A stretch of 64,000 bases of DNA from Spirochaetia bacterium (lineage in GTDB: Bacteria > Spirochaetota > Spirochaetia > SZUA-6 > Bin103): NCBI GenBank assembly GCA_965208575.1, contig CBDBOV010000004.1:576001-640000 (forward strand). Direction: 5' to 3'. A program made the position numbers and the translations under genes. Below the pieces are notes generated by a model, which saw nothing but the letters and a program-made list of their open reading frames with translations, did no database searches and was not told where the DNA came from. Positions 1 through 64,000 of this stretch are shown here, piece by piece. The first letter of the stretch is position 1; each line of letters starts with the position of its first letter.

Positions 1-318
1 TGCGGCAATGCCGCCGTGATTCCGGACGGGCTGGAGATGCTGCGCATCGGCGGCCGCTATACCCTGGGCGGCATCGTCACCCCGGACGCCGACGTCACCA
101 TCGACGCCAACGTGCTCGTGAAGAAGTGGATCACGCTGCGCGGCGTCCACAACTACCACCCGCGGCACCTGGTCCAGGCGCTGGATTTCGTGGTGGCCAA
201 CCGCGACCGGTTTCCGTTCCGGGAGATCGTCGACGCCCGGTTCACGCTTGACCAGATCGACGAAGCGTTTCAGCGGGCGGCCGAGCGCACAGTCCTGCGT
301 GCCGCTATCGTTCCCTGA
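1..318 (+). CDS. Zn-dependent alcohol dehydrogenase family protein, C-terminal part (runs off window start)
   Basis: Frame open from base 1; C-terminus GLEMLRIGGRY..LRGVHNY..FTLDQIDEAF is typical of MDR dehydrogenases; next to an ALDH gene. Confidence 0.7.
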   Translation, partial: CGNAAVIPDGLEMLRIGGRYTLGGIVTPDADVTIDANVLVKKWITLRGVHNYHPRHLVQALDFVVANRDRFPFREIVDARFTLDQIDEAFQRAAERTVLRAAIVP

Positions 319-333
319 GGAGCACCGACCGAG

Positions 334-1791
334 ATGACCCCGGCGACACCTGACCTGGCATTCGAACCGCGCGGACTGTTCATCGGCGGCGAATGGGTAG
401 CCGCCCAGGCCGGAGGTACCATCACCAGCATCAATCCGGCAAACGGCGAGCTGCTGGGAGCGGTGCCGCTGGCCGACGAGCACGACGTGGAGCGGGCGGT
501 CGCCGCCGCCAAGGCCGCGTTCCCGGCGTGGGCGGCGCTGCCGGTGACGCGGCGCGCCGACTACCTGCGCCGGCTCGCCGATGCCGTCGAGCGCAACGCC
601 GACTGCCTGGCGCTGATGGACGCGGTGGACAGCGGCAATGCGATCTCCGGCATGCGCGGGGACATGACCTGGACCGCCGACGCGCTACGCTACTTTGCCG
701 CGCTGGTCACCGAGATGAAGGGCGAGACCATGTCGCGCGAGCAGGGGCATCTCAACCTGACCCTGCGCCAGCCCTACGGCGTGGTCGCCAGGATCAACCC
801 GTTCAACCACCCGTTCCGCTTCTGCGCCGAGAAGGCGGCGTCCGCGCTTGCCGCCGGCAACACCGTGGTGATCAAGGGACCGGAGCAGGCGCCGCTGTCG
901 AGCCTCAGGCTGGGCGAGCTGTGCGCGGAGATCTTTCCACCGGGAGTGGTGAACATCGTGACCGGCGACGGCGCCACCGGATCGGCCATGGTGCGCCATC
1001 CGGACGTGGCGCGGGTCGGCTTCGTCGGCTCGGTGGAGACCGGCCGCCGCGTCGCCCGCGAAGCTGCCGAGAGCCTCAAGGAGGTGACCCTGGAGCTGGG
1101 CGGCAAGAACCCGATCGTCATCTTCCCCGACGCCGACCCGGCCAAGGCCGCGGCCCAGGCGGTAGCGGCGATGAACATGAACCGCCAGGGGCAGTCCTGC
1201 TCGTCCACCTCGCGGGTACTGGTGCACCGGTCGCTGCACGAGCGCGTGCGCGCCGAGCTGGTCAAGGCCGCGGCCGCCATCCCGATCGGCCTGCCCTGGC
1301 TGGAGGATGCCGAGATGGGGCCGATCGTGTCGCGGCCGCAGTACGAGCGGGTGCTCGGCTACGTCGCCTCCGGCCGCGACGAGGGCGCCGAGCTGCTCAC
1401 CGGCGGCGGCCCGCCGCCCGCTCCGGAACTCGCCGCGGGCTTCTTCATCGAGCCCACCGTGTTTGACCGCGTGCGGCCCGAGATGCGTATCGGCAGCGAG
1501 GAGATCTTCGGACCGGTGATGGCGATCATGAGCTGGTCCGACTTCGACGAGATGATCGAAGTCGCCAACGGCGTGATGTACGGGCTGACGGCGTCGCTGG
1601 TGACCAACGACTTCGGCGCCGCGATGCGCGCCGCCGAGCGGTTGCAGGCGGGCTACGTGTGGATCAACTCCTCGGGCCGCTACCTCGGCGCGCCCTATGG
1701 CGGCTGGAAGCAGAGCGGGATCGGCAAGGAGGAGTCGTTCGAGGAGCTGCTGAGCTTCACCCGGGTCAAGAACATCAACATGCGTTGGTAG
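334..1791 (+). CDS. Aldehyde dehydrogenase
   Basis: PFNHP, FVGSVETG, LELGGKNP, GQSC (catalytic Cys), EEIFGPV motifs; GAGGAG RBS upstream. Confidence 0.95.
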   Translation: MTPATPDLAFEPRGLFIGGEWVAAQAGGTITSINPANGELLGAVPLADEHDVERAVAAAKAAFPAWAALPVTRRADYLRRLADAVERNADCLALMDAVDSGNAISGMRGDMTWTADALRYFAALVTEMKGETMSREQGHLNLTLRQPYGVVARINPFNHPFRFCAEKAASALAAGNTVVIKGPEQAPLSSLRLGELCAEIFPPGVVNIVTGDGATGSAMVRHPDVARVGFVGSVETGRRVAREAAESLKEVTLELGGKNPIVIFPDADPAKAAAQAVAAMNMNRQGQSCSSTSRVLVHRSLHERVRAELVKAAAAIPIGLPWLEDAEMGPIVSRPQYERVLGYVASGRDEGAELLTGGGPPPAPELAAGFFIEPTVFDRVRPEMRIGSEEIFGPVMAIMSWSDFDEMIEVANGVMYGLTASLVTNDFGAAMRAAERLQAGYVWINSSGRYLGAPYGGWKQSGIGKEESFEELLSFTRVKNINMRW

Positions 1792-1863
1792 CTGCTTGAA
1801 GGGCCAACGCCGGTGGGACGGGATGGGCCAAAAGCGTCGCCGGCAAGCGGCGGTTTTGGGGCG

Positions 1864-3039
1864 CTATCGCCCGAGTACGGCCGGGGCCAAGTCGCCGATC
1901 GAGCCGCCGAGCGCGTCGTCGCTGCGCGCATCGGACGCGGCCAGTGCCTGCGCCGCGGTCGGCACCGGCGTGTCGTACTGGTAGCCGGGCTGCACGCGCT
2001 GTCGCTTCCAGGCGGTGCGCATTTCGCGCCAGGCGCCGACCAGGGTGCGCGGCGGCGGGCAGTCGGCGGCGATGGCGCGGCTGAGCTTGCGCAGGTTGTA
2101 GCATGGCACGCCGGCGTACATGTGGTGCTCCATGTGCCAGTTCATGCGCCAGTACAGGAACGACGACAGCGGGTCGATTCGGATGCTGCGCACGCACTTG
2201 CGGAAGTCGGCGATGTTGTCGCGCAGGCCGCAGTGCATCGGCATGAACACCAGGTAGCGCCACCAGTTGGCTGCCGCCACCGGCAGGCTGATCAGCACCG
2301 GCAGCAGCCACAGCCCGGAGGCCACCGCCACCACCAGCACCGAGCCGTGGAACAGCAGCAGGATCCGCGCCCAGCGAATCGACTTGCGCCGTTCTTCCGG
2401 GTGCGCCTCGTACAGCGCGACGATCCACTCCTGGGCGCGCACCCCGACCGGCTCGGTGTCGCCGACCGTGTCCGCCCGCATCGGCAGTCCGAGCGCCGCG
2501 GTCACGGTGTAGCGCAGGAGCGGCCACAACCCGCGGCACATCGGCCCGCCGGTGATGTTGACGGTCAGCAGTTGCAGCACGTACAGCCAGCGCAGCGTCG
2601 GCGACTGCGGCAGCACCACCTCGCGGTCGCCGTCCGGGTGCAGCGTGTAGCGGTGGTGGTAGGTGTGGCTCAGCGCGTAGTCGTGGTGGTTGAACCACGC
2701 CAGCGGCGCGAAGATGCGCAGGAAGACCCGGTTGAGCCGCTTGGTCTTGAACACCGTGCCGTGGTCCAGCTCGTGGCACGCCGCGGACAGGAAGCTGCCG
2801 AATGTGCAGTGCAGGTAAAGCGCCAGTGCGAAGCCGACCCATGCCTGCTGCAGGAACAGGTAGTACGTAATCGTCGCGGTGGCGGCAAACAGGGCCAAGT
2901 TGCCCCCGGCCTGCAGCCACCCCTGCAGGTCGCTGCGCTGCATCAGCCGGCGCAACGCCTGCGGCTCGATCGGGCTGCGATACCAGCGCACGCGCTTGGT
3001 GCGGGTAACCTCGTTCAGCGGCGGGCGATCAACTGGCAT
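1864..3039 (-). CDS. Fatty-acid desaturase family membrane di-iron enzyme
   Basis: Three His boxes HELDH, HTYHH, HMEHH plus hydrophobic segments; start placed at ATG 3039 (ORF extends to 3069). Confidence 0.85.
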   Translation of the reverse strand: MPVDRPPLNEVTRTKRVRWYRSPIEPQALRRLMQRSDLQGWLQAGGNLALFAATATITYYLFLQQAWVGFALALYLHCTFGSFLSAACHELDHGTVFKTKRLNRVFLRIFAPLAWFNHHDYALSHTYHHRYTLHPDGDREVVLPQSPTLRWLYVLQLLTVNITGGPMCRGLWPLLRYTVTAALGLPMRADTVGDTEPVGVRAQEWIVALYEAHPEERRKSIRWARILLLFHGSVLVVAVASGLWLLPVLISLPVAAANWWRYLVFMPMHCGLRDNIADFRKCVRSIRIDPLSSFLYWRMNWHMEHHMYAGVPCYNLRKLSRAIAADCPPPRTLVGAWREMRTAWKRQRVQPGYQYDTPVPTAAQALAASDARSDDALGGSIGDLAPAVLGR

Positions 3040-3076
3040 GGTTCTCAGGGATGAACCATACAGGAACACCGTGTAA

Positions 3077-3150
3077 CGGGCAATGCGGGATTCGAACCCA
3101 CGACCTCTGGCTCCGGAGGCCAGCGCTCTATCCAGCTGAGCTAATTGCCC
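3077..3150 (-). tRNA. tRNA-Arg(CCG), no encoded CCA
   Basis: Minus strand GGGCAAT acceptor pairs with ATTGCCC; D-loop AGCTGGATAG; anticodon arm CTGGC-CTCCGGA-GCCAG; T-loop GGTTCGAATCC. Confidence 0.97.
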
Positions 3151-3273
3151 TCTTGGTCGGTCCGGCGACCCAGGCCCAACCTACCCCACTACTCCTCGCC
3201 GATGCAAGCGGATCCGTTCGTTCCTTCGTCGGACGCCAAGAATCCGCTCGCCATGCGGCGCGCGGAGCCGGCG

Positions 3274-3900
3274 TCAAGCGCCCGGCTCCGGGGCGTCAAA
3301 CACGTCGGCAACGGTGATGCGGAAGCCGTCGAGCAGCGGCGATGTCGCGACCCCGCCGCGGGCGTATGCTCCATCCTCCACATAGCCGTCGGGCCCTAGC
3401 GTGAGGACGGTAATGAGCTCGTCGCGCGGGTCGACGATCCAATACTCACCGATCCCCGCCTCGGCATAGTCTTCCTTCTTGTCGACCAGATCCCGGTCCG
3501 GCCGATCCGGGCTCACCACCTCCACGACCAGGTCGGCTCCCAGCCAGAAGCGATCCTGGTAGCGCGAGTCGGAACTGTCGCACAGCACCAGAAGGTCGGG
3601 CTCCCGGAACTTGCCCTCACGCACACGCAACCGAAGCGCCGAGAACAGGACCACGCCGCCACGCGGCCCAAGCCACGCGTGAAACAGGCGATAGAGCAAC
3701 GCGAGGATAACCTGGTGGGAGGAAGTCGGCATGGGCAACTCCTGGACGTAGCCGTCGGTGAACTCGATCAAGCGGCGGCTGCGATCGGTGAGCCACAGGT
3801 ACTCTTCGTCGGTCCAGGCTCCCTGGCGAGGCACGGCCTCGCACAGTATGGCGTTCAACTCATTCTGCGAGGTGGACACCGATGGAGTGGACCCAGCCAT
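3274..3900 (-). CDS. Uma2 family (DUF820) PD-(D/E)xK endonuclease
   Basis: IEFTDG, REPDL, DLVVEVVSP, KKEDYAEAGIGEYWIVDP motifs. Confidence 0.9.
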   Translation of the reverse strand: MAGSTPSVSTSQNELNAILCEAVPRQGAWTDEEYLWLTDRSRRLIEFTDGYVQELPMPTSSHQVILALLYRLFHAWLGPRGGVVLFSALRLRVREGKFREPDLLVLCDSSDSRYQDRFWLGADLVVEVVSPDRPDRDLVDKKEDYAEAGIGEYWIVDPRDELITVLTLGPDGYVEDGAYARGGVATSPLLDGFRITVADVFDAPEPGA

Positions 3901-3955
3901 ATGGGGCCCATGGTTTCACGAGCACCCGAAGGGCGTCAACCAAATCGATCACTAC

Positions 3956-5393
3956 GGGTGCGAACGCCGAAAGCGGTAGCAAATCATTGACTCTGAGGCG
4001 GAAAAAAGGTCTACCTACCCCACGACACCACACCATGGGGAGGTAGACCATGAATACGGAAGGACTTATAACGGCCGCCGAGGGCCTTGTCAAGGAGTTG
4101 CAAGGGCGCATCAACGGCGGCCGGATGGATCTCCAGGAGGCGGAAGCCAAGATCCTTGAGATGGTGAACTGGATCGGCGACGAGATGGTGCAGGAAGTGG
4201 TAGCCGGACTCGCGGAGCCGACATCCGCCAACCAGATCACGGTTGGCGGTGAGGTGGCAGTGTTCGAGCGGGTGCGTAACCTGCGGTTCATCAACCGCTT
4301 CGGCGAAGAAGTGGTGCACCCGCGGCGCTGCTACCGGTACCGGCACCGGAGCGGAGGCGTGGCGCCGCTGGATGTGAAGCTGGGGATCGACGGGTGCTTC
4401 GGATTCTCACCGCTGATGACGTACCTGATCTGCATGCTGGGCGCGGATGAGTCGTATGCCGGTGCAGCGGCAAAACTGGAGGCGATGCTCGGGTTCAAGG
4501 TGAGCTCGACGGCGGTGCAGCGCACTACCGAGAAGACGGGAGAGCGGATACCCGATACCCCCGACGATCTAATTGATGAGCAGCGTCAGCGGCAGCCATG
4601 TTCCCTGATGGTGGTCGAGGTAGACGGAACGACGAGCCCGCAGATCACGGAGCAGGAAGGGATTACTGGTCTTGCCAGCCTCCGGGCGCCGACCTGTTAC
4701 AAGGAGTGCAACCTGATAGTCATCGAGAAGCACGATGATGGCAAGGTGATCGACCGCTGGACCGGAGGACGCTATGGACCACGCGGTGAGTTTGCCGGCT
4801 ACGCCGAGCAGGCTGGACTGCGAATGGGCTTCCTGGACGCTCCACGAACGCTGTTCCTCGGTGATGGTGCACACCACAACTGGGAACTGCAGCAGACCCA
4901 CTTCCCCGGCGCGATACCGATCCTGGACTACTACCACGCGGCTGAGCACCTCGCCGATTACTGCAAGCTGCTGTCTGCTACGCTACGCGATGCCGTCGAG
5001 CGCAGCTTGTCCACGATGATGTGGGAAGGCGAGGTGCTGCAGATGATCCACGAGATGAAGCGTTCACTGTCGAAGGTCACCGATACTGACGAAGCGTGGA
5101 AGCAGATCAACTACTTCACGAACAACCAGGACCGTATGGACTATGCCCGTTACCGCGATCTCGGGTGGCCGATCGGCAGTGGCTTGGTCGAAGGGCAGTG
5201 CAAATTGGTTGTCGGTCGACGCTTCAAGGGCAACGGGATGAGATGGCGACCGCACGACAACCGCTGCGTGCTACGCACCCGTCTGGCTCTGCTCAACGGC
5301 GACCTCAAGCGCTATTTCAGTCCTCCTGACGACTGCGAGATCAAAGCGGCCTGATCGTGTCAACCCCTGTTACCGCTTTTGGCATTGGCACCC
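3956..5393 (+). mobile_element. ISKra4-like insertion sequence, copy 1 (1438 bp)
   Basis: Imperfect 25-bp terminal IRs GGGTGCGAACGCCGAAAGCGGTAGC / GGGTGCCAATGCCAAAAGCGGTAAC (rc); 9-bp target duplication GATCACTAC at 3947-3955 and 5394-5402; second copy at 25023. Confidence 0.93.
4050..5354 (+). CDS. Mutator-like DDE transposase (ISKra4/UPF0236-related)
   Basis: VEVDG, FLGDGA, LDYYHAAEHL, PIGSGLVEGQCK..RFKGNGMRW motifs. Confidence 0.9.
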   Translation: MNTEGLITAAEGLVKELQGRINGGRMDLQEAEAKILEMVNWIGDEMVQEVVAGLAEPTSANQITVGGEVAVFERVRNLRFINRFGEEVVHPRRCYRYRHRSGGVAPLDVKLGIDGCFGFSPLMTYLICMLGADESYAGAAAKLEAMLGFKVSSTAVQRTTEKTGERIPDTPDDLIDEQRQRQPCSLMVVEVDGTTSPQITEQEGITGLASLRAPTCYKECNLIVIEKHDDGKVIDRWTGGRYGPRGEFAGYAEQAGLRMGFLDAPRTLFLGDGAHHNWELQQTHFPGAIPILDYYHAAEHLADYCKLLSATLRDAVERSLSTMMWEGEVLQMIHEMKRSLSKVTDTDEAWKQINYFTNNQDRMDYARYRDLGWPIGSGLVEGQCKLVVGRRFKGNGMRWRPHDNRCVLRTRLALLNGDLKRYFSPPDDCEIKAA

Positions 5394-5421
5394 GATCACT
5401 ACGATTCCGGTACATGGCGCG

Positions 5422-6327
5422 TTACACACGGATCGGGTTGGTCCAGGCGCGGCGTCCGCGTTTGTCGAACACGGTGAGCCGTGCGTACGGGCCCTTGATC
5501 CCGGCCAGGTCGAGTTCGGCGGCGGTGATGTCCGCGGTGCCCACTACCGTGGACGACGAGGAACTGCGGCCGGTCAGCCGCATGGCGCGCACCGGCGAGG
5601 TGCGCACGGAGAGCTTGCCGCCGCGCTCCGGAGCGACGCCGAGGATCTCCGGACCCTGGCTCGCGTAGAAGCTGCCGGCGTGCAGCGCCTCGACCAGGGC
5701 GTCCGGGTGCAGGTGCTCGCAGCGTACCATCACCCAGTTCTTGCCCCAATCGGGCATCGCGGGCTTGAAGTGCGCGTCATCGGTGGCGATGGCGTGGTAG
5801 TAGTGGCCCTGGCTGAGCAGCCTATCGAGGTAGCCGCTGCTGTCGCCCTTGCCGTTGGCCACCGTGCAGGTGGTATTGACGATCTCGATGGCGCCAGCCG
5901 CCTTCAGGGACAGAACGTCGGCGTCGGTCAGGTCGTACCAGGCCGGATGGGCGGCCGCCACGTAGGCGCCGGCCGCCTTGGCGCGGGCGGCGAGCTGCGG
6001 GCCGGTTTCGTCGGCTCCGGTTGCCGTGAAGTCGAGCGGCAGCCCGACCGCCAGGATGTGCCAAGCCTCGCCCAGGCTGGTCGGGGGGGCGTGCAGCTCG
6101 GCGCCGATGACGGTAGTGAACCGGTCGCTCCGATACGGTGTCGTGTCGGAGACCGGAAACCCGTACTTGGCGAGAAAGTGGTCGGTCAGGCTGATGAAGT
6201 GGTAGCCGCGGCGCCGGTAGTGGGCGCACACGTCGGGCGGCGTCTTCAAACCGTCCGAGTTGGTGGAATGGGTGTGCAGGTTGCCGCGGTACCAGTGACC
6301 GGGCTTGGCGAACGGCAGCGTGTCCAT
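5422..6327 (-). CDS. PHP-domain metallohydrolase (CehA/McbA-like)
   Basis: WYRGNLHTHS, LTDH, AHP, TDDAH metal ligands; C-terminal AWTNPI. Confidence 0.85.
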   Translation of the reverse strand: MDTLPFAKPGHWYRGNLHTHSTNSDGLKTPPDVCAHYRRRGYHFISLTDHFLAKYGFPVSDTTPYRSDRFTTVIGAELHAPPTSLGEAWHILAVGLPLDFTATGADETGPQLAARAKAAGAYVAAAHPAWYDLTDADVLSLKAAGAIEIVNTTCTVANGKGDSSGYLDRLLSQGHYYHAIATDDAHFKPAMPDWGKNWVMVRCEHLHPDALVEALHAGSFYASQGPEILGVAPERGGKLSVRTSPVRAMRLTGRSSSSSTVVGTADITAAELDLAGIKGPYARLTVFDKRGRRAWTNPIRV

Positions 6328-6340
6328 CGAATCGTCTCCT

Positions 6341-6400
6341 TGTCAGTCGGGATCAGTCAGGATCGGTAGGGATCAATCGGGATCGGTCAGGATCATTCGA
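6341..6400. repeat. Six degenerate 10-bp tandem units, five starting with GATC
   Basis: tgtcagtcgg gatcagtcag gatcggtagg gatcaatcgg gatcggtcag gatcattcga. Confidence 0.9.
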
Positions 6401-6443
6401 GCCGCCGGAGAGGGCGCCACCGGTGGCAGGCCCTCTCCGCGGC
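6401..6443 (-). terminator. GC-rich stem-loop after the SBP gene (terminator or mRNA stabiliser)
   Basis: GGAGAGGGC...GCCCTCTCC stem with inner GCCACCGGTGGC palindrome. Confidence 0.6.
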
Positions 6444-6464
6444 AGATGGCGACTGCCGCCGCCG

Positions 6465-8084
6465 CTACAGGTTGGCGTCGGCGTAGTCCTGGTAGGCCTG
6501 GCGGAACTCTTCGTAGCCGTTGTCCTTCAGGCCCTGCAGGTACTCCGCCCACAGCGCTTCGACTTCCGCCTCGGAGTCGGCGATCAGCATCTTCGCGAAC
6601 AGCGGCGCGCGCACGTTCTCGTCCAGGTTCACGCGGATGTCCTCGACCTCGGCCAACGTGACCAGGTCCATCGGGTTGGGCCGCACCAGCGGCTTGGCCT
6701 CGTTGATGCGCTGCACGGCGCTGCCGCCGGCCTCGTAGTCTTCGCGGTTCGCCCACACCTCGACGTTGGCCATCGCCTCCTCGAAGGTGGGATAGTCGTT
6801 GATCGGGATGTAGCCGTGCACGGTGCTGAAGAACCCCCACCAGCGCGGCCACGACTTGTTCACCAGTTCGACGTCGTAGTCCTGCTGCCACTGCTCGAAG
6901 TCGAGGTCGTAGATGCCGTCCACCATGTTGCTCCAGTGGCGGTCCTCGATGCCGGCCACGAACAACTGGCGGCCCTCGCGGCTGTTTGCGAACTCGATCA
7001 CCTCCAGCGACTTGTCGATGTACTTGGAGTCGGCGGAGACGCCGAGCAGCAGCCACCACGATACGCCGGCTCCGTTCAGCTTGTAGCCGGGCGCCACCAC
7101 GGGCGGATCGGGCGAGTCGAACGCCGCCTCAGGCACCCCGATGCGCTCCACCCGGTTGGGCGTGACGTACGCGACCGGCGCAAAGAAGGCGCCGCCGCGA
7201 TTGGAATAGATCCACGCGTTGGAGGCTTCCTCGTTGTTGGGGTGATTGATGAAGTCGGTGTTCAGGGCGCCTTCACGGTACAGCCGGTTGCCGAATTTGA
7301 GCGCCTCCAGGGTACCCTGGTGGGTGGCCAGCGATATCACCGTGCCATCCTCCTGCACCTCCATGTCCTTGATGTTGGCGCTGGCGTTGAAGGCCATGAA
7401 GATCGGCGCTCCCACGCCGGTCGCGGCGCTGGTCACGAAGCCGGTGGTGTCGTCCTTGCCGTTGCCGTCCGGATCGTCATCGCTGAACGCCTTGAGCACC
7501 TCGTACAACTCGTCGGGCGTGTGCGGCATCGCCAGGCCCAGGTTGTCCAGCCAGTCCTGGCGAATGTGGAACTGCCAGTCGTAGCCGTGGTGGGTGCCGG
7601 GCACGTAGTAGTGGCCGCCATCGATCGTCAGTGGCTTGAACATGTCCGCCGTCATCACCTTGTGGATGAACGGATACTTCTCCGGCGTGACGTGGTCGTC
7701 GAGATTCGCGATCAGCCCCTCCTCGGCCCATTGCTGCCAGGGGTTCTGGCCCTGGTTGGACACGTGCATGATGTCCAGCGGGTCTCCCGAGGCCATCATC
7801 AGGTTGAGCTTCGACCACACCTGGTCCCAGGGCCCGCCCACGATCTGCAGGTCGATGTTCAGCCGGCGCTCCATCTCATTGATGCTGAGATCGGTGTCCT
7901 GGTCCATGCGCAACGGCCCCGGCACGAACACCTTGATCGGCACGATCTCGGCGGCCGCGCCCTCTTCGCCCTCGGCAGCGGCCCACACCGTGGCGCTCAT
8001 GGTGCACAGCAAGGCGATACAGGCACCGGCCGCGACGCAGAATCGGGTGCGGCTGCCTGCCCTGAAAAAGATTTTGGATGTCAT
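6465..8084 (-). CDS. Carbohydrate-type ABC transporter solute-binding protein (LplA-like)
   Basis: Signal peptide; IRQDWLDNLGLAMPHTPDELYEVLKAFSDDDPDGNGKDDT motif; follows two CUT1 permeases. Confidence 0.9.
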   Translation of the reverse strand: MTSKIFFRAGSRTRFCVAAGACIALLCTMSATVWAAAEGEEGAAAEIVPIKVFVPGPLRMDQDTDLSINEMERRLNIDLQIVGGPWDQVWSKLNLMMASGDPLDIMHVSNQGQNPWQQWAEEGLIANLDDHVTPEKYPFIHKVMTADMFKPLTIDGGHYYVPGTHHGYDWQFHIRQDWLDNLGLAMPHTPDELYEVLKAFSDDDPDGNGKDDTTGFVTSAATGVGAPIFMAFNASANIKDMEVQEDGTVISLATHQGTLEALKFGNRLYREGALNTDFINHPNNEEASNAWIYSNRGGAFFAPVAYVTPNRVERIGVPEAAFDSPDPPVVAPGYKLNGAGVSWWLLLGVSADSKYIDKSLEVIEFANSREGRQLFVAGIEDRHWSNMVDGIYDLDFEQWQQDYDVELVNKSWPRWWGFFSTVHGYIPINDYPTFEEAMANVEVWANREDYEAGGSAVQRINEAKPLVRPNPMDLVTLAEVEDIRVNLDENVRAPLFAKMLIADSEAEVEALWAEYLQGLKDNGYEEFRQAYQDYADANL

Positions 8085-8136
8085 TCGACACCTCCTTGAA
8101 TTGGTGGAATCTGCAGCAAACGCTGCGCGAATTGAC

Positions 8137-8988
8137 TCACTCCTTGATGGCTCCGAGCATGATGCCCTTGACGAAGTGCTTCTGGATGAACGGGTACACC
8201 ATCATGATCGGGATGATGCTGATCGCGATCACCGCCGCCTTCAACATCTGCGGCACCACGTCGGTCGGCACGAACACGCTCGACGCACTCACGACCAGGT
8301 TGCGCATCACCATCGACAGTGGATACAGCTTGGCGTCGGAGATGAACAGCATCGGGAAAAACCAGTCGTTCCAGAAGTACACCGAGTAGAACAGCCCGAT
8401 GGTCGCCACGATCGGCATCGAGGTCGGCAGCACGATCAGGAACAGGATCTGGATCTCGTTGTAGCCGTCGATTCGGGCCGAGTCCTCCAGGCTCTGCGGC
8501 ACCGCGGTGGCGAAGTAGTTCTTCATCAGGATCAGGTTGAAGGTGTTGATGGCGTTGGGCACGAACAGCACCAGCAGCGAGTTGCGCATGCCCAACGAGG
8601 TGAGCAGGATGTACAGCGGAATCAGGCCGCCGGAGAAGAACATGGTGAAGATGATCAGCCGGAAGAAGAAGTTCCTGCCCGGCAGGTCGTTCTTGGACAG
8701 CACGTAGGCGCCCATCGAGGTAAGCAGCAGGCTGAGCGCGGTGCCGGCGGTGGTCACCAGCACGCTGACGAAGAAGGCGACGTACACCAGCGGGCGCGAC
8801 AGCGCGGTCTGGAAGCTCGCCAGGGTGAAGCTCTTGGGGATGATGTGGTAGTAGTCGGCGAAGAAGCCGCGCTCGGTGGCGGTGGCGACCACCAGGATGT
8901 ACCAGAACGGGTACAGCGTGACCGCCGTGGCCACCAGCAGCAGGAAGTAGTTGAAGAAGTCGAACGGCTGCATGCGCTGGCGAGCCAT
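8137..8988 (-). CDS. Carbohydrate ABC transporter permease
   Basis: SLEDSARIDG EAA motif, FFSGGLIPLY; start MARQRM at 8988. Confidence 0.92.
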   Translation of the reverse strand: MARQRMQPFDFFNYFLLLVATAVTLYPFWYILVVATATERGFFADYYHIIPKSFTLASFQTALSRPLVYVAFFVSVLVTTAGTALSLLLTSMGAYVLSKNDLPGRNFFFRLIIFTMFFSGGLIPLYILLTSLGMRNSLLVLFVPNAINTFNLILMKNYFATAVPQSLEDSARIDGYNEIQILFLIVLPTSMPIVATIGLFYSVYFWNDWFFPMLFISDAKLYPLSMVMRNLVVSASSVFVPTDVVPQMLKAAVIAISIIPIMMVYPFIQKHFVKGIMLGAIKE

Positions 8989-8990
8989 GA

Positions 8991-9968
8991 TCAGCGTACC
9001 GTCCCGACGTTGCTCTGCGACCCGTAAATGCCTTCCACGCCGAACAGCTTGCAGGCGTTGTTGGCCGCGATCAGCAGGCCCAGCCCCACCACCGACTTGA
9101 TGATGCTGGCCGCCGACAGCAGCCCGAACTTCGGGTTCTGCTGCAGGTTCCTGACGATGTAGGTGTCCAGGATGTCGGCGGTTTCGTATACCACCGGGTT
9201 GTACAGGTTGAATATCTGGTCGAAGCCGATCGCCAGGATGTTGCCGAGAAAGAGGATCGCCATGATCGCCACCGTGTTGGAGATGCTCGGCAGCGTGATG
9301 TACCACGCCATCTGGCGCCGCTTGGCGCCCTCCACCTGCGCGCACTCGTACAGCGCCGGGTCGATGCCGGCGATCGCCGCCAGGTAGATGATCGAGGTCC
9401 AGCCGGTCTCCTTCCACAGCTCGGTGGAGATCAGCACCCAGCGGAAGTAGCGGTTGTCGATCAGGAAGCCCACCTGCTCGAAGCCGAGCGCCTGCAACAG
9501 CACGTTGACCGCGCCGGTGTCCCTGACCAGCAGGGTGTTGATGATGCCGGCGAGCGCCACCCAGGAGACGAAGTGCGGCAGGTAGGTCACGGTCTGCACC
9601 ACCCGCTTGTAGCCGGAATGGAACACCTCGTTGAGCAGCAGCGCGAACAGCACCGGCGCCGGCACTCCGAAGATGAAGCGCAGCACGTTGATCACGATGG
9701 TGTTGCGGAACGCGAGCTGGAAGTTCTTGTCGGTAAACAGGCGAACGAAGTTGTCGAAACCCACGAACGGGCTGGCGAAGCCGCGCGAGAAGCGGAAGTC
9801 CTGGAACGCCAGCACGATGCCGTACATCGGCGCGTACTGGAACACGAGGTACCAGGCCAGCACCGGCACCATCATCAGGTACAGGTAGCGCTTCTTGATC
9901 AGTAACTTGATGAACCGCTGGCGCGGAGACGCTACCGCGATGGCGGCGGCCTCGACCCGGTTGGCCAT
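8991..9968 (-). CDS. Carbohydrate ABC transporter permease (LplB-like)
   Basis: YLPHFVSWV, LYECAQVEGA EAA motif. Confidence 0.92.
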   Translation of the reverse strand: MANRVEAAAIAVASPRQRFIKLLIKKRYLYLMMVPVLAWYLVFQYAPMYGIVLAFQDFRFSRGFASPFVGFDNFVRLFTDKNFQLAFRNTIVINVLRFIFGVPAPVLFALLLNEVFHSGYKRVVQTVTYLPHFVSWVALAGIINTLLVRDTGAVNVLLQALGFEQVGFLIDNRYFRWVLISTELWKETGWTSIIYLAAIAGIDPALYECAQVEGAKRRQMAWYITLPSISNTVAIMAILFLGNILAIGFDQIFNLYNPVVYETADILDTYIVRNLQQNPKFGLLSAASIIKSVVGLGLLIAANNACKLFGVEGIYGSQSNVGTVR

Positions 9969-9975
9969 GGCGCGA

Positions 9976-10005
9976 ATCGTACGGTTGGGCTACAACATGC
10001 GTCAA
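9976..10005 (-). promoter_or_regulatory. Sigma70-type promoter of the ABC operon, probably leaderless
   Basis: TTGACG-N18-TACGAT then 7 nt to ATG 9968, no SD. Confidence 0.6.
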
Positions 10006-10046
10006 GCAACAGCGTCGGCGCGCCCGCGCGGTGCATCGGGAGGGGG

Positions 10047-10919
10047 GTGACCATGAACGTGCTGATAACCGGAGGCAGCGGCCGGCTCGCGGGCTACGTG
10101 GCGCGGGAGCTTGCCGAACACCGTCTGGTGCTGACCGACGTCCGGCCGCCGCCCGGCGACCGCGCCCACCTGCCGTTCGTGACCGCCGACCTGACCGAGT
10201 TCGCCGACTGCCGCCGCGTGATCGCCGCGAGCGAGCCGGAGGTGATCGTGGCGCTCGGAGCCATTCCGTACGCCACCGACAAGGCCGGACGCGACGGCGG
10301 CGGACCGCCGTTCGACACTACCATGCGGGTCAACGTGCTCGGCCTCTACTACCTGCTGATGGCGGCGGCCGAGGCGGGCGTCAAGAAGGTGGTGCAGACC
10401 AGCTCGGTGGTCGCCATCAAGGGCGGCGCCACCACCTACCGCTACCTGCCGATTGACGACGACCACCCCGGCTGCGTGACCGAGTCCTACATCTTCTCCA
10501 AGATGGCGGGCGAAATGATGCTGCAGTGGTTCTGGCGTGCGCACGGCATCCACTCGGTGGCGTGCCGGCCGGCCTGGATCTGGACTCCGGAGCAGTTGCA
10601 GGAGCACGCCCGCACCATCGCGCCGACCACCGCGTGGGAGCCGGGGCTGTGGCACTGCGTGGACATCCGCGACGTGGCCCGCGCCCACCGCCTGCTGTTC
10701 GACGCCCTCGACCGGCTGCCGCCGGCCGCGTGCTTCTACGCCGGCGCGGCCGACCACCGCGCCCCGGAAGAGTCACGCGAACTGATCGAGCGCCTGCGTC
10801 CGGAGCTGGTCGGCGCCATCCCGATCGACCTCACCGGCCGGCAGGCGTTCGTCAGCTACGCCAAGGCCGAGGCCGCCGTCGGCTACCAGCCCCGCCACTC
10901 CTGGACCGACTGGCGCTGA
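10047..10919 (+). CDS. NAD-dependent epimerase/dehydratase (extended SDR)
   Basis: TGGSGRLA nucleotide-binding motif, YIFSK catalytic motif. Confidence 0.88.
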   Translation: MTMNVLITGGSGRLAGYVARELAEHRLVLTDVRPPPGDRAHLPFVTADLTEFADCRRVIAASEPEVIVALGAIPYATDKAGRDGGGPPFDTTMRVNVLGLYYLLMAAAEAGVKKVVQTSSVVAIKGGATTYRYLPIDDDHPGCVTESYIFSKMAGEMMLQWFWRAHGIHSVACRPAWIWTPEQLQEHARTIAPTTAWEPGLWHCVDIRDVARAHRLLFDALDRLPPAACFYAGAADHRAPEESRELIERLRPELVGAIPIDLTGRQAFVSYAKAEAAVGYQPRHSWTDWR

Positions 10920-11232
10920 CGCACGCGCGTCGAGCGGGTCCACCACCCGCGGTCGCCCACCTCGGCCCGCCGACGCGCCCTTGGTTCATTGACATCGCCC
11001 GGTTGATCGGCGGGCGTCGATCAGTAGGCAATGCTTGTGAAACAGGTTGCTACCACCGTAAGACGGGCGGATGTCAGTCGCTGCCCTGCTGTGCCGACCG
11101 TTCCGGCTGTCGAGGCTTGTCGAGGCTTGTCGATCAGCCCCACCTCCATATCAAGTTCACGCTTCGTTCTTTCGGTCGGCGGGTCCGGACGCCGAAAGCT
11201 GCGATCCGCGGCCGTGGCGCGAGCCATTCGTG

Positions 11233-11622
11233 TCAGGAACTTGTGCGTTCCTGGCGCGCTGCGATGTCGACCGTTCGCCGAGGGTCGATGACCAGGCGGA
11301 TGCCGCGGAGGACGTCGGTCACGTGCTCTCCGCCGAGCCGTCCGATGCGCTCGGTCAGTTCGCCCTTGTCGATGGTGAACAGTTGCGTCACGTTGACGAC
11401 ACTGTCGCGCGGCAGGTTGCCTTCACCCTTCGGTAGCAGCACGTTGCCCGGAGCTTCGGCACGGCTCAGGTTGGACGTCAGCGCGCACACTACAACGGTG
11501 GCCAGCCGGCTGTGGTTGAACAAGTCGTTCTGAATCACCACGAACGGTCGCCGCAACGCCGGCCGCGAACCGGACGACTGGCCCAGGTCCACCCAATACA
11601 GATCCCCCTGCCTGATCACCAC
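11233..11622 (-). CDS. mazF: PemK/MazF family toxin
   Basis: IRQGDLYWVDLG, RPFVVIQND, DSVVNVTQLFTIDK; GTG start overlaps the antitoxin stop. Confidence 0.9.
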   Translation of the reverse strand: MVIRQGDLYWVDLGQSSGSRPALRRPFVVIQNDLFNHSRLATVVVCALTSNLSRAEAPGNVLLPKGEGNLPRDSVVNVTQLFTIDKGELTERIGRLGGEHVTDVLRGIRLVIDPRRTVDIAARQERTSS

Positions 11623-11867
11623 CTGTCGGCGGACCGCCGTTGCAGAGGGCGGATTCCCAGCAGGGTGGCCGACTCTTCGTCGTCGGGAAAGTCGGCGTAA
11701 GCAGCGTTCAGACCCTCGAGGAGAACCCGATTCTCCGCCCTCGCCAGAAACTCCTCCAGCGCCAGCGCGTACAGGCGGCTGCGTGGCGTACCCCACCTGC
11801 GCGCCACCTCGTCCACGCGCTGCGCCAACGCCCGCTCAACCGAAACCGCAACCCGGATCTTCGCCAT
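11616..11867 (-). CDS. Ribbon-helix-helix antitoxin of the MazF-type pair
   Basis: 83 aa, KIRVAVSV..VDEVARRWGTPRSRLYALALEEFL; upstream TTGACG..CATACT and CATACT/AGTATG inverted operator-like pair. Confidence 0.8.
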   Translation of the reverse strand: MAKIRVAVSVERALAQRVDEVARRWGTPRSRLYALALEEFLARAENRVLLEGLNAAYADFPDDEESATLLGIRPLQRRSADRW

Positions 11868-11929
11868 TTCATACTGTCCTTCTGAAAAGAAGTATGACAC
11901 TTCCACCGCCGGCGTCAAGCCGACCGCCG

Positions 11930-12027
11930 GCTATGTCTCGCGGATCGAACGAGCAACACGCACCGGCTCCGTGGCGACACTTGCTGCCATCGCCAAGGCC
12001 CTGGACGTGGAACTCGACGACTTGATC
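11930..12027 (+). pseudogene. 3' shard of an HTH antitoxin homologous to 20436-20533
   Basis: Encodes YVSRIERATRTGSVATLAAIAKALDVELDDLI versus YLSQIERATRTGSVATLAAIAKALDVELDDLI. Confidence 0.85.
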
Positions 12028-12051
12028 AACGGCTGATCGACAAACCCGTGC

Positions 12052-13872
12052 CTACCAGCCCATCGCGTAGGCGATGTTGTTCCGGGCGGTGGCGGCACCG
12101 AGAATCAGGCCGCGGTCGGCGTGGCAGTGGATCGCCAGCGGCTTGCCGTTGCTCCAACCGTCGATCGGCCGGACATCGTGACCGCGCCGGCGCAGGCCCG
12201 CGAGCGTCTCCTCGGGGATGCGCGACTCGGCTTCCACCCGGCCCGGATAGGCGCTGCGCGGGTAGAACGACGAGGGAAAGTGCGTCGTGTGCACGGTGGG
12301 CGCGTCGAGCGACTGTTGCAGGTCCATGCCGAATTCCACGTAGTTCAGGAAGAACTGCAGCGTCCACTGGTCCTGGCCGTCGCCGCCGGGGGTGCCGAAC
12401 GCCAGGAACGGCGCACCGTCGCGGGTGACGATGGTGGGCGTCAGCGTCGCGCGCGGCCGCTTGCGCGGCTGCAGGGCATTCGGTCGGCGCGGATTGAGGT
12501 AGAACATCTGGCCGCGCGTGCCGAGCGGGAAGCCCAGCCCGGCGATCACCGGCGACGAGCCGATCCAGCCGCCGCTCGGGGTAGCCGCCACCATGTTGCC
12601 GTCGGCGTCCACCGCGTCGAGATGGGTGGTGTCGCCGCGATGCGTTGCATCCGCCGGCACGGCACGGCTACCGGCGCCTTCGGCCAGACTCCGATGCCCC
12701 GCCGCAAGTCCCAGGGCACGCCGATTGTCATCCAGCACGCTGCGAGCCGCGTAATCGGGCACACCCGTGCCGAGGTCGCCGGGCCGCGACTCATGGGAGG
12801 CGGCCGGCCCGATCTGGGCGGCACGCCGTTCGCCGTAGCCGGCGGACAGCAGCACGTCGAACGGGACCGTGTCGAAGCCGGGATCGCCGTAGTACGCTTC
12901 GCGGTCGGCGAACGCCAGCTTGGCGCACTCGATCCATGCGTGCAGGTAGTCGGCGGAGTTGTGGCCCAGCGCCTTGATGTCCAGGTGCTGCAGGATTGCG
13001 AGCTGCTGCAGGAACACCGGCCCCTGGGTCCACGACGAGCACTTGAACACGTCCATGCCGCGATAGTTCACCGTCACCGGCTCCTCCACCCCGGCGTGCC
13101 AGTCGGCGAAGTCCTCAAGCGAAAGGAGACCGGTGTGGGCGGCGCCGCTGGCATCCGTCACCGGGTGGTCGCCGATGAAGCGCACGATCCGCTCCGCGAT
13201 CTGGCCGCGGTAGAAGGCATCGCAGGCGGCCTCGATGCCGGCCACCCGGCCGCGGCCCTTGGCGCCCTCCTCGGCCCGGCACATGATGCGCAGCATGGCG
13301 CCGAAGTCGGGGTTGCGCAGCACCTCGCCCACCGCGGGCGCGCCGCCGCCGGCCAGGTAGACGGCGCCGGTGGTCGGATAGCGCTCGGTGTAGGTCCTCC
13401 GCTCCTGGTGCAGGTGGCGGCTCAGCGCCTCGTACACCGGGAAGCCCTGCTCGGCGAGCTCGATGGCGGGCTGCAGGATCTCGGCGAAGCTCATCGTCCC
13501 GAACCGGGCCAGCGCGGTGGCCCAGGTTCCCACCACCGCCGGCACGCACGCCGGCAGGTAGCCGTCGCCGGGAATGAGGTCGATGCCGCGCTCACGGCAC
13601 CAGTCGATGGTGAACGCCGCCGGCGACCAGCCCATGCCGGAGATGGCGTACGTCTTGCGCTCGCGAGCCGAGTAGATCAGCGTCGGCACCTCGCCACCGA
13701 TGCCGCACAGGTGCGGCTCCAGCAGCGTCAGGCAGACGCCCATCGCGGCGGCCGCGTCGATGGCGTTGCCGCCGGCGGTCATGATCCGCAGCCCCGCGGA
13801 CGCAGCCAGGTAGTGGCCGGCGGTCACCACGCCGCGGCGGCCCATGATTACCGGTCGTGTTCTGAATCCCAT
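12052..13872 (-). CDS. ggt: Gamma-glutamyltransferase family protein
   Basis: GGNAIDAAA, GDTTHLDAVDADGN (nucleophile Thr), TPGGDGQ; start MGFRTRP at 13872. Confidence 0.92.
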   Translation of the reverse strand: MGFRTRPVIMGRRGVVTAGHYLAASAGLRIMTAGGNAIDAAAAMGVCLTLLEPHLCGIGGEVPTLIYSARERKTYAISGMGWSPAAFTIDWCRERGIDLIPGDGYLPACVPAVVGTWATALARFGTMSFAEILQPAIELAEQGFPVYEALSRHLHQERRTYTERYPTTGAVYLAGGGAPAVGEVLRNPDFGAMLRIMCRAEEGAKGRGRVAGIEAACDAFYRGQIAERIVRFIGDHPVTDASGAAHTGLLSLEDFADWHAGVEEPVTVNYRGMDVFKCSSWTQGPVFLQQLAILQHLDIKALGHNSADYLHAWIECAKLAFADREAYYGDPGFDTVPFDVLLSAGYGERRAAQIGPAASHESRPGDLGTGVPDYAARSVLDDNRRALGLAAGHRSLAEGAGSRAVPADATHRGDTTHLDAVDADGNMVAATPSGGWIGSSPVIAGLGFPLGTRGQMFYLNPRRPNALQPRKRPRATLTPTIVTRDGAPFLAFGTPGGDGQDQWTLQFFLNYVEFGMDLQQSLDAPTVHTTHFPSSFYPRSAYPGRVEAESRIPEETLAGLRRRGHDVRPIDGWSNGKPLAIHCHADRGLILGAATARNNIAYAMGW

Positions 13873-13885
13873 TCGTGTGGCCCCG

Positions 13886-13914
13886 ATCCTACACCGATTC
13901 GGCGACCGCGTCGG
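13886..13914 (-). promoter_or_regulatory. Putative ggt promoter
   Basis: CCGACG-N17-TAGGAT, 13 nt before ATG. Confidence 0.45.
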
Positions 13915-14039
13915 CCCGCCGCGGCGGGTGGGTGCGAACGCCAGAAGCAGCAAAAGTCGCATGGCCGGGATCGACGACGGCTTGCAGGGGCGCACGGCGG
14001 GCGGCCAATCCCGAACGCGGCCACGGCGAGGAAGTCGCG

Positions 14040-16499
14040 CTACCTCCCCGGCTCCGCAGCCGGCGCCGGTCCGTAGCCGTGGCACATGCGGTGGTGGGCA
14101 AAGCACGATAAAACGAGGTTCTCCGGCTCCGGGCCGCCTCCCTCGGCAACCGGCAGCAGGTGGTGGATCTGTAGCAGGTGGGGGGAATTGCAGCGGCGCC
14201 CGGTGAGCGGATCCCGAAAGCGGCAGCGTCCCCCGTCGCGCAGCCAGACGTGACGCCGGACCGCCGCCGGAATGGGGCGCCGCACCGGCGACCGGCGGGG
14301 GCCGCGCCTCGCACCGCGGGTGAACTGCGGCGATGCTCCCGTCGGCGCACCGCCGGCTCCACATGCCGGCGACACGCCGCCTGCCAACTCCGGCGCCGGA
14401 GGAGCGCCGGGTGAGACCGGCTCCGGGTCGGTACCGGCCGCCGCGGCGCCGCTGGTGGACTGCGGCGGCGAAGAAGTGGCCGGCGGGGACGGCGCGGCGT
14501 CGTAGCCGGCCGCTGGGCCGCTCCTGGCGAACTTCGGCGCCGCAGCCGCTTCCGGCGCGCCCGACGGCCCGGCCCGGCGGGCGGAATCTGCCGGCGCGGT
14601 GGTGGGCACGGCCAAGCGCGGAGCAGCGGACGCGGGCCCCCTTGCGGCCGTGCACGGCACTCGGAAGCCGGTGCTCCGACCCTCCGGCGCCACGGCAGCG
14701 GCAGGCGTGGCCGAAGCCGGCTCAGGCGCCGATCCTGTCGGGTGGGACTCGACAACCGGCGCCACCGTAGCGGCGGGCGCGGCCGAAGCAGCGCGACGGG
14801 AGTAGGTGCCGGGCACCACTGCACCGGCTGCCATCGCGGCTGGTGGTGCAGTGGGTGCCGCGCTACGCACCGGGGCAGCGTTGGGCGATATCGCGGCCCG
14901 GGGCTGCTCTCTGACGGCGACGGTCTCTCCCTGCGGCGCCGGCGCATCGCCGCTCCCACCCCCAGCCGGTGCGGGCGCCGGAGCGTCGGGTGTCGTGGTC
15001 CCCTCCGGCCGCGACGATGCTGGCGTGCCGCCCGCACGCCTCCGCCGGCGCCCGCCGCCGCCGGGATCGTGCCGCGCCAGCGCCTCGCACACCAGGCGCG
15101 CCACCAGGTCGCCCCACGACATGCGCGGGTCCACGTGCGACAGCAGGTTCTTCAGTTGGCGCAGTCCCTGCTCGCACTCCTGGTCGATGCTCACCTTCAA
15201 GGTGAAGCGGTCCGGCGCCGCGGCGCGCAGCGTGTCGCGCGGCGGCACCACCTCGGGAGCCGCGCTCGCCAGCAGGCCGGCGACCTGGCGGGTGGTCATG
15301 CCGGCGGCCTGCTCGATCAGCTCGCGCTGGCGCCGCGGGTGCAGCAACGGGGCGGCGGACACCGGGCCGGCAGACCGCCGGCTCATCGGATCACCCCGGG
15401 ACGGCTCCGGTGCGGGCGCCGCCGTGGGCCGCGGCTCCGATGGGGCCACGACCGGCAACGGTCCCGGCGCCGCGCGACTCGCGGGCGGCAGAAGCGGAGC
15501 AGCAAGGAGCTGGTCCGAGGAAGGTGCGGCAGGACCGGGAGCGCGCGGGGATGCGGGAGCGTGCGAGGCGGCACCGCCCGACTCCAGCAGCGCCGGCAGC
15601 GCATCGGCATGCCCGCCGCCGCGGTGCTGCGCGGCGGCGTGGCTCGCGCCCGGCACTACCGGCGTGTCTGCCGGCCCATCGCCCGCGCGGCCGGTACGCA
15701 GCGCATGCCCCGGCGCCGCCCGCGGTGGCGCGTACACGGTTGCGGTAGTCGAATCCGGGACACCGACCGGCTGCGAACCTGCCGCTCCCGGACGGGCATC
15801 GACTGTCGCCGATTCGTCGGAAAGTCGTCTGCCACGGTCGCTCCCGGTATGCCGGTCTTCACGCTCTCGGGAGTCACGCGGCGACTGCGCCGCCAATTCG
15901 TCCGACGATCGTGTGCCGCGGTCGCTTCCGGTGCGCCGGTCTTCGTGGCCTTCGATGTCACGGCGCCACCGCGCCTCCTGGTCGCCGGCGGCCACGCCGT
16001 GCGCGGCGGGCGCAGTCATCGCCGCGGCATTGGCCGCTCCCGCTCCCGCTCCGCACGCATCGGCTTCCCGGGCACCCGCTGCACTTGGCGTCGCAGGCAG
16101 GCCAGGCAGATCGTGGCAGCACTCCTGACCGGCGTTCGCGCTCGCTCTCCGGGATTGGCGCTCGGCGGCGGCAAAGGCGGTCTCCAACTGCGCCGCCGCG
16201 GTCAGGGTCAACTCACCGTTGTGCAGCTTGGCCCGTACCCAGCCGTGGCGCCGGCACAGCCGCATGGTCTGGATACGGCGTTGCGCCGCCGCATCGGTGA
16301 AGCGCAACTCCCGCACCGCGTAGTCGAACAGGCTCGAGAACCCGCGCCGCAGCGCCAGGCCGCGCCGGTCGATCTCGTCGAGGTGGTCCAGGATGTGCAC
16401 TTCGAGGCCCCGCTGATTGGCCGCGAGGCGCCTGGTCTGGTCGAGGAGCTGCTGATCGCCGAGCGTGCTGAAGGGTCGTGTGCCGGTGCCGCTTGTCAT
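14040..16499 (-). CDS. HNH endonuclease with DUF222-like helical N-terminus and long low-complexity inserts
   Basis: N-term LDHLDEIDRRGLALRRGFSSLFDYAVRELRF; C-term IPAAVRRHVWLRDGGRC..C..LQIHHLLP..GG..NL..C..HH..H; TATACT 6 nt before ATG. Confidence 0.85.
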   Translation of the reverse strand: MTSGTGTRPFSTLGDQQLLDQTRRLAANQRGLEVHILDHLDEIDRRGLALRRGFSSLFDYAVRELRFTDAAAQRRIQTMRLCRRHGWVRAKLHNGELTLTAAAQLETAFAAAERQSRRASANAGQECCHDLPGLPATPSAAGAREADACGAGAGAANAAAMTAPAAHGVAAGDQEARWRRDIEGHEDRRTGSDRGTRSSDELAAQSPRDSREREDRHTGSDRGRRLSDESATVDARPGAAGSQPVGVPDSTTATVYAPPRAAPGHALRTGRAGDGPADTPVVPGASHAAAQHRGGGHADALPALLESGGAASHAPASPRAPGPAAPSSDQLLAAPLLPPASRAAPGPLPVVAPSEPRPTAAPAPEPSRGDPMSRRSAGPVSAAPLLHPRRQRELIEQAAGMTTRQVAGLLASAAPEVVPPRDTLRAAAPDRFTLKVSIDQECEQGLRQLKNLLSHVDPRMSWGDLVARLVCEALARHDPGGGGRRRRRAGGTPASSRPEGTTTPDAPAPAPAGGGSGDAPAPQGETVAVREQPRAAISPNAAPVRSAAPTAPPAAMAAGAVVPGTYSRRAASAAPAATVAPVVESHPTGSAPEPASATPAAAVAPEGRSTGFRVPCTAARGPASAAPRLAVPTTAPADSARRAGPSGAPEAAAAPKFARSGPAAGYDAAPSPPATSSPPQSTSGAAAAGTDPEPVSPGAPPAPELAGGVSPACGAGGAPTGASPQFTRGARRGPRRSPVRRPIPAAVRRHVWLRDGGRCRFRDPLTGRRCNSPHLLQIHHLLPVAEGGGPEPENLVLSCFAHHRMCHGYGPAPAAEPGR

Positions 16500-16822
16500 A
16501 CTGTAAGTATACTACTGGCCTTTAGATAGCACGTTTACTTCGGGTCTCAGACCCGGTGCCGGCAGCGCCTGTGGGGCGCGAAATGGCGCCTGCAGGGGCA
16601 CGCGGTCAGGCACTTGGCGGTTGCGGACCATTGCCGGGCTTCCAGGCGCACCAGGGGCCTTCAGCGGCAGCGAAAACTGCGTCAACCCCTGTCGGCGATT
16701 TCTGCAAGATTTTTCGGCGCAGGCGGCTTGCCGAGCCGGCCATGGTGTAGGCTTCCGCGATCCGCGCGAGTGTCGCGGGTCGCTGCATCGACAGTCGACA
16801 TCAATCAACAAGGAGCCCGACG

Positions 16823-17869
16823 ATGCCCACGATCCGAGACGACGCGAGAATCGACCCGCGCATCAGGAAAGTCTTCGGCGCCTTCCCCGCGCCGGTGAAT
16901 CCGGGCGATGCGACCAGCCGGGAGCAGCTTGTCGAGGAGGCCGGCTCCGAGGAAGCCGCCGCGATGCGCCGGCGGTGGGATGCATTCCTGGAGCGGAACG
17001 ACACGGAGGGAATCGCGCCCTCGGCGGGGCTGGCCATCACCACTCGGACGCTCGCCTCGGAGCCCGACGGCAACATGATCAACATCCGGCTCATCCGGCC
17101 CGACGGCAACGAGGCGGTGCCGTGCGTGTATTACATTCACGGCGGCGGGATGCAGTCGGGGTCCTTTCTGCAGGGCAACTACCGCGCCTGGGGCAAGATC
17201 ATCGCCGCCCGCGGCGTGGCGGTCGCCATGGTGGACTTCCGCAACGCGCTGACGCCGTCCTCGGTGCCCGAGATCGAGCCGTTTCCCGCCGGTCTCAACG
17301 ACTGCATCTCGGGCTTGAAGTGGGTCGCCGGGAACGCCGCCGGACTCGGCATCGATGCGTCCCGCCTCATTGTCGCCGGGGACAGCGGCGGCGGGAACCT
17401 GACCCTCGCCACGGGTCTCAAGCTGTTGCGCGACGGCGACATCGGGCTGGTCCAGGGCCTCTATGCGCTGTGCCCGTACATCGCCGGCAGGTGGCCGCTC
17501 GCCAAGCACCCGTCGTCGACCGAGAACAACGGCATCCTGCTGGAACTGCACAACAACCGCGGCACGATGGCCTACGGCATCAAGCAGTTGGAAGCCGGCA
17601 ACCCGCTGGCCTGGCCCGGATTCGCGGCCATCAAGGACGTGCGGGGCCTGCCGGCGACCGTCATCAGCGTGAACGAGTGCGATCCGCTGCGCGACGAGGG
17701 CATCGAATTCTATCGGCTGCTGCTCGCCGCGGGTGTCCCGGCACAGTGCCGGCAAGTCATGGGGACGATCCACGCCACGGAGATCTTTCCGATCGCCGCG
17801 CCCGAGGTGAGCCGGGAGACCGCGCGCAGCATCGCCGACTTCTGCCGCGGCACCACGCGCAGGGAATAG
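16823..17869 (+). CDS. Alpha/beta hydrolase, HSL-family esterase/lipase
   Basis: HGGG oxyanion motif, GDSGG nucleophile, DPLRDEG, His in GTIH; AAGGAG RBS. Confidence 0.92.
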   Translation: MPTIRDDARIDPRIRKVFGAFPAPVNPGDATSREQLVEEAGSEEAAAMRRRWDAFLERNDTEGIAPSAGLAITTRTLASEPDGNMINIRLIRPDGNEAVPCVYYIHGGGMQSGSFLQGNYRAWGKIIAARGVAVAMVDFRNALTPSSVPEIEPFPAGLNDCISGLKWVAGNAAGLGIDASRLIVAGDSGGGNLTLATGLKLLRDGDIGLVQGLYALCPYIAGRWPLAKHPSSTENNGILLELHNNRGTMAYGIKQLEAGNPLAWPGFAAIKDVRGLPATVISVNECDPLRDEGIEFYRLLLAAGVPAQCRQVMGTIHATEIFPIAAPEVSRETARSIADFCRGTTRRE

Positions 17870-18022
17870 CGCCGGTACACGCGCTGATTGGTGACGGCGC
17901 GCGGCGGATAGGTCGATGCATGGTCCGAAAGTGCCAGCCGACGGACGATGCCAGTGCATCGATTTTCATCGTCTTCCATGTCACGGAGTGACCGTACAGA
18001 CTCATGCCAATCCGAGTCGTAT
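17870..18022 (-). pseudogene. Shards of a third copy of the secreted Cys-rich protein gene
   Basis: Encodes HASTYPPRAVTNQRVYR and YDSDWH, matching QASTYPPRAVTNQRAYR and DDSEWH of 18863-19798. Confidence 0.75.
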
Positions 18023-18076
18023 GAGGTGGCCGACCGTGGAGGCACATCATTCCGGTGAATCTGGCACCGTGGGCGA

Positions 18077-18481
18077 CTAAGCAGGCGCCATGACCGTTAG
18101 TTCGCTGAAGTAGTCGCGCAGGTAACCACGATCGCGGGCCAACAGACGGTCGGCGCAGATCTGAGCATGCGCGCCTATGAGAAAGTCCGGCACGACCCGC
18201 CCGGCGGTTCCTCCGCGCTCCAGATACCGCGCAAAGTGCTGTCCAGCCAACGCCGCGCTGGCCGCATTGCCAGGCACGAACTCGATGCCGAGATCTTGCA
18301 GCATCTCCGTCAGCTCCGTGTTCGACTGCAGCGCGGGTCTGGTTTCCGCCACTACGCATTCGCACACGATGAGGCGCCCCTCCTGACGGGCGCGCCGCAA
18401 GGCGTCAACCGAAGCACTGGCGTGCAACGCATCGTCGGTAATCACATCCAGCACGACCGAGGTATCTACCGCCGTAGTCAC
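18077..18481 (-). CDS. vapC: PIN-domain VapC toxin
   Basis: AVDTSVVLD, VVAE, PDFLIGAHA, LLARDRG. Confidence 0.88.
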   Translation of the reverse strand: MTTAVDTSVVLDVITDDALHASASVDALRRARQEGRLIVCECVVAETRPALQSNTELTEMLQDLGIEFVPGNAASAALAGQHFARYLERGGTAGRVVPDFLIGAHAQICADRLLARDRGYLRDYFSELTVMAPA

Positions 18482-18718
18482 TTACTTGCGAATACGCGCC
18501 AGGTACACGTCTACCGTCTCGCCGCGCGGTAACCGGCCGCGGCCGCGCCACTTGAGCAACGGGTCTTCGGCTTCCCGTTTCTGTGCGATCAGTTCTCCGC
18601 GCACTGCCGTGACCTCGAGCACGGTCCCGGGGCGGATGCCAAGCGTTTCTCTGAGTGCCTTGGGAATTGTGATCTGGCCCTTCTCCGAAACGGTAGTACG
18701 GTGACGCCTGCCAATCAT
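18482..18718 (-). CDS. AbrB/MazE-type antitoxin
   Basis: VSEKGQITIPKALRETLGIRPG; TACACT 6 nt before ATG. Confidence 0.88.
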   Translation of the reverse strand: MIGRRHRTTVSEKGQITIPKALRETLGIRPGTVLEVTAVRGELIAQKREAEDPLLKWRGRGRLPRGETVDVYLARIRK

Positions 18719-18862
18719 ACTGCGAGTGTAGCTATTCTTACCACTATGGTAAACCAGTTGGCCGGATCGGGACGCCCACCGAGGTTGAGCAACGTATCCA
18801 CCGGGAGCGACAAGCAATGACCGGCGTCACTACACGATCTACTCGTTATATCGTTGCCTCCG

Positions 18863-19798
18863 CTATGGCACCTGCAGCCGGCACAGCACCAGGTTGTCCT
18901 GGTCCAGATTGTGTGACCAGATGAAGTCGGCGCGCCGAAAGTTGCGGCGGTAGTCCCGGTACGCGCGCTGGTTGGTTACCGCGCGCGGCGGGTAGGTGGA
19001 TGCCTGGTGCCACTCCGAGTCGTCGTACTCCGGTGATGCCCAGTCATCGGGCACCGGGAAGTGCAGCGCCCGGCACGAAGCCGGATCCCGCTCCACGCAG
19101 GGCGGCCGCTCGGGACAGGCCGACGAGTCGGGGCCCGGGCCGACGCAGGACCGGTCCTCGATCGGGCTGATGTAGTAGGCCCGGCACTTCCAATCCGCGC
19201 CGGTCCCGGTACCGTCGCTGAACCGTGCAATGAAGCCTCCATCACCCACGTTCCAGCGGTCGTACTCCATGCCGACCCCGAGGTGCGTGCCCCAGTCCAC
19301 CAGCTTGACGGCGTAGGTCAACGGCTGCTTGGCCCTGAAACGGACGACCCCCGAGTTGAAAGGCACAAAGCCCACGGGGTCCCGTGCGACGATGGTTCCG
19401 TTGACGTAGAGCTCGTAGTAGTTGTCGCCGAACAGGTACCCGGTGACCTCCTCCCCGTCGGAATCGATCACGACGGTCTCGAGGTCGTCGAGATGCGCCG
19501 GGTTGTGGCCGAGACCGGTGCAACTGTTGTACAGGTCGGTCGGATCCGGCCCGTCCGCCGGCACCACGGGCACCTGCAGGTGCGTTCCGTCCGGCGTCGT
19601 CACGATCCCGCAGCGCGCCTCGATGAAGCGGCGCGCGCTCCCGGTGCAGGCCGTGGCAAGGTTCCCGCACGAGAAGGTCTCGGTCGCCAACCCCTGGGTG
19701 ACAATCCCCCCGTCGGGAGACTCCTGAGCGGACACGGCGCCCGCCAACATGAGTGCGGCGAGTATGCAGGCACCAGACCGGCGTGGGTTCACATTCAC
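18863..19798 (-). CDS. Secreted Cys-rich protein of unknown function, copy 1
   Basis: Signal peptide ending AVSA-QE; GDNYYELYVNG, GDGGFIARF, W..PEYDDSEW resemble lectin-like beta-sandwich domains; duplicated at 27937. Confidence 0.75.
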   Translation of the reverse strand: MNVNPRRSGACILAALMLAGAVSAQESPDGGIVTQGLATETFSCGNLATACTGSARRFIEARCGIVTTPDGTHLQVPVVPADGPDPTDLYNSCTGLGHNPAHLDDLETVVIDSDGEEVTGYLFGDNYYELYVNGTIVARDPVGFVPFNSGVVRFRAKQPLTYAVKLVDWGTHLGVGMEYDRWNVGDGGFIARFSDGTGTGADWKCRAYYISPIEDRSCVGPGPDSSACPERPPCVERDPASCRALHFPVPDDWASPEYDDSEWHQASTYPPRAVTNQRAYRDYRRNFRRADFIWSHNLDQDNLVLCRLQVP

Positions 19799-19886
19799 GG
19801 CGCGGAAAGGTAGGCGGAAGCGGGAGGCTAGTCAATAGCTGACCGATTGACTTTTGTAGTGCTCTGTGCTTCAATGTGCGGGTTGG

Positions 19887-20153
19887 ATGCATCCATATCA
19901 ACCGACCGTTCGTGTCCAAGCGGCAAAGGCGATCCGCAAGATGCCGAGGGCTGAGCGTGACCGCGTCCGGACGGCGTTGAGGACCCTCGCACAGAACCCC
20001 GACTCTGCCGATCTGGACGTGCGACGTTTGCATGGTCGAACCGGTTACCGCCTGCGTGTCGGGGATCGACGATTGATCTACGAGCGAGACGATGCAGCCA
20101 GCACCATCGACGTACTGCGCATCGGCAGTCGGGGCGACGTGTACAAGCGATAG
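19887..20153 (+). CDS. relE: RelE/ParE family toxin
   Basis: AAKAIRKMP, DVRRLHGRTGYRLRVGDRRLIY, IGSRGDVYK. Confidence 0.88.
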   Translation: MHPYQPTVRVQAAKAIRKMPRAERDRVRTALRTLAQNPDSADLDVRRLHGRTGYRLRVGDRRLIYERDDAASTIDVLRIGSRGDVYKR

Positions 20154-20158
20154 GGGGA

Positions 20159-20542
20159 GTGATGGCCGACCCGCAAGTGATCCGTGATGATGCAGGGCGC
20201 CCCGCCTTTGCCGTGATTCGTTGGCAGGACTACCAGCGGCTCACCGGTGGCAAGGTTGCCGACGATGACCTGTCTGATGAAACGCTTTTCGATCGAGCGG
20301 TCGACGAGAACGAGGAGTCGTTTCCGATCGCCGTCGTTGACCGAATCGTTGCCGGCGAGAGTCCGATTCGCGTGTACCGGGAACACCGGCGCATGACGCA
20401 GAAGGAGGTGGCAGAGGCCGCCGGCATCAGCCCGCTCTATCTCTCGCAGATCGAACGAGCGACGCGCACGGGTTCCGTTGCGACACTGGCGGCGATCGCC
20501 AAGGCGCTGGACGTGGAACTCGACGACTTGATTGGTGACTGA
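20159..20542 (+). CDS. XRE-HTH antitoxin
   Basis: SPIRVYREHRRMTQKEVAEAAGISPLYLSQIE; directly after relE. Confidence 0.85.
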   Translation: MMADPQVIRDDAGRPAFAVIRWQDYQRLTGGKVADDDLSDETLFDRAVDENEESFPIAVVDRIVAGESPIRVYREHRRMTQKEVAEAAGISPLYLSQIERATRTGSVATLAAIAKALDVELDDLIGD

Positions 20543-20657
20543 CCGACGAACCGGCCTCTTCCAGCCGATGGCGCAGGCGTTGCAGTTCCTGACGGTTGCC
20601 GCTCCGGCCATCAGATCGGTCGCAACGCCATGAGCCGGGGCGCCGAGGGGCGGCTGG

Positions 20658-21662
20658 CTAAGCGGCGGGGCGGCGCGGCGTGCGGCGTGGGCGGCGCCCG
20701 CCCCCGTAGCGGCCGGCGGCGCCGCGCAGGCGCGGGTCCAGCAGGTCGCGCAGCGCGTCGCCGAACAGGTTGAGGGCGTAGACCGTCACCGTCAGGCACA
20801 GGCCCGGCCACAGCGCCAGCCGCGGCGCAATCTCCATGTACTGGCGGCCCTCGCGGCTCAGCATGCCGCCCCAGCTCGGAACGGTCGCCGGCAGCCCGAA
20901 GCCCAGGAAGCTCAGCGACGCCTCGGCGATGATCACGCCGCCGACGTTGATGCTGAACACGACGATCAGCGGCGCCGCGATGTTGGGCAGCACGTGACGG
21001 ACGAGCGTGCGCAGCGTGCGGGCGCCGATCGCCTGCGCGGCCTGGAAGTAGGCGTTCTCCTTGACCCCGATCACCGCGCCGCGCACCACCCGTGACGCGG
21101 GAATGCCGCCGGCCACCCCGAGCACGACGATGATCTGCACCACGCCGCGGCCGGCGATCGACATGATGGTGAGCAGCAACAGCAGCCCCGGAAACGACAT
21201 CCACGCGTCCACGAACCGTTGCGCGTAGATGTCCAACCGCCCGCCGATGAAGCCGGTGGTGCCGCCGATCAGCAACGCGACCATCACGTTCAGCGACGTT
21301 GCCGCCAGCCCGACCGTGATCGACAGGCGCGCGCCGATGATGAGGCGGCTCAGGAAGTCGCGGCCGACGTGGTCGGTGCCCAGCAGGTGCGCGGCCGACG
21401 GACCCTGCATCCGGTCCTGCACCCGGCCGCGGTCGAATTCGTAGGGCGCGAGCTGCGCGGCGAAGATGGTGATGAACACCAGTGCCACGACGATGAGGCC
21501 GCCAATGGCTCCCAGCGGCTGTTCCTTCAGCAGCCGCGAGAGGAAGCTGGCCGCCGGTCGCCGACGCGCCGGTGCAGGAGCGCCCGCCGCGGAGGGTCCG
21601 GCGCCCGCGCCTCCGCGTGCGCGGCTGGCTCCGGCCGCGTCGCCCGGCGCCGGCTCACTCAT
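20658..21662 (-). CDS. Peptide/nickel-type ABC permease (DppC-like), operon 1
   Basis: LGTDHVGRD, RHVLPN, EASLSFLGFG, NLFGDALRDLLDPR. Confidence 0.93.
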   Translation of the reverse strand: MSEPAPGDAAGASRARGGAGAGPSAAGAPAPARRRPAASFLSRLLKEQPLGAIGGLIVVALVFITIFAAQLAPYEFDRGRVQDRMQGPSAAHLLGTDHVGRDFLSRLIIGARLSITVGLAATSLNVMVALLIGGTTGFIGGRLDIYAQRFVDAWMSFPGLLLLLTIMSIAGRGVVQIIVVLGVAGGIPASRVVRGAVIGVKENAYFQAAQAIGARTLRTLVRHVLPNIAAPLIVVFSINVGGVIIAEASLSFLGFGLPATVPSWGGMLSREGRQYMEIAPRLALWPGLCLTVTVYALNLFGDALRDLLDPRLRGAAGRYGGGRRPRRTPRRPAA

Positions 21663-22626
21663 AGCGCACCCGCGGATCCAGCAGGGCGTAGGTCAGGTCG
21701 GTGCCGAGGTTGATCACCACCACCACCGAGGCGAACAGCAGGTTGATGGCGGAAACCACCGGGTAGTCGCGCTCGTTGAGGGCAGTCAGCATCAGGCGGC
21801 CGAGCCCCGGCAGATTGAAGATGTTCTCGATGATGACCGAGCCACCGGCGATGATGGGCAGCTGCAGCGCCACCAGGGTCACCACCGGGATGAGGGCGTT
21901 CTTCACCGCGTGGCGGAGCACCACCCTCCGCTCCCCCACGCCCTTGGCCCAGGCGGTCCTGACATAGTCCTGGCGCAGCACCTCCAGCATCATCGTGCGC
22001 GTCATGCGCATCGTGCTCGCCGCCAGGTAGGTCCCCAGAATCAGCGCGGGGATGATCAGAATGCCGAGATTGCCCCAGGGGTCTTCGGTGAAACGGACGT
22101 GGGTCAGCGGCGGCGTCCAGCCCCACCAGATGGCGGGGTAGATCATCACCATCAGTCCCAGCCAGAAGTTGGGGGTCGCCAGACCGAAGATAGCGACCGC
22201 CCGGCCGGCGTAGTCGGCCACCGTGTACTGGCGAATCGCCGAGTAGATGCCGATCGGTGCGGCGATGATGAGCCCGGTGAGGATCGCCAGCAGCCCCAGC
22301 TCCACCGTCACCCCGGCCCTGCCGGCGAGCTTCTCCTCCACCGTGGCGCCGGCCGACGAGCCGCTGTACAGCGAGTGGCCGAGGGTGCCGCGCAGGACGA
22401 TGTCACCGATCCACTTCGCGTATTGCACGTAGACGGGTTTATCGAGCCCGAGCCGTCTCTTCAGAGCCTCCTCATCGATGGTGCCGCTCCCGCTGAAGGT
22501 CATCCGGGCGGCCATCACGTCGATGATGTCGCCGGGGATGAAGCGCACCGACAGGAACACCAGGAGGGTGACGATGAACAGGGTCGGGATCACCAGCAGT
22601 ACCCGCCTGATCACATACGCCCGCAC
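21655..22626 (-). CDS. Peptide/nickel-type ABC permease (DppB-like), operon 1
   Basis: QDYVRTAWAKG, RHAVKNALIP, IENIFNLPGLG, RDYPVV, LDPRVRY. Confidence 0.93.
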   Translation of the reverse strand: MRAYVIRRVLLVIPTLFIVTLLVFLSVRFIPGDIIDVMAARMTFSGSGTIDEEALKRRLGLDKPVYVQYAKWIGDIVLRGTLGHSLYSGSSAGATVEEKLAGRAGVTVELGLLAILTGLIIAAPIGIYSAIRQYTVADYAGRAVAIFGLATPNFWLGLMVMIYPAIWWGWTPPLTHVRFTEDPWGNLGILIIPALILGTYLAASTMRMTRTMMLEVLRQDYVRTAWAKGVGERRVVLRHAVKNALIPVVTLVALQLPIIAGGSVIIENIFNLPGLGRLMLTALNERDYPVVSAINLLFASVVVVINLGTDLTYALLDPRVRYE

Positions 22627-22649
22627 CTCGGCTCACCTCCTTTACGAAA

Positions 22650-22676
22650 GGGGTGGCAGGTTGCGCCCGCCACCCC
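22650..22676 (-). terminator. Stem-loop between SBP and permease (same element at 49740-49766)
   Basis: GGGGTGGC...GCCACCCC. Confidence 0.55.
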
Positions 22677-22722
22677 GTGATCGCACGTCAAACGCTGGCG
22701 CTAGATGCCAGCGCAGCTCGCG

Positions 22723-24525
22723 TCAGAACCCCATTTCGGCCTTCAGGTCCCGGTCGAGCCAGAGCCGGGCAAAAACCTGGACATCTCCTTGGTCCAGCAG
22801 GAACGACTCGCCGTTCCAGCCCTTGATCCACGGCTGGGCCACCTGGTATGTGGGGTACTTGAATCCGAATACCTGAAAATGCTGAGAGAGGAGGTGCTGG
22901 TCGAACTCTTTCGCGATTCGTATCTGCTCCGACTCTTCGGTCGTGGCGTTGAACGCATTGTAGAGCCGAATAAGCGTGGCGTCGGGAACGCCGCCCATAA
23001 ACTCTTTCAAATGATTCTTCTCTCCTTCCACGGCATAACGGTACCAGCTGAACATCGTGCTGATTTCCTGATCAAAGCCTGCGTAGCCGGTGGTCATATC
23101 GTAGAGCCCGTCGTCGCGGCGAGTGACCCAGGTGGGGGTGTCCACGGTGTTGATCTCCACCTCCACGCCGATCTCCTTCCAGTAGCCGGCGCCGATCTCG
23201 ACGTAGCCTAAGTCCCCGATGTCGCGGAAGTCGTAGGTGACCTTGAAGCGCACCCCGTCCGCGCCGCGCTGGTAGCCGGCCTCGTCGAGCAATTGCTCGG
23301 CCTTCTCCGGGTTGTAGCTGTATGCGTCCTGGAGCTCCTTTGGCCACTCGTCAAATGGGGTGTAAGCGGGCTTATTAGCGTTTCCGATGAAGCCTGAAGG
23401 GTTCCGTTGCGCGTGCCCGCCATAGTAGCTGTCGTTGATCGCATCGCGGTCGAGGGCCATCTGCATTGCCCGGCGCACGCGGATGTCGTCGAACGGCGGC
23501 TTACGGATGTTCAAGCCGGACACTGCGAACGCACTCTGGAAGTAGGGGCCCACTTGAATGTCGGGATTGGTGCCCAGCAAAGAATTGAGCACCTCGAGGT
23601 TAGGGATCAAGCCGCCGGCGAAACGGTGAAGTATGTCGACCTGGCCGGTGCGCATAGCGGCGATGCGGGTCGCTTCCTCCGCCATGAACAGGCCCTTCAC
23701 CTCGTCGACGTAGGGCAGCTGGTTGTCCGGATACTTCTCGTCGAAGCCGTGGAAGTCGGGATTACGCGTCCTGGTCATCGAGACTTCCTCGACGTGCTCA
23801 GTAAGCATGAGCGGCCCGGTGCCGACTACGTTTCGCCAGTCGGTGTAGTCACCGCGCTGCTCGATGACCTCGCGCGGCAGTATCCACGCGGCGCCCTCAG
23901 CGAGGATCGCCCGAGCCATAGTCAGGCGCGGCTCGGTCAGCTTGAACACGACCGTGTACTTGTCGCTGGCCTCGATGGACTCCCACGGCAACCCGAAGAG
24001 CTGGCCGGTGTACTCGGGCTTCCAGTCGAGCAGGCCGCTAGGGCGGCGGTATGCCCAGGCGACGTCCTCTGCGGTCAGTTCGCGCCCATTCATCGGCGCC
24101 TTGTCGTGCCACTGAATGCCCGGTTTGATCTTGACGATGAACGTGCGGTCGTCCGGTTGCTCCCAGCTCTCGGCCAGGTTACCGCGGAAGGTCGAGGTCG
24201 GCACGTAGTACCCGGTGAAGCTAAACTCGTCTCGGGGAAGGCCCCAGTCTCCCTGCACGAGCTGCTCGTTGACCCCGGAAAGCTGAAAGCCAGCCCAGCC
24301 TCCCGTGATCGACGGGTCGGTGTTCTCACCGAAGAATCTGTACGCGTAGGTGAGCGTGCCGCCGTACTCGGGGGCGGTGACCTGCATCCCGGTCGTCGGG
24401 TCGGTGACCATCGGCTTGTCCGCAGCCGCGGCCGCTTCCTCGCCGGCGGGCGCCGCCGACGCGTCGGTCGCGGCCAGGACGAACCCGATCAGTGCCGCAA
24501 CCCATAGTCTACAATTATGTATCAT
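22723..24525 (-). CDS. Family-5 ABC solute-binding protein (DppA-like), operon 1
   Basis: GGAGG RBS, signal peptide MIHNCRLW.., PEYGGTL, LAESWEQPD, VGTGP, PPFDDIRVRRAM. Confidence 0.92.
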   Translation of the reverse strand: MIHNCRLWVAALIGFVLAATDASAAPAGEEAAAAADKPMVTDPTTGMQVTAPEYGGTLTYAYRFFGENTDPSITGGWAGFQLSGVNEQLVQGDWGLPRDEFSFTGYYVPTSTFRGNLAESWEQPDDRTFIVKIKPGIQWHDKAPMNGRELTAEDVAWAYRRPSGLLDWKPEYTGQLFGLPWESIEASDKYTVVFKLTEPRLTMARAILAEGAAWILPREVIEQRGDYTDWRNVVGTGPLMLTEHVEEVSMTRTRNPDFHGFDEKYPDNQLPYVDEVKGLFMAEEATRIAAMRTGQVDILHRFAGGLIPNLEVLNSLLGTNPDIQVGPYFQSAFAVSGLNIRKPPFDDIRVRRAMQMALDRDAINDSYYGGHAQRNPSGFIGNANKPAYTPFDEWPKELQDAYSYNPEKAEQLLDEAGYQRGADGVRFKVTYDFRDIGDLGYVEIGAGYWKEIGVEVEINTVDTPTWVTRRDDGLYDMTTGYAGFDQEISTMFSWYRYAVEGEKNHLKEFMGGVPDATLIRLYNAFNATTEESEQIRIAKEFDQHLLSQHFQVFGFKYPTYQVAQPWIKGWNGESFLLDQGDVQVFARLWLDRDLKAEMGF

Positions 24526-25019
24526 GAGGTTTCCTCCAAACCTTCGTTGCTTCGAGAGTGGTGAATTCAGTGCCGGCCCGCGCCGACTCTCGCGGTATGC
24601 CTGCGATTCGCAGGGACCGAACAGCGAAGGCGGCACCCTCGACCACGAGCAGTGCCTGGGGGCGCCGGCGGGTGGACCGCGGGCGAGCGGCCCGTTGCCG
24701 GGAGTTCCCGCCTGGTGAGGTGACCGGCCGACGACGAATCGGCCGCGAGGCAGCGCCGCGGTCAGCGGACCGCGCAGGCTGCGCAGAAGGTAGCGGTCGC
24801 GCCCGGCTAACTCGTTAGTGTTTCTGAGGTTGTATGGAAATGGCCCCGGTGGTGGGGGGGGGTACAGAGGGCGTAGAGCGGCGGTAGAGCGCACCGGTTG
24901 CGCTTTCTGGAACCGGCGGCGGCGCTGGGTACTGTCGTCACGCGTCATTTGCATCCGTTCCACCCGAAGCCCGCAGCCATCATTGCACACGCACGGCATA
25001 CCGTCAAATGGCCGCGGGG
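24526..25019 (-). promoter_or_regulatory. Conserved promoter plus structured 5' leader, copy 1
   Basis: Near-identical to 33120-33614 and 51613-52103; TTGACG(25007-25002)-N17-AATGAT; multiple hairpins. Confidence 0.8.
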
Positions 25020-25022
25020 ACG

Positions 25023-26460
25023 GGGTGCGAACGCCGAAAGCGGTAGCAAATCATTGACTCTGAGGCGGAAAAAAGGTCTACCTACCCCACGACACCACAC
25101 CATGGGGAGGTAGACCATGAATACGGAAGGACTTATAACGGCCGCCGAGGGCCTTGTCAAGGAGTTGCAAGGGCGCATCAACGGCGGCCGGATGGATCTC
25201 CAGGAGGCGGAAGCCAAGATCCTTGAGATGGTGAACTGGATCGGCGACGAGATGGTGCAGGAAGTGGTAGCCGGACTCGCGGAGCCGACATCCGCCAACC
25301 AGATCACGGTTGGCGGTGAGGTGGCAGTGTTCGAGCGGGTGCGTAACCTGCGGTTCATCAACCGCTTCGGCGAAGAAGTGGTGCACCCGCGGCGCTGCTA
25401 CCGGTACCGGCACCGGAGCGGAGGCGTGGCGCCGCTGGATGTGAAGCTGGGGATCGACGGGTGCTTCGGATTCTCACCGCTGATGACGTACCTGATCTGC
25501 ATGCTGGGCGCGGATGAGTCGTATGCCGGTGCAGCGGCAAAACTGGAGGCGATGCTCGGGTTCAAGGTGAGCTCGACGGCGGTGCAGCGCACTACCGAGA
25601 AGACGGGAGAGCGGATACCCGATACCCCCGACGATCTAATTGATGAGCAGCGTCAGCGGCAGCCATGTTCCCTGATGGTGGTCGAGGTAGACGGAACGAC
25701 GAGCCCGCAGATCACGGAGCAGGAAGGGATTACTGGTCTTGCCAGCCTCCGGGCGCCGACCTGTTACAAGGAGTGCAACCTGATAGTCATCGAGAAGCAC
25801 GATGATGGCAAGGTGATCGACCGCTGGACCGGAGGACGCTATGGACCACGCGGTGAGTTTGCCGGCTACGCCGAGCAGGCTGGACTGCGAATGGGCTTCC
25901 TGGACGCTCCACGAACGCTGTTCCTCGGTGATGGTGCACACCACAACTGGGAACTGCAGCAGACCCACTTCCCCGGCGCGATACCGATCCTGGACTACTA
26001 CCACGCGGCTGAGCACCTCGCCGATTACTGCAAGCTGCTGTCTGCTACGCTACGCGATGCCGTCGAGCGCAGCTTGTCCACGATGATGTGGGAAGGCGAG
26101 GTGCTGCAGATGATCCACGAGATGAAGCGTTCACTGTCGAAGGTCACCGATACTGACGAAGCGTGGAAGCAGATCAACTACTTCACGAACAACCAGGACC
26201 GTATGGACTATGCCCGTTACCGCGATCTCGGGTGGCCGATCGGCAGTGGCTTGGTCGAAGGGCAGTGCAAATTGGTTGTCGGTCGACGCTTCAAGGGCAA
26301 CGGGATGAGATGGCGACCGCACGACAACCGCTGCGTGCTACGCACCCGTCTGGCTCTGCTCAACGGCGACCTCAAGCGCTATTTCAGTCCTCCTGACGAC
26401 TGCGAGATCAAAGCGGCCTGATCGTGTCAACCCCTGTTACCGCTTTTGGCATTGGCACCC
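25023..26460 (+). mobile_element. ISKra4-like insertion sequence, copy 2
   Basis: Same length, IRs and protein as copy 1; 8-bp target duplication CGGGGACG at 25015-25022 and 26461-26468. Confidence 0.93.
25117..26421 (+). CDS. Mutator-like DDE transposase, identical protein to 4050-5354
   Basis: Identical 434-aa translation. Confidence 0.9.
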   Translation: MNTEGLITAAEGLVKELQGRINGGRMDLQEAEAKILEMVNWIGDEMVQEVVAGLAEPTSANQITVGGEVAVFERVRNLRFINRFGEEVVHPRRCYRYRHRSGGVAPLDVKLGIDGCFGFSPLMTYLICMLGADESYAGAAAKLEAMLGFKVSSTAVQRTTEKTGERIPDTPDDLIDEQRQRQPCSLMVVEVDGTTSPQITEQEGITGLASLRAPTCYKECNLIVIEKHDDGKVIDRWTGGRYGPRGEFAGYAEQAGLRMGFLDAPRTLFLGDGAHHNWELQQTHFPGAIPILDYYHAAEHLADYCKLLSATLRDAVERSLSTMMWEGEVLQMIHEMKRSLSKVTDTDEAWKQINYFTNNQDRMDYARYRDLGWPIGSGLVEGQCKLVVGRRFKGNGMRWRPHDNRCVLRTRLALLNGDLKRYFSPPDDCEIKAA

Positions 26461-26562
26461 CGGGGACGAGGGGGACGAGGGCACGGTCAAGCCCCAGGAT
26501 GGCCGCGGGGCGCCGGGGCATTGGCCTAGGCCAGTCCACTGGATAGTCTTTACGCCGCCCTA

Positions 26563-27537
26563 CTAGGAAGAAGAGCTCGCCTCCAGTTGCTGCTTGAGCC
26601 GGCCAAATGTGGCCTCGTCGATTCCGGTGGCCGCCTCTATCGTGGCCCACGGAACATCCCGGTCCAGCAATCCTTCGATGGTGCTTACCTGAGTCATGAG
26701 TACCCCTTCCTGGCGGCCCTCCCTAAGGCCCTTCTGACGGGCTTCCTGCTGTATCACCTCGCCGTAGATCTCAAGCATCTCCTGCGTCTTGTTCATCAGT
26801 TCTGCACCTCCCGGTACGTGTCGCCGTACCGCATCCGCGAATCTGTCCCAGCGCTCCGGTTCCCTCGTCGTGGCCGCCATGTACACGACGATCTGCCTCA
26901 GTTCGTCGGTTCCCCCGACCTGCACCAGCTCCGCCAGAAGCGGCACCAACCGCCGCATCACCGGCCAACTTGCCCGGTACGCCGCCATCAGCGCCAGTTG
27001 CGCGATGCGACCGCGCAACTCACCGCGCAACTCACTTGGCCCCACCTTCGTCTGGTCGACCAAGAGGTGCGCGTAGCGCGGCACTCCCGGCCAGCCTCGA
27101 ACTTCCGGGACGAACAACTCCGAGAACTCGCGCGCGGGGCTCCAGCCGTGCCGCCCCTGGTACAACACCAGCGGCACTATCGGGCGCAGGTGCTGCTCAT
27201 CGGGGTACTGCTTCCGATCCCGTTCCCAGATCCTGATACTGTACTTCAGCAGCCGCAGCCGCAACCAGGGGTCCGGCGTCGACTGGTGCTCCAGCAACAC
27301 GTACAGCCACACCGGTTCGTCATCAGCCTTGCGCTGAACCGCGTACAGCAGGTCCGATTCGCTGTCGCGTAACCGGTCGTCGATGAAGCTGACCTCCTGC
27401 CCCTTGAGGCTCGACCACAGCAACTCGTTGTTGACCGCCTCCGGCAGGTGCGCCCGCAGCAGGCCGGCCGCCTCGGCCTCCTCTCGGAACACAGATCGGA
27501 ACAGGTGATCGTGGGGCTTGGAGACCTCGCCGGCCAT
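26563..27537 (-). CDS. Rpn family recombination-promoting nuclease / putative transposase (YhgA-like)
   Basis: PHDHLFR, SDLLY, VLLEHQSTPD, PIVPLVLYQG, C-terminal KGLREGRQEG; TTGACA-N18-TACCGT upstream. Confidence 0.9.
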   Translation of the reverse strand: MAGEVSKPHDHLFRSVFREEAEAAGLLRAHLPEAVNNELLWSSLKGQEVSFIDDRLRDSESDLLYAVQRKADDEPVWLYVLLEHQSTPDPWLRLRLLKYSIRIWERDRKQYPDEQHLRPIVPLVLYQGRHGWSPAREFSELFVPEVRGWPGVPRYAHLLVDQTKVGPSELRGELRGRIAQLALMAAYRASWPVMRRLVPLLAELVQVGGTDELRQIVVYMAATTREPERWDRFADAVRRHVPGGAELMNKTQEMLEIYGEVIQQEARQKGLREGRQEGVLMTQVSTIEGLLDRDVPWATIEAATGIDEATFGRLKQQLEASSSS

Positions 27538-27936
27538 GACGACGGCGGCACGGTATTGCCTTCCGCGACGCGCTGTCAACGGCCCCAACCGGCCCGGGCC
27601 GAGTTGGCCACCACGGCGCCGACCGTGCCCGAGGTCGCGGTCGCCACCACCGTGTCCCCGGCCAAAGGTATCGCGGGGTTTGACGCCGCTACTTCGGGCT
27701 GAGCAACGAGGTGACCCGGCAATCGGCGAGATTGGTCGCCACGACCCTCGAGCTAGAGCGGTGGCGCCCGATCACCGAGGGCGCCAGTCTGCTTCTCCGT
27801 ACACCAACCATGCATCCACCCGACGGCCGTCCCAGTGATAGCAGAGGTGTCTGCCAGGGACGGGAAGGCCCGCCACGGCGGCTGACTTCTGCCGCGGCAC
27901 CACGCGCGCGGGATAGTCCTCGCTACACGACCCTCG

Positions 27937-28872
27937 TCACGGCACGTGCAGCCGGCACAGCACCAGGTTGTCCTGGTCCAGGTTGTGCGACCAGATGAAG
28001 TCGGCGCGCCGAAAGTGGCGTCGATAGTCCCGGTACGCACGCTGGTTGGTCACGGCGCGCGGCGGGAAGGTGGATGCCTGGTGCCACTCCGAGTCGTCGT
28101 ACTCCGGCGAGGCCCAGTCGTCGGGCACCGGGAAGTGCAGCGCCCGGCACGAAGCCGGGTCCCGCTCCACGCAGGGCGGCCGCTCGGGACAGGCCGACGA
28201 GTCGGGGCCCGGGCCGACGCAGGACCGGTCCTCAAGAGGACTGATGTAGTAGGCGCGGCACTTCCAATCCGCGCCGGTCCCGGTGCCGTCGCTGAACCGC
28301 GCAATGAAGCCTCCATCACCCACGTTCCAGCGGTCGTACTCCATGCCGACCCCGAGGTGCGTGCCCCAGTCCACCAGCTTGACGGCGTAGGTCAACGGCT
28401 GCCTGGCCCTGAAGCGGACGACCCCCGAGTTGAAGGGCACAAAGCCCACAGGGTCCCGGGCGACGATGGTTCCGTTGACGTAGAGCTCGTAGTAGTTGTC
28501 GCCGAACAGGTACCCGGTGACCTCCTCCCCGTCGGCATCGATCACGACAGTCTCGAGGTCGTCGAGATGCGCCGGGTTGTGGCCGGGACCGGTGCAACTG
28601 TTGTACAGGTCGGTCGGATCCGGCCCGTCCGCCGGCACCACGGGCACCTGCAGGTGGGTTCCGTCCGGCGTCGTCACGATCCCGCAGCGCGCCTCGATGA
28701 AGCGGCGCGCGCTCCCGGTGCAGGCCGTGGCAAGGTTCCCGCACGAGAAGGTCTCGGTCGCCAACCCCTGGGTGACAATCCCCCCGTCGGGAGACTCCTG
28801 AGCGAACACGGCGCCCGCCAACATGAGTGCGGCGAGTATGCAGGCACCAGACCGGCGTGGGTTCACATTCAC
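27937..28872 (-). CDS. Secreted Cys-rich protein of unknown function, copy 2
   Basis: 311 aa, only a handful of substitutions versus 18863-19798. Confidence 0.75.
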   Translation of the reverse strand: MNVNPRRSGACILAALMLAGAVFAQESPDGGIVTQGLATETFSCGNLATACTGSARRFIEARCGIVTTPDGTHLQVPVVPADGPDPTDLYNSCTGPGHNPAHLDDLETVVIDADGEEVTGYLFGDNYYELYVNGTIVARDPVGFVPFNSGVVRFRARQPLTYAVKLVDWGTHLGVGMEYDRWNVGDGGFIARFSDGTGTGADWKCRAYYISPLEDRSCVGPGPDSSACPERPPCVERDPASCRALHFPVPDDWASPEYDDSEWHQASTFPPRAVTNQRAYRDYRRHFRRADFIWSHNLDQDNLVLCRLHVP

Positions 28873-28960
28873 GGCGCGGAAAGGTAGGCGGAAGCGGGAG
28901 GCTAGTCAATAGCTGACCGATTGACTTTCGTAGTGCTCTGTGCTTCAATGTGCGGGTTGG

Positions 28961-29028
28961 ATGCAACCATATCAACTGACCGTTCGTGCCCAAGCGGCAA
29001 AGGCGATCCGCAAGATGCCGAGGGCTGA
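28961..29028 (+). pseudogene. 5' stub of relE toxin
   Basis: Matches 19887-19954 then homology stops abruptly. Confidence 0.85.
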
Positions 29029-29134
29029 ACAGGTTACTCGGCGCTGAGTCGAACTGCCGCTCGGATTGCGCCGGCGGTTCCACCCAGGACTAGATGCGCC
29101 CGCACGCGCACGCCGCAGTCTTCATCGAGCCTCA

Positions 29135-29293
29135 TCCCAGCCCCTGTACACCGCGTTCTCACCGGCACGCGTCTGCGTCAACCCTCGTTTCCGCTGCCAC
29201 GGCCACCCGCTCGCCGTCGTGCTAACCAGTCACGACCCCGCTGCAGCTCCCGGTGCTTTACGCTCGTTCGGTTCTCGATTACTCTTCCTATCA
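29135..29293. repeat. ~160-bp dispersed repeat, copy 1 (copy 2 at 37525-37690)
   Basis: Shared blocks such as CGCTCGTTCGGTTCTCGATTACTCTTCC and CAGTCACGACCCC. Confidence 0.8.
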
Positions 29294-30219
29294 TTACGTG
29301 GCGCCGTCGCACCCAGACGCCCCCCACCACCCCTGAGCCGCGGGTCGAGCAGGTCGCGCACCGCGTCGCCGAACATGTTCAAACAGTAAACGACAATGGT
29401 CAGGCAAACACCAGGCCAGATCGCCAGCCAGGGGGCCACCTCCATGTATTTGCGCCCTTCCCTGCTGAGCATACCTCCCCAGCTGGGAATCTGGACCGGC
29501 AGTCCGAATCCCAGGAAGCTCAGAGAGGCCTCGGAAATAATCACCCCCCCGATGTTGATGCTGAAGATGATGATGACAGTCGCCATAATATTGGGTAGCA
29601 CATGGCGCAACAGGATTTGGGGCGTGGGGGTGCCAACCGCCCTGGCTGCCAGGAAATAGTCATTGTCTTTAACACCGATAACGGCGCTTCTGACTATTCT
29701 CGATGCGGCGATACCTCCGAGGATCCCCAGGACCACGATGATCTGCGGCAAACCCCGCCCCACGATAGACATGACGGTCAACAAGATGAGCAGTCCCGGG
29801 AAGGCCATCCAGGTATCGACAAACCGCTGCACCACCAGGTCCAGTTTGCCGCCAATAAACCCTGAAATGCCGCCTATCAAGACAGCAACGACGACAATGA
29901 GCATAGTCGCTGACAGACCGACGACCAACGATAGACGAGCCCCGACGATAAGGCGGCTCAATAGGTCTCGCCCCAACTGGTCGGTCCCCAGGAGATACCG
30001 GGCTGATGGGCCAGTCAGCTTGTCTGCCAAGTGTCGCTCACTATATACGTAGGGTGATAGAACGTCTCCAAAGATAGCGACAATGATCAAGATCAAGATG
30101 ATCATCCCGCTGACAGCACCTAGTGGCTTCTCTTTGACCATCCTGATAAAGAAATCGGCCACCCCGCTACCTCTCATTGGCTCGATTGCTGGTGATGGCA
30201 TCCCGGTGGCGTCACTCAT
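29230..30219 (-). CDS. DppC-like ABC permease, operon 2 (AT-richer)
   Basis: LGTDQLGRD, EASLSFLGFG, NMFGDAVRDLLDPR. Confidence 0.93.
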   Translation of the reverse strand: MSDATGMPSPAIEPMRGSGVADFFIRMVKEKPLGAVSGMIILILIIVAIFGDVLSPYVYSERHLADKLTGPSARYLLGTDQLGRDLLSRLIVGARLSLVVGLSATMLIVVVAVLIGGISGFIGGKLDLVVQRFVDTWMAFPGLLILLTVMSIVGRGLPQIIVVLGILGGIAASRIVRSAVIGVKDNDYFLAARAVGTPTPQILLRHVLPNIMATVIIIFSINIGGVIISEASLSFLGFGLPVQIPSWGGMLSREGRKYMEVAPWLAIWPGVCLTIVVYCLNMFGDAVRDLLDPRLRGGGGRLGATAPRNDRKSNREPNERKAPGAAAGS

Positions 30220-31180
30220 ATCGGACCCTGGGGTCCAGGTACGGATAAATCAGATCGATAAGCAGATTGGCGCCTACAACCATGGTGGCGAAAACCAGAT
30301 TCACTCCAGAGACCACCGGGTAGTCTCGTTCCTCGAGTGCACTCACCATAAGACGACCTAACCCCGGCAGAACGAAAATTTGCTCCAAGATAACCGAGCC
30401 ACCTATCAGGAGGGGGAGCTGCAGGCCTACGAGCGTGACTACCGGGATGAGGGCATTCTTGACGGCGTGTCGGATCACCACAGCCCGCTCCCTGAGCCCC
30501 TTGGACCAGGCCGTCCTGATATAGTCCTGCCGGAGCACCTCCAGCATCATGGTGCGGGTCATGCGCATTGTGCTTGCAGCCAGGGCCGTACCCAGAATCA
30601 GGCTGGGAATGAGGAACATTCCGAGATTCCCCAGCGGGTCTTCGCTGAACGTGATCAGCCGCATCGGCGGCGACCAGCCCCACCAGATCGCCGGGAAAAT
30701 CATGACCATGGTTCCCAGCCAGAAGTTGGGCGTGGCCAGGCCGATGATGGCAATAGAGCGCCCCGCGTAGTCAGCGGCAGTATCCTGGCGAATCGCCGAG
30801 TAGATGCCGACCGGCAGGGCTATCAAGAGCCCGATGACGATCGCCATGAGGCCAAGCTCGATAGTCACTGGCAATCTTTCAAGTATCTGGTCCTCTACCG
30901 AAAAGGTGCCAAACAGTGATTCGCCGAGGGTGCCGCGGAAAAGAATGCCGCTCATCCAGCGTCCATACTGCACCCACACAGGTACGTCTAATCCAAGTGC
31001 ACGCATGAGAGCTTCACGGTCTATCTCGAGTGTAGAACCAGGGGCCTGGACTTCCATCCGAGCTTCTATCATGTCTATTACGTCGCCCGGAAGGAACCGG
31101 ACCAAGAGAAAAACGAAGATGGTCAGCAAGAACAAGGTGGGGACTATGAGCAATAGCCGCCTGACCACATAGGCTCTCAT
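30212..31180 (-). CDS. DppB-like ABC permease, operon 2 (AT-richer)
   Basis: QDYIRTAWSKG, RHAVKNALIP, RDYPVV. Confidence 0.93.
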   Translation of the reverse strand: MRAYVVRRLLLIVPTLFLLTIFVFLLVRFLPGDVIDMIEARMEVQAPGSTLEIDREALMRALGLDVPVWVQYGRWMSGILFRGTLGESLFGTFSVEDQILERLPVTIELGLMAIVIGLLIALPVGIYSAIRQDTAADYAGRSIAIIGLATPNFWLGTMVMIFPAIWWGWSPPMRLITFSEDPLGNLGMFLIPSLILGTALAASTMRMTRTMMLEVLRQDYIRTAWSKGLRERAVVIRHAVKNALIPVVTLVGLQLPLLIGGSVILEQIFVLPGLGRLMVSALEERDYPVVSGVNLVFATMVVGANLLIDLIYPYLDPRVRYE

Positions 31181-31251
31181 GAGCTACACCTCATTGTCGT
31201 CATCGCCGCCCGTCTCTTGTCATCGCGACACCCGATAGCCCAAAATAAGTG

Positions 31252-31286
31252 AGGGAGCTGGGAAGCCTGTGCCTCCGCAGCTCCCT
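31252..31286 (-). terminator. Stem-loop between SBP and permease
   Basis: AGGGAGCTG...CAGCTCCCT. Confidence 0.55.
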
Positions 31287-31319
31287 TTTCCATGAGATCA
31301 GCTACAAAGGGTCAAACGC

Positions 31320-33119
31320 CTAATAGCCCATGGCTCTCTTCAGTTCACTATCAATCCAGAGGCGGGAGAAGACCACCATGTTTTGCATTCCTCCAAAGCC
31401 GCCTTCGCCGTTATAGCCGATCACCCACGGCCAGTGAACGCTAAAGGCTGGCGCCAAAGGCCCCCAGATAGCCCAGAACTGCTCTATAATGCGCCAGTCC
31501 ATCTGTCTAAACAGCGCCTTCTGTTCCTCGATGGTGGTAGCCACTTGGGCGGCCTCATACAGGGCGTCATATTCCGGGTCCGAGACTCCAGTGTTTCCGG
31601 GATTGCCGCTCCAATAAAGATGCATATTGATGCTTGGATCAGCCTTGATGCCCAGGACCTGAGGCCCAATCTCCCAGTCGCCAGCACGTCTTCTCGCGTT
31701 AGATTCTGCCATGCTAGGCGTCTCAATGTCCACGACAACGCCAATGTCACGCCAGTACTCTGCGACTAATTCTGCCCAGCTCACCTCAATCTGCGGAAAG
31801 TGCATGTACGTGGTCTTGAATCTCATGCCGTCCGCGCCACGGGGAAGCCCAGCCTCATCAAGCAGCTTCTCTGCCCCCGCCGGATCATACCTGTGGTATC
31901 GCTTGATTTCTTCCGGCCACTCTTCAAATGGGACGTGATAGCCCTTGAATTCCAGGGCGACTATGCCCCGAGGAATCGTATCTGCAGCACCCTTGTAGAA
32001 GGCATCGTTCATTGTTTCGAGGTCCAGGGCCATCTGCATCGCCTGGCGCACCCTGATGTCGTCAAAGGGCGGCTTGTTGGTGTTCATGGCAAAGCTGGCA
32101 TTCGACCGTTCTGACCACGTGTGGAAAACGAGCTCGGGGTTGGTCTCCCTGAGGCGATCCGCCGTCTCTATCTCGTTCAATTGGGTGGCGCCCGGCCAAC
32201 CTATGAAATCGATCTTAGCAGTGCGCAGCCCGGCCAGAAAGGTGGCCTCTTCAGGGATAACAAGACCCACTACCTCGTCAATATAGGGCAGGCGGTTCTC
32301 CGGGTATTTTTCGTCGAAGCCCCAGTAGTTGGGATTCTTGGTCCAGGTTATGGAGCTGCCCTTGGTAAAGTCAGTTATCGTATAGGGCCCGGTGCCGACA
32401 ATATTCCTCCAATCCTGCATGTCCCCGTATTGCTCGATTACCTCGGGCGGCTGTATAACAGCATTCCAGTCGTCCAAAATAAGATTCAGCGCGCGGAGCT
32501 TCGGCTCCTTCAGCTTCATCACAACCGTATACTTGTCGGTGGCCTCTACCGATTCGAACGGAAAAGCTTTGAGGGTACCCGATGGGGAAGGGTCGGCTTC
32601 ACTGAACTGGGTCCCGGTCAATTTATTTCCCAACAGGCGGTGAAAGCTATGTTCGACATCGTCGGCCGTCAGCTCGCGCCCGTTCATCGGCGCTTTGTCG
32701 TGCCAGTGAACCCCCTGGCGGATGTGGAAGATGTAGGTAGTGGCGTCGGGCTGTTCCCAGCTTTCAGCCAGCGCCCCCCTCAGGGCGTAGAGCGGCGCGA
32801 CATAGCCGGTGAGAAAGGGATATGTGTCCCTATCTATTGCCCAATCCGCCATGGCCAGTTTCTCTACAACGCCACTGGTCATGCCTAACGCTCGGAAGCC
32901 AAACCAGACATCGCCAGGCTCGAGGTTGAATTTGATGGCGTGGGTCAAAGTCCCGCCATACTCTGGCGCGCTCACCACGTTGCCGGTGGTCGGGTCGGTC
33001 ACCATCGGCTTGTCGGCAGCCGCAGCCGCTTCCTCGCCGGCGGGCGCCGCCCACGCGGCGGTTGCGGCCAAGACGAACCCGATCAGTGCCGCAACCCATA
33101 GTCTACAATTTCGTATCAT
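31320..33119 (-). CDS. Family-5 ABC solute-binding protein, operon 2
   Basis: Signal peptide MIRNCRLW.., PEYGGTL, LAESWEQPD, VGTGPY, PPFDDIRVRQAM. Confidence 0.92.
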   Translation of the reverse strand: MIRNCRLWVAALIGFVLAATAAWAAPAGEEAAAAADKPMVTDPTTGNVVSAPEYGGTLTHAIKFNLEPGDVWFGFRALGMTSGVVEKLAMADWAIDRDTYPFLTGYVAPLYALRGALAESWEQPDATTYIFHIRQGVHWHDKAPMNGRELTADDVEHSFHRLLGNKLTGTQFSEADPSPSGTLKAFPFESVEATDKYTVVMKLKEPKLRALNLILDDWNAVIQPPEVIEQYGDMQDWRNIVGTGPYTITDFTKGSSITWTKNPNYWGFDEKYPENRLPYIDEVVGLVIPEEATFLAGLRTAKIDFIGWPGATQLNEIETADRLRETNPELVFHTWSERSNASFAMNTNKPPFDDIRVRQAMQMALDLETMNDAFYKGAADTIPRGIVALEFKGYHVPFEEWPEEIKRYHRYDPAGAEKLLDEAGLPRGADGMRFKTTYMHFPQIEVSWAELVAEYWRDIGVVVDIETPSMAESNARRRAGDWEIGPQVLGIKADPSINMHLYWSGNPGNTGVSDPEYDALYEAAQVATTIEEQKALFRQMDWRIIEQFWAIWGPLAPAFSVHWPWVIGYNGEGGFGGMQNMVVFSRLWIDSELKRAMGY

Positions 33120-33614
33120 GAGGTTTCCTCCAACCTTCGTTTCTTCGAGAGTGCTGAATTCAGTTGCCGGCCCGCGCCGACTCTCGCGGTATGCCTGCGA
33201 TTCGCAGGGACCGAACAGCGCGGGCGGCACCCTCGACCACGAGCAGTGCCTGGGGTGCCGGCGGGTGGACTGCGGGCGAGCGGCCCGTTGCCGGGAGTTC
33301 CCGCCTGGTGAGGTGACCGGCCGACGACGAATCGGCCGCGAGGCAGCGCCGCGGTCAGCGGACCGCGCAGGCTGCGCAGAAGGTAGCGGTCGCGACCGGC
33401 TAACTCGTTAGTGTTTCTGAGGTTGTATGGAAATGGGCCCCGGTGGGGGGGCAGAGGGCGTCGAGCAGCGGAACGGCGGTAGAGCGCACCGGTTGCGCTA
33501 TCTGCAACCGGCGGCGGCGCTGGGTACTGTCGTCACGCGTCATTCGCATCCGTTCCACCCGCAGCCCGCAGCCATCATTGCACACGCACGGCACACCGTC
33601 AAATGGCCGCGGGG
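33120..33614 (-). promoter_or_regulatory. Conserved promoter plus structured 5' leader, copy 2
   Basis: TTGACG(33602-33597)-N17-AATGAT; near-identical to the other two copies. Confidence 0.8.
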
Positions 33615-33693
33615 CGCCGGCACTGCGTGCGTACACTTTCCCATGACCGAGGTTTGACGACGGCCACAACTGTCACTACACTGCCGTAGTTAC

Positions 33694-33745
33694 ATGGAGG
33701 GTACCGAGGCAGGAAAGGAGGGCGTATGAAGAAGGCAACCAGTGA
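33694..33745 (+). pseudogene. Internally deleted brnT toxin remnant
   Basis: TTGACG-N17-TACACT promoter, ATG, then tail RQERRAYEEGNQ-stop overlapping the brnA start, as BrnT C-termini do. Confidence 0.6.
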
Positions 33746-34019
33746 CCGGTTGACCGGGGATCAGAAGGCGGAAATCATGGCTTTGGAGGATTCTCCGGAC
33801 GAGCAGATCGATACGACCGACATTCCTGAAGTCCTCGACTGGTCGGAGGCGAAACGAGGCGTGTTCTTCCGTCCCATGAAGCAGCAGATCACACTCCGGT
33901 TGGATGCAGATGTGGTGGCCTGGTTCAAGCAGCGGTCTCGCGGTGGCCGTGGTTATCAAACCGACATCAACCGTGCACTGCGAGAGCATGTCCAACGAAT
34001 CGAAGGCAGTACCAAGTAG
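33726..34019 (+). CDS. brnA: BrnA antitoxin
   Basis: DEQIDTTDIPE, RPMKQQITLRLDADVVAWFK, GYQTDINRALREH. Confidence 0.9.
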   Translation: MKKATSDRLTGDQKAEIMALEDSPDEQIDTTDIPEVLDWSEAKRGVFFRPMKQQITLRLDADVVAWFKQRSRGGRGYQTDINRALREHVQRIEGSTK

Positions 34020-34034
34020 TCTCCGAGCGAATAG

Positions 34035-35816
34035 ATGCGGCGCCCCACCCCAAACAACAGCGCGCCAAGCGGCCGCGACGCCGACGCCGACTTCATCGTC
34101 GTCGGTGCCGGTGCGGCCGGTGGCGTGATGGCGGCACGGCTCTCCGAGGGCCGCGCGAAGCGAGTGCTGCTGCTCAAGGCAGGACACGACTACGACAGGG
34201 CCGGAAGCAACGAAGGTCTCCCGGACACGATTCGCTACGGCTACGGGAATCGGGACAACGGTGGCCCGGCAGAGGTCCGAGGGCATCACTGGTATCCAGA
34301 TTCCGACAACCCCCTATCCAAAGACGAGGCGTTCGCGCTGCGGGGCGGCCTCTACGGCTACACGCGCGCGGGCGATGGACGGCGCGCCGTCGACCTGCCG
34401 CGCGGGCGTGTGGTCGGGGGGACGACCTCGGTAAACAGCCAGATGTGGGTCCGTGGCACGACCGAGGACTTCGAGCACTGGAGCGGGACGCTCGGCTGCG
34501 CGACATGGTCGTTCGAAAACGTGCTGCCGTTCTTCAACGCCGTCGAGTCGGACGTCGACTATGGGGCCGAAGACTTCCACGGAGACCGCGGCCCGGTCCC
34601 TGTCCGGCGCCACCTGCGCTCGGAGTGGCGGGCGGCCGACGTCGCCTGGCACGACGCCTGCGTGGCGGCCGGATTCGACAGCTGCGCGGACGTCAACGAG
34701 CCCGGGACTGCGGGCGGTGTTGGGTCGCTGGCGCTGAACAACGTGAACCGCGTGCGGCAGAGCTCGGCGCTCACTTTTCTCGCCCAGGCGCGGGGCCGCC
34801 CGAACCTGGTCATCCGCGGTAATTCCGAGGTCCGGCTTGTTCTCTTCGATGACGACCGCGGCACGCCTCGGGCAGTCGGCGTGGAGCTGACGGACGGGAC
34901 GGTTCTGCGTGCCCGAACCGAGGTGATCCTGTGCGGTGGGGCGATCGGTTCGCCGCACCTGCTCCTGCGCTCCGGCGTGGGTCCCGCGGAGGAGCTCGAG
35001 GCGGCGGGGGTCGCCACGATTGTGGATCTCCCCGGTGTCGGCCGGAACCTGCGCGACCACGTGGCGCTTCCGTTGACGTTCCGAATGAAGGAAGGCATCG
35101 CCTCGAACAACGTCGACGGCTCCGCGCACCCCATGCCGATGTACCTTCGGTACACCGCAGACGCGCTCGACGGGATGGCGCCCATGAGGAACGACATGCT
35201 GTTTTTCCTGGGACCGCGGCAGAGCCAGGTGGGCGAGGTCGAGCGCTTGGCCGGGCACAACTCTTCCGGCCACCGCGTTTTCGTCATCATTCCGACCCTC
35301 ATGCTCGAGCTCAGCGCGGGCACGCTGAAGATGCCGGCCGCCTTCGCAGACGGCGCACCAGACATGGAGGCCATGCCCGTGATCGAGATGGGCTGGTTGG
35401 AGCATCCTGCCGATCGCATACGCCTTCGCGAGGGGCTGCGCCTGGCGCTGCGGCTCGCCGCCTCCACGGAGATGGCGACCGTCCTCGAAGGTCCGATCGT
35501 GCCGGCCGAGGACGAGGTGACGGCCGAGTCGTCCGACGCCGCCCTCGACGACTGGGTCGAGCGGCACGTCATTACGTCGCACCACCAGAGCAGCTCGTGT
35601 CGAATGGGCGATCCCGCCGACCCGACGGCCGTGTGCGACGAAGACGGGAACGTGCTCGGGACGAAGGGCCTGCGCGTGGTGGACGCGAGCCTGATGCCGG
35701 ATTGCCCGCGGGCAAACACGCAGGCGACGACCTACATGATGGCTGAGCGTATCGCGGGCATCGTCAACCACGGCTCGTTGGCGGCGGCGCTCCGGGCGGC
35801 GGTCGAGGGAGAGTGA
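34035..35816 (+). CDS. GMC family oxidoreductase (choline dehydrogenase-like)
   Basis: DFIVVGAGAAG, PRGRVVGGTTSVN, GAIGSPHLLLRSGVG, GLRVVDASLMP..ANT. Confidence 0.9.
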   Translation: MRRPTPNNSAPSGRDADADFIVVGAGAAGGVMAARLSEGRAKRVLLLKAGHDYDRAGSNEGLPDTIRYGYGNRDNGGPAEVRGHHWYPDSDNPLSKDEAFALRGGLYGYTRAGDGRRAVDLPRGRVVGGTTSVNSQMWVRGTTEDFEHWSGTLGCATWSFENVLPFFNAVESDVDYGAEDFHGDRGPVPVRRHLRSEWRAADVAWHDACVAAGFDSCADVNEPGTAGGVGSLALNNVNRVRQSSALTFLAQARGRPNLVIRGNSEVRLVLFDDDRGTPRAVGVELTDGTVLRARTEVILCGGAIGSPHLLLRSGVGPAEELEAAGVATIVDLPGVGRNLRDHVALPLTFRMKEGIASNNVDGSAHPMPMYLRYTADALDGMAPMRNDMLFFLGPRQSQVGEVERLAGHNSSGHRVFVIIPTLMLELSAGTLKMPAAFADGAPDMEAMPVIEMGWLEHPADRIRLREGLRLALRLAASTEMATVLEGPIVPAEDEVTAESSDAALDDWVERHVITSHHQSSSCRMGDPADPTAVCDEDGNVLGTKGLRVVDASLMPDCPRANTQATTYMMAERIAGIVNHGSLAAALRAAVEGE

Positions 35817-35915
35817 CCTACGCGCGCCATGGCGCGGGCCCAAGGACACAAGACGCAAGGGTCAAGATGCAGAGCACGTCTCCATCGGCATCCGGGGGCG
35901 GCTGTGCCATTTGAC

Positions 35916-35990
35916 TCACCAAACCGTATCCAGCCATCCGAGATCGCGCATCAGCTTATCCTTGGTTACCAGTGGCGCGTCGTAGGAGAT
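35916..35990 (-). pseudogene. 3' shard of a PIN/VapC toxin
   Basis: DAPLVTKDKLMRDLGWLDTVW-stop is a typical VapC C-terminus; no N-terminal part present. Confidence 0.6.
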
Positions 35991-36010
35991 GGAGGTCGTG
36001 GCATCACGGG

Positions 36011-37498
36011 ATGAAGCCATCGTCCCGACACGCGGCGGAGCGCCAGCTCGTCGAGGAGATCGAGGCGCGCTCCGAAGCCTTCGAGAACCTGCAGGTACTC
36101 GCCGACGATATCGGCACGCGGCAGCCGGGCACCGCGAACGAGGTGCGGGCCCGTGACTTTCTGTGCGACACCCTGAAGCGCTATGGACTTCATCAGGTCC
36201 GGGCGGAACCGTTCCAACACCGGGCATGGACGCCGGTCCGGGAGGAGCTGACGCTCTGCGCCCCCGTGGACCGGACGATTCAGTGCCGCTGCGCCGTGCT
36301 GTCGCCGTCCACGCCCCCCGACGGTCAGGTGGGTGAGGCCGTCATCCTCGAGCGCGGCGACCCCGCCGACTTCGAGCAGCACCGGGAGCAGATCCGTGGC
36401 CGGTTCGTCGTGTCGCTTTACGACTCGACGTACGTGGACGGAGTTGCGCACAGCATCCCACGCCAAATGAAGACCGAGCTTGCGGCGCGATACGGGGCGC
36501 TGGGTTTCATCGGCTGGCACCACAGCCCCGGACAGCACCTGCCCGCGGGAACGTGCGCGTTCGGGCGCGTCGGCGGCGTACCGGTGGCATCGATCACCTA
36601 CGAAGACGGCGCATGGCTTCAGCGTGTCGCACGGCGCAGGGGGGCGCTGCGGTTTCGCCTGCTGCTGGACAGCCGGATCGAACGTAAGGACTCCTGGAAC
36701 GTCGTCGGAGAAGTGACCGCCCGGGGCGAAGGGGCGGAAGCGACCGGCAACGAGCACCTCGTCATCGGCGCGCACTACGACTGTCATCACGTTGCTTCGG
36801 GCGCCATCGACAATGCGGCGGGGGTAGCGACCGTGCTCGAGGCCGCGCGGGGGCTGAGCACGTTCGCATCGCATCTTCGACGCGACGTCAAGATCGTCCT
36901 GTTCGGCGTGGAGGAGGCCGGTCTCGTCGGCTCCATGGCCTATGTGCATCGCCACGAGCGGGAGCTGGGCGACCTCGTGCTGATGATCAACAACGACTGT
37001 CTCGGAGGTCGACCGTCCGGCATCGAAATACAGGGTCGCGACGAACTTCGCGGAACCATGGAGCAGGTCGCGGAGAGCGTCCGGATCGGTGGCGAACCTC
37101 CGCCTCCTTTCCGCGTCACGACCGCCCATCCCGGCTGGTGGGGCCTGGACAGCACACCGTTCGGATTCAAGGGCGTCCCGACGGTCCACCTGACGTCGAC
37201 CGAGGCGAAGACCGGGGACTTCGCTTCCTATCACCTCGACACCGATCACATCGACAAGGTGTGCATCCCGGGCCTCACGGAGGCGGCGGCGGTCAACGCG
37301 CGGATCGCCCTCCACGTCGCCAACCTGACCGAGCGCCCGGCGGCTCGCATCGACCGATCGCACGTAGAAGAGATCCTTCACCGATACGACCGGGAGCCGC
37401 CGTTCTACACGATCATCTCGTTGCGCGAATCCCTCGAACTGCTGGATCTCTGGCCGATCGATCATGCGATCGAACGCTACTTTTCCCGCGAAGACTGA
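36011..37498 (+). CDS. M28 family metallopeptidase with PA domain
   Basis: GAHYD, GAIDNAAGVA, GVEEAGLVGS, YHLDTD. Confidence 0.9.
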   Translation: MKPSSRHAAERQLVEEIEARSEAFENLQVLADDIGTRQPGTANEVRARDFLCDTLKRYGLHQVRAEPFQHRAWTPVREELTLCAPVDRTIQCRCAVLSPSTPPDGQVGEAVILERGDPADFEQHREQIRGRFVVSLYDSTYVDGVAHSIPRQMKTELAARYGALGFIGWHHSPGQHLPAGTCAFGRVGGVPVASITYEDGAWLQRVARRRGALRFRLLLDSRIERKDSWNVVGEVTARGEGAEATGNEHLVIGAHYDCHHVASGAIDNAAGVATVLEAARGLSTFASHLRRDVKIVLFGVEEAGLVGSMAYVHRHERELGDLVLMINNDCLGGRPSGIEIQGRDELRGTMEQVAESVRIGGEPPPPFRVTTAHPGWWGLDSTPFGFKGVPTVHLTSTEAKTGDFASYHLDTDHIDKVCIPGLTEAAAVNARIALHVANLTERPAARIDRSHVEEILHRYDREPPFYTIISLRESLELLDLWPIDHAIERYFSRED

Positions 37499-37524
37499 CT
37501 GGACGACTGGGGTTCAACCCGAGT

Positions 37525-37690
37525 CAGCCCCCTTATCCGCTGCATTCTCGCCACACGCGCCTGCGACAGCCCTCGTTACACCTGCCACAGCCACCCGCTC
37601 GCTCGCCCTCGTGCTGATCAGTCACGACCCCCGCTGCACCTCGCGGGTGCTTTTGCGCTCGTTCGGTTCTCGATTACTCTTCCACTATCA
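37525..37690. repeat. ~160-bp dispersed repeat, copy 2
   Basis: Homologous to 29135-29293. Confidence 0.8.
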
Positions 37691-37832
37691 CTTGGCGAAG
37701 CGGCGTGACCGGGGAGTTCCCGGGGCTGCTTCATCGCCCCGCGATGCTCAGCCATTGACCTCGTCCGTCACTTCCTCGCTCAGGTCAATCTGAGACGGAA
37801 CAACACGCTGATCCAAAAGCACGGCAGCTCCA

Positions 37833-38907
37833 TCCCAGTTCCGCGATCTGCTCGACAGCCATGACTATGAACCGCTGCTCGGCTGCTTCGGCGACTGGAT
37901 AGGGCGCATGCAGGACGCCAAATGGCTGCAGCACTATCAGTTCCTCGACGGTCGCTACCTCGTCACCATGGACGGCTCCCAGTACTTCAGCTCGTACAAG
38001 GTGAACTGTGAGTGCTGTCTGACCGCCACCAACAACGGCACCGTACGCTACCACCACGACATCCTGCAGACCGCCATCGTCCACCCCGACAAGCGGCAGG
38101 TGCTGCCGTTGGCTCCCGTGTTCATTCACAACGCCGATGACTCTGGCGCCAAGAGCGCCAAACGCCGCAAGCAGGACTGTGAACCAAAAGCCGGCTACCG
38201 TGCCGTGCAGCGCATCCGTAACGACCATCCCCGGCTGGCTGCGGTGATCGTCGCCGATAGCCTGTATTCCAAGCAACCGTTCATCAAACAGGTGCGCGCC
38301 GCCCGCTTCTCGTTTCTGCTGGTGGCCAAGCCGGAGGATCACATCAGCCTGTACCAGGATATCGACGGGCTGCGCCGCGGTCGGCTGCTGGACCACCGCT
38401 GCACCATCGACGCGACCGGGGACCGGCATGAATACGAGTGGGTTCCCGGGGTGCCGCTGAACGGCAAACCCCCGCAGTCCCCAGATCAACTTCGTGCACT
38501 ACCGCATCGTACGGGCCGGCACGACCACCTATCAAAACGCCTGGGTGACCGACTTGGTACCCACCGCTGGCAGCGTCGCGCGGATCGTGCGTGCGGGACG
38601 AGCACGCCGGAAGATCGAGAACGAGAGGTTCAATACGCTGAAGAACCAGGGCTATCACCTGGAGCACAACTTCGGCCATGGTGACAAGTACCTGTCGGAG
38701 GCGTTCTTCCTACTCAACCTGCTCGCCTATTTCATGCACCAGATATTCGAGCTGGTGGACGGTCTGTATCAGCAGGTGCGGGCTGGGTTCGGGTCGCGCC
38801 GGGAGTTCTGGGGCGCGGTGCGTGCCACGTTTCGGCTATTCCTGATCCCGTCGTGGGACCAGGTGCTGGTGCGGATGAACTCTCCGCCGCAGCCGCTGTC
38901 CGGGTAG
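37833..38907 (+). pseudogene. 5'-truncated, frameshifted DDE transposase (ISNCY/IS4-like)
   Basis: MDGSQYFSS, KQDCE, VADSLYS, GRARRKIENERFNTLKNQGYHLEHNFGHG; frameshift near 38467. Confidence 0.85.
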
Positions 38908-39540
38908 CCGCTCCCTGGAGAACTGAACCTGCTCCCTGAACGATCCCTGACTGGGGCTGCGGCGCAGGTGTGCCGGCGGCGCGCGGGCAACCGGCCCCGA
39001 AGGGCCGATCGCGGCACCGCGCCAGCCCACGGCATCGGCCGAGCGGCGGTGGCTGACGGTGGTCAGGTCATCGCACGGGGCTGGCTTGACGGTGGCTAAA
39101 TACATCACCTGCAATCAGTTACAGAATTTCTGCCGGGTCGGGCCGTGCGTGCATTCACTCGGTGGGCCAACAGGTGGGCATGGTCGCGTTTCACACTCGG
39201 AGGGCTTGAGCTTATGAGGGGGCTTGCGGTCTCGCCCTCGAAACTTTTCTGTAACCTTTCGGCCCCCAATGTTGCATTACTATTTATGATGCTCTGCTGC
39301 TCCCCGAGAATTGCTGGTTGCAGAACACACCAGTTGACAGCTTTGGCGCTTTCACCTAAGGTCGGAGCGTTCTGGTGGGGGGCCGAGATGAGGGCAGAGA
39401 TGGGTATTGACAGATCGACAGCTTCGGCCCATGGTTCACCCATGTTGAGAGTTGATGCGGGGGGAGTGGAATCTGCTAGGGCGCGCTCGTCCGATCCCGC
39501 AGGCTCTGTCGGGGCCAACTTGCCAGATGGGTATTGACAG

Positions 39541-39600
39541 ATTCAGATCGGATATAGTTCTTCCTATCATTCAGATCGGATATAGTTCTTCCTATCATTC
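39541..39600. repeat. Exact 28-bp tandem duplication directly after TTGACA
   Basis: ATTCAGATCGGATATAGTTCTTCCTATC x2 plus ATTC. Confidence 0.95.
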
Positions 39601-39612
39601 GTCCGTACCTCG

Positions 39613-39711
39613 AACGGCCGACGACGTCGGCCGCCACGAAGCCGTGCGTCCAACAGCCGACCCCGTCGGCTGCCACGCGTCCGCGCGTCCAACGGCCGAC
39701 GATGTCGGCCG
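39613..39711. repeat. Three hairpin units at 39-bp spacing upstream of SBP 4
   Basis: CGGCCGAC-gac-GTCGGCCG, CAGCCGAC-ccc-GTCGGCTG, CGGCCGAC-gat-GTCGGCCG in units starting 39613, 39652, 39691. Confidence 0.9.
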
Positions 39712-39800
39712 TAACCTCCACCAGTCCACTGAGGCCGGCGTTGCCGGCCAAGCAAAACAAACGGGCAACGGTACAGCCGACCCGACAGAGGAGGACCATT

Positions 39801-41579
39801 ATGGTCCGATTCATTTCAATTACACTGGCGTTCGCGCTGGTGGCGACCGCTGCGTTTGCCGGAGGGGGCAGCGACAGCGACAGCTCGGCTGCGGCCGAGA
39901 AGGAAATGGTGCGCGATCCATCCACCGGCGAGATGGTGACCGCGCCCGAGTATGGCGGCACGATCCGACCGATCGTCAACTTCAAGAACGAGGGCATCGA
40001 TCCCTATTACAGCTACACTTCCGGATTCTGGGTTTCGCTGACCAACGAGAAACTGGGGGGAGTGGACTGGGCAGTCGACCGGAGCGTGGTCGGCTTCGAC
40101 ACGCTGTACCTGCCCAACGTGGTCGTCACCGGGCTGCTGGCCGAGAGCTGGGAGAACCCGGATCCGCTCACCTACGTGTTCAAGATCCGCGACGGCGTGT
40201 TCTGGCACGACAAGGCGCCGGTGAACGGTCGCCAGCTTACGGCGCACGATGTCAAGTTCCACTACGAGCGGATCGTGGGACTCAGCGGTGAGAAGAGCGC
40301 GGAAAGCTCCGGAGAGCTGTACGACGAGCTGTCGGTCGCGTCGATCACGGCTCCCGACGATTTCACCCTGGTAGTCAAACTGAACAAGCCCGATCTCCGA
40401 GCCCAGAATGCCCTTCTCTTGGACTTCGGTGCGTGGATAGTGCCGCCCGAGGTGGTCGAGCAATTCGGGGACATTCAAGACTGGCGCAACGTGGTCGGAA
40501 CGGGTCCCTATCAGCTGACCGACGTGGTGGAGGGCAGCTCGTGGACCTACACCAAGAACGATAACTACTGGCGCAACGACCCGAAATTCCCCGACAACCG
40601 GTTGCCCTACGCGGACAAGGTCGAGTACATCATCGTCAACGACCCCGCGGCCATCACCTCACTGATGCGCTCGGGGCAGGCGGACTATATGGGGTTCCCT
40701 CTCAACTCGCATCTGACCAGTGTCGATGCGGCGGTGAGTCTGCAGAAGACCAGTCCCAACCTGGTGCTCCACCCGTTTTCCTTTCGCTCGGAAACGGCGT
40801 TCAGTTTCAACAACCAAAAGCCGCCCTGGAACGACATCCGGGTGCGCCGGGCCCTCAGCATGGCCATAGACCAGGAGTCCATCGCCGAGAACTACATGCA
40901 GGGTTGGGGCGATGCAAGCCCGCACGGTCCCACTGGCGCCAAGGTGCTCGGGTACGCCGTCCCGTTCGACGAGTGGCCCCAGGAGACCAAGCAGTACTAT
41001 CGGTTCGACCCCGAGGCGGCCGAGAAGCTGCTGGAGGAGGCCGGCTATCCGCGGGGCGAGGACGGCATTCGCTTCAGCACCGTCTATGAGCACTTCGAAT
41101 TCTACGACCTCGGCTACTACCAGATCGCCATGGATTACCTCAGGCAGATCGGCATCGACGTCGAGATCCAGGTAAGAACTCGCGCGGAGTTGGGCGCATT
41201 AGTTACGAACCGCACCTACCTCGGTCTGCTCTCGAATGTATGGGCCGCCGAGTATCCCGATGGCATCGCCCCGCTTGCCCAATACTCGTCTAAAAACCTA
41301 AACCATTTGAACATCCAGGACCCCGTATTCGAAGAGTACTACGAGAACGCGACGGCCGCTACCACGATAGAGGAGCAGCAGGAGTGGGCGCGGAAGGCCA
41401 ACCTGCGTTTGGCCGAGCAGCTGGTGGTGATCAGGGGCCCCATAGCGCCCCTGTTCGGTGCGACCCAACCATGGTTAAAGGGCTACAACGGAGAAGGCGA
41501 GCTCGGCCGCATGAACCGTGCTGGCATCTTCCAGTACCTCTGGATCGACCAGGACCTGAAGCGGGAGCTTGGATTCTGA
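39801..41579 (+). CDS. Family-5 ABC solute-binding protein, orphan (no permeases)
   Basis: GAGGAGG RBS, signal peptide, DPSTGEMVTAPEYGG, LAESWENPD, VGTGPY. Confidence 0.92.
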   Translation: MVRFISITLAFALVATAAFAGGGSDSDSSAAAEKEMVRDPSTGEMVTAPEYGGTIRPIVNFKNEGIDPYYSYTSGFWVSLTNEKLGGVDWAVDRSVVGFDTLYLPNVVVTGLLAESWENPDPLTYVFKIRDGVFWHDKAPVNGRQLTAHDVKFHYERIVGLSGEKSAESSGELYDELSVASITAPDDFTLVVKLNKPDLRAQNALLLDFGAWIVPPEVVEQFGDIQDWRNVVGTGPYQLTDVVEGSSWTYTKNDNYWRNDPKFPDNRLPYADKVEYIIVNDPAAITSLMRSGQADYMGFPLNSHLTSVDAAVSLQKTSPNLVLHPFSFRSETAFSFNNQKPPWNDIRVRRALSMAIDQESIAENYMQGWGDASPHGPTGAKVLGYAVPFDEWPQETKQYYRFDPEAAEKLLEEAGYPRGEDGIRFSTVYEHFEFYDLGYYQIAMDYLRQIGIDVEIQVRTRAELGALVTNRTYLGLLSNVWAAEYPDGIAPLAQYSSKNLNHLNIQDPVFEEYYENATAATTIEEQQEWARKANLRLAEQLVVIRGPIAPLFGATQPWLKGYNGEGELGRMNRAGIFQYLWIDQDLKRELGF

Positions 41580-41580
41580 A

Positions 41581-41603
41581 TCAATCGCCCGTAGGGCGAT
41601 TGA
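41581..41603 (+). terminator. Stem-loop immediately after the SBP stop
   Basis: TCAATCGCCC-gta-GGGCGATTGA perfect 10-bp stem. Confidence 0.7.
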
Positions 41604-41871
41604 AACGGGAGTCGCTGCGCGACTCGACCAGGACCTCAAGCACGAGCTGACTGGAACGCGGGACTAGGACTGTCTCGCGTATCACCAGGATAACACAACT
41701 CTGGCGGGGTGTGGTGAAATACACAGCCACACCCCGCTATGACATTCTGCGCGTCGCGCCAAGGTCGCCGAGCAACCGGCGGCGTGAGCACGAAGCCTCA
41801 ATCCTGTCGTTGTAACTGTTTCTATAAGTAATACATCCCTGCCTATGCTTTTCTTACCGCTTTTCTTGCCT

Positions 41872-42927
41872 TTAATCCCGTCATGTGCCAAAACTCAGCC
41901 GGATGGTATCTCCGGTGCGGAGATTCTATCGGAAAGGGTTACCATTATAGATTCTCGCCCGGGATCGTGATTTCAGAGCTAACTGCGCGGCCGCATACTA
42001 ATTGCGATCTCTCGTTCCTGCTCCATTTGGCAAAGATGGCGACTATTCCGTCCACATTTGTTTGCGTAGCGGAACTTACCTGAAGCCGGTAACAGAATGC
42101 GCAAAAAGCACTAACGCGTTTTTAACGGCATTCCAGGTTGACGGTGGTCGTAAAGGAAAGGAGTCAGTCATCTGTTCCCGAGAGGCAATCCGACTTATCG
42201 GTACGATTATCTGTCCGTCACGTAAGGAGGTGTAGCGTCAAGCCGCGTCGCGGTAGTAGTAGTTGAGGAAGCCGCCCGAGCGAGACCTTGTTTTGATATT
42301 GCCTTTGTTTCTTCCTACATTGTCGTCTGCATGAATGATGTGGCTACCCAATCCCTGGTGGTTTCGCTCTGTGTGGTAGTACTCCATATATTCTTTGATG
42401 GCGAGGCGAAGAGGATGAACAGTGGATCTCTGTCCATGATGAGATATCGGACATCTCGAAGAAACCCGTCGAAAGGATCAGTCAGATTGCGGCCCATTTG
42501 CTTCATCCAGGCTTCAGAAGGCTGATCCGTGATGCCGACGATCTGCACCTCTCGCGTTTCAAGGTGTATCGAAAACAGGACGTAGTAGCTGACATTTGCG
42601 GGAATTATTCAGCCTACGCCTCTGCTTATGAGTGAATCGGAGCCGATGGCCTTTGCAGAGCTCCTGGTATACCCGGATCTCTTCAATGAGATAGTCAATA
42701 ATCTTCTGCTGATCTCTGTTGATCCAGCCGGCTGCGAGTAGGATGAAGAATCGTAAATAGTCTGACATAGCGGGGAAGATATCACATTTTCGAAGATTTA
42801 GTTCGTGAATGCGTGCCTTGAACATCGGAATCGGATCTATGACAACTGAGCCGGATTGGACAGCTAAATGCTTTCGCTGACGAAACATACGAAAATCCGG
42901 CTGAGTTTTGGCACAGGACGGGGTTAA
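41872..42927 (-). mobile_element. Non-autonomous IS derivative with 33-bp terminal inverted repeats
   Basis: TTAATCCCGTCATGTGCCAAAACTCAGCCGGAT versus rc TTAACCCCGTCCTGTGCCAAAACTCAGCCGGAT (2 mismatches); AT-rich; contains transposase remnants. Confidence 0.8.
42238..42768 (-). pseudogene. Internally deleted integrase-core (rve) transposase
   Basis: AGWINRDQQKIIDYLIEE, WMKQMGRNLTD..YLIMDRDPLF, GGFLNYYYRDAA pieces in different frames. Confidence 0.85.
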
Positions 42928-43007
42928 CAAACAACGGAATACACCTTAACCTACCCCCCGGGCTGTCCCACAAACCGGGACCACCTCACTTCTAGGAGGA
43001 TTGCCAA

Positions 43008-44519
43008 GTGTCAGAACGAACGATCGCCGGCTACTGCTGGCCGCAGAGCGTCGAAGCCGGGGAGACGGTCTCCGTGTTTTGCCACACGGAAGCGGTGCGC
43101 TTCGAAGTCTCTGTGGTTCGGCAAGGACTGGAGGACACCGAGGTGTACCGAAAGGCCGGCCTTGCGGGCAAAGAGCAAGTGCTCGGCGCCGAACTATCTG
43201 TGACAGGCTGCGACTGGAAGCCGGCACTCGAGATCGGGGTGGATCCCAGCTGGCCGTCCGGGTTCTACCTGGTCCGGCTGCGCGCGGCGGAGGGAGAGAC
43301 CGCGGAGGCTTTCTTCGTCGTCCGCTCGCAGCAGCGCCACGATGCGATGCTGGTTCTGTCGACCTCGACCTGGGCCGCCTACAACAACTGGGGCGGCCCA
43401 AGTTTCTATACTATGAGCTATGAAGGTGGGGTAATGCCCTCTGACGTGATGCCCGGGGGCCACGTTTCCGCGACGCAGCGACCGCTGCCGAAGGGCTTTC
43501 TCGCCAGGCCCGAGCCCCAGAGGTACCGCGCAGCTGGTGAGCAAGATCTTGCGGCCGGCGAGCTCGAGGCGTTCAAGCAAGCCGGTCATTCGCTGTGGTC
43601 CTTCGCTGCCGGCTGGGCGGGGTGGGAGCATCCCTTCGTTCGCTGGGCGGAGCGGGAGGGTCTCACGCTGGACTACGCCGTCAGCCACGATCTGGACCGC
43701 GATCAGGACTTGCTCAGCGGCTACTCCCTCTACCTGTCGGTCGGGCACGACGAGTACTGGTCGGGGGGGATGCGCGACACGGTGGAGGGTTACGTCGACT
43801 CGGGCGGGAACGCTGCCTTCTTCTCCGGCAACACATCCTTCTGGCAGGTTCGATTCCAGCGAGGATACGAGCAGGTCGTGGGGTACAAGCTGGCGTTCGA
43901 GGACGATCCGGTGTACGGAACCGAACGGGGCCAGAGCCTCTCCACCATGTGGTCGGACCCGCTGGTCGCGCGACCGGAGAACCACATGACCGGCGTCTCG
44001 TTTACCCGAGGCGGCTATGCCCACATGCGTAATGCGCCGCATGGCTCAGGCGGCTACACCGTGTGGAGGCCCGCCGACTGGACCTTCGAGGGACTCGGTT
44101 TGTTTTGCGGCGATCTCCTCGGCTCCGATCCGGTGGTCGTAGGCTACGAGTGCGACGGTTGCGATCTCACCCTGCGAGACGGCCTGCCGGTGGCAACGGG
44201 TCGCGACGGAACCCCCGAGGACTTCGTCGTCCTTGCCACAGCTCCAGCCCACCTATGGGAAACGCACGAGGGGGCGGCGGCGGGCCTGCCGGACAGCTAC
44301 GTCGGCGAGCTGAACTGGGTGGCGAAACGGTTGGGCGGCGCGGACACGCCCGAAAACCGCGAGAAGTATGCAAGCGGGCGCGCTGTGATGGGGCGTTTCC
44401 GGCGGGGCCGTGGTGAGGTCTTCACGACGGGCTGCACCGACTGGGTGCACGGGCTCGGCGATCCGGTGGTCGCTCAGGTGACCCGGAACGTGCTCGATCG
44501 CTTCCTAAAAACGAGATAG
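43008..44519 (+). CDS. N,N-dimethylformamidase beta-subunit family protein
   Basis: STWAAYNNWGG, LSVGHDEYWS, FFSGNTSFWQVR, GYECDG; AGGAGG RBS. Confidence 0.8.
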   Translation: MSERTIAGYCWPQSVEAGETVSVFCHTEAVRFEVSVVRQGLEDTEVYRKAGLAGKEQVLGAELSVTGCDWKPALEIGVDPSWPSGFYLVRLRAAEGETAEAFFVVRSQQRHDAMLVLSTSTWAAYNNWGGPSFYTMSYEGGVMPSDVMPGGHVSATQRPLPKGFLARPEPQRYRAAGEQDLAAGELEAFKQAGHSLWSFAAGWAGWEHPFVRWAEREGLTLDYAVSHDLDRDQDLLSGYSLYLSVGHDEYWSGGMRDTVEGYVDSGGNAAFFSGNTSFWQVRFQRGYEQVVGYKLAFEDDPVYGTERGQSLSTMWSDPLVARPENHMTGVSFTRGGYAHMRNAPHGSGGYTVWRPADWTFEGLGLFCGDLLGSDPVVVGYECDGCDLTLRDGLPVATGRDGTPEDFVVLATAPAHLWETHEGAAAGLPDSYVGELNWVAKRLGGADTPENREKYASGRAVMGRFRRGRGEVFTTGCTDWVHGLGDPVVAQVTRNVLDRFLKTR

Positions 44520-44526
44520 CTCGGCG

Positions 44527-45105
44527 TCAAAAGAGCTCGTCAGCTTCCAGCACCAGCTCACCGGCGCAGATGGTCGCGTCGTAGCCGACGGTGCGCTGCA
44601 TGAACCGCTTGGCCTTCTCGGGCAGGTCGTAGACCATGCGCGGCGCCGGGAAGTCCAGTCGCTCCAGATCGATGACGTTGACGTCTGCGCGCAGACCGGG
44701 CTGCAACGCCCCGCGGTCGTCGAGCCCATACACCTCGGCCGGGCCGCGCGTCTGCTTGTAGACGATCGTCTCCAGCGGCACTCGCTTGCCTCGCGTGCGA
44801 TCACGCCCCCAGTACGCCAGGTTCCAGCTCGGCATGTGCGCATCGCTGATGGCGCCGACGTGGGCGCCGGCGTCGCTGAGGCCGTTGCGGGTGATCGGAT
44901 GGTTCATCATGTCGACGACGTAGTCGAGATTGCCCTGCGAATACCCCTCCAGATAGTGGAGCAGCGTCGTCTGGCCATCGCCACCGGTCAGCAGGTCGTA
45001 GTACGCCTCCTCGCCGGAAATGCCCTTGGCGCGCGCGTAGGCGCCTGCTGGCCAGAATCTTCGCCCGCACCTCGGGGTCGCGCATCTTGCGCAGCCGCTC
45101 GTCCA
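44527..45105 (-). pseudogene. Fragment of N-acyl-D-amino-acid deacylase (amidohydrolase)
   Basis: GLSDAGAHVG, GLDDRGALQPGLRADVNVID, DLP..KRFMQ..GY; N-terminal two-thirds missing. Confidence 0.75.
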
Positions 45106-45215
45106 AGGTGCGTTTGAAGGTTCCGTCGGCCCGGGAGGCGTAGAGGTCTTCGATCATGTCCGCAGCGAGGACGCTGAGAACCGAGTAGCCAGCAAGACAG
45201 GCGGCATGGGCGATG
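45106..45215 (-). pseudogene. Internal shard of an IS21 IstB-like ATPase
   Basis: IAHAACLAGYSVLSVLAADMIEDLYASRADGTFKR resembles the post-Walker-A segment of IstB. Confidence 0.55.
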
Positions 45216-45277
45216 GGCTTACTGATGGTGGAACAGCTCTAACGAACTTGCGGGAAGCAGTCAAGCTAACGAGCTGA

Positions 45278-45312
45278 GCTAGCGCCGCTAGCGCCCTAGC
45301 GCTGCTAGCGCC
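45278..45312. repeat. Four CTAGCGC-core short tandem repeats
   Basis: GCTAGCGCC GCTAGCGCC CTAGCGCT GCTAGCGCC. Confidence 0.85.
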
Positions 45313-45432
45313 TGCTGGAATTTTCGCTCGAATTGGGTCGGATAGGTAGGATGAGGAGGCTGAGGCCGACCAAAAATGGCCTCGTAGCGCGCTGAGCCGG
45401 GCTTGAGTATCGAGGGCGCGGGGCTGTAAGAG

Positions 45433-46640
45433 CTACGCGAGAGCCTGGAACGCCTTCGCGGTTGCCGTCAGCGCCTGCTCGATGTCGGCTTCGGTGTGCG
45501 CGATCGACAGGAACATGTTGTGCCACGGGTGCAGGTAGACGCCGTTCTGCAGGGCGTGGGTGCAGAACGCCATGCCCTTCTCCATCTTCGGGTCGTCCTC
45601 GAACATGACGGTGGGGATCTGCGGGGGGCCGCTCTGGCGGATCGCGTGGCCGTAACGGGTGGATTGCTCCGCGAGGCCGTCACGGAACAGTTGACCCATG
45701 CGCGCGGTCAGGGCCGGAGCGTCGACCTCGGCGAGAAGATCGAGCGTCTCGATGGCCGCCGCCAGCGGCGCCGCTGGTACCAGAGCGATCCGGTCACGAA
45801 GATGGACTCGGCCGCTTCGCGGTAGGGCTCGCTGCCGAGGATGGCCGACAGCGGTTCGCCGTTGGCGATCGCCTTGCCCCAGGCCGACAGGTCGGGCTGG
45901 ATTCCCAGCAACGACCAACTCGCATCCAGGGACAGACGCAGTCCGGCGCGGACATCATCCAGGATGAGCGCGGCACCCTCGGCGTCGCAGATCGCGCGCG
46001 CCTTCCGGGCGAAGGCCGGGTCGGGCAGCTCCTGGTGGTAGCCGGCGTCGTGCTTGAAGGCCGAGACCACGATGCCCGCGAGGTCTCCCGAGGCCGCCTT
46101 GGCTGCTGCGGTCAGGCTGTCGATGTCGTTGTAGGTGTAGCGTGGAAAGAGCTCGTGCTCCTCTGCCGGCGTTCCGTGCGACATCCGATTCGCCCACGGC
46201 TGTGCGCAGTGGTAGGCGCCGCGCGCGACCAAGATGTTCCGCTTCTCGCTCTTCGCGCGGGCCACCATGTTGCACACGGTGGTGGCGTCGTTGCCGTTCT
46301 TGGCGAAGATCGCCCAATCGGCGTGGCTCACCTGGTCCACGAAGCGCTCAGCCAGGTCGACCATGACCGGCGGCGGGCCGTTGGCGATGTCCAGCAGATC
46401 CCGCTGCGCGTCGGCAGCAGCGGCGATCCGCCGGTTGCCGTACCCGGCGATCATCGGGCCAAAGGCGCACATGAAGTCGATATACTCGTTGCCGTCCACG
46501 TCCCAGAGGCGGCAGCCATCGGCCCGGTGATAGTACTGGGGATAACCCGGCGGCATCTTCCGATAGACTGACATGTGGCCGTACATGCCACCGGGGATCA
46601 CGCGCTTGGCGCGTTCTCGGAGCGCTGCGTCAGTGTTCAT
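45433..46640 (-). pseudogene. Class III aminotransferase (GSA-aminomutase-like), one frameshift near 45775
   Basis: WDVDGNEYIDF, KNGNDAT, ILDDVRAGLR, WGKAIANG; C-terminal frame resumes AAPLAAAIETL; could be a sequencing indel. Confidence 0.8.
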
Positions 46641-46662
46641 GTTCCAGACCCCGCCTTGCTGG

Positions 46663-47747
46663 CGCTTTACGACTCGACGTACGTGGACGGAGTTGCGCAC
46701 AGCATCCCACGCCAAATGAAGACCGAGCTTGCGGCGCGATACGGGGCGCTGGGTTTCATCGGCTGGCACCACAGCCCCGGACAGCACCTGCCCGCGGGAA
46801 CGTGCGCGTTCGGGCGCGTCGGCGGCGTACCGGTGGCATCGATCACCTACGAAGACGGCGCATGGCTTCAGCGTGTCGCACGGCGCAGGGGGTCGCTGCG
46901 GTTTCGCCTGCTGCTGGACAGCCGGATCGAACGCAAGGACTCCTGGAACGTCGTCGGAGAAGTGACCGCCCGGGGCGAAGGAGCGGAAGCGACCGGCAAC
47001 GAGCACCTCGTCATCGGCGCGCACTACGACTGTCATCACGTTGCTTCGGGCGCCATCGACAATGCGGCGGGGGTGGCCACCGTGCTCGAGGCCGCGCGGG
47101 GGCTGAGCACGTTCGCATCGCATCTTCGACGCGACGTCAAGATCGTCCTGTTCGGCGTGGAGGAGCCCGGTCTCGTCGGCTCCATGGCCTATGTGCATCG
47201 CCACGAGCGGGAGCTGGGCGACCTCGTGCTGATGATCAACAACGACTGTCTCGGAGGTCGACCGTCCGGCATCGAAATACAGGGTCGCGACGAACTCCGC
47301 GGAACCATGGAGCAGGTCGCGGAGAGCGTCCGGATCGGTGGCGAACCTCCGCCTCCTTTCCGCGTCACGACCGCCCATCCCGGCTGGTGGGGCCTGGACA
47401 GCACACCGTTCGGATTCAAGGGCGTCCCGACGGTCCACCTGACGTCGACCGAGGCGAAGACCGGGGACTTCGCTTCCTATCACCTCGACACCGATCACAT
47501 CGACAAGGTGTGCATCCCGGGCCTCACGGAGGCGGCGGTGGTCAACGCGCGGATCGCCCTCCACGTCGCCAACCTGACCGAGCGCCCGGCGGCTCGCATC
47601 GACCGATCGCACGTAGAAGAGATCCTTCACCGATACGACCGGGAGCCGCCGTTCTACACGATCATCTCGTTGCGCGAATCCCTCGAACTGCTGGATCTCT
47701 GGCCGATCGATCATGCGATCGAACGCTACTTTTCCCGCGAAGACTGA
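46663..47747 (+). pseudogene. 5'-truncated duplicate of the M28 peptidase
   Basis: Near-identical to 36414-37498; lacks the first ~134 codons. Confidence 0.9.
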
Positions 47748-48751
47748 CCGGACGACGGCCGCCGGCCCCCGTAGCGACCGGCGGCGCCGCGCAGACGCGG
47801 GTCCAGCAGGTCCCGCACCGCGTCGCCGAACAGGTTGAGGGCGTAGACCGTCACCGTCAGGCACAGGCCCGGCCACAGCGCCAGCCGCGGCGCAATCTCC
47901 ATGTACTGGCGACCCTCGCGGCTCAGCATGCCGCCCCAGCTTGGAACGGTCACCGGCAGGCCGAAGCCCAGGAAGCTCAGCGACGCCTCGGCAATGATCA
48001 CGCCGCCGACGTTGATGCTGAACACGACGATCAGCGGCGCGGCGATGTTGGGCAGCACGTGACGGACGAGCGTGCGCAGCGTGCGGGCACCGATCGCCTC
48101 CGCGGCCTGGAAGTAGGCGTTCTCCTTGACCCCGATCACCGCGCCGCGCACCACCCGTGACGCGGGAATGCCGCCGGTCACCCCGAGCACGACGATGATC
48201 TGCGCCACGCCGCGCCCGGTGATCGACATGATCGTCAGCAGCAACAGCAGCCCCGGAAACGACATCCACGCGTCCACGAACCGTTGCGCGTAGATGTCCA
48301 GCCGCCCGCCGATGAAGCCGGTGGTGCCGCCGATCAGCAACGCGACGATGACATTCAACGACGTTGCCGCGAGCCCGACCGTAATCGACAGGCGCGCGCC
48401 GATGATGAGGCGGCTCAGGAAGTCGCGGCCGACGTGGTCGGTGCCCAGCAGGTGCGCGGCGGACGGGCCCTGCATCCGGTCCTGCACGCGGCCGCGGTCG
48501 AATTCGTAGGGCGCGAGCTGCGCGGCGAAGATGGTGATGAACACCAGTGCCACGACGATGAGGCCGCCAATGGCTCCCAGCGGCTGTTCCTTCAGCAGCC
48601 GCGAGAGGAAGCTGGCCGCCGGTCGCCGGCGCGCCGGTGCAGGAGCGCCCGCCGCCGAGGGTCCGGCACCCGCGCCGCCGCTTGAGCCGCCACCACCGCG
48701 TGCGCCTGTGCGGCCGGCGCCGGCCGCGGCCCCCGGCGCCGGCTCACTCAT
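47726..48751 (-). CDS. DppC-like ABC permease, operon 3
   Basis: Very similar to 20658-21662; stop lies inside the antisense of the M28 fragment. Confidence 0.92.
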   Translation of the reverse strand: MSEPAPGAAAGAGRTGARGGGGSSGGAGAGPSAAGAPAPARRRPAASFLSRLLKEQPLGAIGGLIVVALVFITIFAAQLAPYEFDRGRVQDRMQGPSAAHLLGTDHVGRDFLSRLIIGARLSITVGLAATSLNVIVALLIGGTTGFIGGRLDIYAQRFVDAWMSFPGLLLLLTIMSITGRGVAQIIVVLGVTGGIPASRVVRGAVIGVKENAYFQAAEAIGARTLRTLVRHVLPNIAAPLIVVFSINVGGVIIAEASLSFLGFGLPVTVPSWGGMLSREGRQYMEIAPRLALWPGLCLTVTVYALNLFGDAVRDLLDPRLRGAAGRYGGRRPSSGQSSREK

Positions 48752-49715
48752 AGCGCACCCGCGGATCCAGCAGGGCGTAGGTCAGGTCGGTGCCGAGGTT
48801 GATCACCACCACCACCGAGGCAAATAACAGGTTCACGCCGGAGACCACCGGGTAGTCGCGCGCGTTGAGGGCAGACAGCATCAGACTGCCGAGCCCCGGG
48901 AGATTGAAGATGTTCTCGATGATGACCGAGCCGCCGGCGATGATGGGCAACTGCAGCGCCACCAGGGTCACCACCGGGATGAGGGCGTTCTTGACCGCGT
49001 GGCGCAGCACCACGGTCCTCTCCGCCAGGCCCTTGGCCCAGGAGGTCCTCACGTAGTCCTGGCGCAGCACCTCCAGCATCATCGTGCGCGTCATGCGCAT
49101 GGTGCTCGCTGCCAGGTAGGTCCCCAGAATCACGGCGGGAATGATCAACATGCCGAGATTGGCCCATGGGTCTTCGGTGAAGCGGACGTGCGTCAGCGGC
49201 GGCGTCCAGCCCCACCAGATTGCGGGGTAGATCATCACCATCAGTCCCAGCCAGAAGTTGGGGGTCGCCAGGCCGAAGATGGCGACCGCCCGGCCGGCGT
49301 AGTCGGCCACCGTGTACTGGCGAATCGCCGAGTAGATGCCGATCGGCACGGCGATGATGACCCCGGTGAGGATCGCCAGCAGCCCCAGCTCGACCGTTAC
49401 CCCGACCCTGCCGGCGAGTTTCTGTTCCACCGTTGCGCTGCCCAACGAGCCGCTGTACAGCGAGCGGCCGAGGGTGCCACGCAGGACGATGTCACCGATC
49501 CACTTCGCGTATTGCGCGTAGACGGGTTTATCGAGTCCGAGTTGTCTCTTCAGAGCCTCCTCATCGATCGTGCCGCTCTGGGTTGCGGTCATCCGGGCTG
49601 TCATCACGTCGATGATGTCGCCGGGAATGAAGCGAACCGAGAGAAACACCAGGAGGGTGACGATGAACAGGGTCGGGATCACCAGCAGTATCCGCCTGAT
49701 CACATACGCCCGCAC
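48744..49715 (-). CDS. DppB-like ABC permease, operon 3
   Basis: Very similar to 21655-22626. Confidence 0.93.
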   Translation of the reverse strand: MRAYVIRRILLVIPTLFIVTLLVFLSVRFIPGDIIDVMTARMTATQSGTIDEEALKRQLGLDKPVYAQYAKWIGDIVLRGTLGRSLYSGSLGSATVEQKLAGRVGVTVELGLLAILTGVIIAVPIGIYSAIRQYTVADYAGRAVAIFGLATPNFWLGLMVMIYPAIWWGWTPPLTHVRFTEDPWANLGMLIIPAVILGTYLAASTMRMTRTMMLEVLRQDYVRTSWAKGLAERTVVLRHAVKNALIPVVTLVALQLPIIAGGSVIIENIFNLPGLGSLMLSALNARDYPVVSGVNLLFASVVVVINLGTDLTYALLDPRVRYE

Positions 49716-49803
49716 CTCGGCTCACCTCCTTGGATGAAAGGGGTGGCAGGTTGCGCCCGCCACCCCGTGTTCGCCCTTAAAACGCTGACGTTGGAAGCGA
49801 GCG

Positions 49804-51612
49804 TCAGAACCCCATTTCTGCCTTCAGGTCCCGGTCGAGCCAGAGCCGGGCAAGAACCTCGTGATAGTTTTCTGGGTGCACGAACGTCTCGCCGTTCCAG
49901 CCCTTGACCCACGGATGCGCCACCTGGAATCCGGGCGCCTTGCCGGTCCACACCTGAAAATGCTGCGAAACGAGGTATTGGTCGAACTCGTTGGCGATTC
50001 GTGTCAGCTCCGCCTCGCTGGTCGCTGTTTGGAACTCGTTATAGAGTCGAATCAGCGTGGCGTTGGGAGTCCCACCGAACCACTCGTTCCAACCGTGCGG
50101 CTCGGTGTCCGCCCCAAGAGAACGGGCGAAGCCTATGATGTGTTCAGGGGCTGCATCGAAGCCCAAATCGCCGGTGGACATCTCGTAGAGTGCGTCCACT
50201 TTACGACTCCACCAGGTGCTGCTGTCGTAGACGTCGATCTCCACCTCCACGCCGATCTCTTTGAAGTAGCCGGCCGCGATCTCGGCGAGGCCCAGGTCGA
50301 TGACGTCGCGGTGGTCGTGGGTGGCCCTGAAGCGGACGCCGTCCGCGCCGCGTGGGTAGCCGGCCTCGTCGAGCAATTGCTCCGCCTTCTCCGGGTCGTA
50401 GCGGTATTGGTCCTGGAGCTCCTTTGGCCACTCGTCGAATGGAAGAAAATAGGGTCCGGTCGCGTTGCCGAAGATGCCCTGGGGCTTCCACAGCGCGTAC
50501 CCGCCATAGTAGCTCTCGTTAACCGCCTCGCGGTCGATCGCCATCTGCATTGCCTGGCGGACGCGGATGTCGTCGAACGGCGGCGTACGGGTGTTCAGGC
50601 CGATTTGCCCGAGCGCCCGGAGGAAGTAGGGGCCCACCTGGATGTCGGGGTTGGTGCGCAACACCGACTCTATCACCTCGAAGGTCTTGATGTCGACGCC
50701 GCCGCCGGCAACGTGGATCATGTCGACCTGGCCGGTGCGAAACGCGGCGAGGCGGGTCGCCTCCTCCGGCATGAACAGACCCTTCAGCTCGTCGACGTAG
50801 GGCAGCCGGTTGTCCGGGTACTTCTCGTCGAAGTCGTGGTAGTTGGGAATGCGCGTCCTGGTTATCGAGACGCCCTCGACGTAGTCAGTGAGCGTGAACG
50901 GCCCGGTGCCGACCACGTTTCGCCAGTCGCTGTAGTCACCGTGCTGCTCGATGACCTCGGGTGGCAGAATCCATGAGTTGGACTGGCCGAGGATCGCCCG
51001 GGCCAGGCCGGCGCGCGGCTCGGTCAGCTTGAATTCGACCGTGTATCGGTCAAGGGCTTCGATGGATTCCCACGGATAACCCTCAACCTCGCCGGCAACT
51101 CTGGGCTCGAAGTCGAGCAGGCCGCCAATGCGGCGGTAGGTAAAGGCGACGTCTTCGGCGGTGAGTTCGCGCCCGTTGACCGGCGGCTTGTCGTGCCAGC
51201 GGATGTCCGGTTTGATCTTGACGATCAGCGTTCGGTCGTCCGGCTGCTCCCAGCTCTCGGCCAGGTTGCCCTTGAAGCGCGAGAACGGCACATACCAACC
51301 GGTAAAGCTCACCTCGTCCCGGGGCGCACCCCAGTCTCCCTTCGCAAGCTTCTCGTTGACCGCGTAGATCTGATAGCCGGAGTAGTGTCCTGTGATATGC
51401 GGGTCGGTGGTCTCCCCGAACAGCTTGTACGGGTAGGTCAGCGTGCCGCCGTACTCGGGTGCGGTCACCTGCATCCCGGTCGTCGGGTCGGTCACCATCG
51501 GCTTGTCCGCAGCCGCGGCCGCTTCCTCGCCGGCGGGCGCCGCCCACGCGGCGGTTGCGGCCAAGACGAACCCGATCAGTGCCGCAACCCATAGTCTACA
51601 GTTTCGTATCAT
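49804..51612 (-). CDS. Family-5 ABC solute-binding protein, operon 3
   Basis: Signal peptide MIRNCRLW.., PEYGGTLTY, LAESWEQPD, VGTGPF. Confidence 0.92.
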   Translation of the reverse strand: MIRNCRLWVAALIGFVLAATAAWAAPAGEEAAAAADKPMVTDPTTGMQVTAPEYGGTLTYPYKLFGETTDPHITGHYSGYQIYAVNEKLAKGDWGAPRDEVSFTGWYVPFSRFKGNLAESWEQPDDRTLIVKIKPDIRWHDKPPVNGRELTAEDVAFTYRRIGGLLDFEPRVAGEVEGYPWESIEALDRYTVEFKLTEPRAGLARAILGQSNSWILPPEVIEQHGDYSDWRNVVGTGPFTLTDYVEGVSITRTRIPNYHDFDEKYPDNRLPYVDELKGLFMPEEATRLAAFRTGQVDMIHVAGGGVDIKTFEVIESVLRTNPDIQVGPYFLRALGQIGLNTRTPPFDDIRVRQAMQMAIDREAVNESYYGGYALWKPQGIFGNATGPYFLPFDEWPKELQDQYRYDPEKAEQLLDEAGYPRGADGVRFRATHDHRDVIDLGLAEIAAGYFKEIGVEVEIDVYDSSTWWSRKVDALYEMSTGDLGFDAAPEHIIGFARSLGADTEPHGWNEWFGGTPNATLIRLYNEFQTATSEAELTRIANEFDQYLVSQHFQVWTGKAPGFQVAHPWVKGWNGETFVHPENYHEVLARLWLDRDLKAEMGF

Positions 51613-52103
51613 GAGGTTTCCTCCAAACCTTCGTTTCTTCGAGAGTGCTGAATTCAGTTGCCGGCCCGCGCCGACTCTCGCGGTATGCCTGCGATTCGCA
51701 GGGACCGAACAGCGCGGGCGGCACCCTCGACCACGAGCAGTGCCTGGGGTGCTGGCGGGTGGACTGCGGGCGAGCGGCCCGTTGCCGGGAGTTCCCGCCT
51801 GGTGAGGTGACCCGCCGACGACGAATCGGCGGTGAGGCAGCGCCGCGGTCAGCGGACCGCGCAGGCTGCGCAGAAGGTAGCGGTTGCGACCGGCTAACTC
51901 GTTAGTGTTTCTGAGGTTGTATGGAAATAGCCCTGGGGGGGAGGGGGGTACAGAGGGCGTAGAGCGGCGGTAGAGCGCCGGTTGCGCTATCTGCAACCGG
52001 CGGCGGCGCCCGGTACTGTCGTCACGCGTCATTCGCATCCGTTCCACCCGAAGCCCGCAGCCATCATTGCGCACGCACGGCATACCGTCAAATAGCCGCG
52101 GGG
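51613..52103 (-). promoter_or_regulatory. Conserved promoter plus structured 5' leader, copy 3
   Basis: TTGACG(52091-52086)-N17-AATGAT; near-identical to the other copies. Confidence 0.8.
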
Positions 52104-52179
52104 CGGCCGCCGTGATCGAGTACGGTCGCCAGAGTGGCGGGCTCGATGCTACACTGGAGGTCGGACTGCAGGATCGGTC

Positions 52180-52459
52180 GTGGCGCTGACGTTCGAGTGG
52201 GGTGAGGTGAAGGCAAGCGCCAACATGCGCAAGCACGGTGTAGGGTTTGAGGAAGCCGCGACGGCGTTCGGCGACGTCCTGTCGGTGACCGTTGCCGACC
52301 CGGATCACTCGCTCGATGAGGAACGATTCATCCTCCTCGGTTTGACCGAGCGCAGCCGGCTCTTGGTCATCGCACACCGTGCGTGGTGACGCAATTCGAC
52401 TGATCAGCGCTCGGCTGGCTACAGCCAAAGAGCGGTGAGGGTATGAAGAAGGAACCTGA
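52180..52459 (+). pseudogene. brnT: BrnT toxin, frameshifted and with a premature stop
   Basis: FEW..KASANMRKHGVGFEEA..DPDHSLDEERF; expected tail RGDAIRLISARLATAKER is in another frame and interrupted by TGA. Confidence 0.85.
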
Positions 52460-52661
52460 CACGAGACGGATTGACGAGTTGCGCGAAGAGTACGACTTCT
52501 CGGGTGGAGTCCGCGGCAAATATGCCGCACGATATGGCGAGGGTGCGAACATCGTCATCCTCGATCCGGATATCGCAAAGGTGTTTCGTGACTCGAAGTC
52601 GGTAAACGAAGCCCTCCGCGCACTTGTCGAGGTGGCGAACAGGGCGGCAGCGGCTGGGTGA
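52443..52661 (+). CDS. BrnA-like antitoxin
   Basis: ELREEYDFSGGVRGKYA, LDPDIAKVF..SKSVNEALRALV. Confidence 0.85.
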   Translation: MKKEPDTRRIDELREEYDFSGGVRGKYAARYGEGANIVILDPDIAKVFRDSKSVNEALRALVEVANRAAAAG

Positions 52662-52857
52662 CAGGCCGGCCGGGAGCGGACCGCGCGGTTCGCCTCGGCT
52701 GAGGAGCTGTTTCGCCCACCCGAAGATCACCGGGTGGAGGCCAGCATGGCGTCGCCATCACTACTGCCGTAGCTCTCGGTGGCGCTCACTCGGTCCAATC
52801 GCCGAATCGGCATCCGGACCGCCCGCGCCCTTCCCGGCGAACGCAACCCGGCCCTTC

Positions 52858-53832
52858 TCAAGCGACCACCATCCTGATCGCGCCGACGGCGCGTCCATCG
52901 AGCTCGAAGTCGGCGGCCGTGCCCGCTTCCCGGAAGCCAAGCTCCTCGAACAGCGACCGCTTCTCCTCGTCCTCCACGCACACCACCGCCCGGCACTCGG
53001 CGGCCCCCCGCGCCGCTCCCCGCTGCATTGCGGCAGCCATCAGGCCGGACCATGCGGCGGCAAAGTACGGGTGCGTGAAGCCGTCGACCTGGCAGGCGGC
53101 GCCCGATCCGAGCACGGTCGCCAGCCCCACGACGCGGTCGTCGGCCGTGCGCGCGCAGAACCAGTCGCCGGCGCCGCCGGCCACCGCGGCCAGGTAGCGC
53201 CGGTACAGCCCCATGCAGGAGTACTGGACGCAGTAGCGGGTCGAGTACATGCCGGCGTTGGCGTCCAGCACCTGCCAGTCGTGGGGCGCGTGCAGCAGGG
53301 GGATCATCGGTACCCGCACCGCCGCGGTGGCGGGCGCCACGGTGGCCTCCCCCGGCTCGCGGAAGTAGTCGACCAGGAACGCCTCCGGCGAGTCACCGCT
53401 GCTGATGTTGGCCATGACGTCGGCGCCGGCCAGCTTGCGCCAGCCGAGCCGGTGGTAGATCCTGCGCACCGCCGGCACGGAGGTGCCGAGGAACAGCGCC
53501 TCGCCGCCGGCGGCGCGAAACTCCTCCACCGCCCGCCCGCACAGCCGGGTGGCGACGCCGCTGCCGCGCAATTCGGGCCTCGTCGCGACTTCCCCAAACC
53601 CGCCCAGGAGGGGGCTTTTGTTCGGCACGGTGATTGCACAAGTGCCCGCCAGAGTCTCGGCCCGCCGCGCCACGTAGACGGTCAGCCGGTTGTGATCCGT
53701 CTCCCGGCCCAGGTACGCATCAGGCGGAACATCGGGCGGATGTTCGTCGGAATACTCGAATATGTCATCCCAAAACGCCCGCAGTTCCGCGGCCAGAGCC
53801 GCGGCTATCGGCGCTTCCACCGTAACGCTCAT
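52858..53832 (-). CDS. GNAT family acetyltransferase (tandem GNAT)
   Basis: VATRPELRGSGVA acetyl-CoA motif, IYHRLGW, LFEELGF. Confidence 0.85.
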   Translation of the reverse strand: MSVTVEAPIAAALAAELRAFWDDIFEYSDEHPPDVPPDAYLGRETDHNRLTVYVARRAETLAGTCAITVPNKSPLLGGFGEVATRPELRGSGVATRLCGRAVEEFRAAGGEALFLGTSVPAVRRIYHRLGWRKLAGADVMANISSGDSPEAFLVDYFREPGEATVAPATAAVRVPMIPLLHAPHDWQVLDANAGMYSTRYCVQYSCMGLYRRYLAAVAGGAGDWFCARTADDRVVGLATVLGSGAACQVDGFTHPYFAAAWSGLMAAAMQRGAARGAAECRAVVCVEDEEKRSLFEELGFREAGTAADFELDGRAVGAIRMVVA

Positions 53833-53945
53833 TCCGACCTACTTGATCTCTTCAACCCCAGGCTCGTGTCAGTGTACAAGGATCACACCATGGACAAACA
53901 GCGAGCCGGCGACACTGACGGCCACCGGCTCGGCACCGGCCGCCG

Positions 53946-54677
53946 ATGCTGACCACCATCGTCGGGCGGGGTCATTCCGGTACGCGAGCCATTTCGCATA
54001 CGCTTTCCGCCAGCGGCGTGTGGATGGGCGAGCCGTTGAACAAATCGGGCGACCTGCTGCCGCCGCAGGCGATGTACGAGGCGTCCCGCTTCATCGCCAA
54101 ACATGTTCGCTGGCTGGGCGGGCTGAAGTGGGACTTCAGCCGGCTCCACACGATGTCGATTCCGCCCGAGTTCGAGTCGCTGATCCGGTCGTACCTGCAG
54201 AGCGTGATTTCCAGCCCGGCGGAACACAGGGGATGGAAGATCCCGGAGACCACCCTGACCTACCCCTGGATCGTGCGAATGTTCCCGGACGTGAGGTACA
54301 TCTTCTGGATCCGCAACCCGCGCGACTGCGTCATCGGCAGGCACATCACGGACAACCTCACCGACTGGGGCGTGGGCTGTCCGCCTACCGACGACACCCG
54401 CCTGCGCCGCGCGATGTCGTGGAAGTACCAGTACGACCTGGTCAACGCCACCCCGCGGCCCCGGCACTGGATCGAGGTGCGGTTCGAAGACTTCGTCCAA
54501 CGCCAGGACGAGACGCTCGCCCGGTTGGAGTCCTACCTCGGCGTCAAGCTGGCCCGGATTCCCGTGCGGCCCGAGTCGGTGGGCCGCTGGAAGACCGACC
54601 CCGGCCCCAACTACTACGACTTCTTCGCTCCCGCCATGGAGCGGTACGGCTACGAAATCCCCGCGCCTTCCGTCTGA
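53946..54677 (+). CDS. Sulfotransferase family protein
   Basis: GRGHSGT PAPS-binding loop, GWKIP, IRNPRD, VRFEDFV, SVGRWK. Confidence 0.8.
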   Translation: MLTTIVGRGHSGTRAISHTLSASGVWMGEPLNKSGDLLPPQAMYEASRFIAKHVRWLGGLKWDFSRLHTMSIPPEFESLIRSYLQSVISSPAEHRGWKIPETTLTYPWIVRMFPDVRYIFWIRNPRDCVIGRHITDNLTDWGVGCPPTDDTRLRRAMSWKYQYDLVNATPRPRHWIEVRFEDFVQRQDETLARLESYLGVKLARIPVRPESVGRWKTDPGPNYYDFFAPAMERYGYEIPAPSV

Positions 54678-54779
54678 GGTCGGTAAACGAGATCCTGGCT
54701 GCCTCCCCTTGTCTGGAGCGGGAACATCGACCAGTGCCTGACGTACGCCGCGTGGCGGCTGGAGGAACGAGAGGTAACG

Positions 54780-54885
54780 CTCGCCGAACTGCCGAGTGGA
54801 TTCGCGGTGACCGGTTCCAGCCGGCGGTGTGCGCCAGCAGGCGATGCCAGATGAGGATGTCGCCGGCGGCGCCATACCCTTCCAT
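54780..54885 (-). pseudogene. Shard of a phytanoyl-CoA dioxygenase (PhyH) family gene
   Basis: GAAGDILIWHRLLAHTAGWNRSPRI matches the PhyH GD...H..H....N.S..R segment. Confidence 0.6.
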
Positions 54886-55513
54886 GTGACGGTCCGGAAC
54901 ACCACCCGCCCGCGGTTGGACGGGCTCCCTCTCCGATAGCATGCTCTTAGGCTGCCTGAGGAAGGTTGCCTTGGTCGCGACGGCACTACCCCGCGACGAC
55001 CGAACACGTTCCAGTGCCTCCTCGCGGAACCAGTGAGCACCGCTCTCTCCTTCCTGGGTCACAATGCGTCCATAACTACCCGGTTCCACGAGTTCACCTC
55101 TGCCAAGTATCCGCCGATCCGAATGGAAATACGTAACTAATCCCTCCTGTCCAAACACACGAGAGGTAGTCTCCTTGAGAGGAACCTCGTTGAACGTGGC
55201 GACCACCCGAACACACTCCGCAAAACACGGAATACAGCGCGGGACCCTGCTTCTCTCAGTTCCCCTTAGCATACAAATAGTACCACATGAGCAAGAGTCA
55301 GGTAGTTCCCCGTGCGAGTCCAATACCCATCTCACACACGGACCTCATGGCGAAGCTGACCAGAGCGGACCACCTGGTTAGCCCCGGCCTCTCTCAGCCG
55401 ATTCACACCACCATCCGGACAGCTCCGACCGCGCCACCCATCAAGCACGACGTGGGCCACAGCACTCGGCTTAGACCGTATGCCTTGGCCGACGGCGGGC
55501 CGATTGTGTCGGT

Positions 55514-55858
55514 CTACCGTGTCCCGGCTCTCACGCCAGCCGCATGGACGGCTTCGCCGCCGGCGTTCGATTGCTGGCTATGCGGGCGGACGGCGATGTG
55601 CGTCTCCAGGTCTACGCTTGCTGCCATGTTCACGAGCCGATCGATGCTGAATTTGCTGATCTTGCCGTTAACGAGCTCACTCACCCGAGAACGTGGCACT
55701 CCGAAACGTCTCGCAGCTTCGGCTTGGGTGATGTTCTGACGCTCTACGTAATCGGCAAGAGCGATCATGATCGTGGACCGAATCTTTAGGTTAGCAGCCT
55801 CCGAGGAGGTCTCCGCAACTGCATCCCAGACATCAGAATAAGTTTGTGTATCTGTCAT
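55514..55858 (-). CDS. HigA-like XRE-HTH antitoxin
   Basis: EAANLKIRS, ITQAEAARRFGVPRSRVSELVNGKISKFSIDRL. Confidence 0.88.
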   Translation of the reverse strand: MTDTQTYSDVWDAVAETSSEAANLKIRSTIMIALADYVERQNITQAEAARRFGVPRSRVSELVNGKISKFSIDRLVNMAASVDLETHIAVRPHSQQSNAGGEAVHAAGVRAGTR

Positions 55859-55901
55859 ATGAATGTATACCTTTGTAAATGGATTTTTGGGAACATGCGA
55901 G

Positions 55902-56246
55902 CTACGATCGCTTTATATTATCGGTTCTCTTGTGTATCACCTCCCGGAAGCGCTTTCTAGCTATATCGATGTCGGCCTTTGCCGTCTTCTGCGACTTCTT
56001 CACGAATACGTGCAGGATATAAACCGCGTCACCGACTGTCGTCGTGTATATGCTTCGATACGCATTACCGGCTATCCGTACGCGAAGCTCACGAACGCCG
56101 CTCCCGACACTCGGCATCGGCCGCCAGTGGCGTGGATCCATACCTCTCTGAATCATGGCAATCTGCTGCCCCACGTCATGCTTGGCATCCCTCGGGAAAC
56201 GACGTAGATCATCGAGAGACGAGCCAACGAACACAACCTCCTTCAT
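55902..56246 (-). CDS. HigB/RelE-like (Gp49-type) toxin
   Basis: FVGSSLDDLRRFP, VGSGVRELRV, YILHVFVKKSQKT. Confidence 0.88.
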   Translation of the reverse strand: MKEVVFVGSSLDDLRRFPRDAKHDVGQQIAMIQRGMDPRHWRPMPSVGSGVRELRVRIAGNAYRSIYTTTVGDAVYILHVFVKKSQKTAKADIDIARKRFREVIHKRTDNIKRS

Positions 56247-56311
56247 TTGTGCGCCAATGTCTCACATTTGCGACACGAGAGTCAAGTCAGAAGCGCCGCA
56301 CAGTGGCCTTC

Positions 56312-56766
56312 TCAGGCAGCCACCATTCTGACCGCCCCGACGGTGCGCCCATCGAGCTCGAAGTCGGCGGCAGCGCCCGCCGCGCGGAAGCCGAGCCCTT
56401 CGAACAGCGACCGCTTCTCCTCGTCCTCCACGCATACCACCGCCCGGCACTCGGCGGCCCCCCGCGCCGCTCCCCGCTGCATTGCGGCAGCCATCAGGCC
56501 GGACCATGCGGCGGCAAAGTACGGGTGCGTGAAGCCGTCGACCTGGCAGGCGGCGCCCGATCCGAGCACGGTCGCCAGCCCCACGACGCGGTCGTCGGCC
56601 GTGCGCGCGCAGAACCAGTCGCCGGCGCCGCCGGCCACCGCGGCCAGGTAGCGCCGGTACAGCCCCATGCAGGAGTACTGGACGCAGTAGCGGGTCGAGT
56701 ACATGCCGGCGTTGGCGTCCAGCACCTGCCAGTCGTGGGGCGCGTGCAGCAGGGGGATCATCGGTA
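56312..56766 (-). pseudogene. 3' half duplicate of the GNAT gene
   Basis: Matches 52858-53312; nearly identical except the last ~100 bp. Confidence 0.9.
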
Positions 56767-56870
56767 GGGTAAGGATACTCCCGCTCTGAGCGCCGGTTCG
56801 CCATGCATCTGGCCACGGCGCGACGCTCCGCATCCAGTTCATCCGGAGAGCGTCCCGCCGCAGGCGTAGC

Positions 56871-58088
56871 TCAGCCGCTGGCCAGTGCGGGTTCGGGGTG
56901 CAGGGCGGCGGCCAGCTCGGCGATGGCGGCGTCCATCTCGTCGGGGCGGTTCCAGCCGTAGCACAGGCGCATCCGGTCGCGGCCGGAGATGCCGTCCGCG
57001 GCCGTGTGGGTGCCCGGAGCGAACCGCACGCCGCGGGCGGCGGCGCGCTCGGCGGCGGCCACCGTGTCGGTGCCGTCGAGCATCTGCACGAACAGGAAGA
57101 GCCCGCCGAGTGGTTCGGTCCAGCGCGCGCGGTCGCCCACGTGCGCATCCAGCGCCGCCAGCAGCGCGTCGCGCTTGGCCCGGAGCCGGGCGCGCGCCCG
57201 CTCGATGTGGGCGTCCAGGCCGGTCTGTGCGAATCGATGCACGGCCATCGCCGTGAACTGGCTGACCCCGCCGGTGCCCTTGATGGCGCAGATCCGATCC
57301 AGGAGGGCCGGCGCGGCGGTGACGTAGCCGAGCCGCATGCCGGGAGCGATGTTCTTCGAGAACGAGGCCACGTAGATGGTGCGCCCGCTGTCGTCGAGTG
57401 AGCGGATGGCCGGCGGCAGGTCGGGGTGGTCGAAGTTCAGGTCGACGTAGCAGTCGTCCTCCCACACCGGCACTCCGTAGCGCGCGGTGATCTCGGTGAC
57501 CTCGGCGCGGCGCGCCCGCGACTCGACGAAGCCGAGCGGGTTCTGGAACGTCGGTATGGTGTACACCGCCTTGGGCCGCCTGCCCTCGTCGATCGCCGCC
57601 TGGATCTGGTACTCCAGCGAATCGGGCAGCATGCCGTCGGCGTCGCACGCCACCGCGCGGACATCGGCAGCGAAGCGGCGCAGGAATCCCAGCGTGCCGG
57701 CATAGGTGAATTCCTCGGCCAGCACCACGTCGCCGGGATCGACCAGCGCCTGGGCCACCAGGAAGTTGGGCTCGTTCGATCCGGAGCCGAGCAGGATGTC
57801 GTCGGCATCCACCGAGAAGCCGCGCGTGGCGGCCAGCCGCGCCGCCAGCCACTCGCGCAACGGCGGATAGCCGAGCGGGTGCGGATAGTGCGCCAGGCTG
57901 CGCCCCGCCCGTTGCAACTCGTCTGCCAGGCATTCGACAAGTTGTTCCAGCGGCAACGAGTCGGGGTCGGGATAGGCCACCCCAAAGTCGTAGCGCGCCG
58001 CCGGATGGGCCGCGCGGGACACCGGCCCCGCCGACGGCCCGTGGTGTGCCATCAGATCCTCGTCGAAACCAGACCAGCTACCGCTCAT
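56871..58088 (-). CDS. PLP-dependent aminotransferase class I/II (LysN/MocR-type catalytic domain)
   Basis: YTIPTFQNPLG, WEDDCY, SFSKNIAPGMRLG. Confidence 0.9.
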   Translation of the reverse strand: MSGSWSGFDEDLMAHHGPSAGPVSRAAHPAARYDFGVAYPDPDSLPLEQLVECLADELQRAGRSLAHYPHPLGYPPLREWLAARLAATRGFSVDADDILLGSGSNEPNFLVAQALVDPGDVVLAEEFTYAGTLGFLRRFAADVRAVACDADGMLPDSLEYQIQAAIDEGRRPKAVYTIPTFQNPLGFVESRARRAEVTEITARYGVPVWEDDCYVDLNFDHPDLPPAIRSLDDSGRTIYVASFSKNIAPGMRLGYVTAAPALLDRICAIKGTGGVSQFTAMAVHRFAQTGLDAHIERARARLRAKRDALLAALDAHVGDRARWTEPLGGLFLFVQMLDGTDTVAAAERAAARGVRFAPGTHTAADGISGRDRMRLCYGWNRPDEMDAAIAELAAALHPEPALASG

Positions 58089-58193
58089 CCGTGCCACCTC
58101 CGATGGGAATGATACCCGAGAGCGCCCCACTGCCGCGACCGTCCGCCAGCCGCTCTTGATTCGATGTCATAATGAAACTATTCTGCATTCACG

Positions 58194-58481
58194 ATGCCAA
58201 GTATCACCGTACGCGGACTGGACGATCACGTGCTGGAGCGGATTCGGGCGTTGGCAGAGGTCGAGCGACGGAGCCTGAACAGCGAGTTGCTGGTCCTCAT
58301 CGACCGCGCGCTGGAACGGGAACTTCATTTCGCCGGCCATCGCAACGCGCCGGTGCCAAAGGGGACCCAGCTCCGGATGTGGCGACACCTGTCCGGTTGG
58401 TGGGAGGACGAACGCTCGACGGCCGAGATCATCTCGGATATCCACTCCGCTCGCACGCCGGGACGCGAGGTCGAACTGTGA
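58194..58481 (+). CDS. FitA/Arc-like RHH antitoxin
   Basis: MPSITVRGLDD..RRSLNSEL; TTGATT-N17-TATTCT upstream. Confidence 0.85.
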   Translation: MPSITVRGLDDHVLERIRALAEVERRSLNSELLVLIDRALERELHFAGHRNAPVPKGTQLRMWRHLSGWWEDERSTAEIISDIHSARTPGREVEL

Positions 58482-58867
58482 TCGTCCTCGATACCGACAC
58501 CTGCGTGGAACTGCTGCGCGGCAACCGGCGGGTCATCGAACGGCGTGCCCTCAGCGACGACTCCGTGAGCGTGTCGTTCATGTCAGCCGCCGAGTTATAC
58601 TACGGAGCGGAGCGCTCGGCGAAACCGGCTCAGAACCGGCATGCGGTCGACGCCTTGCTGCTCTCGGTGCTGGTGGTCGAGTCGGACAACGCAATCGCGC
58701 AGCAATTCGGTCAACTCAAGGCTGCATTGCGGCGCGATTCGTTGCTGGTGCCCGACGCTGACCTGTTTATTGCCGCAACCACCCTCGTTCACGGCACGCT
58801 GCTGGTCACCGGGAACGCGCGGCACTTCGAGCGGATCGATGGGTTGCGGATCGAGAGTTGGACTTAG
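58478..58867 (+). CDS. vapC: PIN-domain VapC toxin
   Basis: VLDTDTC, AELYYGA, DLFIAAT, LVTGNARHFERIDGLRIESW; GTGA overlap with the antitoxin. Confidence 0.9.
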   Translation: MIVLDTDTCVELLRGNRRVIERRALSDDSVSVSFMSAAELYYGAERSAKPAQNRHAVDALLLSVLVVESDNAIAQQFGQLKAALRRDSLLVPDADLFIAATTLVHGTLLVTGNARHFERIDGLRIESWT

Positions 58868-61800
58868 CAGGCCGTGCGGCCGCTAGCCCGCATCGCTCAC
58901 CAAGGGGATCGGCTGGCGACAGCGAGCCGCCGGCCGTGACGTCCCCGCAGGCAGGCGCCGGCGCCAGACCGCCGCATCCGGCGAGCCGCGCGCGCGCAGG
59001 CCCCCACGCGCACGCTCCGGCCGGCGGCGGTTCCGGCGCTGAGCCACGCGCCGGCCTTGCCCGCCAACCCGACGCCGGAACCAGGCCGCGCGGGACCGCG
59101 GACCGGCGCCCGGCGAAAGAAGCGCCCGCGCATGGCGGCTCGGTGCTGGCGGTGAGCGCCGACGTTGCCCGGCTGGAGCAGGCGTTCGTGGAACAGGTGG
59201 GCGCCGCCAAGCGGGCAGATCCGGCGGCGGCGGTGCTGGTGGTGGTCGGCTCCCACCTGCAGCACATCTATCTGCGCCGGCTGTTGGCCCGCTCGCTGAC
59301 CGCGGTGGCCAACGTCCGATTCGTCACGCTGATGGATCTTGCCGGTGAGCTGGCCCTGACGAGCGAAGCCGACCGCCCGACCGGCGAACACTCTGCCTTG
59401 CCGCTGCCTGACGGCGCCCACGTCCCGCTGCTGGAGCACGTGGTGGCGGAGCGCCGCTCGCGGGCCGGCGGCGACCGGGCGCACGGTCTCGCCGATGCCG
59501 GCATGGTGCACTCCGTGGCTGCCACCATCCGCGATCTGCGCGAGGGAGCGATCGACCCACCGCTGGTCGCTAGCGCCTCGCAGCGGCCGTGGCTGCGTAC
59601 GCTGGCGGGGATGGTACGGGACTATCAGGCGGCGCTGGAGCCGTTCGCGGACGCCACCGCGCGGGTTGCGCAGGCGGCCGCGGCCACTCCGGCGCAGGTG
59701 GCAGCCGCCGTGCAGCACGCGGCGCCCGGCGCGCGCGAAGTCCTGGTGTATGGCATCTACGACGCCAACGCGCTGCAGTTCGGCATGCTCGACGCGCTCT
59801 CGCGGGCACTTCCGACACGGCTGTTCCTGCCCTGGCACACGAGCACCGAGCCATTCGCGTTCGCCGCCGAGACCGTCGACCGGCTGCGCGAGCGCGGCCT
59901 GCGGCTGCACACTCTGGACGCCGACACTTCCGCACGCAAACGGCACGCAACGCGCGCCGTGTTCTCCTGTGCCGACCGCCAGGCGGAGACGGAGGAGACG
60001 GTACGCCGCGTACTGGAGGATCTTGCCGGCGGCGTGCCGGCGGCGGAAATCGCCATCCTGCACCGCATGGACCCGATCTACGACGAGCTGATCTGCGGCG
60101 TGCTCGACCGCGCCGCGGTGCCCCACTACCGCTCCGCCGGACAGCCGGTGCGGCGCACGGTAGTGGGCCGTGCTGCTCTCATCCTGCTGCAACTGCTCTA
60201 CGCCGAGCCGCATCGCGGCACGTTGCTGGAGCTGCTCTCGCTGCCGGGACTCGACCTCTCCTGGATCGAGACCGCGGCCGAGGACGCCGCGCTGACGCCA
60301 CGCCCGGCCCGTTGGGAAGCGCTGAGCAAGGAACTGGGGCTCGTCAAGGGATGGGAGGAATTCGATTCGGTGCTCGCCTTCCACCTGGAACATGGCGCGC
60401 GGGGTGACGCCGACGAACGCGCCGCCGAGTCGGTGGCCGCGGCCCGCCAACTGCAGTCGGTGGTGCGTTGCCTGGCCGGCGCCGCCGAACTGGTTCCCGG
60501 CGCCGACCGGTGGTCCACCCACGCCGACCGTTTCCTGGACCTGTTGCGGCGGTTCATGCCGCCGGAAGCGGACACGCCGGCATGGGATGCACTCGCCCAC
60601 CGCATCCGCGCGCTTGCCGTTCTGGACCGGGCGGCGACGCTCAGCGGCACGGTGGCCGCCACCCCGGAGCGGTTCCGCCAAGCCGCTGAGACCGCCATTC
60701 GCCAGGCGATCGTGTCGGGCGGCTACTTCCAGCGCAGCGGCGTGTTCGTCGGCAACGTGATGAGCGCGCGCCTGGTGCGGTTTCGCCGTGTGTACGTCAC
60801 CGGCTGTGCCGAACGCACCTTTCCACCGGTGATCCGCCAGGATCCGCTGCTGCTGGACGCAGAACGGGATCAGATCAACCGCCGCGCCGCGCACGGCAGC
60901 TACCTGCCGCTCAAGGGACGCCGGCTCGACGAGGAGCGCCTGCTGTTCGAGCTCGCCTGCCAAGCCGCAACCGAGCGGCTTACCCTCTCCTATCCGCGGC
61001 GCGGTACCAGTTCGACCAACGTGCGCCTGCCGTCGAGCTTCCTGCTGGAGGAGGTGGGCGACCTGGCCGGCGGCTTCCTGTCCGCCGAGACGCTGGAGCG
61101 CAGCGCCGGCCTCTGGTACCAGCGCATGCCGGCGCGGGTCGGCTTCGACGGCAATGGCGTCAAGGGCGCCCTGCGCGCGCTCGACGACTCCGATCTGCGC
61201 TGGCACGTACTGGAACAGGGCGGCAAGGATGCGGTGCCGGCCATCGAGCAGATCTGGCCCGCCATCGACGCGGCACGCGCCCACCAGGCGGCACGCCGCA
61301 CGCGCAACTTCGGTGCATTCGACGGCATCGTGCCGGCGGAGCTGGTCGCCGCCAACGGCATCCTGGACCGCGACCTGACCGCCACCGCGCTGGAGAACTT
61401 CGCGGTGTGCCCGTATCGGTTCTTCCTGTCGCGTGTGCTGCAGGTGCGCTCCCGCGGCGAACCGGAGCAGACCCTGGAGATCGCGCCGCTGCAACGCGGC
61501 AACCTGGTGCATGCGATCCTCGATGAGCTGGTGCAGCAGTTTCTGGCCGGCGATGCACCGTGGGCCCAGTTCATCGCCGGCGCCGACGAAGCGCTGCGCG
61601 AAATCATGGAGCGGCGCTTCGCCGAATTGCCGGCGGGAGTCACCGGCCTGCCGCTGTCCTGGAACCTGATTCGTGACCAGGTGACGCAGGAACTGGCCGC
61701 GTACGTGGATGAAGAGCGCAGCCGGGCGGCGCGGACGCGGCCTGGCTCGGCTAGGGATGCCGGCGGCGGTTGGCAGCCGGTCGCCGCCGAACGGGTGTTC

Positions 61801-62334
61801 ACCGGGGTGCCGATTGCCGCCGGCCGGCGCGGCTTGAGCTTCTCGGGCCGCATCGACCGAATTGACCGCTCGCGCGGCGCCCTGCGGATCATCGACTACA
61901 AGACCGGCGCGGCTGCCCGCGAGACCGCGGACGGCTACCGCGAAGGCCGCTCCCTGCAGCTCGCGGTCTACCTGCACGCCGCCGCCCACCTGTACCGAAG
62001 CAGCCTGGACTCCGGCAGTGCCGAACTGCACTACGTCAGCGAACGCGCCGCATACCGCCGGCTGGCGCTTGCCGGGGCGCAGCTCGCCGCCGACCCGCGC
62101 TTTGCCGAGGTGCTGGCGGCCATGGCCGAGGCAATCGCCTCCGGCGCGTTCTTCTACCAGCCGGGCGAACGGCGCGTACATTGCCGGCTGTGCGACTACC
62201 ATGACGTGTGCCACACCCGCGTCGCCGATTACGCCAAGCGCAAGGCGGATGGAAGCACCGCGATCATGGCGCCGTTCCACACCATCGCGGCGCCGCCGCC
62301 GGGCACGGCTACCGGGCGGAGACGCCAGCCTTGA
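58858..62334 (+). CDS. addB: AddB-like helicase/nuclease subunit (true start probably downstream of 58858)
   Basis: Inactive helicase scaffold; C-terminal GRIDRID..IIDYKTG..QLAVY nuclease; Fe-S cysteines CPY..C..C.....C; coupled to an addA-like gene. Confidence 0.8.
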   Translation: MDLAGRAAASPHRSPRGSAGDSEPPAVTSPQAGAGARPPHPASRARAGPHAHAPAGGGSGAEPRAGLARQPDAGTRPRGTADRRPAKEAPAHGGSVLAVSADVARLEQAFVEQVGAAKRADPAAAVLVVVGSHLQHIYLRRLLARSLTAVANVRFVTLMDLAGELALTSEADRPTGEHSALPLPDGAHVPLLEHVVAERRSRAGGDRAHGLADAGMVHSVAATIRDLREGAIDPPLVASASQRPWLRTLAGMVRDYQAALEPFADATARVAQAAAATPAQVAAAVQHAAPGAREVLVYGIYDANALQFGMLDALSRALPTRLFLPWHTSTEPFAFAAETVDRLRERGLRLHTLDADTSARKRHATRAVFSCADRQAETEETVRRVLEDLAGGVPAAEIAILHRMDPIYDELICGVLDRAAVPHYRSAGQPVRRTVVGRAALILLQLLYAEPHRGTLLELLSLPGLDLSWIETAAEDAALTPRPARWEALSKELGLVKGWEEFDSVLAFHLEHGARGDADERAAESVAAARQLQSVVRCLAGAAELVPGADRWSTHADRFLDLLRRFMPPEADTPAWDALAHRIRALAVLDRAATLSGTVAATPERFRQAAETAIRQAIVSGGYFQRSGVFVGNVMSARLVRFRRVYVTGCAERTFPPVIRQDPLLLDAERDQINRRAAHGSYLPLKGRRLDEERLLFELACQAATERLTLSYPRRGTSSTNVRLPSSFLLEEVGDLAGGFLSAETLERSAGLWYQRMPARVGFDGNGVKGALRALDDSDLRWHVLEQGGKDAVPAIEQIWPAIDAARAHQAARRTRNFGAFDGIVPAELVAANGILDRDLTATALENFAVCPYRFFLSRVLQVRSRGEPEQTLEIAPLQRGNLVHAILDELVQQFLAGDAPWAQFIAGADEALREIMERRFAELPAGVTGLPLSWNLIRDQVTQELAAYVDEERSRAARTRPGSARDAGGGWQPVAAERVFTGVPIAAGRRGLSFSGRIDRIDRSRGALRIIDYKTGAAARETADGYREGRSLQLAVYLHAAAHLYRSSLDSGSAELHYVSERAAYRRLALAGAQLAADPRFAEVLAAMAEAIASGAFFYQPGERRVHCRLCDYHDVCHTRVADYAKRKADGSTAIMAPFHTIAAPPPGTATGRRRQP

Positions 62335-64000
62335 TGCCGCAGTCACAAGACCGGGTCGCGGACCCGTCACCGGCGCCGCCCAATCCCGGAAGCGCCGCCG
62401 GCGACGCACCGGGGCAACCGGTAGACCACGAAATCCGAACCGCCGCCACCGGCGACCTGAATACCAGCTTCTTCCTGGAAGCGGGCGCCGGTACCGGCAA
62501 GACACGCATTCTGGTCGACCGCGTGGTCGAGATCGTGCGCCGCGGGGCGGCCGAAATTCGGCAGGTGGTGGTGATCACGTTCACCGAAAAGGCGGCCGGC
62601 GAACTGCGCGCGCGAATCCGGGACAGTCTGCACGGTGAGATCGAACATGCCGCCGAGCCGCACCGCTCCCGCTGTCGTGCCGCTCTGCGTGACCTTGTGA
62701 GCGCTCACATTGAAACCATCCATGCCTTCGCATCCAGTCTGTTGCGCGAGTTTCCGCTCGAGGCGGGCGTCAATCCCGGATTTCAGCAGCTCGACGAGGT
62801 GGCCAGCCGGGTCGACTTCCAGGAGCAGTGGGACGACTGGATCTGGAACGTCGAAGGGCCCCGCCTTGCCGCCGTGGAGTACTGCTTACGCCTGGGCATG
62901 TCGCTCGACACCGTCCACGAGGTGGCCGGCATCCTGGACCGCCACCGCGAGCTGCGGCTGTCCGGCGCGGCCACGCACAGCCCGGACGCGGTCCGATTCC
63001 TGCAGCGCATGCGGGATCTGCGCGCCGCGGGCGATCGCCTGGCCGAGGCCTGCACCGGGGACCACGACCGCGGCCTCGCCAGTTTCCGCAAGTTGCGCGA
63101 TCAATTGATTGCGGTGGAACAACTTGCCCGTGCCGTACCAGGGCCTCGCCGGAACGTCCTCATCGAGGCGGCGCTGCATGCCGTGTGGTTTCGGCCGGCG
63201 CAGGGGAACCGCCGCAACTGGCGCTCGGAGCAGGCGCTGGAGGAGATGCGCGCGCTGCAGCGCGAGGCCCACGACCAACTCGTGCGCTTCCATGCCCGGC
63301 TCAACGACGGCGCCCTGCACCGCCTCGCCGGTGCGCTGACCGTGTTCGTCAGCAACGCGGCGTCCGAACGGCGGCGTGCCGGCAAGCTCAACTTCGACGA
63401 CCTGTTGATCGAGGCGCGGGCCCTGGTCGCCGGCAACGCTGCCGTGCGCACTGCGCTGCGCGACCGGTACCGCTTTCTCCTGGTCGACGAATTCCAGGAC
63501 ACCGACCCGCTGCAGGCCGAGATGGTGTTTCTGCTCGCCGCCGACGAACCACCTGCGCCGTCCGCGAGCCCCCGCCCCTCCTGGCAGGAAGTGGTGCTGC
63601 TGCCGGGCAAGCTGTTCATCGTGGGCGATCCGAAGCAGTCGATCTACCGCTTTCGGCGTGCCGACATCGACACCTACCTGCGCGCCAAGGAAGTGTTTCG
63701 CCGCCAGCCGGACGGGCAGGCGCGGATCGCGACGGTGTCGCAGAACTTCCGCTCGGTGCCGGAGATCACCGACTGGGTGAACGCCACGTTCGCCGCCGTG
63801 CTGGGGCCCAACGCACGGTTTCCGGGCGCCCAACCGGCCTACCGGCCCATTCACGCCTACCGCGACGCCGCGGGGCACGCGCGGGTCACGCTGATGTACC
63901 CCGCAACCGACCTGCATGACACCAAGCTCGCCGAACTGCGCCGTGCCGAGGCCGCCGCGGTGACGCGCCTGATCGCGGACCTGGTCGGCAACCCGCGTTG
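62334..64000 (+). CDS. addA: AddA-like UvrD helicase/nuclease subunit, N-terminal part (runs off window)
   Basis: TGATG coupling; EAGAGTGKT, ITFTEKAAGEL, TIHAF, LVDEFQDT, VGDPKQSIYRFRRAD, QNFRS. Confidence 0.88.
   Translation, partial: MPQSQDRVADPSPAPPNPGSAAGDAPGQPVDHEIRTAATGDLNTSFFLEAGAGTGKTRILVDRVVEIVRRGAAEIRQVVVITFTEKAAGELRARIRDSLHGEIEHAAEPHRSRCRAALRDLVSAHIETIHAFASSLLREFPLEAGVNPGFQQLDEVASRVDFQEQWDDWIWNVEGPRLAAVEYCLRLGMSLDTVHEVAGILDRHRELRLSGAATHSPDAVRFLQRMRDLRAAGDRLAEACTGDHDRGLASFRKLRDQLIAVEQLARAVPGPRRNVLIEAALHAVWFRPAQGNRRNWRSEQALEEMRALQREAHDQLVRFHARLNDGALHRLAGALTVFVSNAASERRRAGKLNFDDLLIEARALVAGNAAVRTALRDRYRFLLVDEFQDTDPLQAEMVFLLAADEPPAPSASPRPSWQEVVLLPGKLFIVGDPKQSIYRFRRADIDTYLRAKEVFRRQPDGQARIATVSQNFRSVPEITDWVNATFAAVLGPNARFPGAQPAYRPIHAYRDAAGHARVTLMYPATDLHDTKLAELRRAEAAAVTRLIADLVGNPR

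Follow-up and report, generated by a model that had tools for sequence, protein, structure and literature searches.

The 64,000-nucleotide stretch of DNA analysed here (the window) belongs to the genome of a Spirochaetia bacterium and contains three copies of a cassette of ~490 bases. The copies lie on the minus strand at 24526-25019 (copy 1), 33120-33614 (copy 2) and 51613-52103 (copy 3) and are 93-94% identical. They had been predicted at these coordinates, and BLAST and alignment bore out both the positions and the strand; the extent given for copy 1 is the predicted one. Searched by BLAST with copy 2, the whole 6.5-Mb genome contains exactly three full-length matches (100, 94 and 93% identity); two further matches are short and partial. 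The upstream edge shared by the aligned copies is sharp and lies ~15 nt before a TTGACG hexamer.

Each copy leads from a sigma-70-like promoter to the ATG of a SBP_bac_5 (Opp/Dpp/Nik-type) binding-protein (SBP) gene. The ATGs are found at 24525, 33119 and 51612, one base below the predicted interval starts. The encoded proteins match SBP_bac_5 with E values of 9e-65 (copy 1), 2.5e-73 (copy 2) and 4e-65 (copy 3), and none of the three reaches an NCBIfam equivalog cut-off. Two OppB/OppC-type permeases follow the SBP gene of each copy. The SBP coding sequence of copy 2 occupies 31320-33119 of the minus strand, and its Shine-Dalgarno sequence (SD) GGAGG (33127-33131) and ATG (33119-33117) together span 33117..33131. 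An IS copy starts at ~25023, beside copy 1, where positions 25023-25322 repeat positions 3956-4255 at 100% identity. A transposase gene (UPF0236 match) abuts copy 1, and the region is full of IS elements and duplications.

The leader between promoter and SBP gene is non-coding and ~445 nt long, and 1-nt indels break its frame between the aligned copies. Its reading as a protein-coding N-terminal extension of the SBP was tested and rejected. The frame is open into the SBP gene in copies 1 and 3 and is broken by 1-nt indels in copy 2 and in the orthologues of two relatives from the same genus, G001 and G006; it is not kept, and the SBP has an SD, an ATG and a signal peptide of its own. The leader is modular, as pieces of it recur separately in sequence searches of the genome and its relatives. 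These pieces are referred to below as the 5' block (module A), the middle part (module B) and the 3' pseudoknot motif (module C).

The promoter had been predicted as TTGACG-N17-AATGAT. A consensus scan recovered it in copy 2 at 33602..33574 of the minus strand, with a TG before the second hexamer, so that a -35 TTGACG (33602-33597) and an extended -10 TG-AATGAT (33579-33574) are separated by a 17-nt spacer. The promoter of copy 1 lies at 24979..25007 (-35 at 25007-25002, -10 at 24984-24979) and that of copy 3, placed by alignment, at 52063..52091, both on the minus strand. The scan found 3 promoter-like sites in a 900-nt region for which shuffles gave an expectation of 0.1. The -35 bases and the -10 positions A2 and T6 are invariant among 70 distinct copies of the 5' block that were aligned. 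Transcription of copy 2 is predicted to start near 33567.

The 5' block consists of the -35, the -10 and ~85 transcribed nt, ~118 nt in all, and occupies 33483..33602 in copy 2, 24888..25007 in copy 1 and 51974..52091 in copy 3 on the minus strand. Besides the promoter, the block of copy 2 contains a G-rich SD-like run, AUGs at 33549 and 33543 and a hairpin (CCGGTTGC/GCAACCGG, 33489-33511); the AUG of the upstream ORF stands at 24954 in copy 1 and at 52038 in copy 3. An nhmmer search of the own genome (E<=0.01) gave 90 matches; 47 cover the full length, and tandem arrays occur among them. An SBP5 homologue lies downstream within 3 kb and on the same strand for 83 of the 90. The genome has ~133 SBP5 loci, of which 60 carry the 5' block no more than 1.4 kb upstream and 91 carry at least one leader module. 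The promoter hexamers, the G run and the ATG are the best conserved positions of the block. Of 73 copies, 68 have an ATG at one of two aligned sites, and 49 have at least three G in the SD-like run. Among paralogues the block is ~65% identical, and their proteins are 40-60% identical. As a structured RNA the block was rejected: RNAalifold found no consensus pairs in 47 copies, and a mutual-information scan was dominated by subfamily signal and gave no clean Watson-Crick pairs.

A C tract separates the 5' block from the middle part. It reads CCCCCCCACC at 33442..33451 in copy 2, CCCCCCCCCACC at 24851..24862 in copy 1 and CCCCCCTCCCCCCC at 51935..51948 in copy 3, all on the minus strand, and in copy 2 it lies within a C-rich, G-poor stretch of ~90 nt. 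Over the 30 columns of the C-tract region, identity among six leaders is 36-65%, compared with 95-100% over 317 other columns. The leaders of G001 and of G005, from another genome of the genus, agree at 315 of 316 positions elsewhere and at 14 of 29 in this region. The excess of C over G is common to the family: across 47 leaders the mean (C-G)/30 is +0.2 to +0.3 between +115 and +200, counted from the -35. A window copy has two 30-nt segments of C16/G4 and C10/G2. A C-rich, G-poor and weakly structured stretch of ~80 nt or more in an untranslated leader is a trait of Rho-dependent attenuators, and Rho is encoded in the genome (Rho_RNA_bind match of 115.6 bits in a 680-aa open frame).

Because the C tract varies, the upstream ORF ends at different points among near-identical leaders, and frames 0, 1 and 2 are all present among five of these. 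The ORF of copy 2 (33400..33549, minus strand) has 49 codons, beginning with the AUG at 33549 and ending with a TAG (33402-33400) within the CTAAC/GTTAG hairpin. In copies 1 and 3 the frame meets no stop and continues in frame into the SBP ORF, giving 743 and 744 codons, respectively. The orthologues have upstream ORFs of 127 codons (G006) and 131 codons (G001), whose stop is a UGA placed, by counting from alignment offsets, between helices P1 and P4 of the pseudoknot motif. Among the 73 copies of the 5' block, the upstream ORF is short (<=70 codons) in 47, long (71-400 codons) in 22 and above 400 codons in 4.

Sequence that is rich in C and poor in G is expected to hold open frames. The column entropy of the upstream ORF is 0.97, 0.98 and 1.02 by codon position, that is, without 3-periodicity. 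In 80 close pairs the differences number 141/253/289 by codon position, with a synonymous share of 27% against 26% in another frame, and all 4 differences among the window copies are non-synonymous. A conserved leader peptide encoded by the 5' block (MKRHDDSQR...PVH followed by poly-Pro) was rejected on the absence of 3-periodicity and on a synonymous share like that of the other frame. The upstream ORF is a possible translated ORF. About 30 sister leaders have an SD-led upstream ORF of 10 codons (MILKEPHARAA), with a strong SD, inside a long stem that precedes a variant GAGAG/CUCUC pseudoknot. This stem-embedded ORF strengthens the view of the leaders as translation-coupled control regions. 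A subgroup of the sister leaders has a 10-base repeat instead of the C tract.

The original prediction held the whole leader of ~450 nt to be hairpin-rich and structured. Its folding does not go beyond base composition: the minimum free energy is -214.2 kcal/mol, whereas shuffles give -206.7 +/- 7.4 (z = -1.01) and do at least as well in 16 of 100 cases. All the stems that had been listed are present in the sequence. CTAAC/GTTAG, CGCGGTC/GACCGCG, CGGCCGA/TCGGCCG and CGGGC/GCCCG belong to the middle part (33251..33441 in copy 2, minus strand). Five listed stems from the 3' three-quarters of the leader, followed through 10 homologues, are 91.9% paired versus 91.3% after shuffling, and 111 of 500 shuffles equal them. 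The RNAalifold covariation term for the middle stems is +0.25. With this shuffle-level pairing the middle stems have no support from covariation, and stems are disrupted by some of the variants. Of the listed stems, only CCTGCG/CGCAGG is part of the supported pseudoknot motif, as helix P3. The double change by which CGGCCGA..TCGGCCG becomes CCGCCGA..TCGGCGG in copy 3 (51812..51832, minus strand) had been put forward as compensatory. It is real but anecdotal as covariation support, being one compensatory cell among the 270 counted in the five stems, and the G006 orthologue has only its 5' half, which leaves a C-C mismatch. A small hairpin (A3 columns 162-176) shows two double changes, only in three tandem copies of one genome.

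The last ~105 nt of the leader contain a motif of four helices, one of them a pseudoknot. On the minus strand it extends over 33130..33235 in copy 2 (covariance model R1, 96 bits, E 2.7e-23), 24537..24641 in copy 1 (95 bits) and 51624..51729 in copy 3 (96.8 bits, E 1.7e-23). P1 pairs GUGCCG with CGGCAC (33225-33230 with 33163-33169 in copy 2) and P2 pairs CC-CUCGC with GCGAGGG (33218-33224 with 33171-33177). Stacked on each other, P1 and P2 enclose the hairpin P3 (33194-33208), whose length varies among copies of the motif. The pseudoknot helix P4 joins CGAGAGU within the P2 loop to ACUCUCG ~9 nt after P1 (33180-33186 with 33146-33152), and its GAGAG strand is invariant. P2 is weakened in copy 1, where CCTTCGC stands against GCGCGGG. 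The 5' strand of P1 has a possible second partner in the window copies, an upstream GGCAC, but this pairing is not general in the family. P4 and P1/P2 could be alternative rather than simultaneous folds. From the end of the motif to the SD there are 12-13 nt in the window copies and 4-18 nt across the family.

In a MAFFT alignment of 31 sequences, 84.9% of the cells of these helices pair versus 34-47% in slid controls, and double changes occur at 17 of 27 pairs versus 5-9 in the controls. None of 500 shuffles reaches the score, a count that overstates the support, as the covarying rows are paralogues from a few related genomes and their events are not independent. The covariance model R1 was built on P1-P3, with P4 left out. 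Its 71 matches comprise 60 distinct model-aligned rows, with 7 genomes represented from the genus and 3 from the sister genus; in these rows 86.6% of cells pair versus 35-50% when slid, with double changes at 16 of 27 pairs. P4 is 88.3% paired in the model-aligned rows and is changed on both sides at 6 of its 9 pairs. RNAalifold also recovered P4 de novo from the MAFFT alignment (8 pairs, 5 with double changes). G-U pairs are frequent in the motif (e.g. 22 and 12 cells), which fits an RNA of this strand.

Rfam 15 scans found no known family. The whole window at the gathering threshold gave only a tRNA at 3077-3150; the region 33050-33700, ranked by E-value, gave one chance match (E 9.8); and 14 diverged copies at E<=5 gave three unrelated matches, all far below thresholds. 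The original prediction had recognised no known riboswitch consensus, and these negative scans agree with it. No prior description of the motif or the leaders was found in Rfam or by a full-text word search, which is not proof of absence. Covariation among collected homologues, proposed as the check on structure, came out for the four helices of the 3' motif and did not come out for the middle stems or the 5' block. Of the three findings named as counter-evidence (transcription starting close to the ATG, no covariation with more homologues, a known family), none turned up, the transcription start being a predicted one. As to structure, the proposal of a structured regulatory RNA survives for the 3' ~105 nt, which covary and match nothing in Rfam, and is lost for the 450 nt as a whole. 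These ~105 nt are probably an undescribed RNA pseudoknot next to the ribosome-binding site and a new cis-acting control element.

Only the 3' 105 nt share with riboswitches the character of a structured 5'-UTR domain with covarying helices. The expression platform of a riboswitch was not found, as the leader lacks both a terminator and a specific sequestration of the SD. A site scan of the leader strand detected no intrinsic terminator in the leader. The CUCUC strand was considered as an anti-SD that sequesters the SD and was rejected, since its duplex with the SD region has an energy of -6.3 kcal/mol versus -5.75 +/- ~2 kcal/mol for shuffled strands (17 of 20 copies, the 3 unparsed ones being left out). 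A pairing of CUCUCGAA with UUUGGAG is given by RNAalifold for the window subfamily alone.

R1 has 29 matches in its own genome, and 28 of them directly precede an SBP5 homologue. Matches were obtained in 10 of 61 genomes, the own genome included. Within the genus, 6 of 10 other genomes match (G001 with 50 copies, G005 with 49, G006 with 18, G003 with 14, G007 with 6 and G008 with 3). One weak match apiece was found in 3 of the 13 sister-genus genomes. The R1 search detected the pseudoknot motif in none of 37 genomes from other families of the order and in none of 150 other genomes of the phylum. Judged by these searches, the leader family is large and lineage-restricted. An exact-pattern scan returned 14 loci from genome contigs, all in OZ253572.1 (MAG: Spirochaetia bacterium), and 1 locus from metagenome contigs; the exact pattern is strict and misses variants, so these counts are lower bounds.

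The leaders of the three copies were predicted to be better conserved than the SBP coding bodies, and this was upheld. Scored in 100-nt windows, identity among copies is 92-99% across the leader and the initial 100-190 nt of the coding sequence; at the C tract it drops to 75-77% between copy 2 and the others. The SBP bodies are 35-70% identical between copy 2 and copies 1 and 3, and 70-89% identical between copies 1 and 3. The permeases of these two copies mostly reach 86-99% identity. In G001, G005 and G006 the orthologues match copy 3 at 96-97% identity in leader and coding sequence alike, and G001 also has a paralogue with 87% identity to copy 1 along its whole length. As the orthologues are equally alike in both parts, no extra constraint on the leader is apparent. 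Copy 2 combines a leader and signal-peptide region of the copy 3 type with a different SBP body. This points to the exchange of a leader plus signal-peptide cassette between paralogous operons, by recombination or gene conversion, and not to extra purifying selection; the leaders of the copies would exceed the coding bodies in conservation because the cassette has recombined. The suggestion of a portable expression element for transporter genes fits copy 2 well, where the cassette sits on a different SBP body.

Contigs from RNA libraries (sponge metagenome; runs X2 and X4, one from each of two studies) span 33076-33554, across the start codon of the SBP gene, although they are assembled contigs, 92-97% alike, with DNA carry-over possible. 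Runs X2 and X4 give no cover upstream of 33555, and X1 and X3 give none over the leader, but these gaps do not count as evidence. This coverage weakly suggests that the leader is part of the SBP mRNA. Two X4 contigs break at 33451/33452, the edge of the C tract, which is only a hint.

On balance we lean towards the following explanation, taken as a whole. Each cassette is the promoter and ~445-nt 5' leader of a SBP_bac_5 ABC-importer operon (binding protein and two permeases), and the cassettes belong to a genome-wide family of modular, homologous leaders that numbers at least 60-90. The leader would be a modular cis-acting element that combines a pseudoknot gate, a Rho site and an upstream ORF whose frame is set by the C tract, carried on an exchanged cassette. 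It would act in cis on SBP expression. The pseudoknot by the ribosome-binding site may gate translation initiation or the fate of the mRNA, and the C-rich untranslated stretch is a likely entry site for Rho. The length of the C tract would set the frame of the upstream ORF and hence the distance that ribosomes travel. In copy 2 they would stop after 49 codons, in the G001 and G006 orthologues they would stop at the UGA inside the pseudoknot motif, and in copies 1 and 3 they would continue, without a change of frame, into the SBP gene. As they move, the ribosomes would protect the RNA from Rho and open the pseudoknot.

An extension of this explanation, which we offer tentatively and regard as somewhat doubtful, is a contingency system for nutrient uptake. 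Dozens of Opp/Dpp-type operons would be switched on and off stochastically and heritably through the C tract (or the 10-base repeat), access of Rho and unfolding of the pseudoknot. The frame of the upstream ORF would decide between an early stop, a stop inside the pseudoknot and read-in to the SBP gene, and the pseudoknot would be a new RNA class serving as the read-out module of the switch.

It is rather unlikely that the 105-nt pseudoknot is instead the aptamer of a metabolite or second-messenger riboswitch, through which a common signal would switch the translation of many SBP5 transporters. In form it resembles one: the junction nucleotides are conserved, the four helices including the pseudoknot covary, and P3 varies in length as it does in many aptamers. 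Its position in the 5' UTR is fixed directly before the SD of one gene family (28/29) and it matches no known family. Candidate motifs before binding-protein genes are known, such as the livJ motif as presented in the part of the source used here (PMC11109978). However, a riboswitch would be unusual in occurring 25-50 times per genome in front of paralogues that presumably differ in specificity, and the distribution is very narrow, with strong matches in 6 of 10 genomes of the genus, weak ones in 3 of 13 of the sister genus and 0/37 and 0/150 farther away. A terminator or a specific SD-sequestering pairing that could serve as expression platform is lacking, and the invariant GAGAG/CUCUC core suggests recognition of the sequence itself, e.g. 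by a protein.

We also give low probability to a reading in which the modules are the inherited baggage of a massive paralogue expansion, with a C tract that is merely mutable and nothing regulated, and in which the pseudoknot is a constitutive mRNA stabiliser, a processing barrier or a translation enhancer that sets the SBP-to-permease stoichiometry. Such a reading agrees with the presence of at least one leader module at 91 of 133 SBP5 loci, with modules shared by descent, with an unconstrained upstream ORF and with orthologous leaders that are no better conserved than their own coding sequences. It also agrees with the failure of the terminator scan and the SD-duplex test to find an expression platform. 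However, the 5' block remains ~65% identical while the proteins are 40-60% identical, and compensatory changes are kept, both of which imply selection. The upstream AUG and the SD-like run are conserved as well, and the sister leaders have an attenuator-like upstream ORF embedded in a stem. Lastly, a mobile or REP/MITE-like repeat, or plain recent duplication without RNA function, would suit a region rich in IS elements and duplications with a transposase gene abutting copy 1, a leader cassette exchanged between operons and a 5' block in tandem arrays, but it is very improbable given an orientation and position fixed before one gene family (83/90 for the 5' block, 28/29 for the pseudoknot), no terminal inverted repeats seen, and diverged copies (64-76% identity) that keep pairing through double changes.

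The known systems closest to the modular leader that we favour are analogies, not homologues. SAM-II, SAM-V, preQ1-II and preQ1-III are H-type pseudoknot riboswitches that act at the SD, which lies inside the pseudoknot. The motif resembles them in that a hairpin loop and a 3' tail form a pseudoknot just upstream of the start codon. It differs in that the SD lies 4-18 nt downstream of the pseudoknot (12-13 nt in the window copies). The livK motif of Pseudomonas is an Rfam family found before a binding-protein gene. The livJ motif of Streptomyces is a candidate cis-regulatory RNA before an ABC binding-protein gene, according to the portion of Narunsky et al. 2024 (PMC11109978) drawn on here. 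As far as that portion describes them, such motifs and the element studied here are covariation-supported 5'-UTR elements by the SD of a periplasmic binding-protein gene, lineage-restricted and without an assigned ligand. On the same basis they differ in several ways: no sequence or structure match exists (Rfam 15 was negative), the binding proteins here are of SBP family 5 and not LIVBP, and here a pseudoknot with an invariant GAGAG/CUCUC helix occurs in 25-50 copies per genome inside a longer modular leader.

Leaders that are coupled to translation offer further parallels. In tna/TnaC and mgtA/MgtL, Rho-dependent attenuation of the leader is coupled to translation of the leader. The leaders described here similarly combine a long leader with a C>G stretch and a leader ORF whose ribosomes would cover that stretch. 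As far as the sources in hand extend, they differ from Rho-coupled leaders in having neither a conserved leader peptide nor homology to those leaders, and Rho termination is here a postulate. Polyproline translated without EF-P leads to a loss of transcription-translation coupling, as given in the excerpt consulted (PMC5021804), and the C runs here encode runs of proline whichever frame is used. Several short RNAs derive from the 5' region of oppAI, the oligopeptide-binding-protein gene of the spirochaete Borrelia burgdorferi, as stated in the section of the report cited (PMC10319736); within that limit, these RNAs are a spirochaete precedent for the leaders.

The pil1 locus of Streptococcus gallolyticus undergoes phase variation of a leader peptide by slipped repeats and attenuation, as summarised in the available part of Danne et al. 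2014 (PMC3894217). The leaders share with pil1 a slippage-prone repeat within the upstream ORF, one that differs among close relatives and resets the frame; a downstream terminator dependent on leader translation was not found. By the partial account used, a slippage-prone repeat in a short leader ORF resets the end of translation in both and could set downstream expression stochastically. The same account suggests several differences: the slipping unit here is a homopolymeric C tract (or, in sister leaders, a repeat of 10 bases), an intrinsic terminator is absent from the window copies and a role for Rho is presumed, an SD-proximal pseudoknot is added, dozens of operons are concerned, and an effect on expression is here a proposal.

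The cassettes are a clean example of leaders swapped between paralogous operons. If the pseudoknot is functional, it would be a new class of cis-acting RNA with an unusually high copy number (25-50 per genome, and more with the variant form). The host lineage is uncultured and probably sponge-associated, and its genome has ~133 family-5 binding-protein loci. Leaders that join promoter, upstream ORF, hypervariable tract and pseudoknot in this way suggest a means by which expression across a very large set of transporters might be diversified or randomised in a symbiont.

The SBP_bac_5 repertoire of this genome is very greatly expanded. Homologues of the SBP_bac_5 proteins of the window occupy approximately 133 loci across the whole genome (tblastn, with 300 aa or more aligned), and at 91 of these one or more leader modules lie upstream. 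Positions outside of the window are given below by contig (C4, C5 or C6) and coordinate.

The leaders vary in architecture. The 5' block, which includes the promoter, is also repeated in tandem, with two or three units spaced 80-180 nt apart (e.g. C6:950792/950936/951062, C4:525443/525263 and C4:564799/564619). These arrays imply putative stacked promoters upstream of some operons. In one subgroup of leaders, the position taken by the hypervariable C tract in the window leaders is filled by tandem 10-base repeats. The unit is CGTCCTGCTC or CGGCCTGCTC, present in 2 to 8 or more copies (e.g. C6:489623, C6:513577 and C5:187084, all on the minus strand). The leader at C4:509659 contains over 50 consecutive C residues.

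In the pseudoknot motif that ends the leader, the first triplet of the junction between the 3' strands of helices P1 and P4 (33153-33162 in copy 2) is usually a stop. TGA is the commonest, TAA or TAG is found in some copies, and others have a non-stop triplet. In the orthologous leaders of two congeneric genomes (G001 and G006), the frame +2 upstream ORF terminates at this same junction. Approximately 30 sister leaders, all outside of the window, have a strong Shine-Dalgarno sequence and a 10-codon upstream ORF, MILKEPHARAA-stop (e.g. C4:524691 (-), C6:140833 (+) and C5:195708 (-)). A long stem, GCGCGCGGCGTGA ... TCACACGCCGCGCGC, has the 3' half of this ORF as its 5' arm and is followed by a variant pseudoknot, CTGGC-hairpin-CGAGAGTA-GCCAG-hairpin-GCAA-TACTCTCG. 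Where upstream ORFs of the 5' block are long, they frequently end exactly at the stop of the MILKEPHARAA ORF or at an ATGA start/stop overlap.

An IS-like element (25023-26421) starts approximately 18 nt upstream of the copy 1 -35 and carries a transposase gene with a Pfam UPF0236 match (25117-26421). Its first 300 nt are duplicated identically at 3956-4255. Positions 26563-27588 hold a YhgA-like transposase gene. Near copy 2 the plus strand has two more promoter-like sites (33654-33682 and 33750-33778), and a GMC-family oxidoreductase gene (34035-35816, plus strand) is divergent from the copy 2 promoter region. The only Rfam match at the gathering threshold in the whole window is a tRNA gene (3077-3150, minus strand).

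The operons of copies 1 and 3 have diverged unevenly. The binding-protein bodies (22723-24525 versus 49804-51612) share 70-89% identity, whereas the permease genes (20658-22626 versus 47726-49715) are less diverged, with mostly 86-99% identity. The greater divergence of the binding-protein bodies suggests that the binding protein of these operons may be subject to diversifying selection or mosaic exchange.
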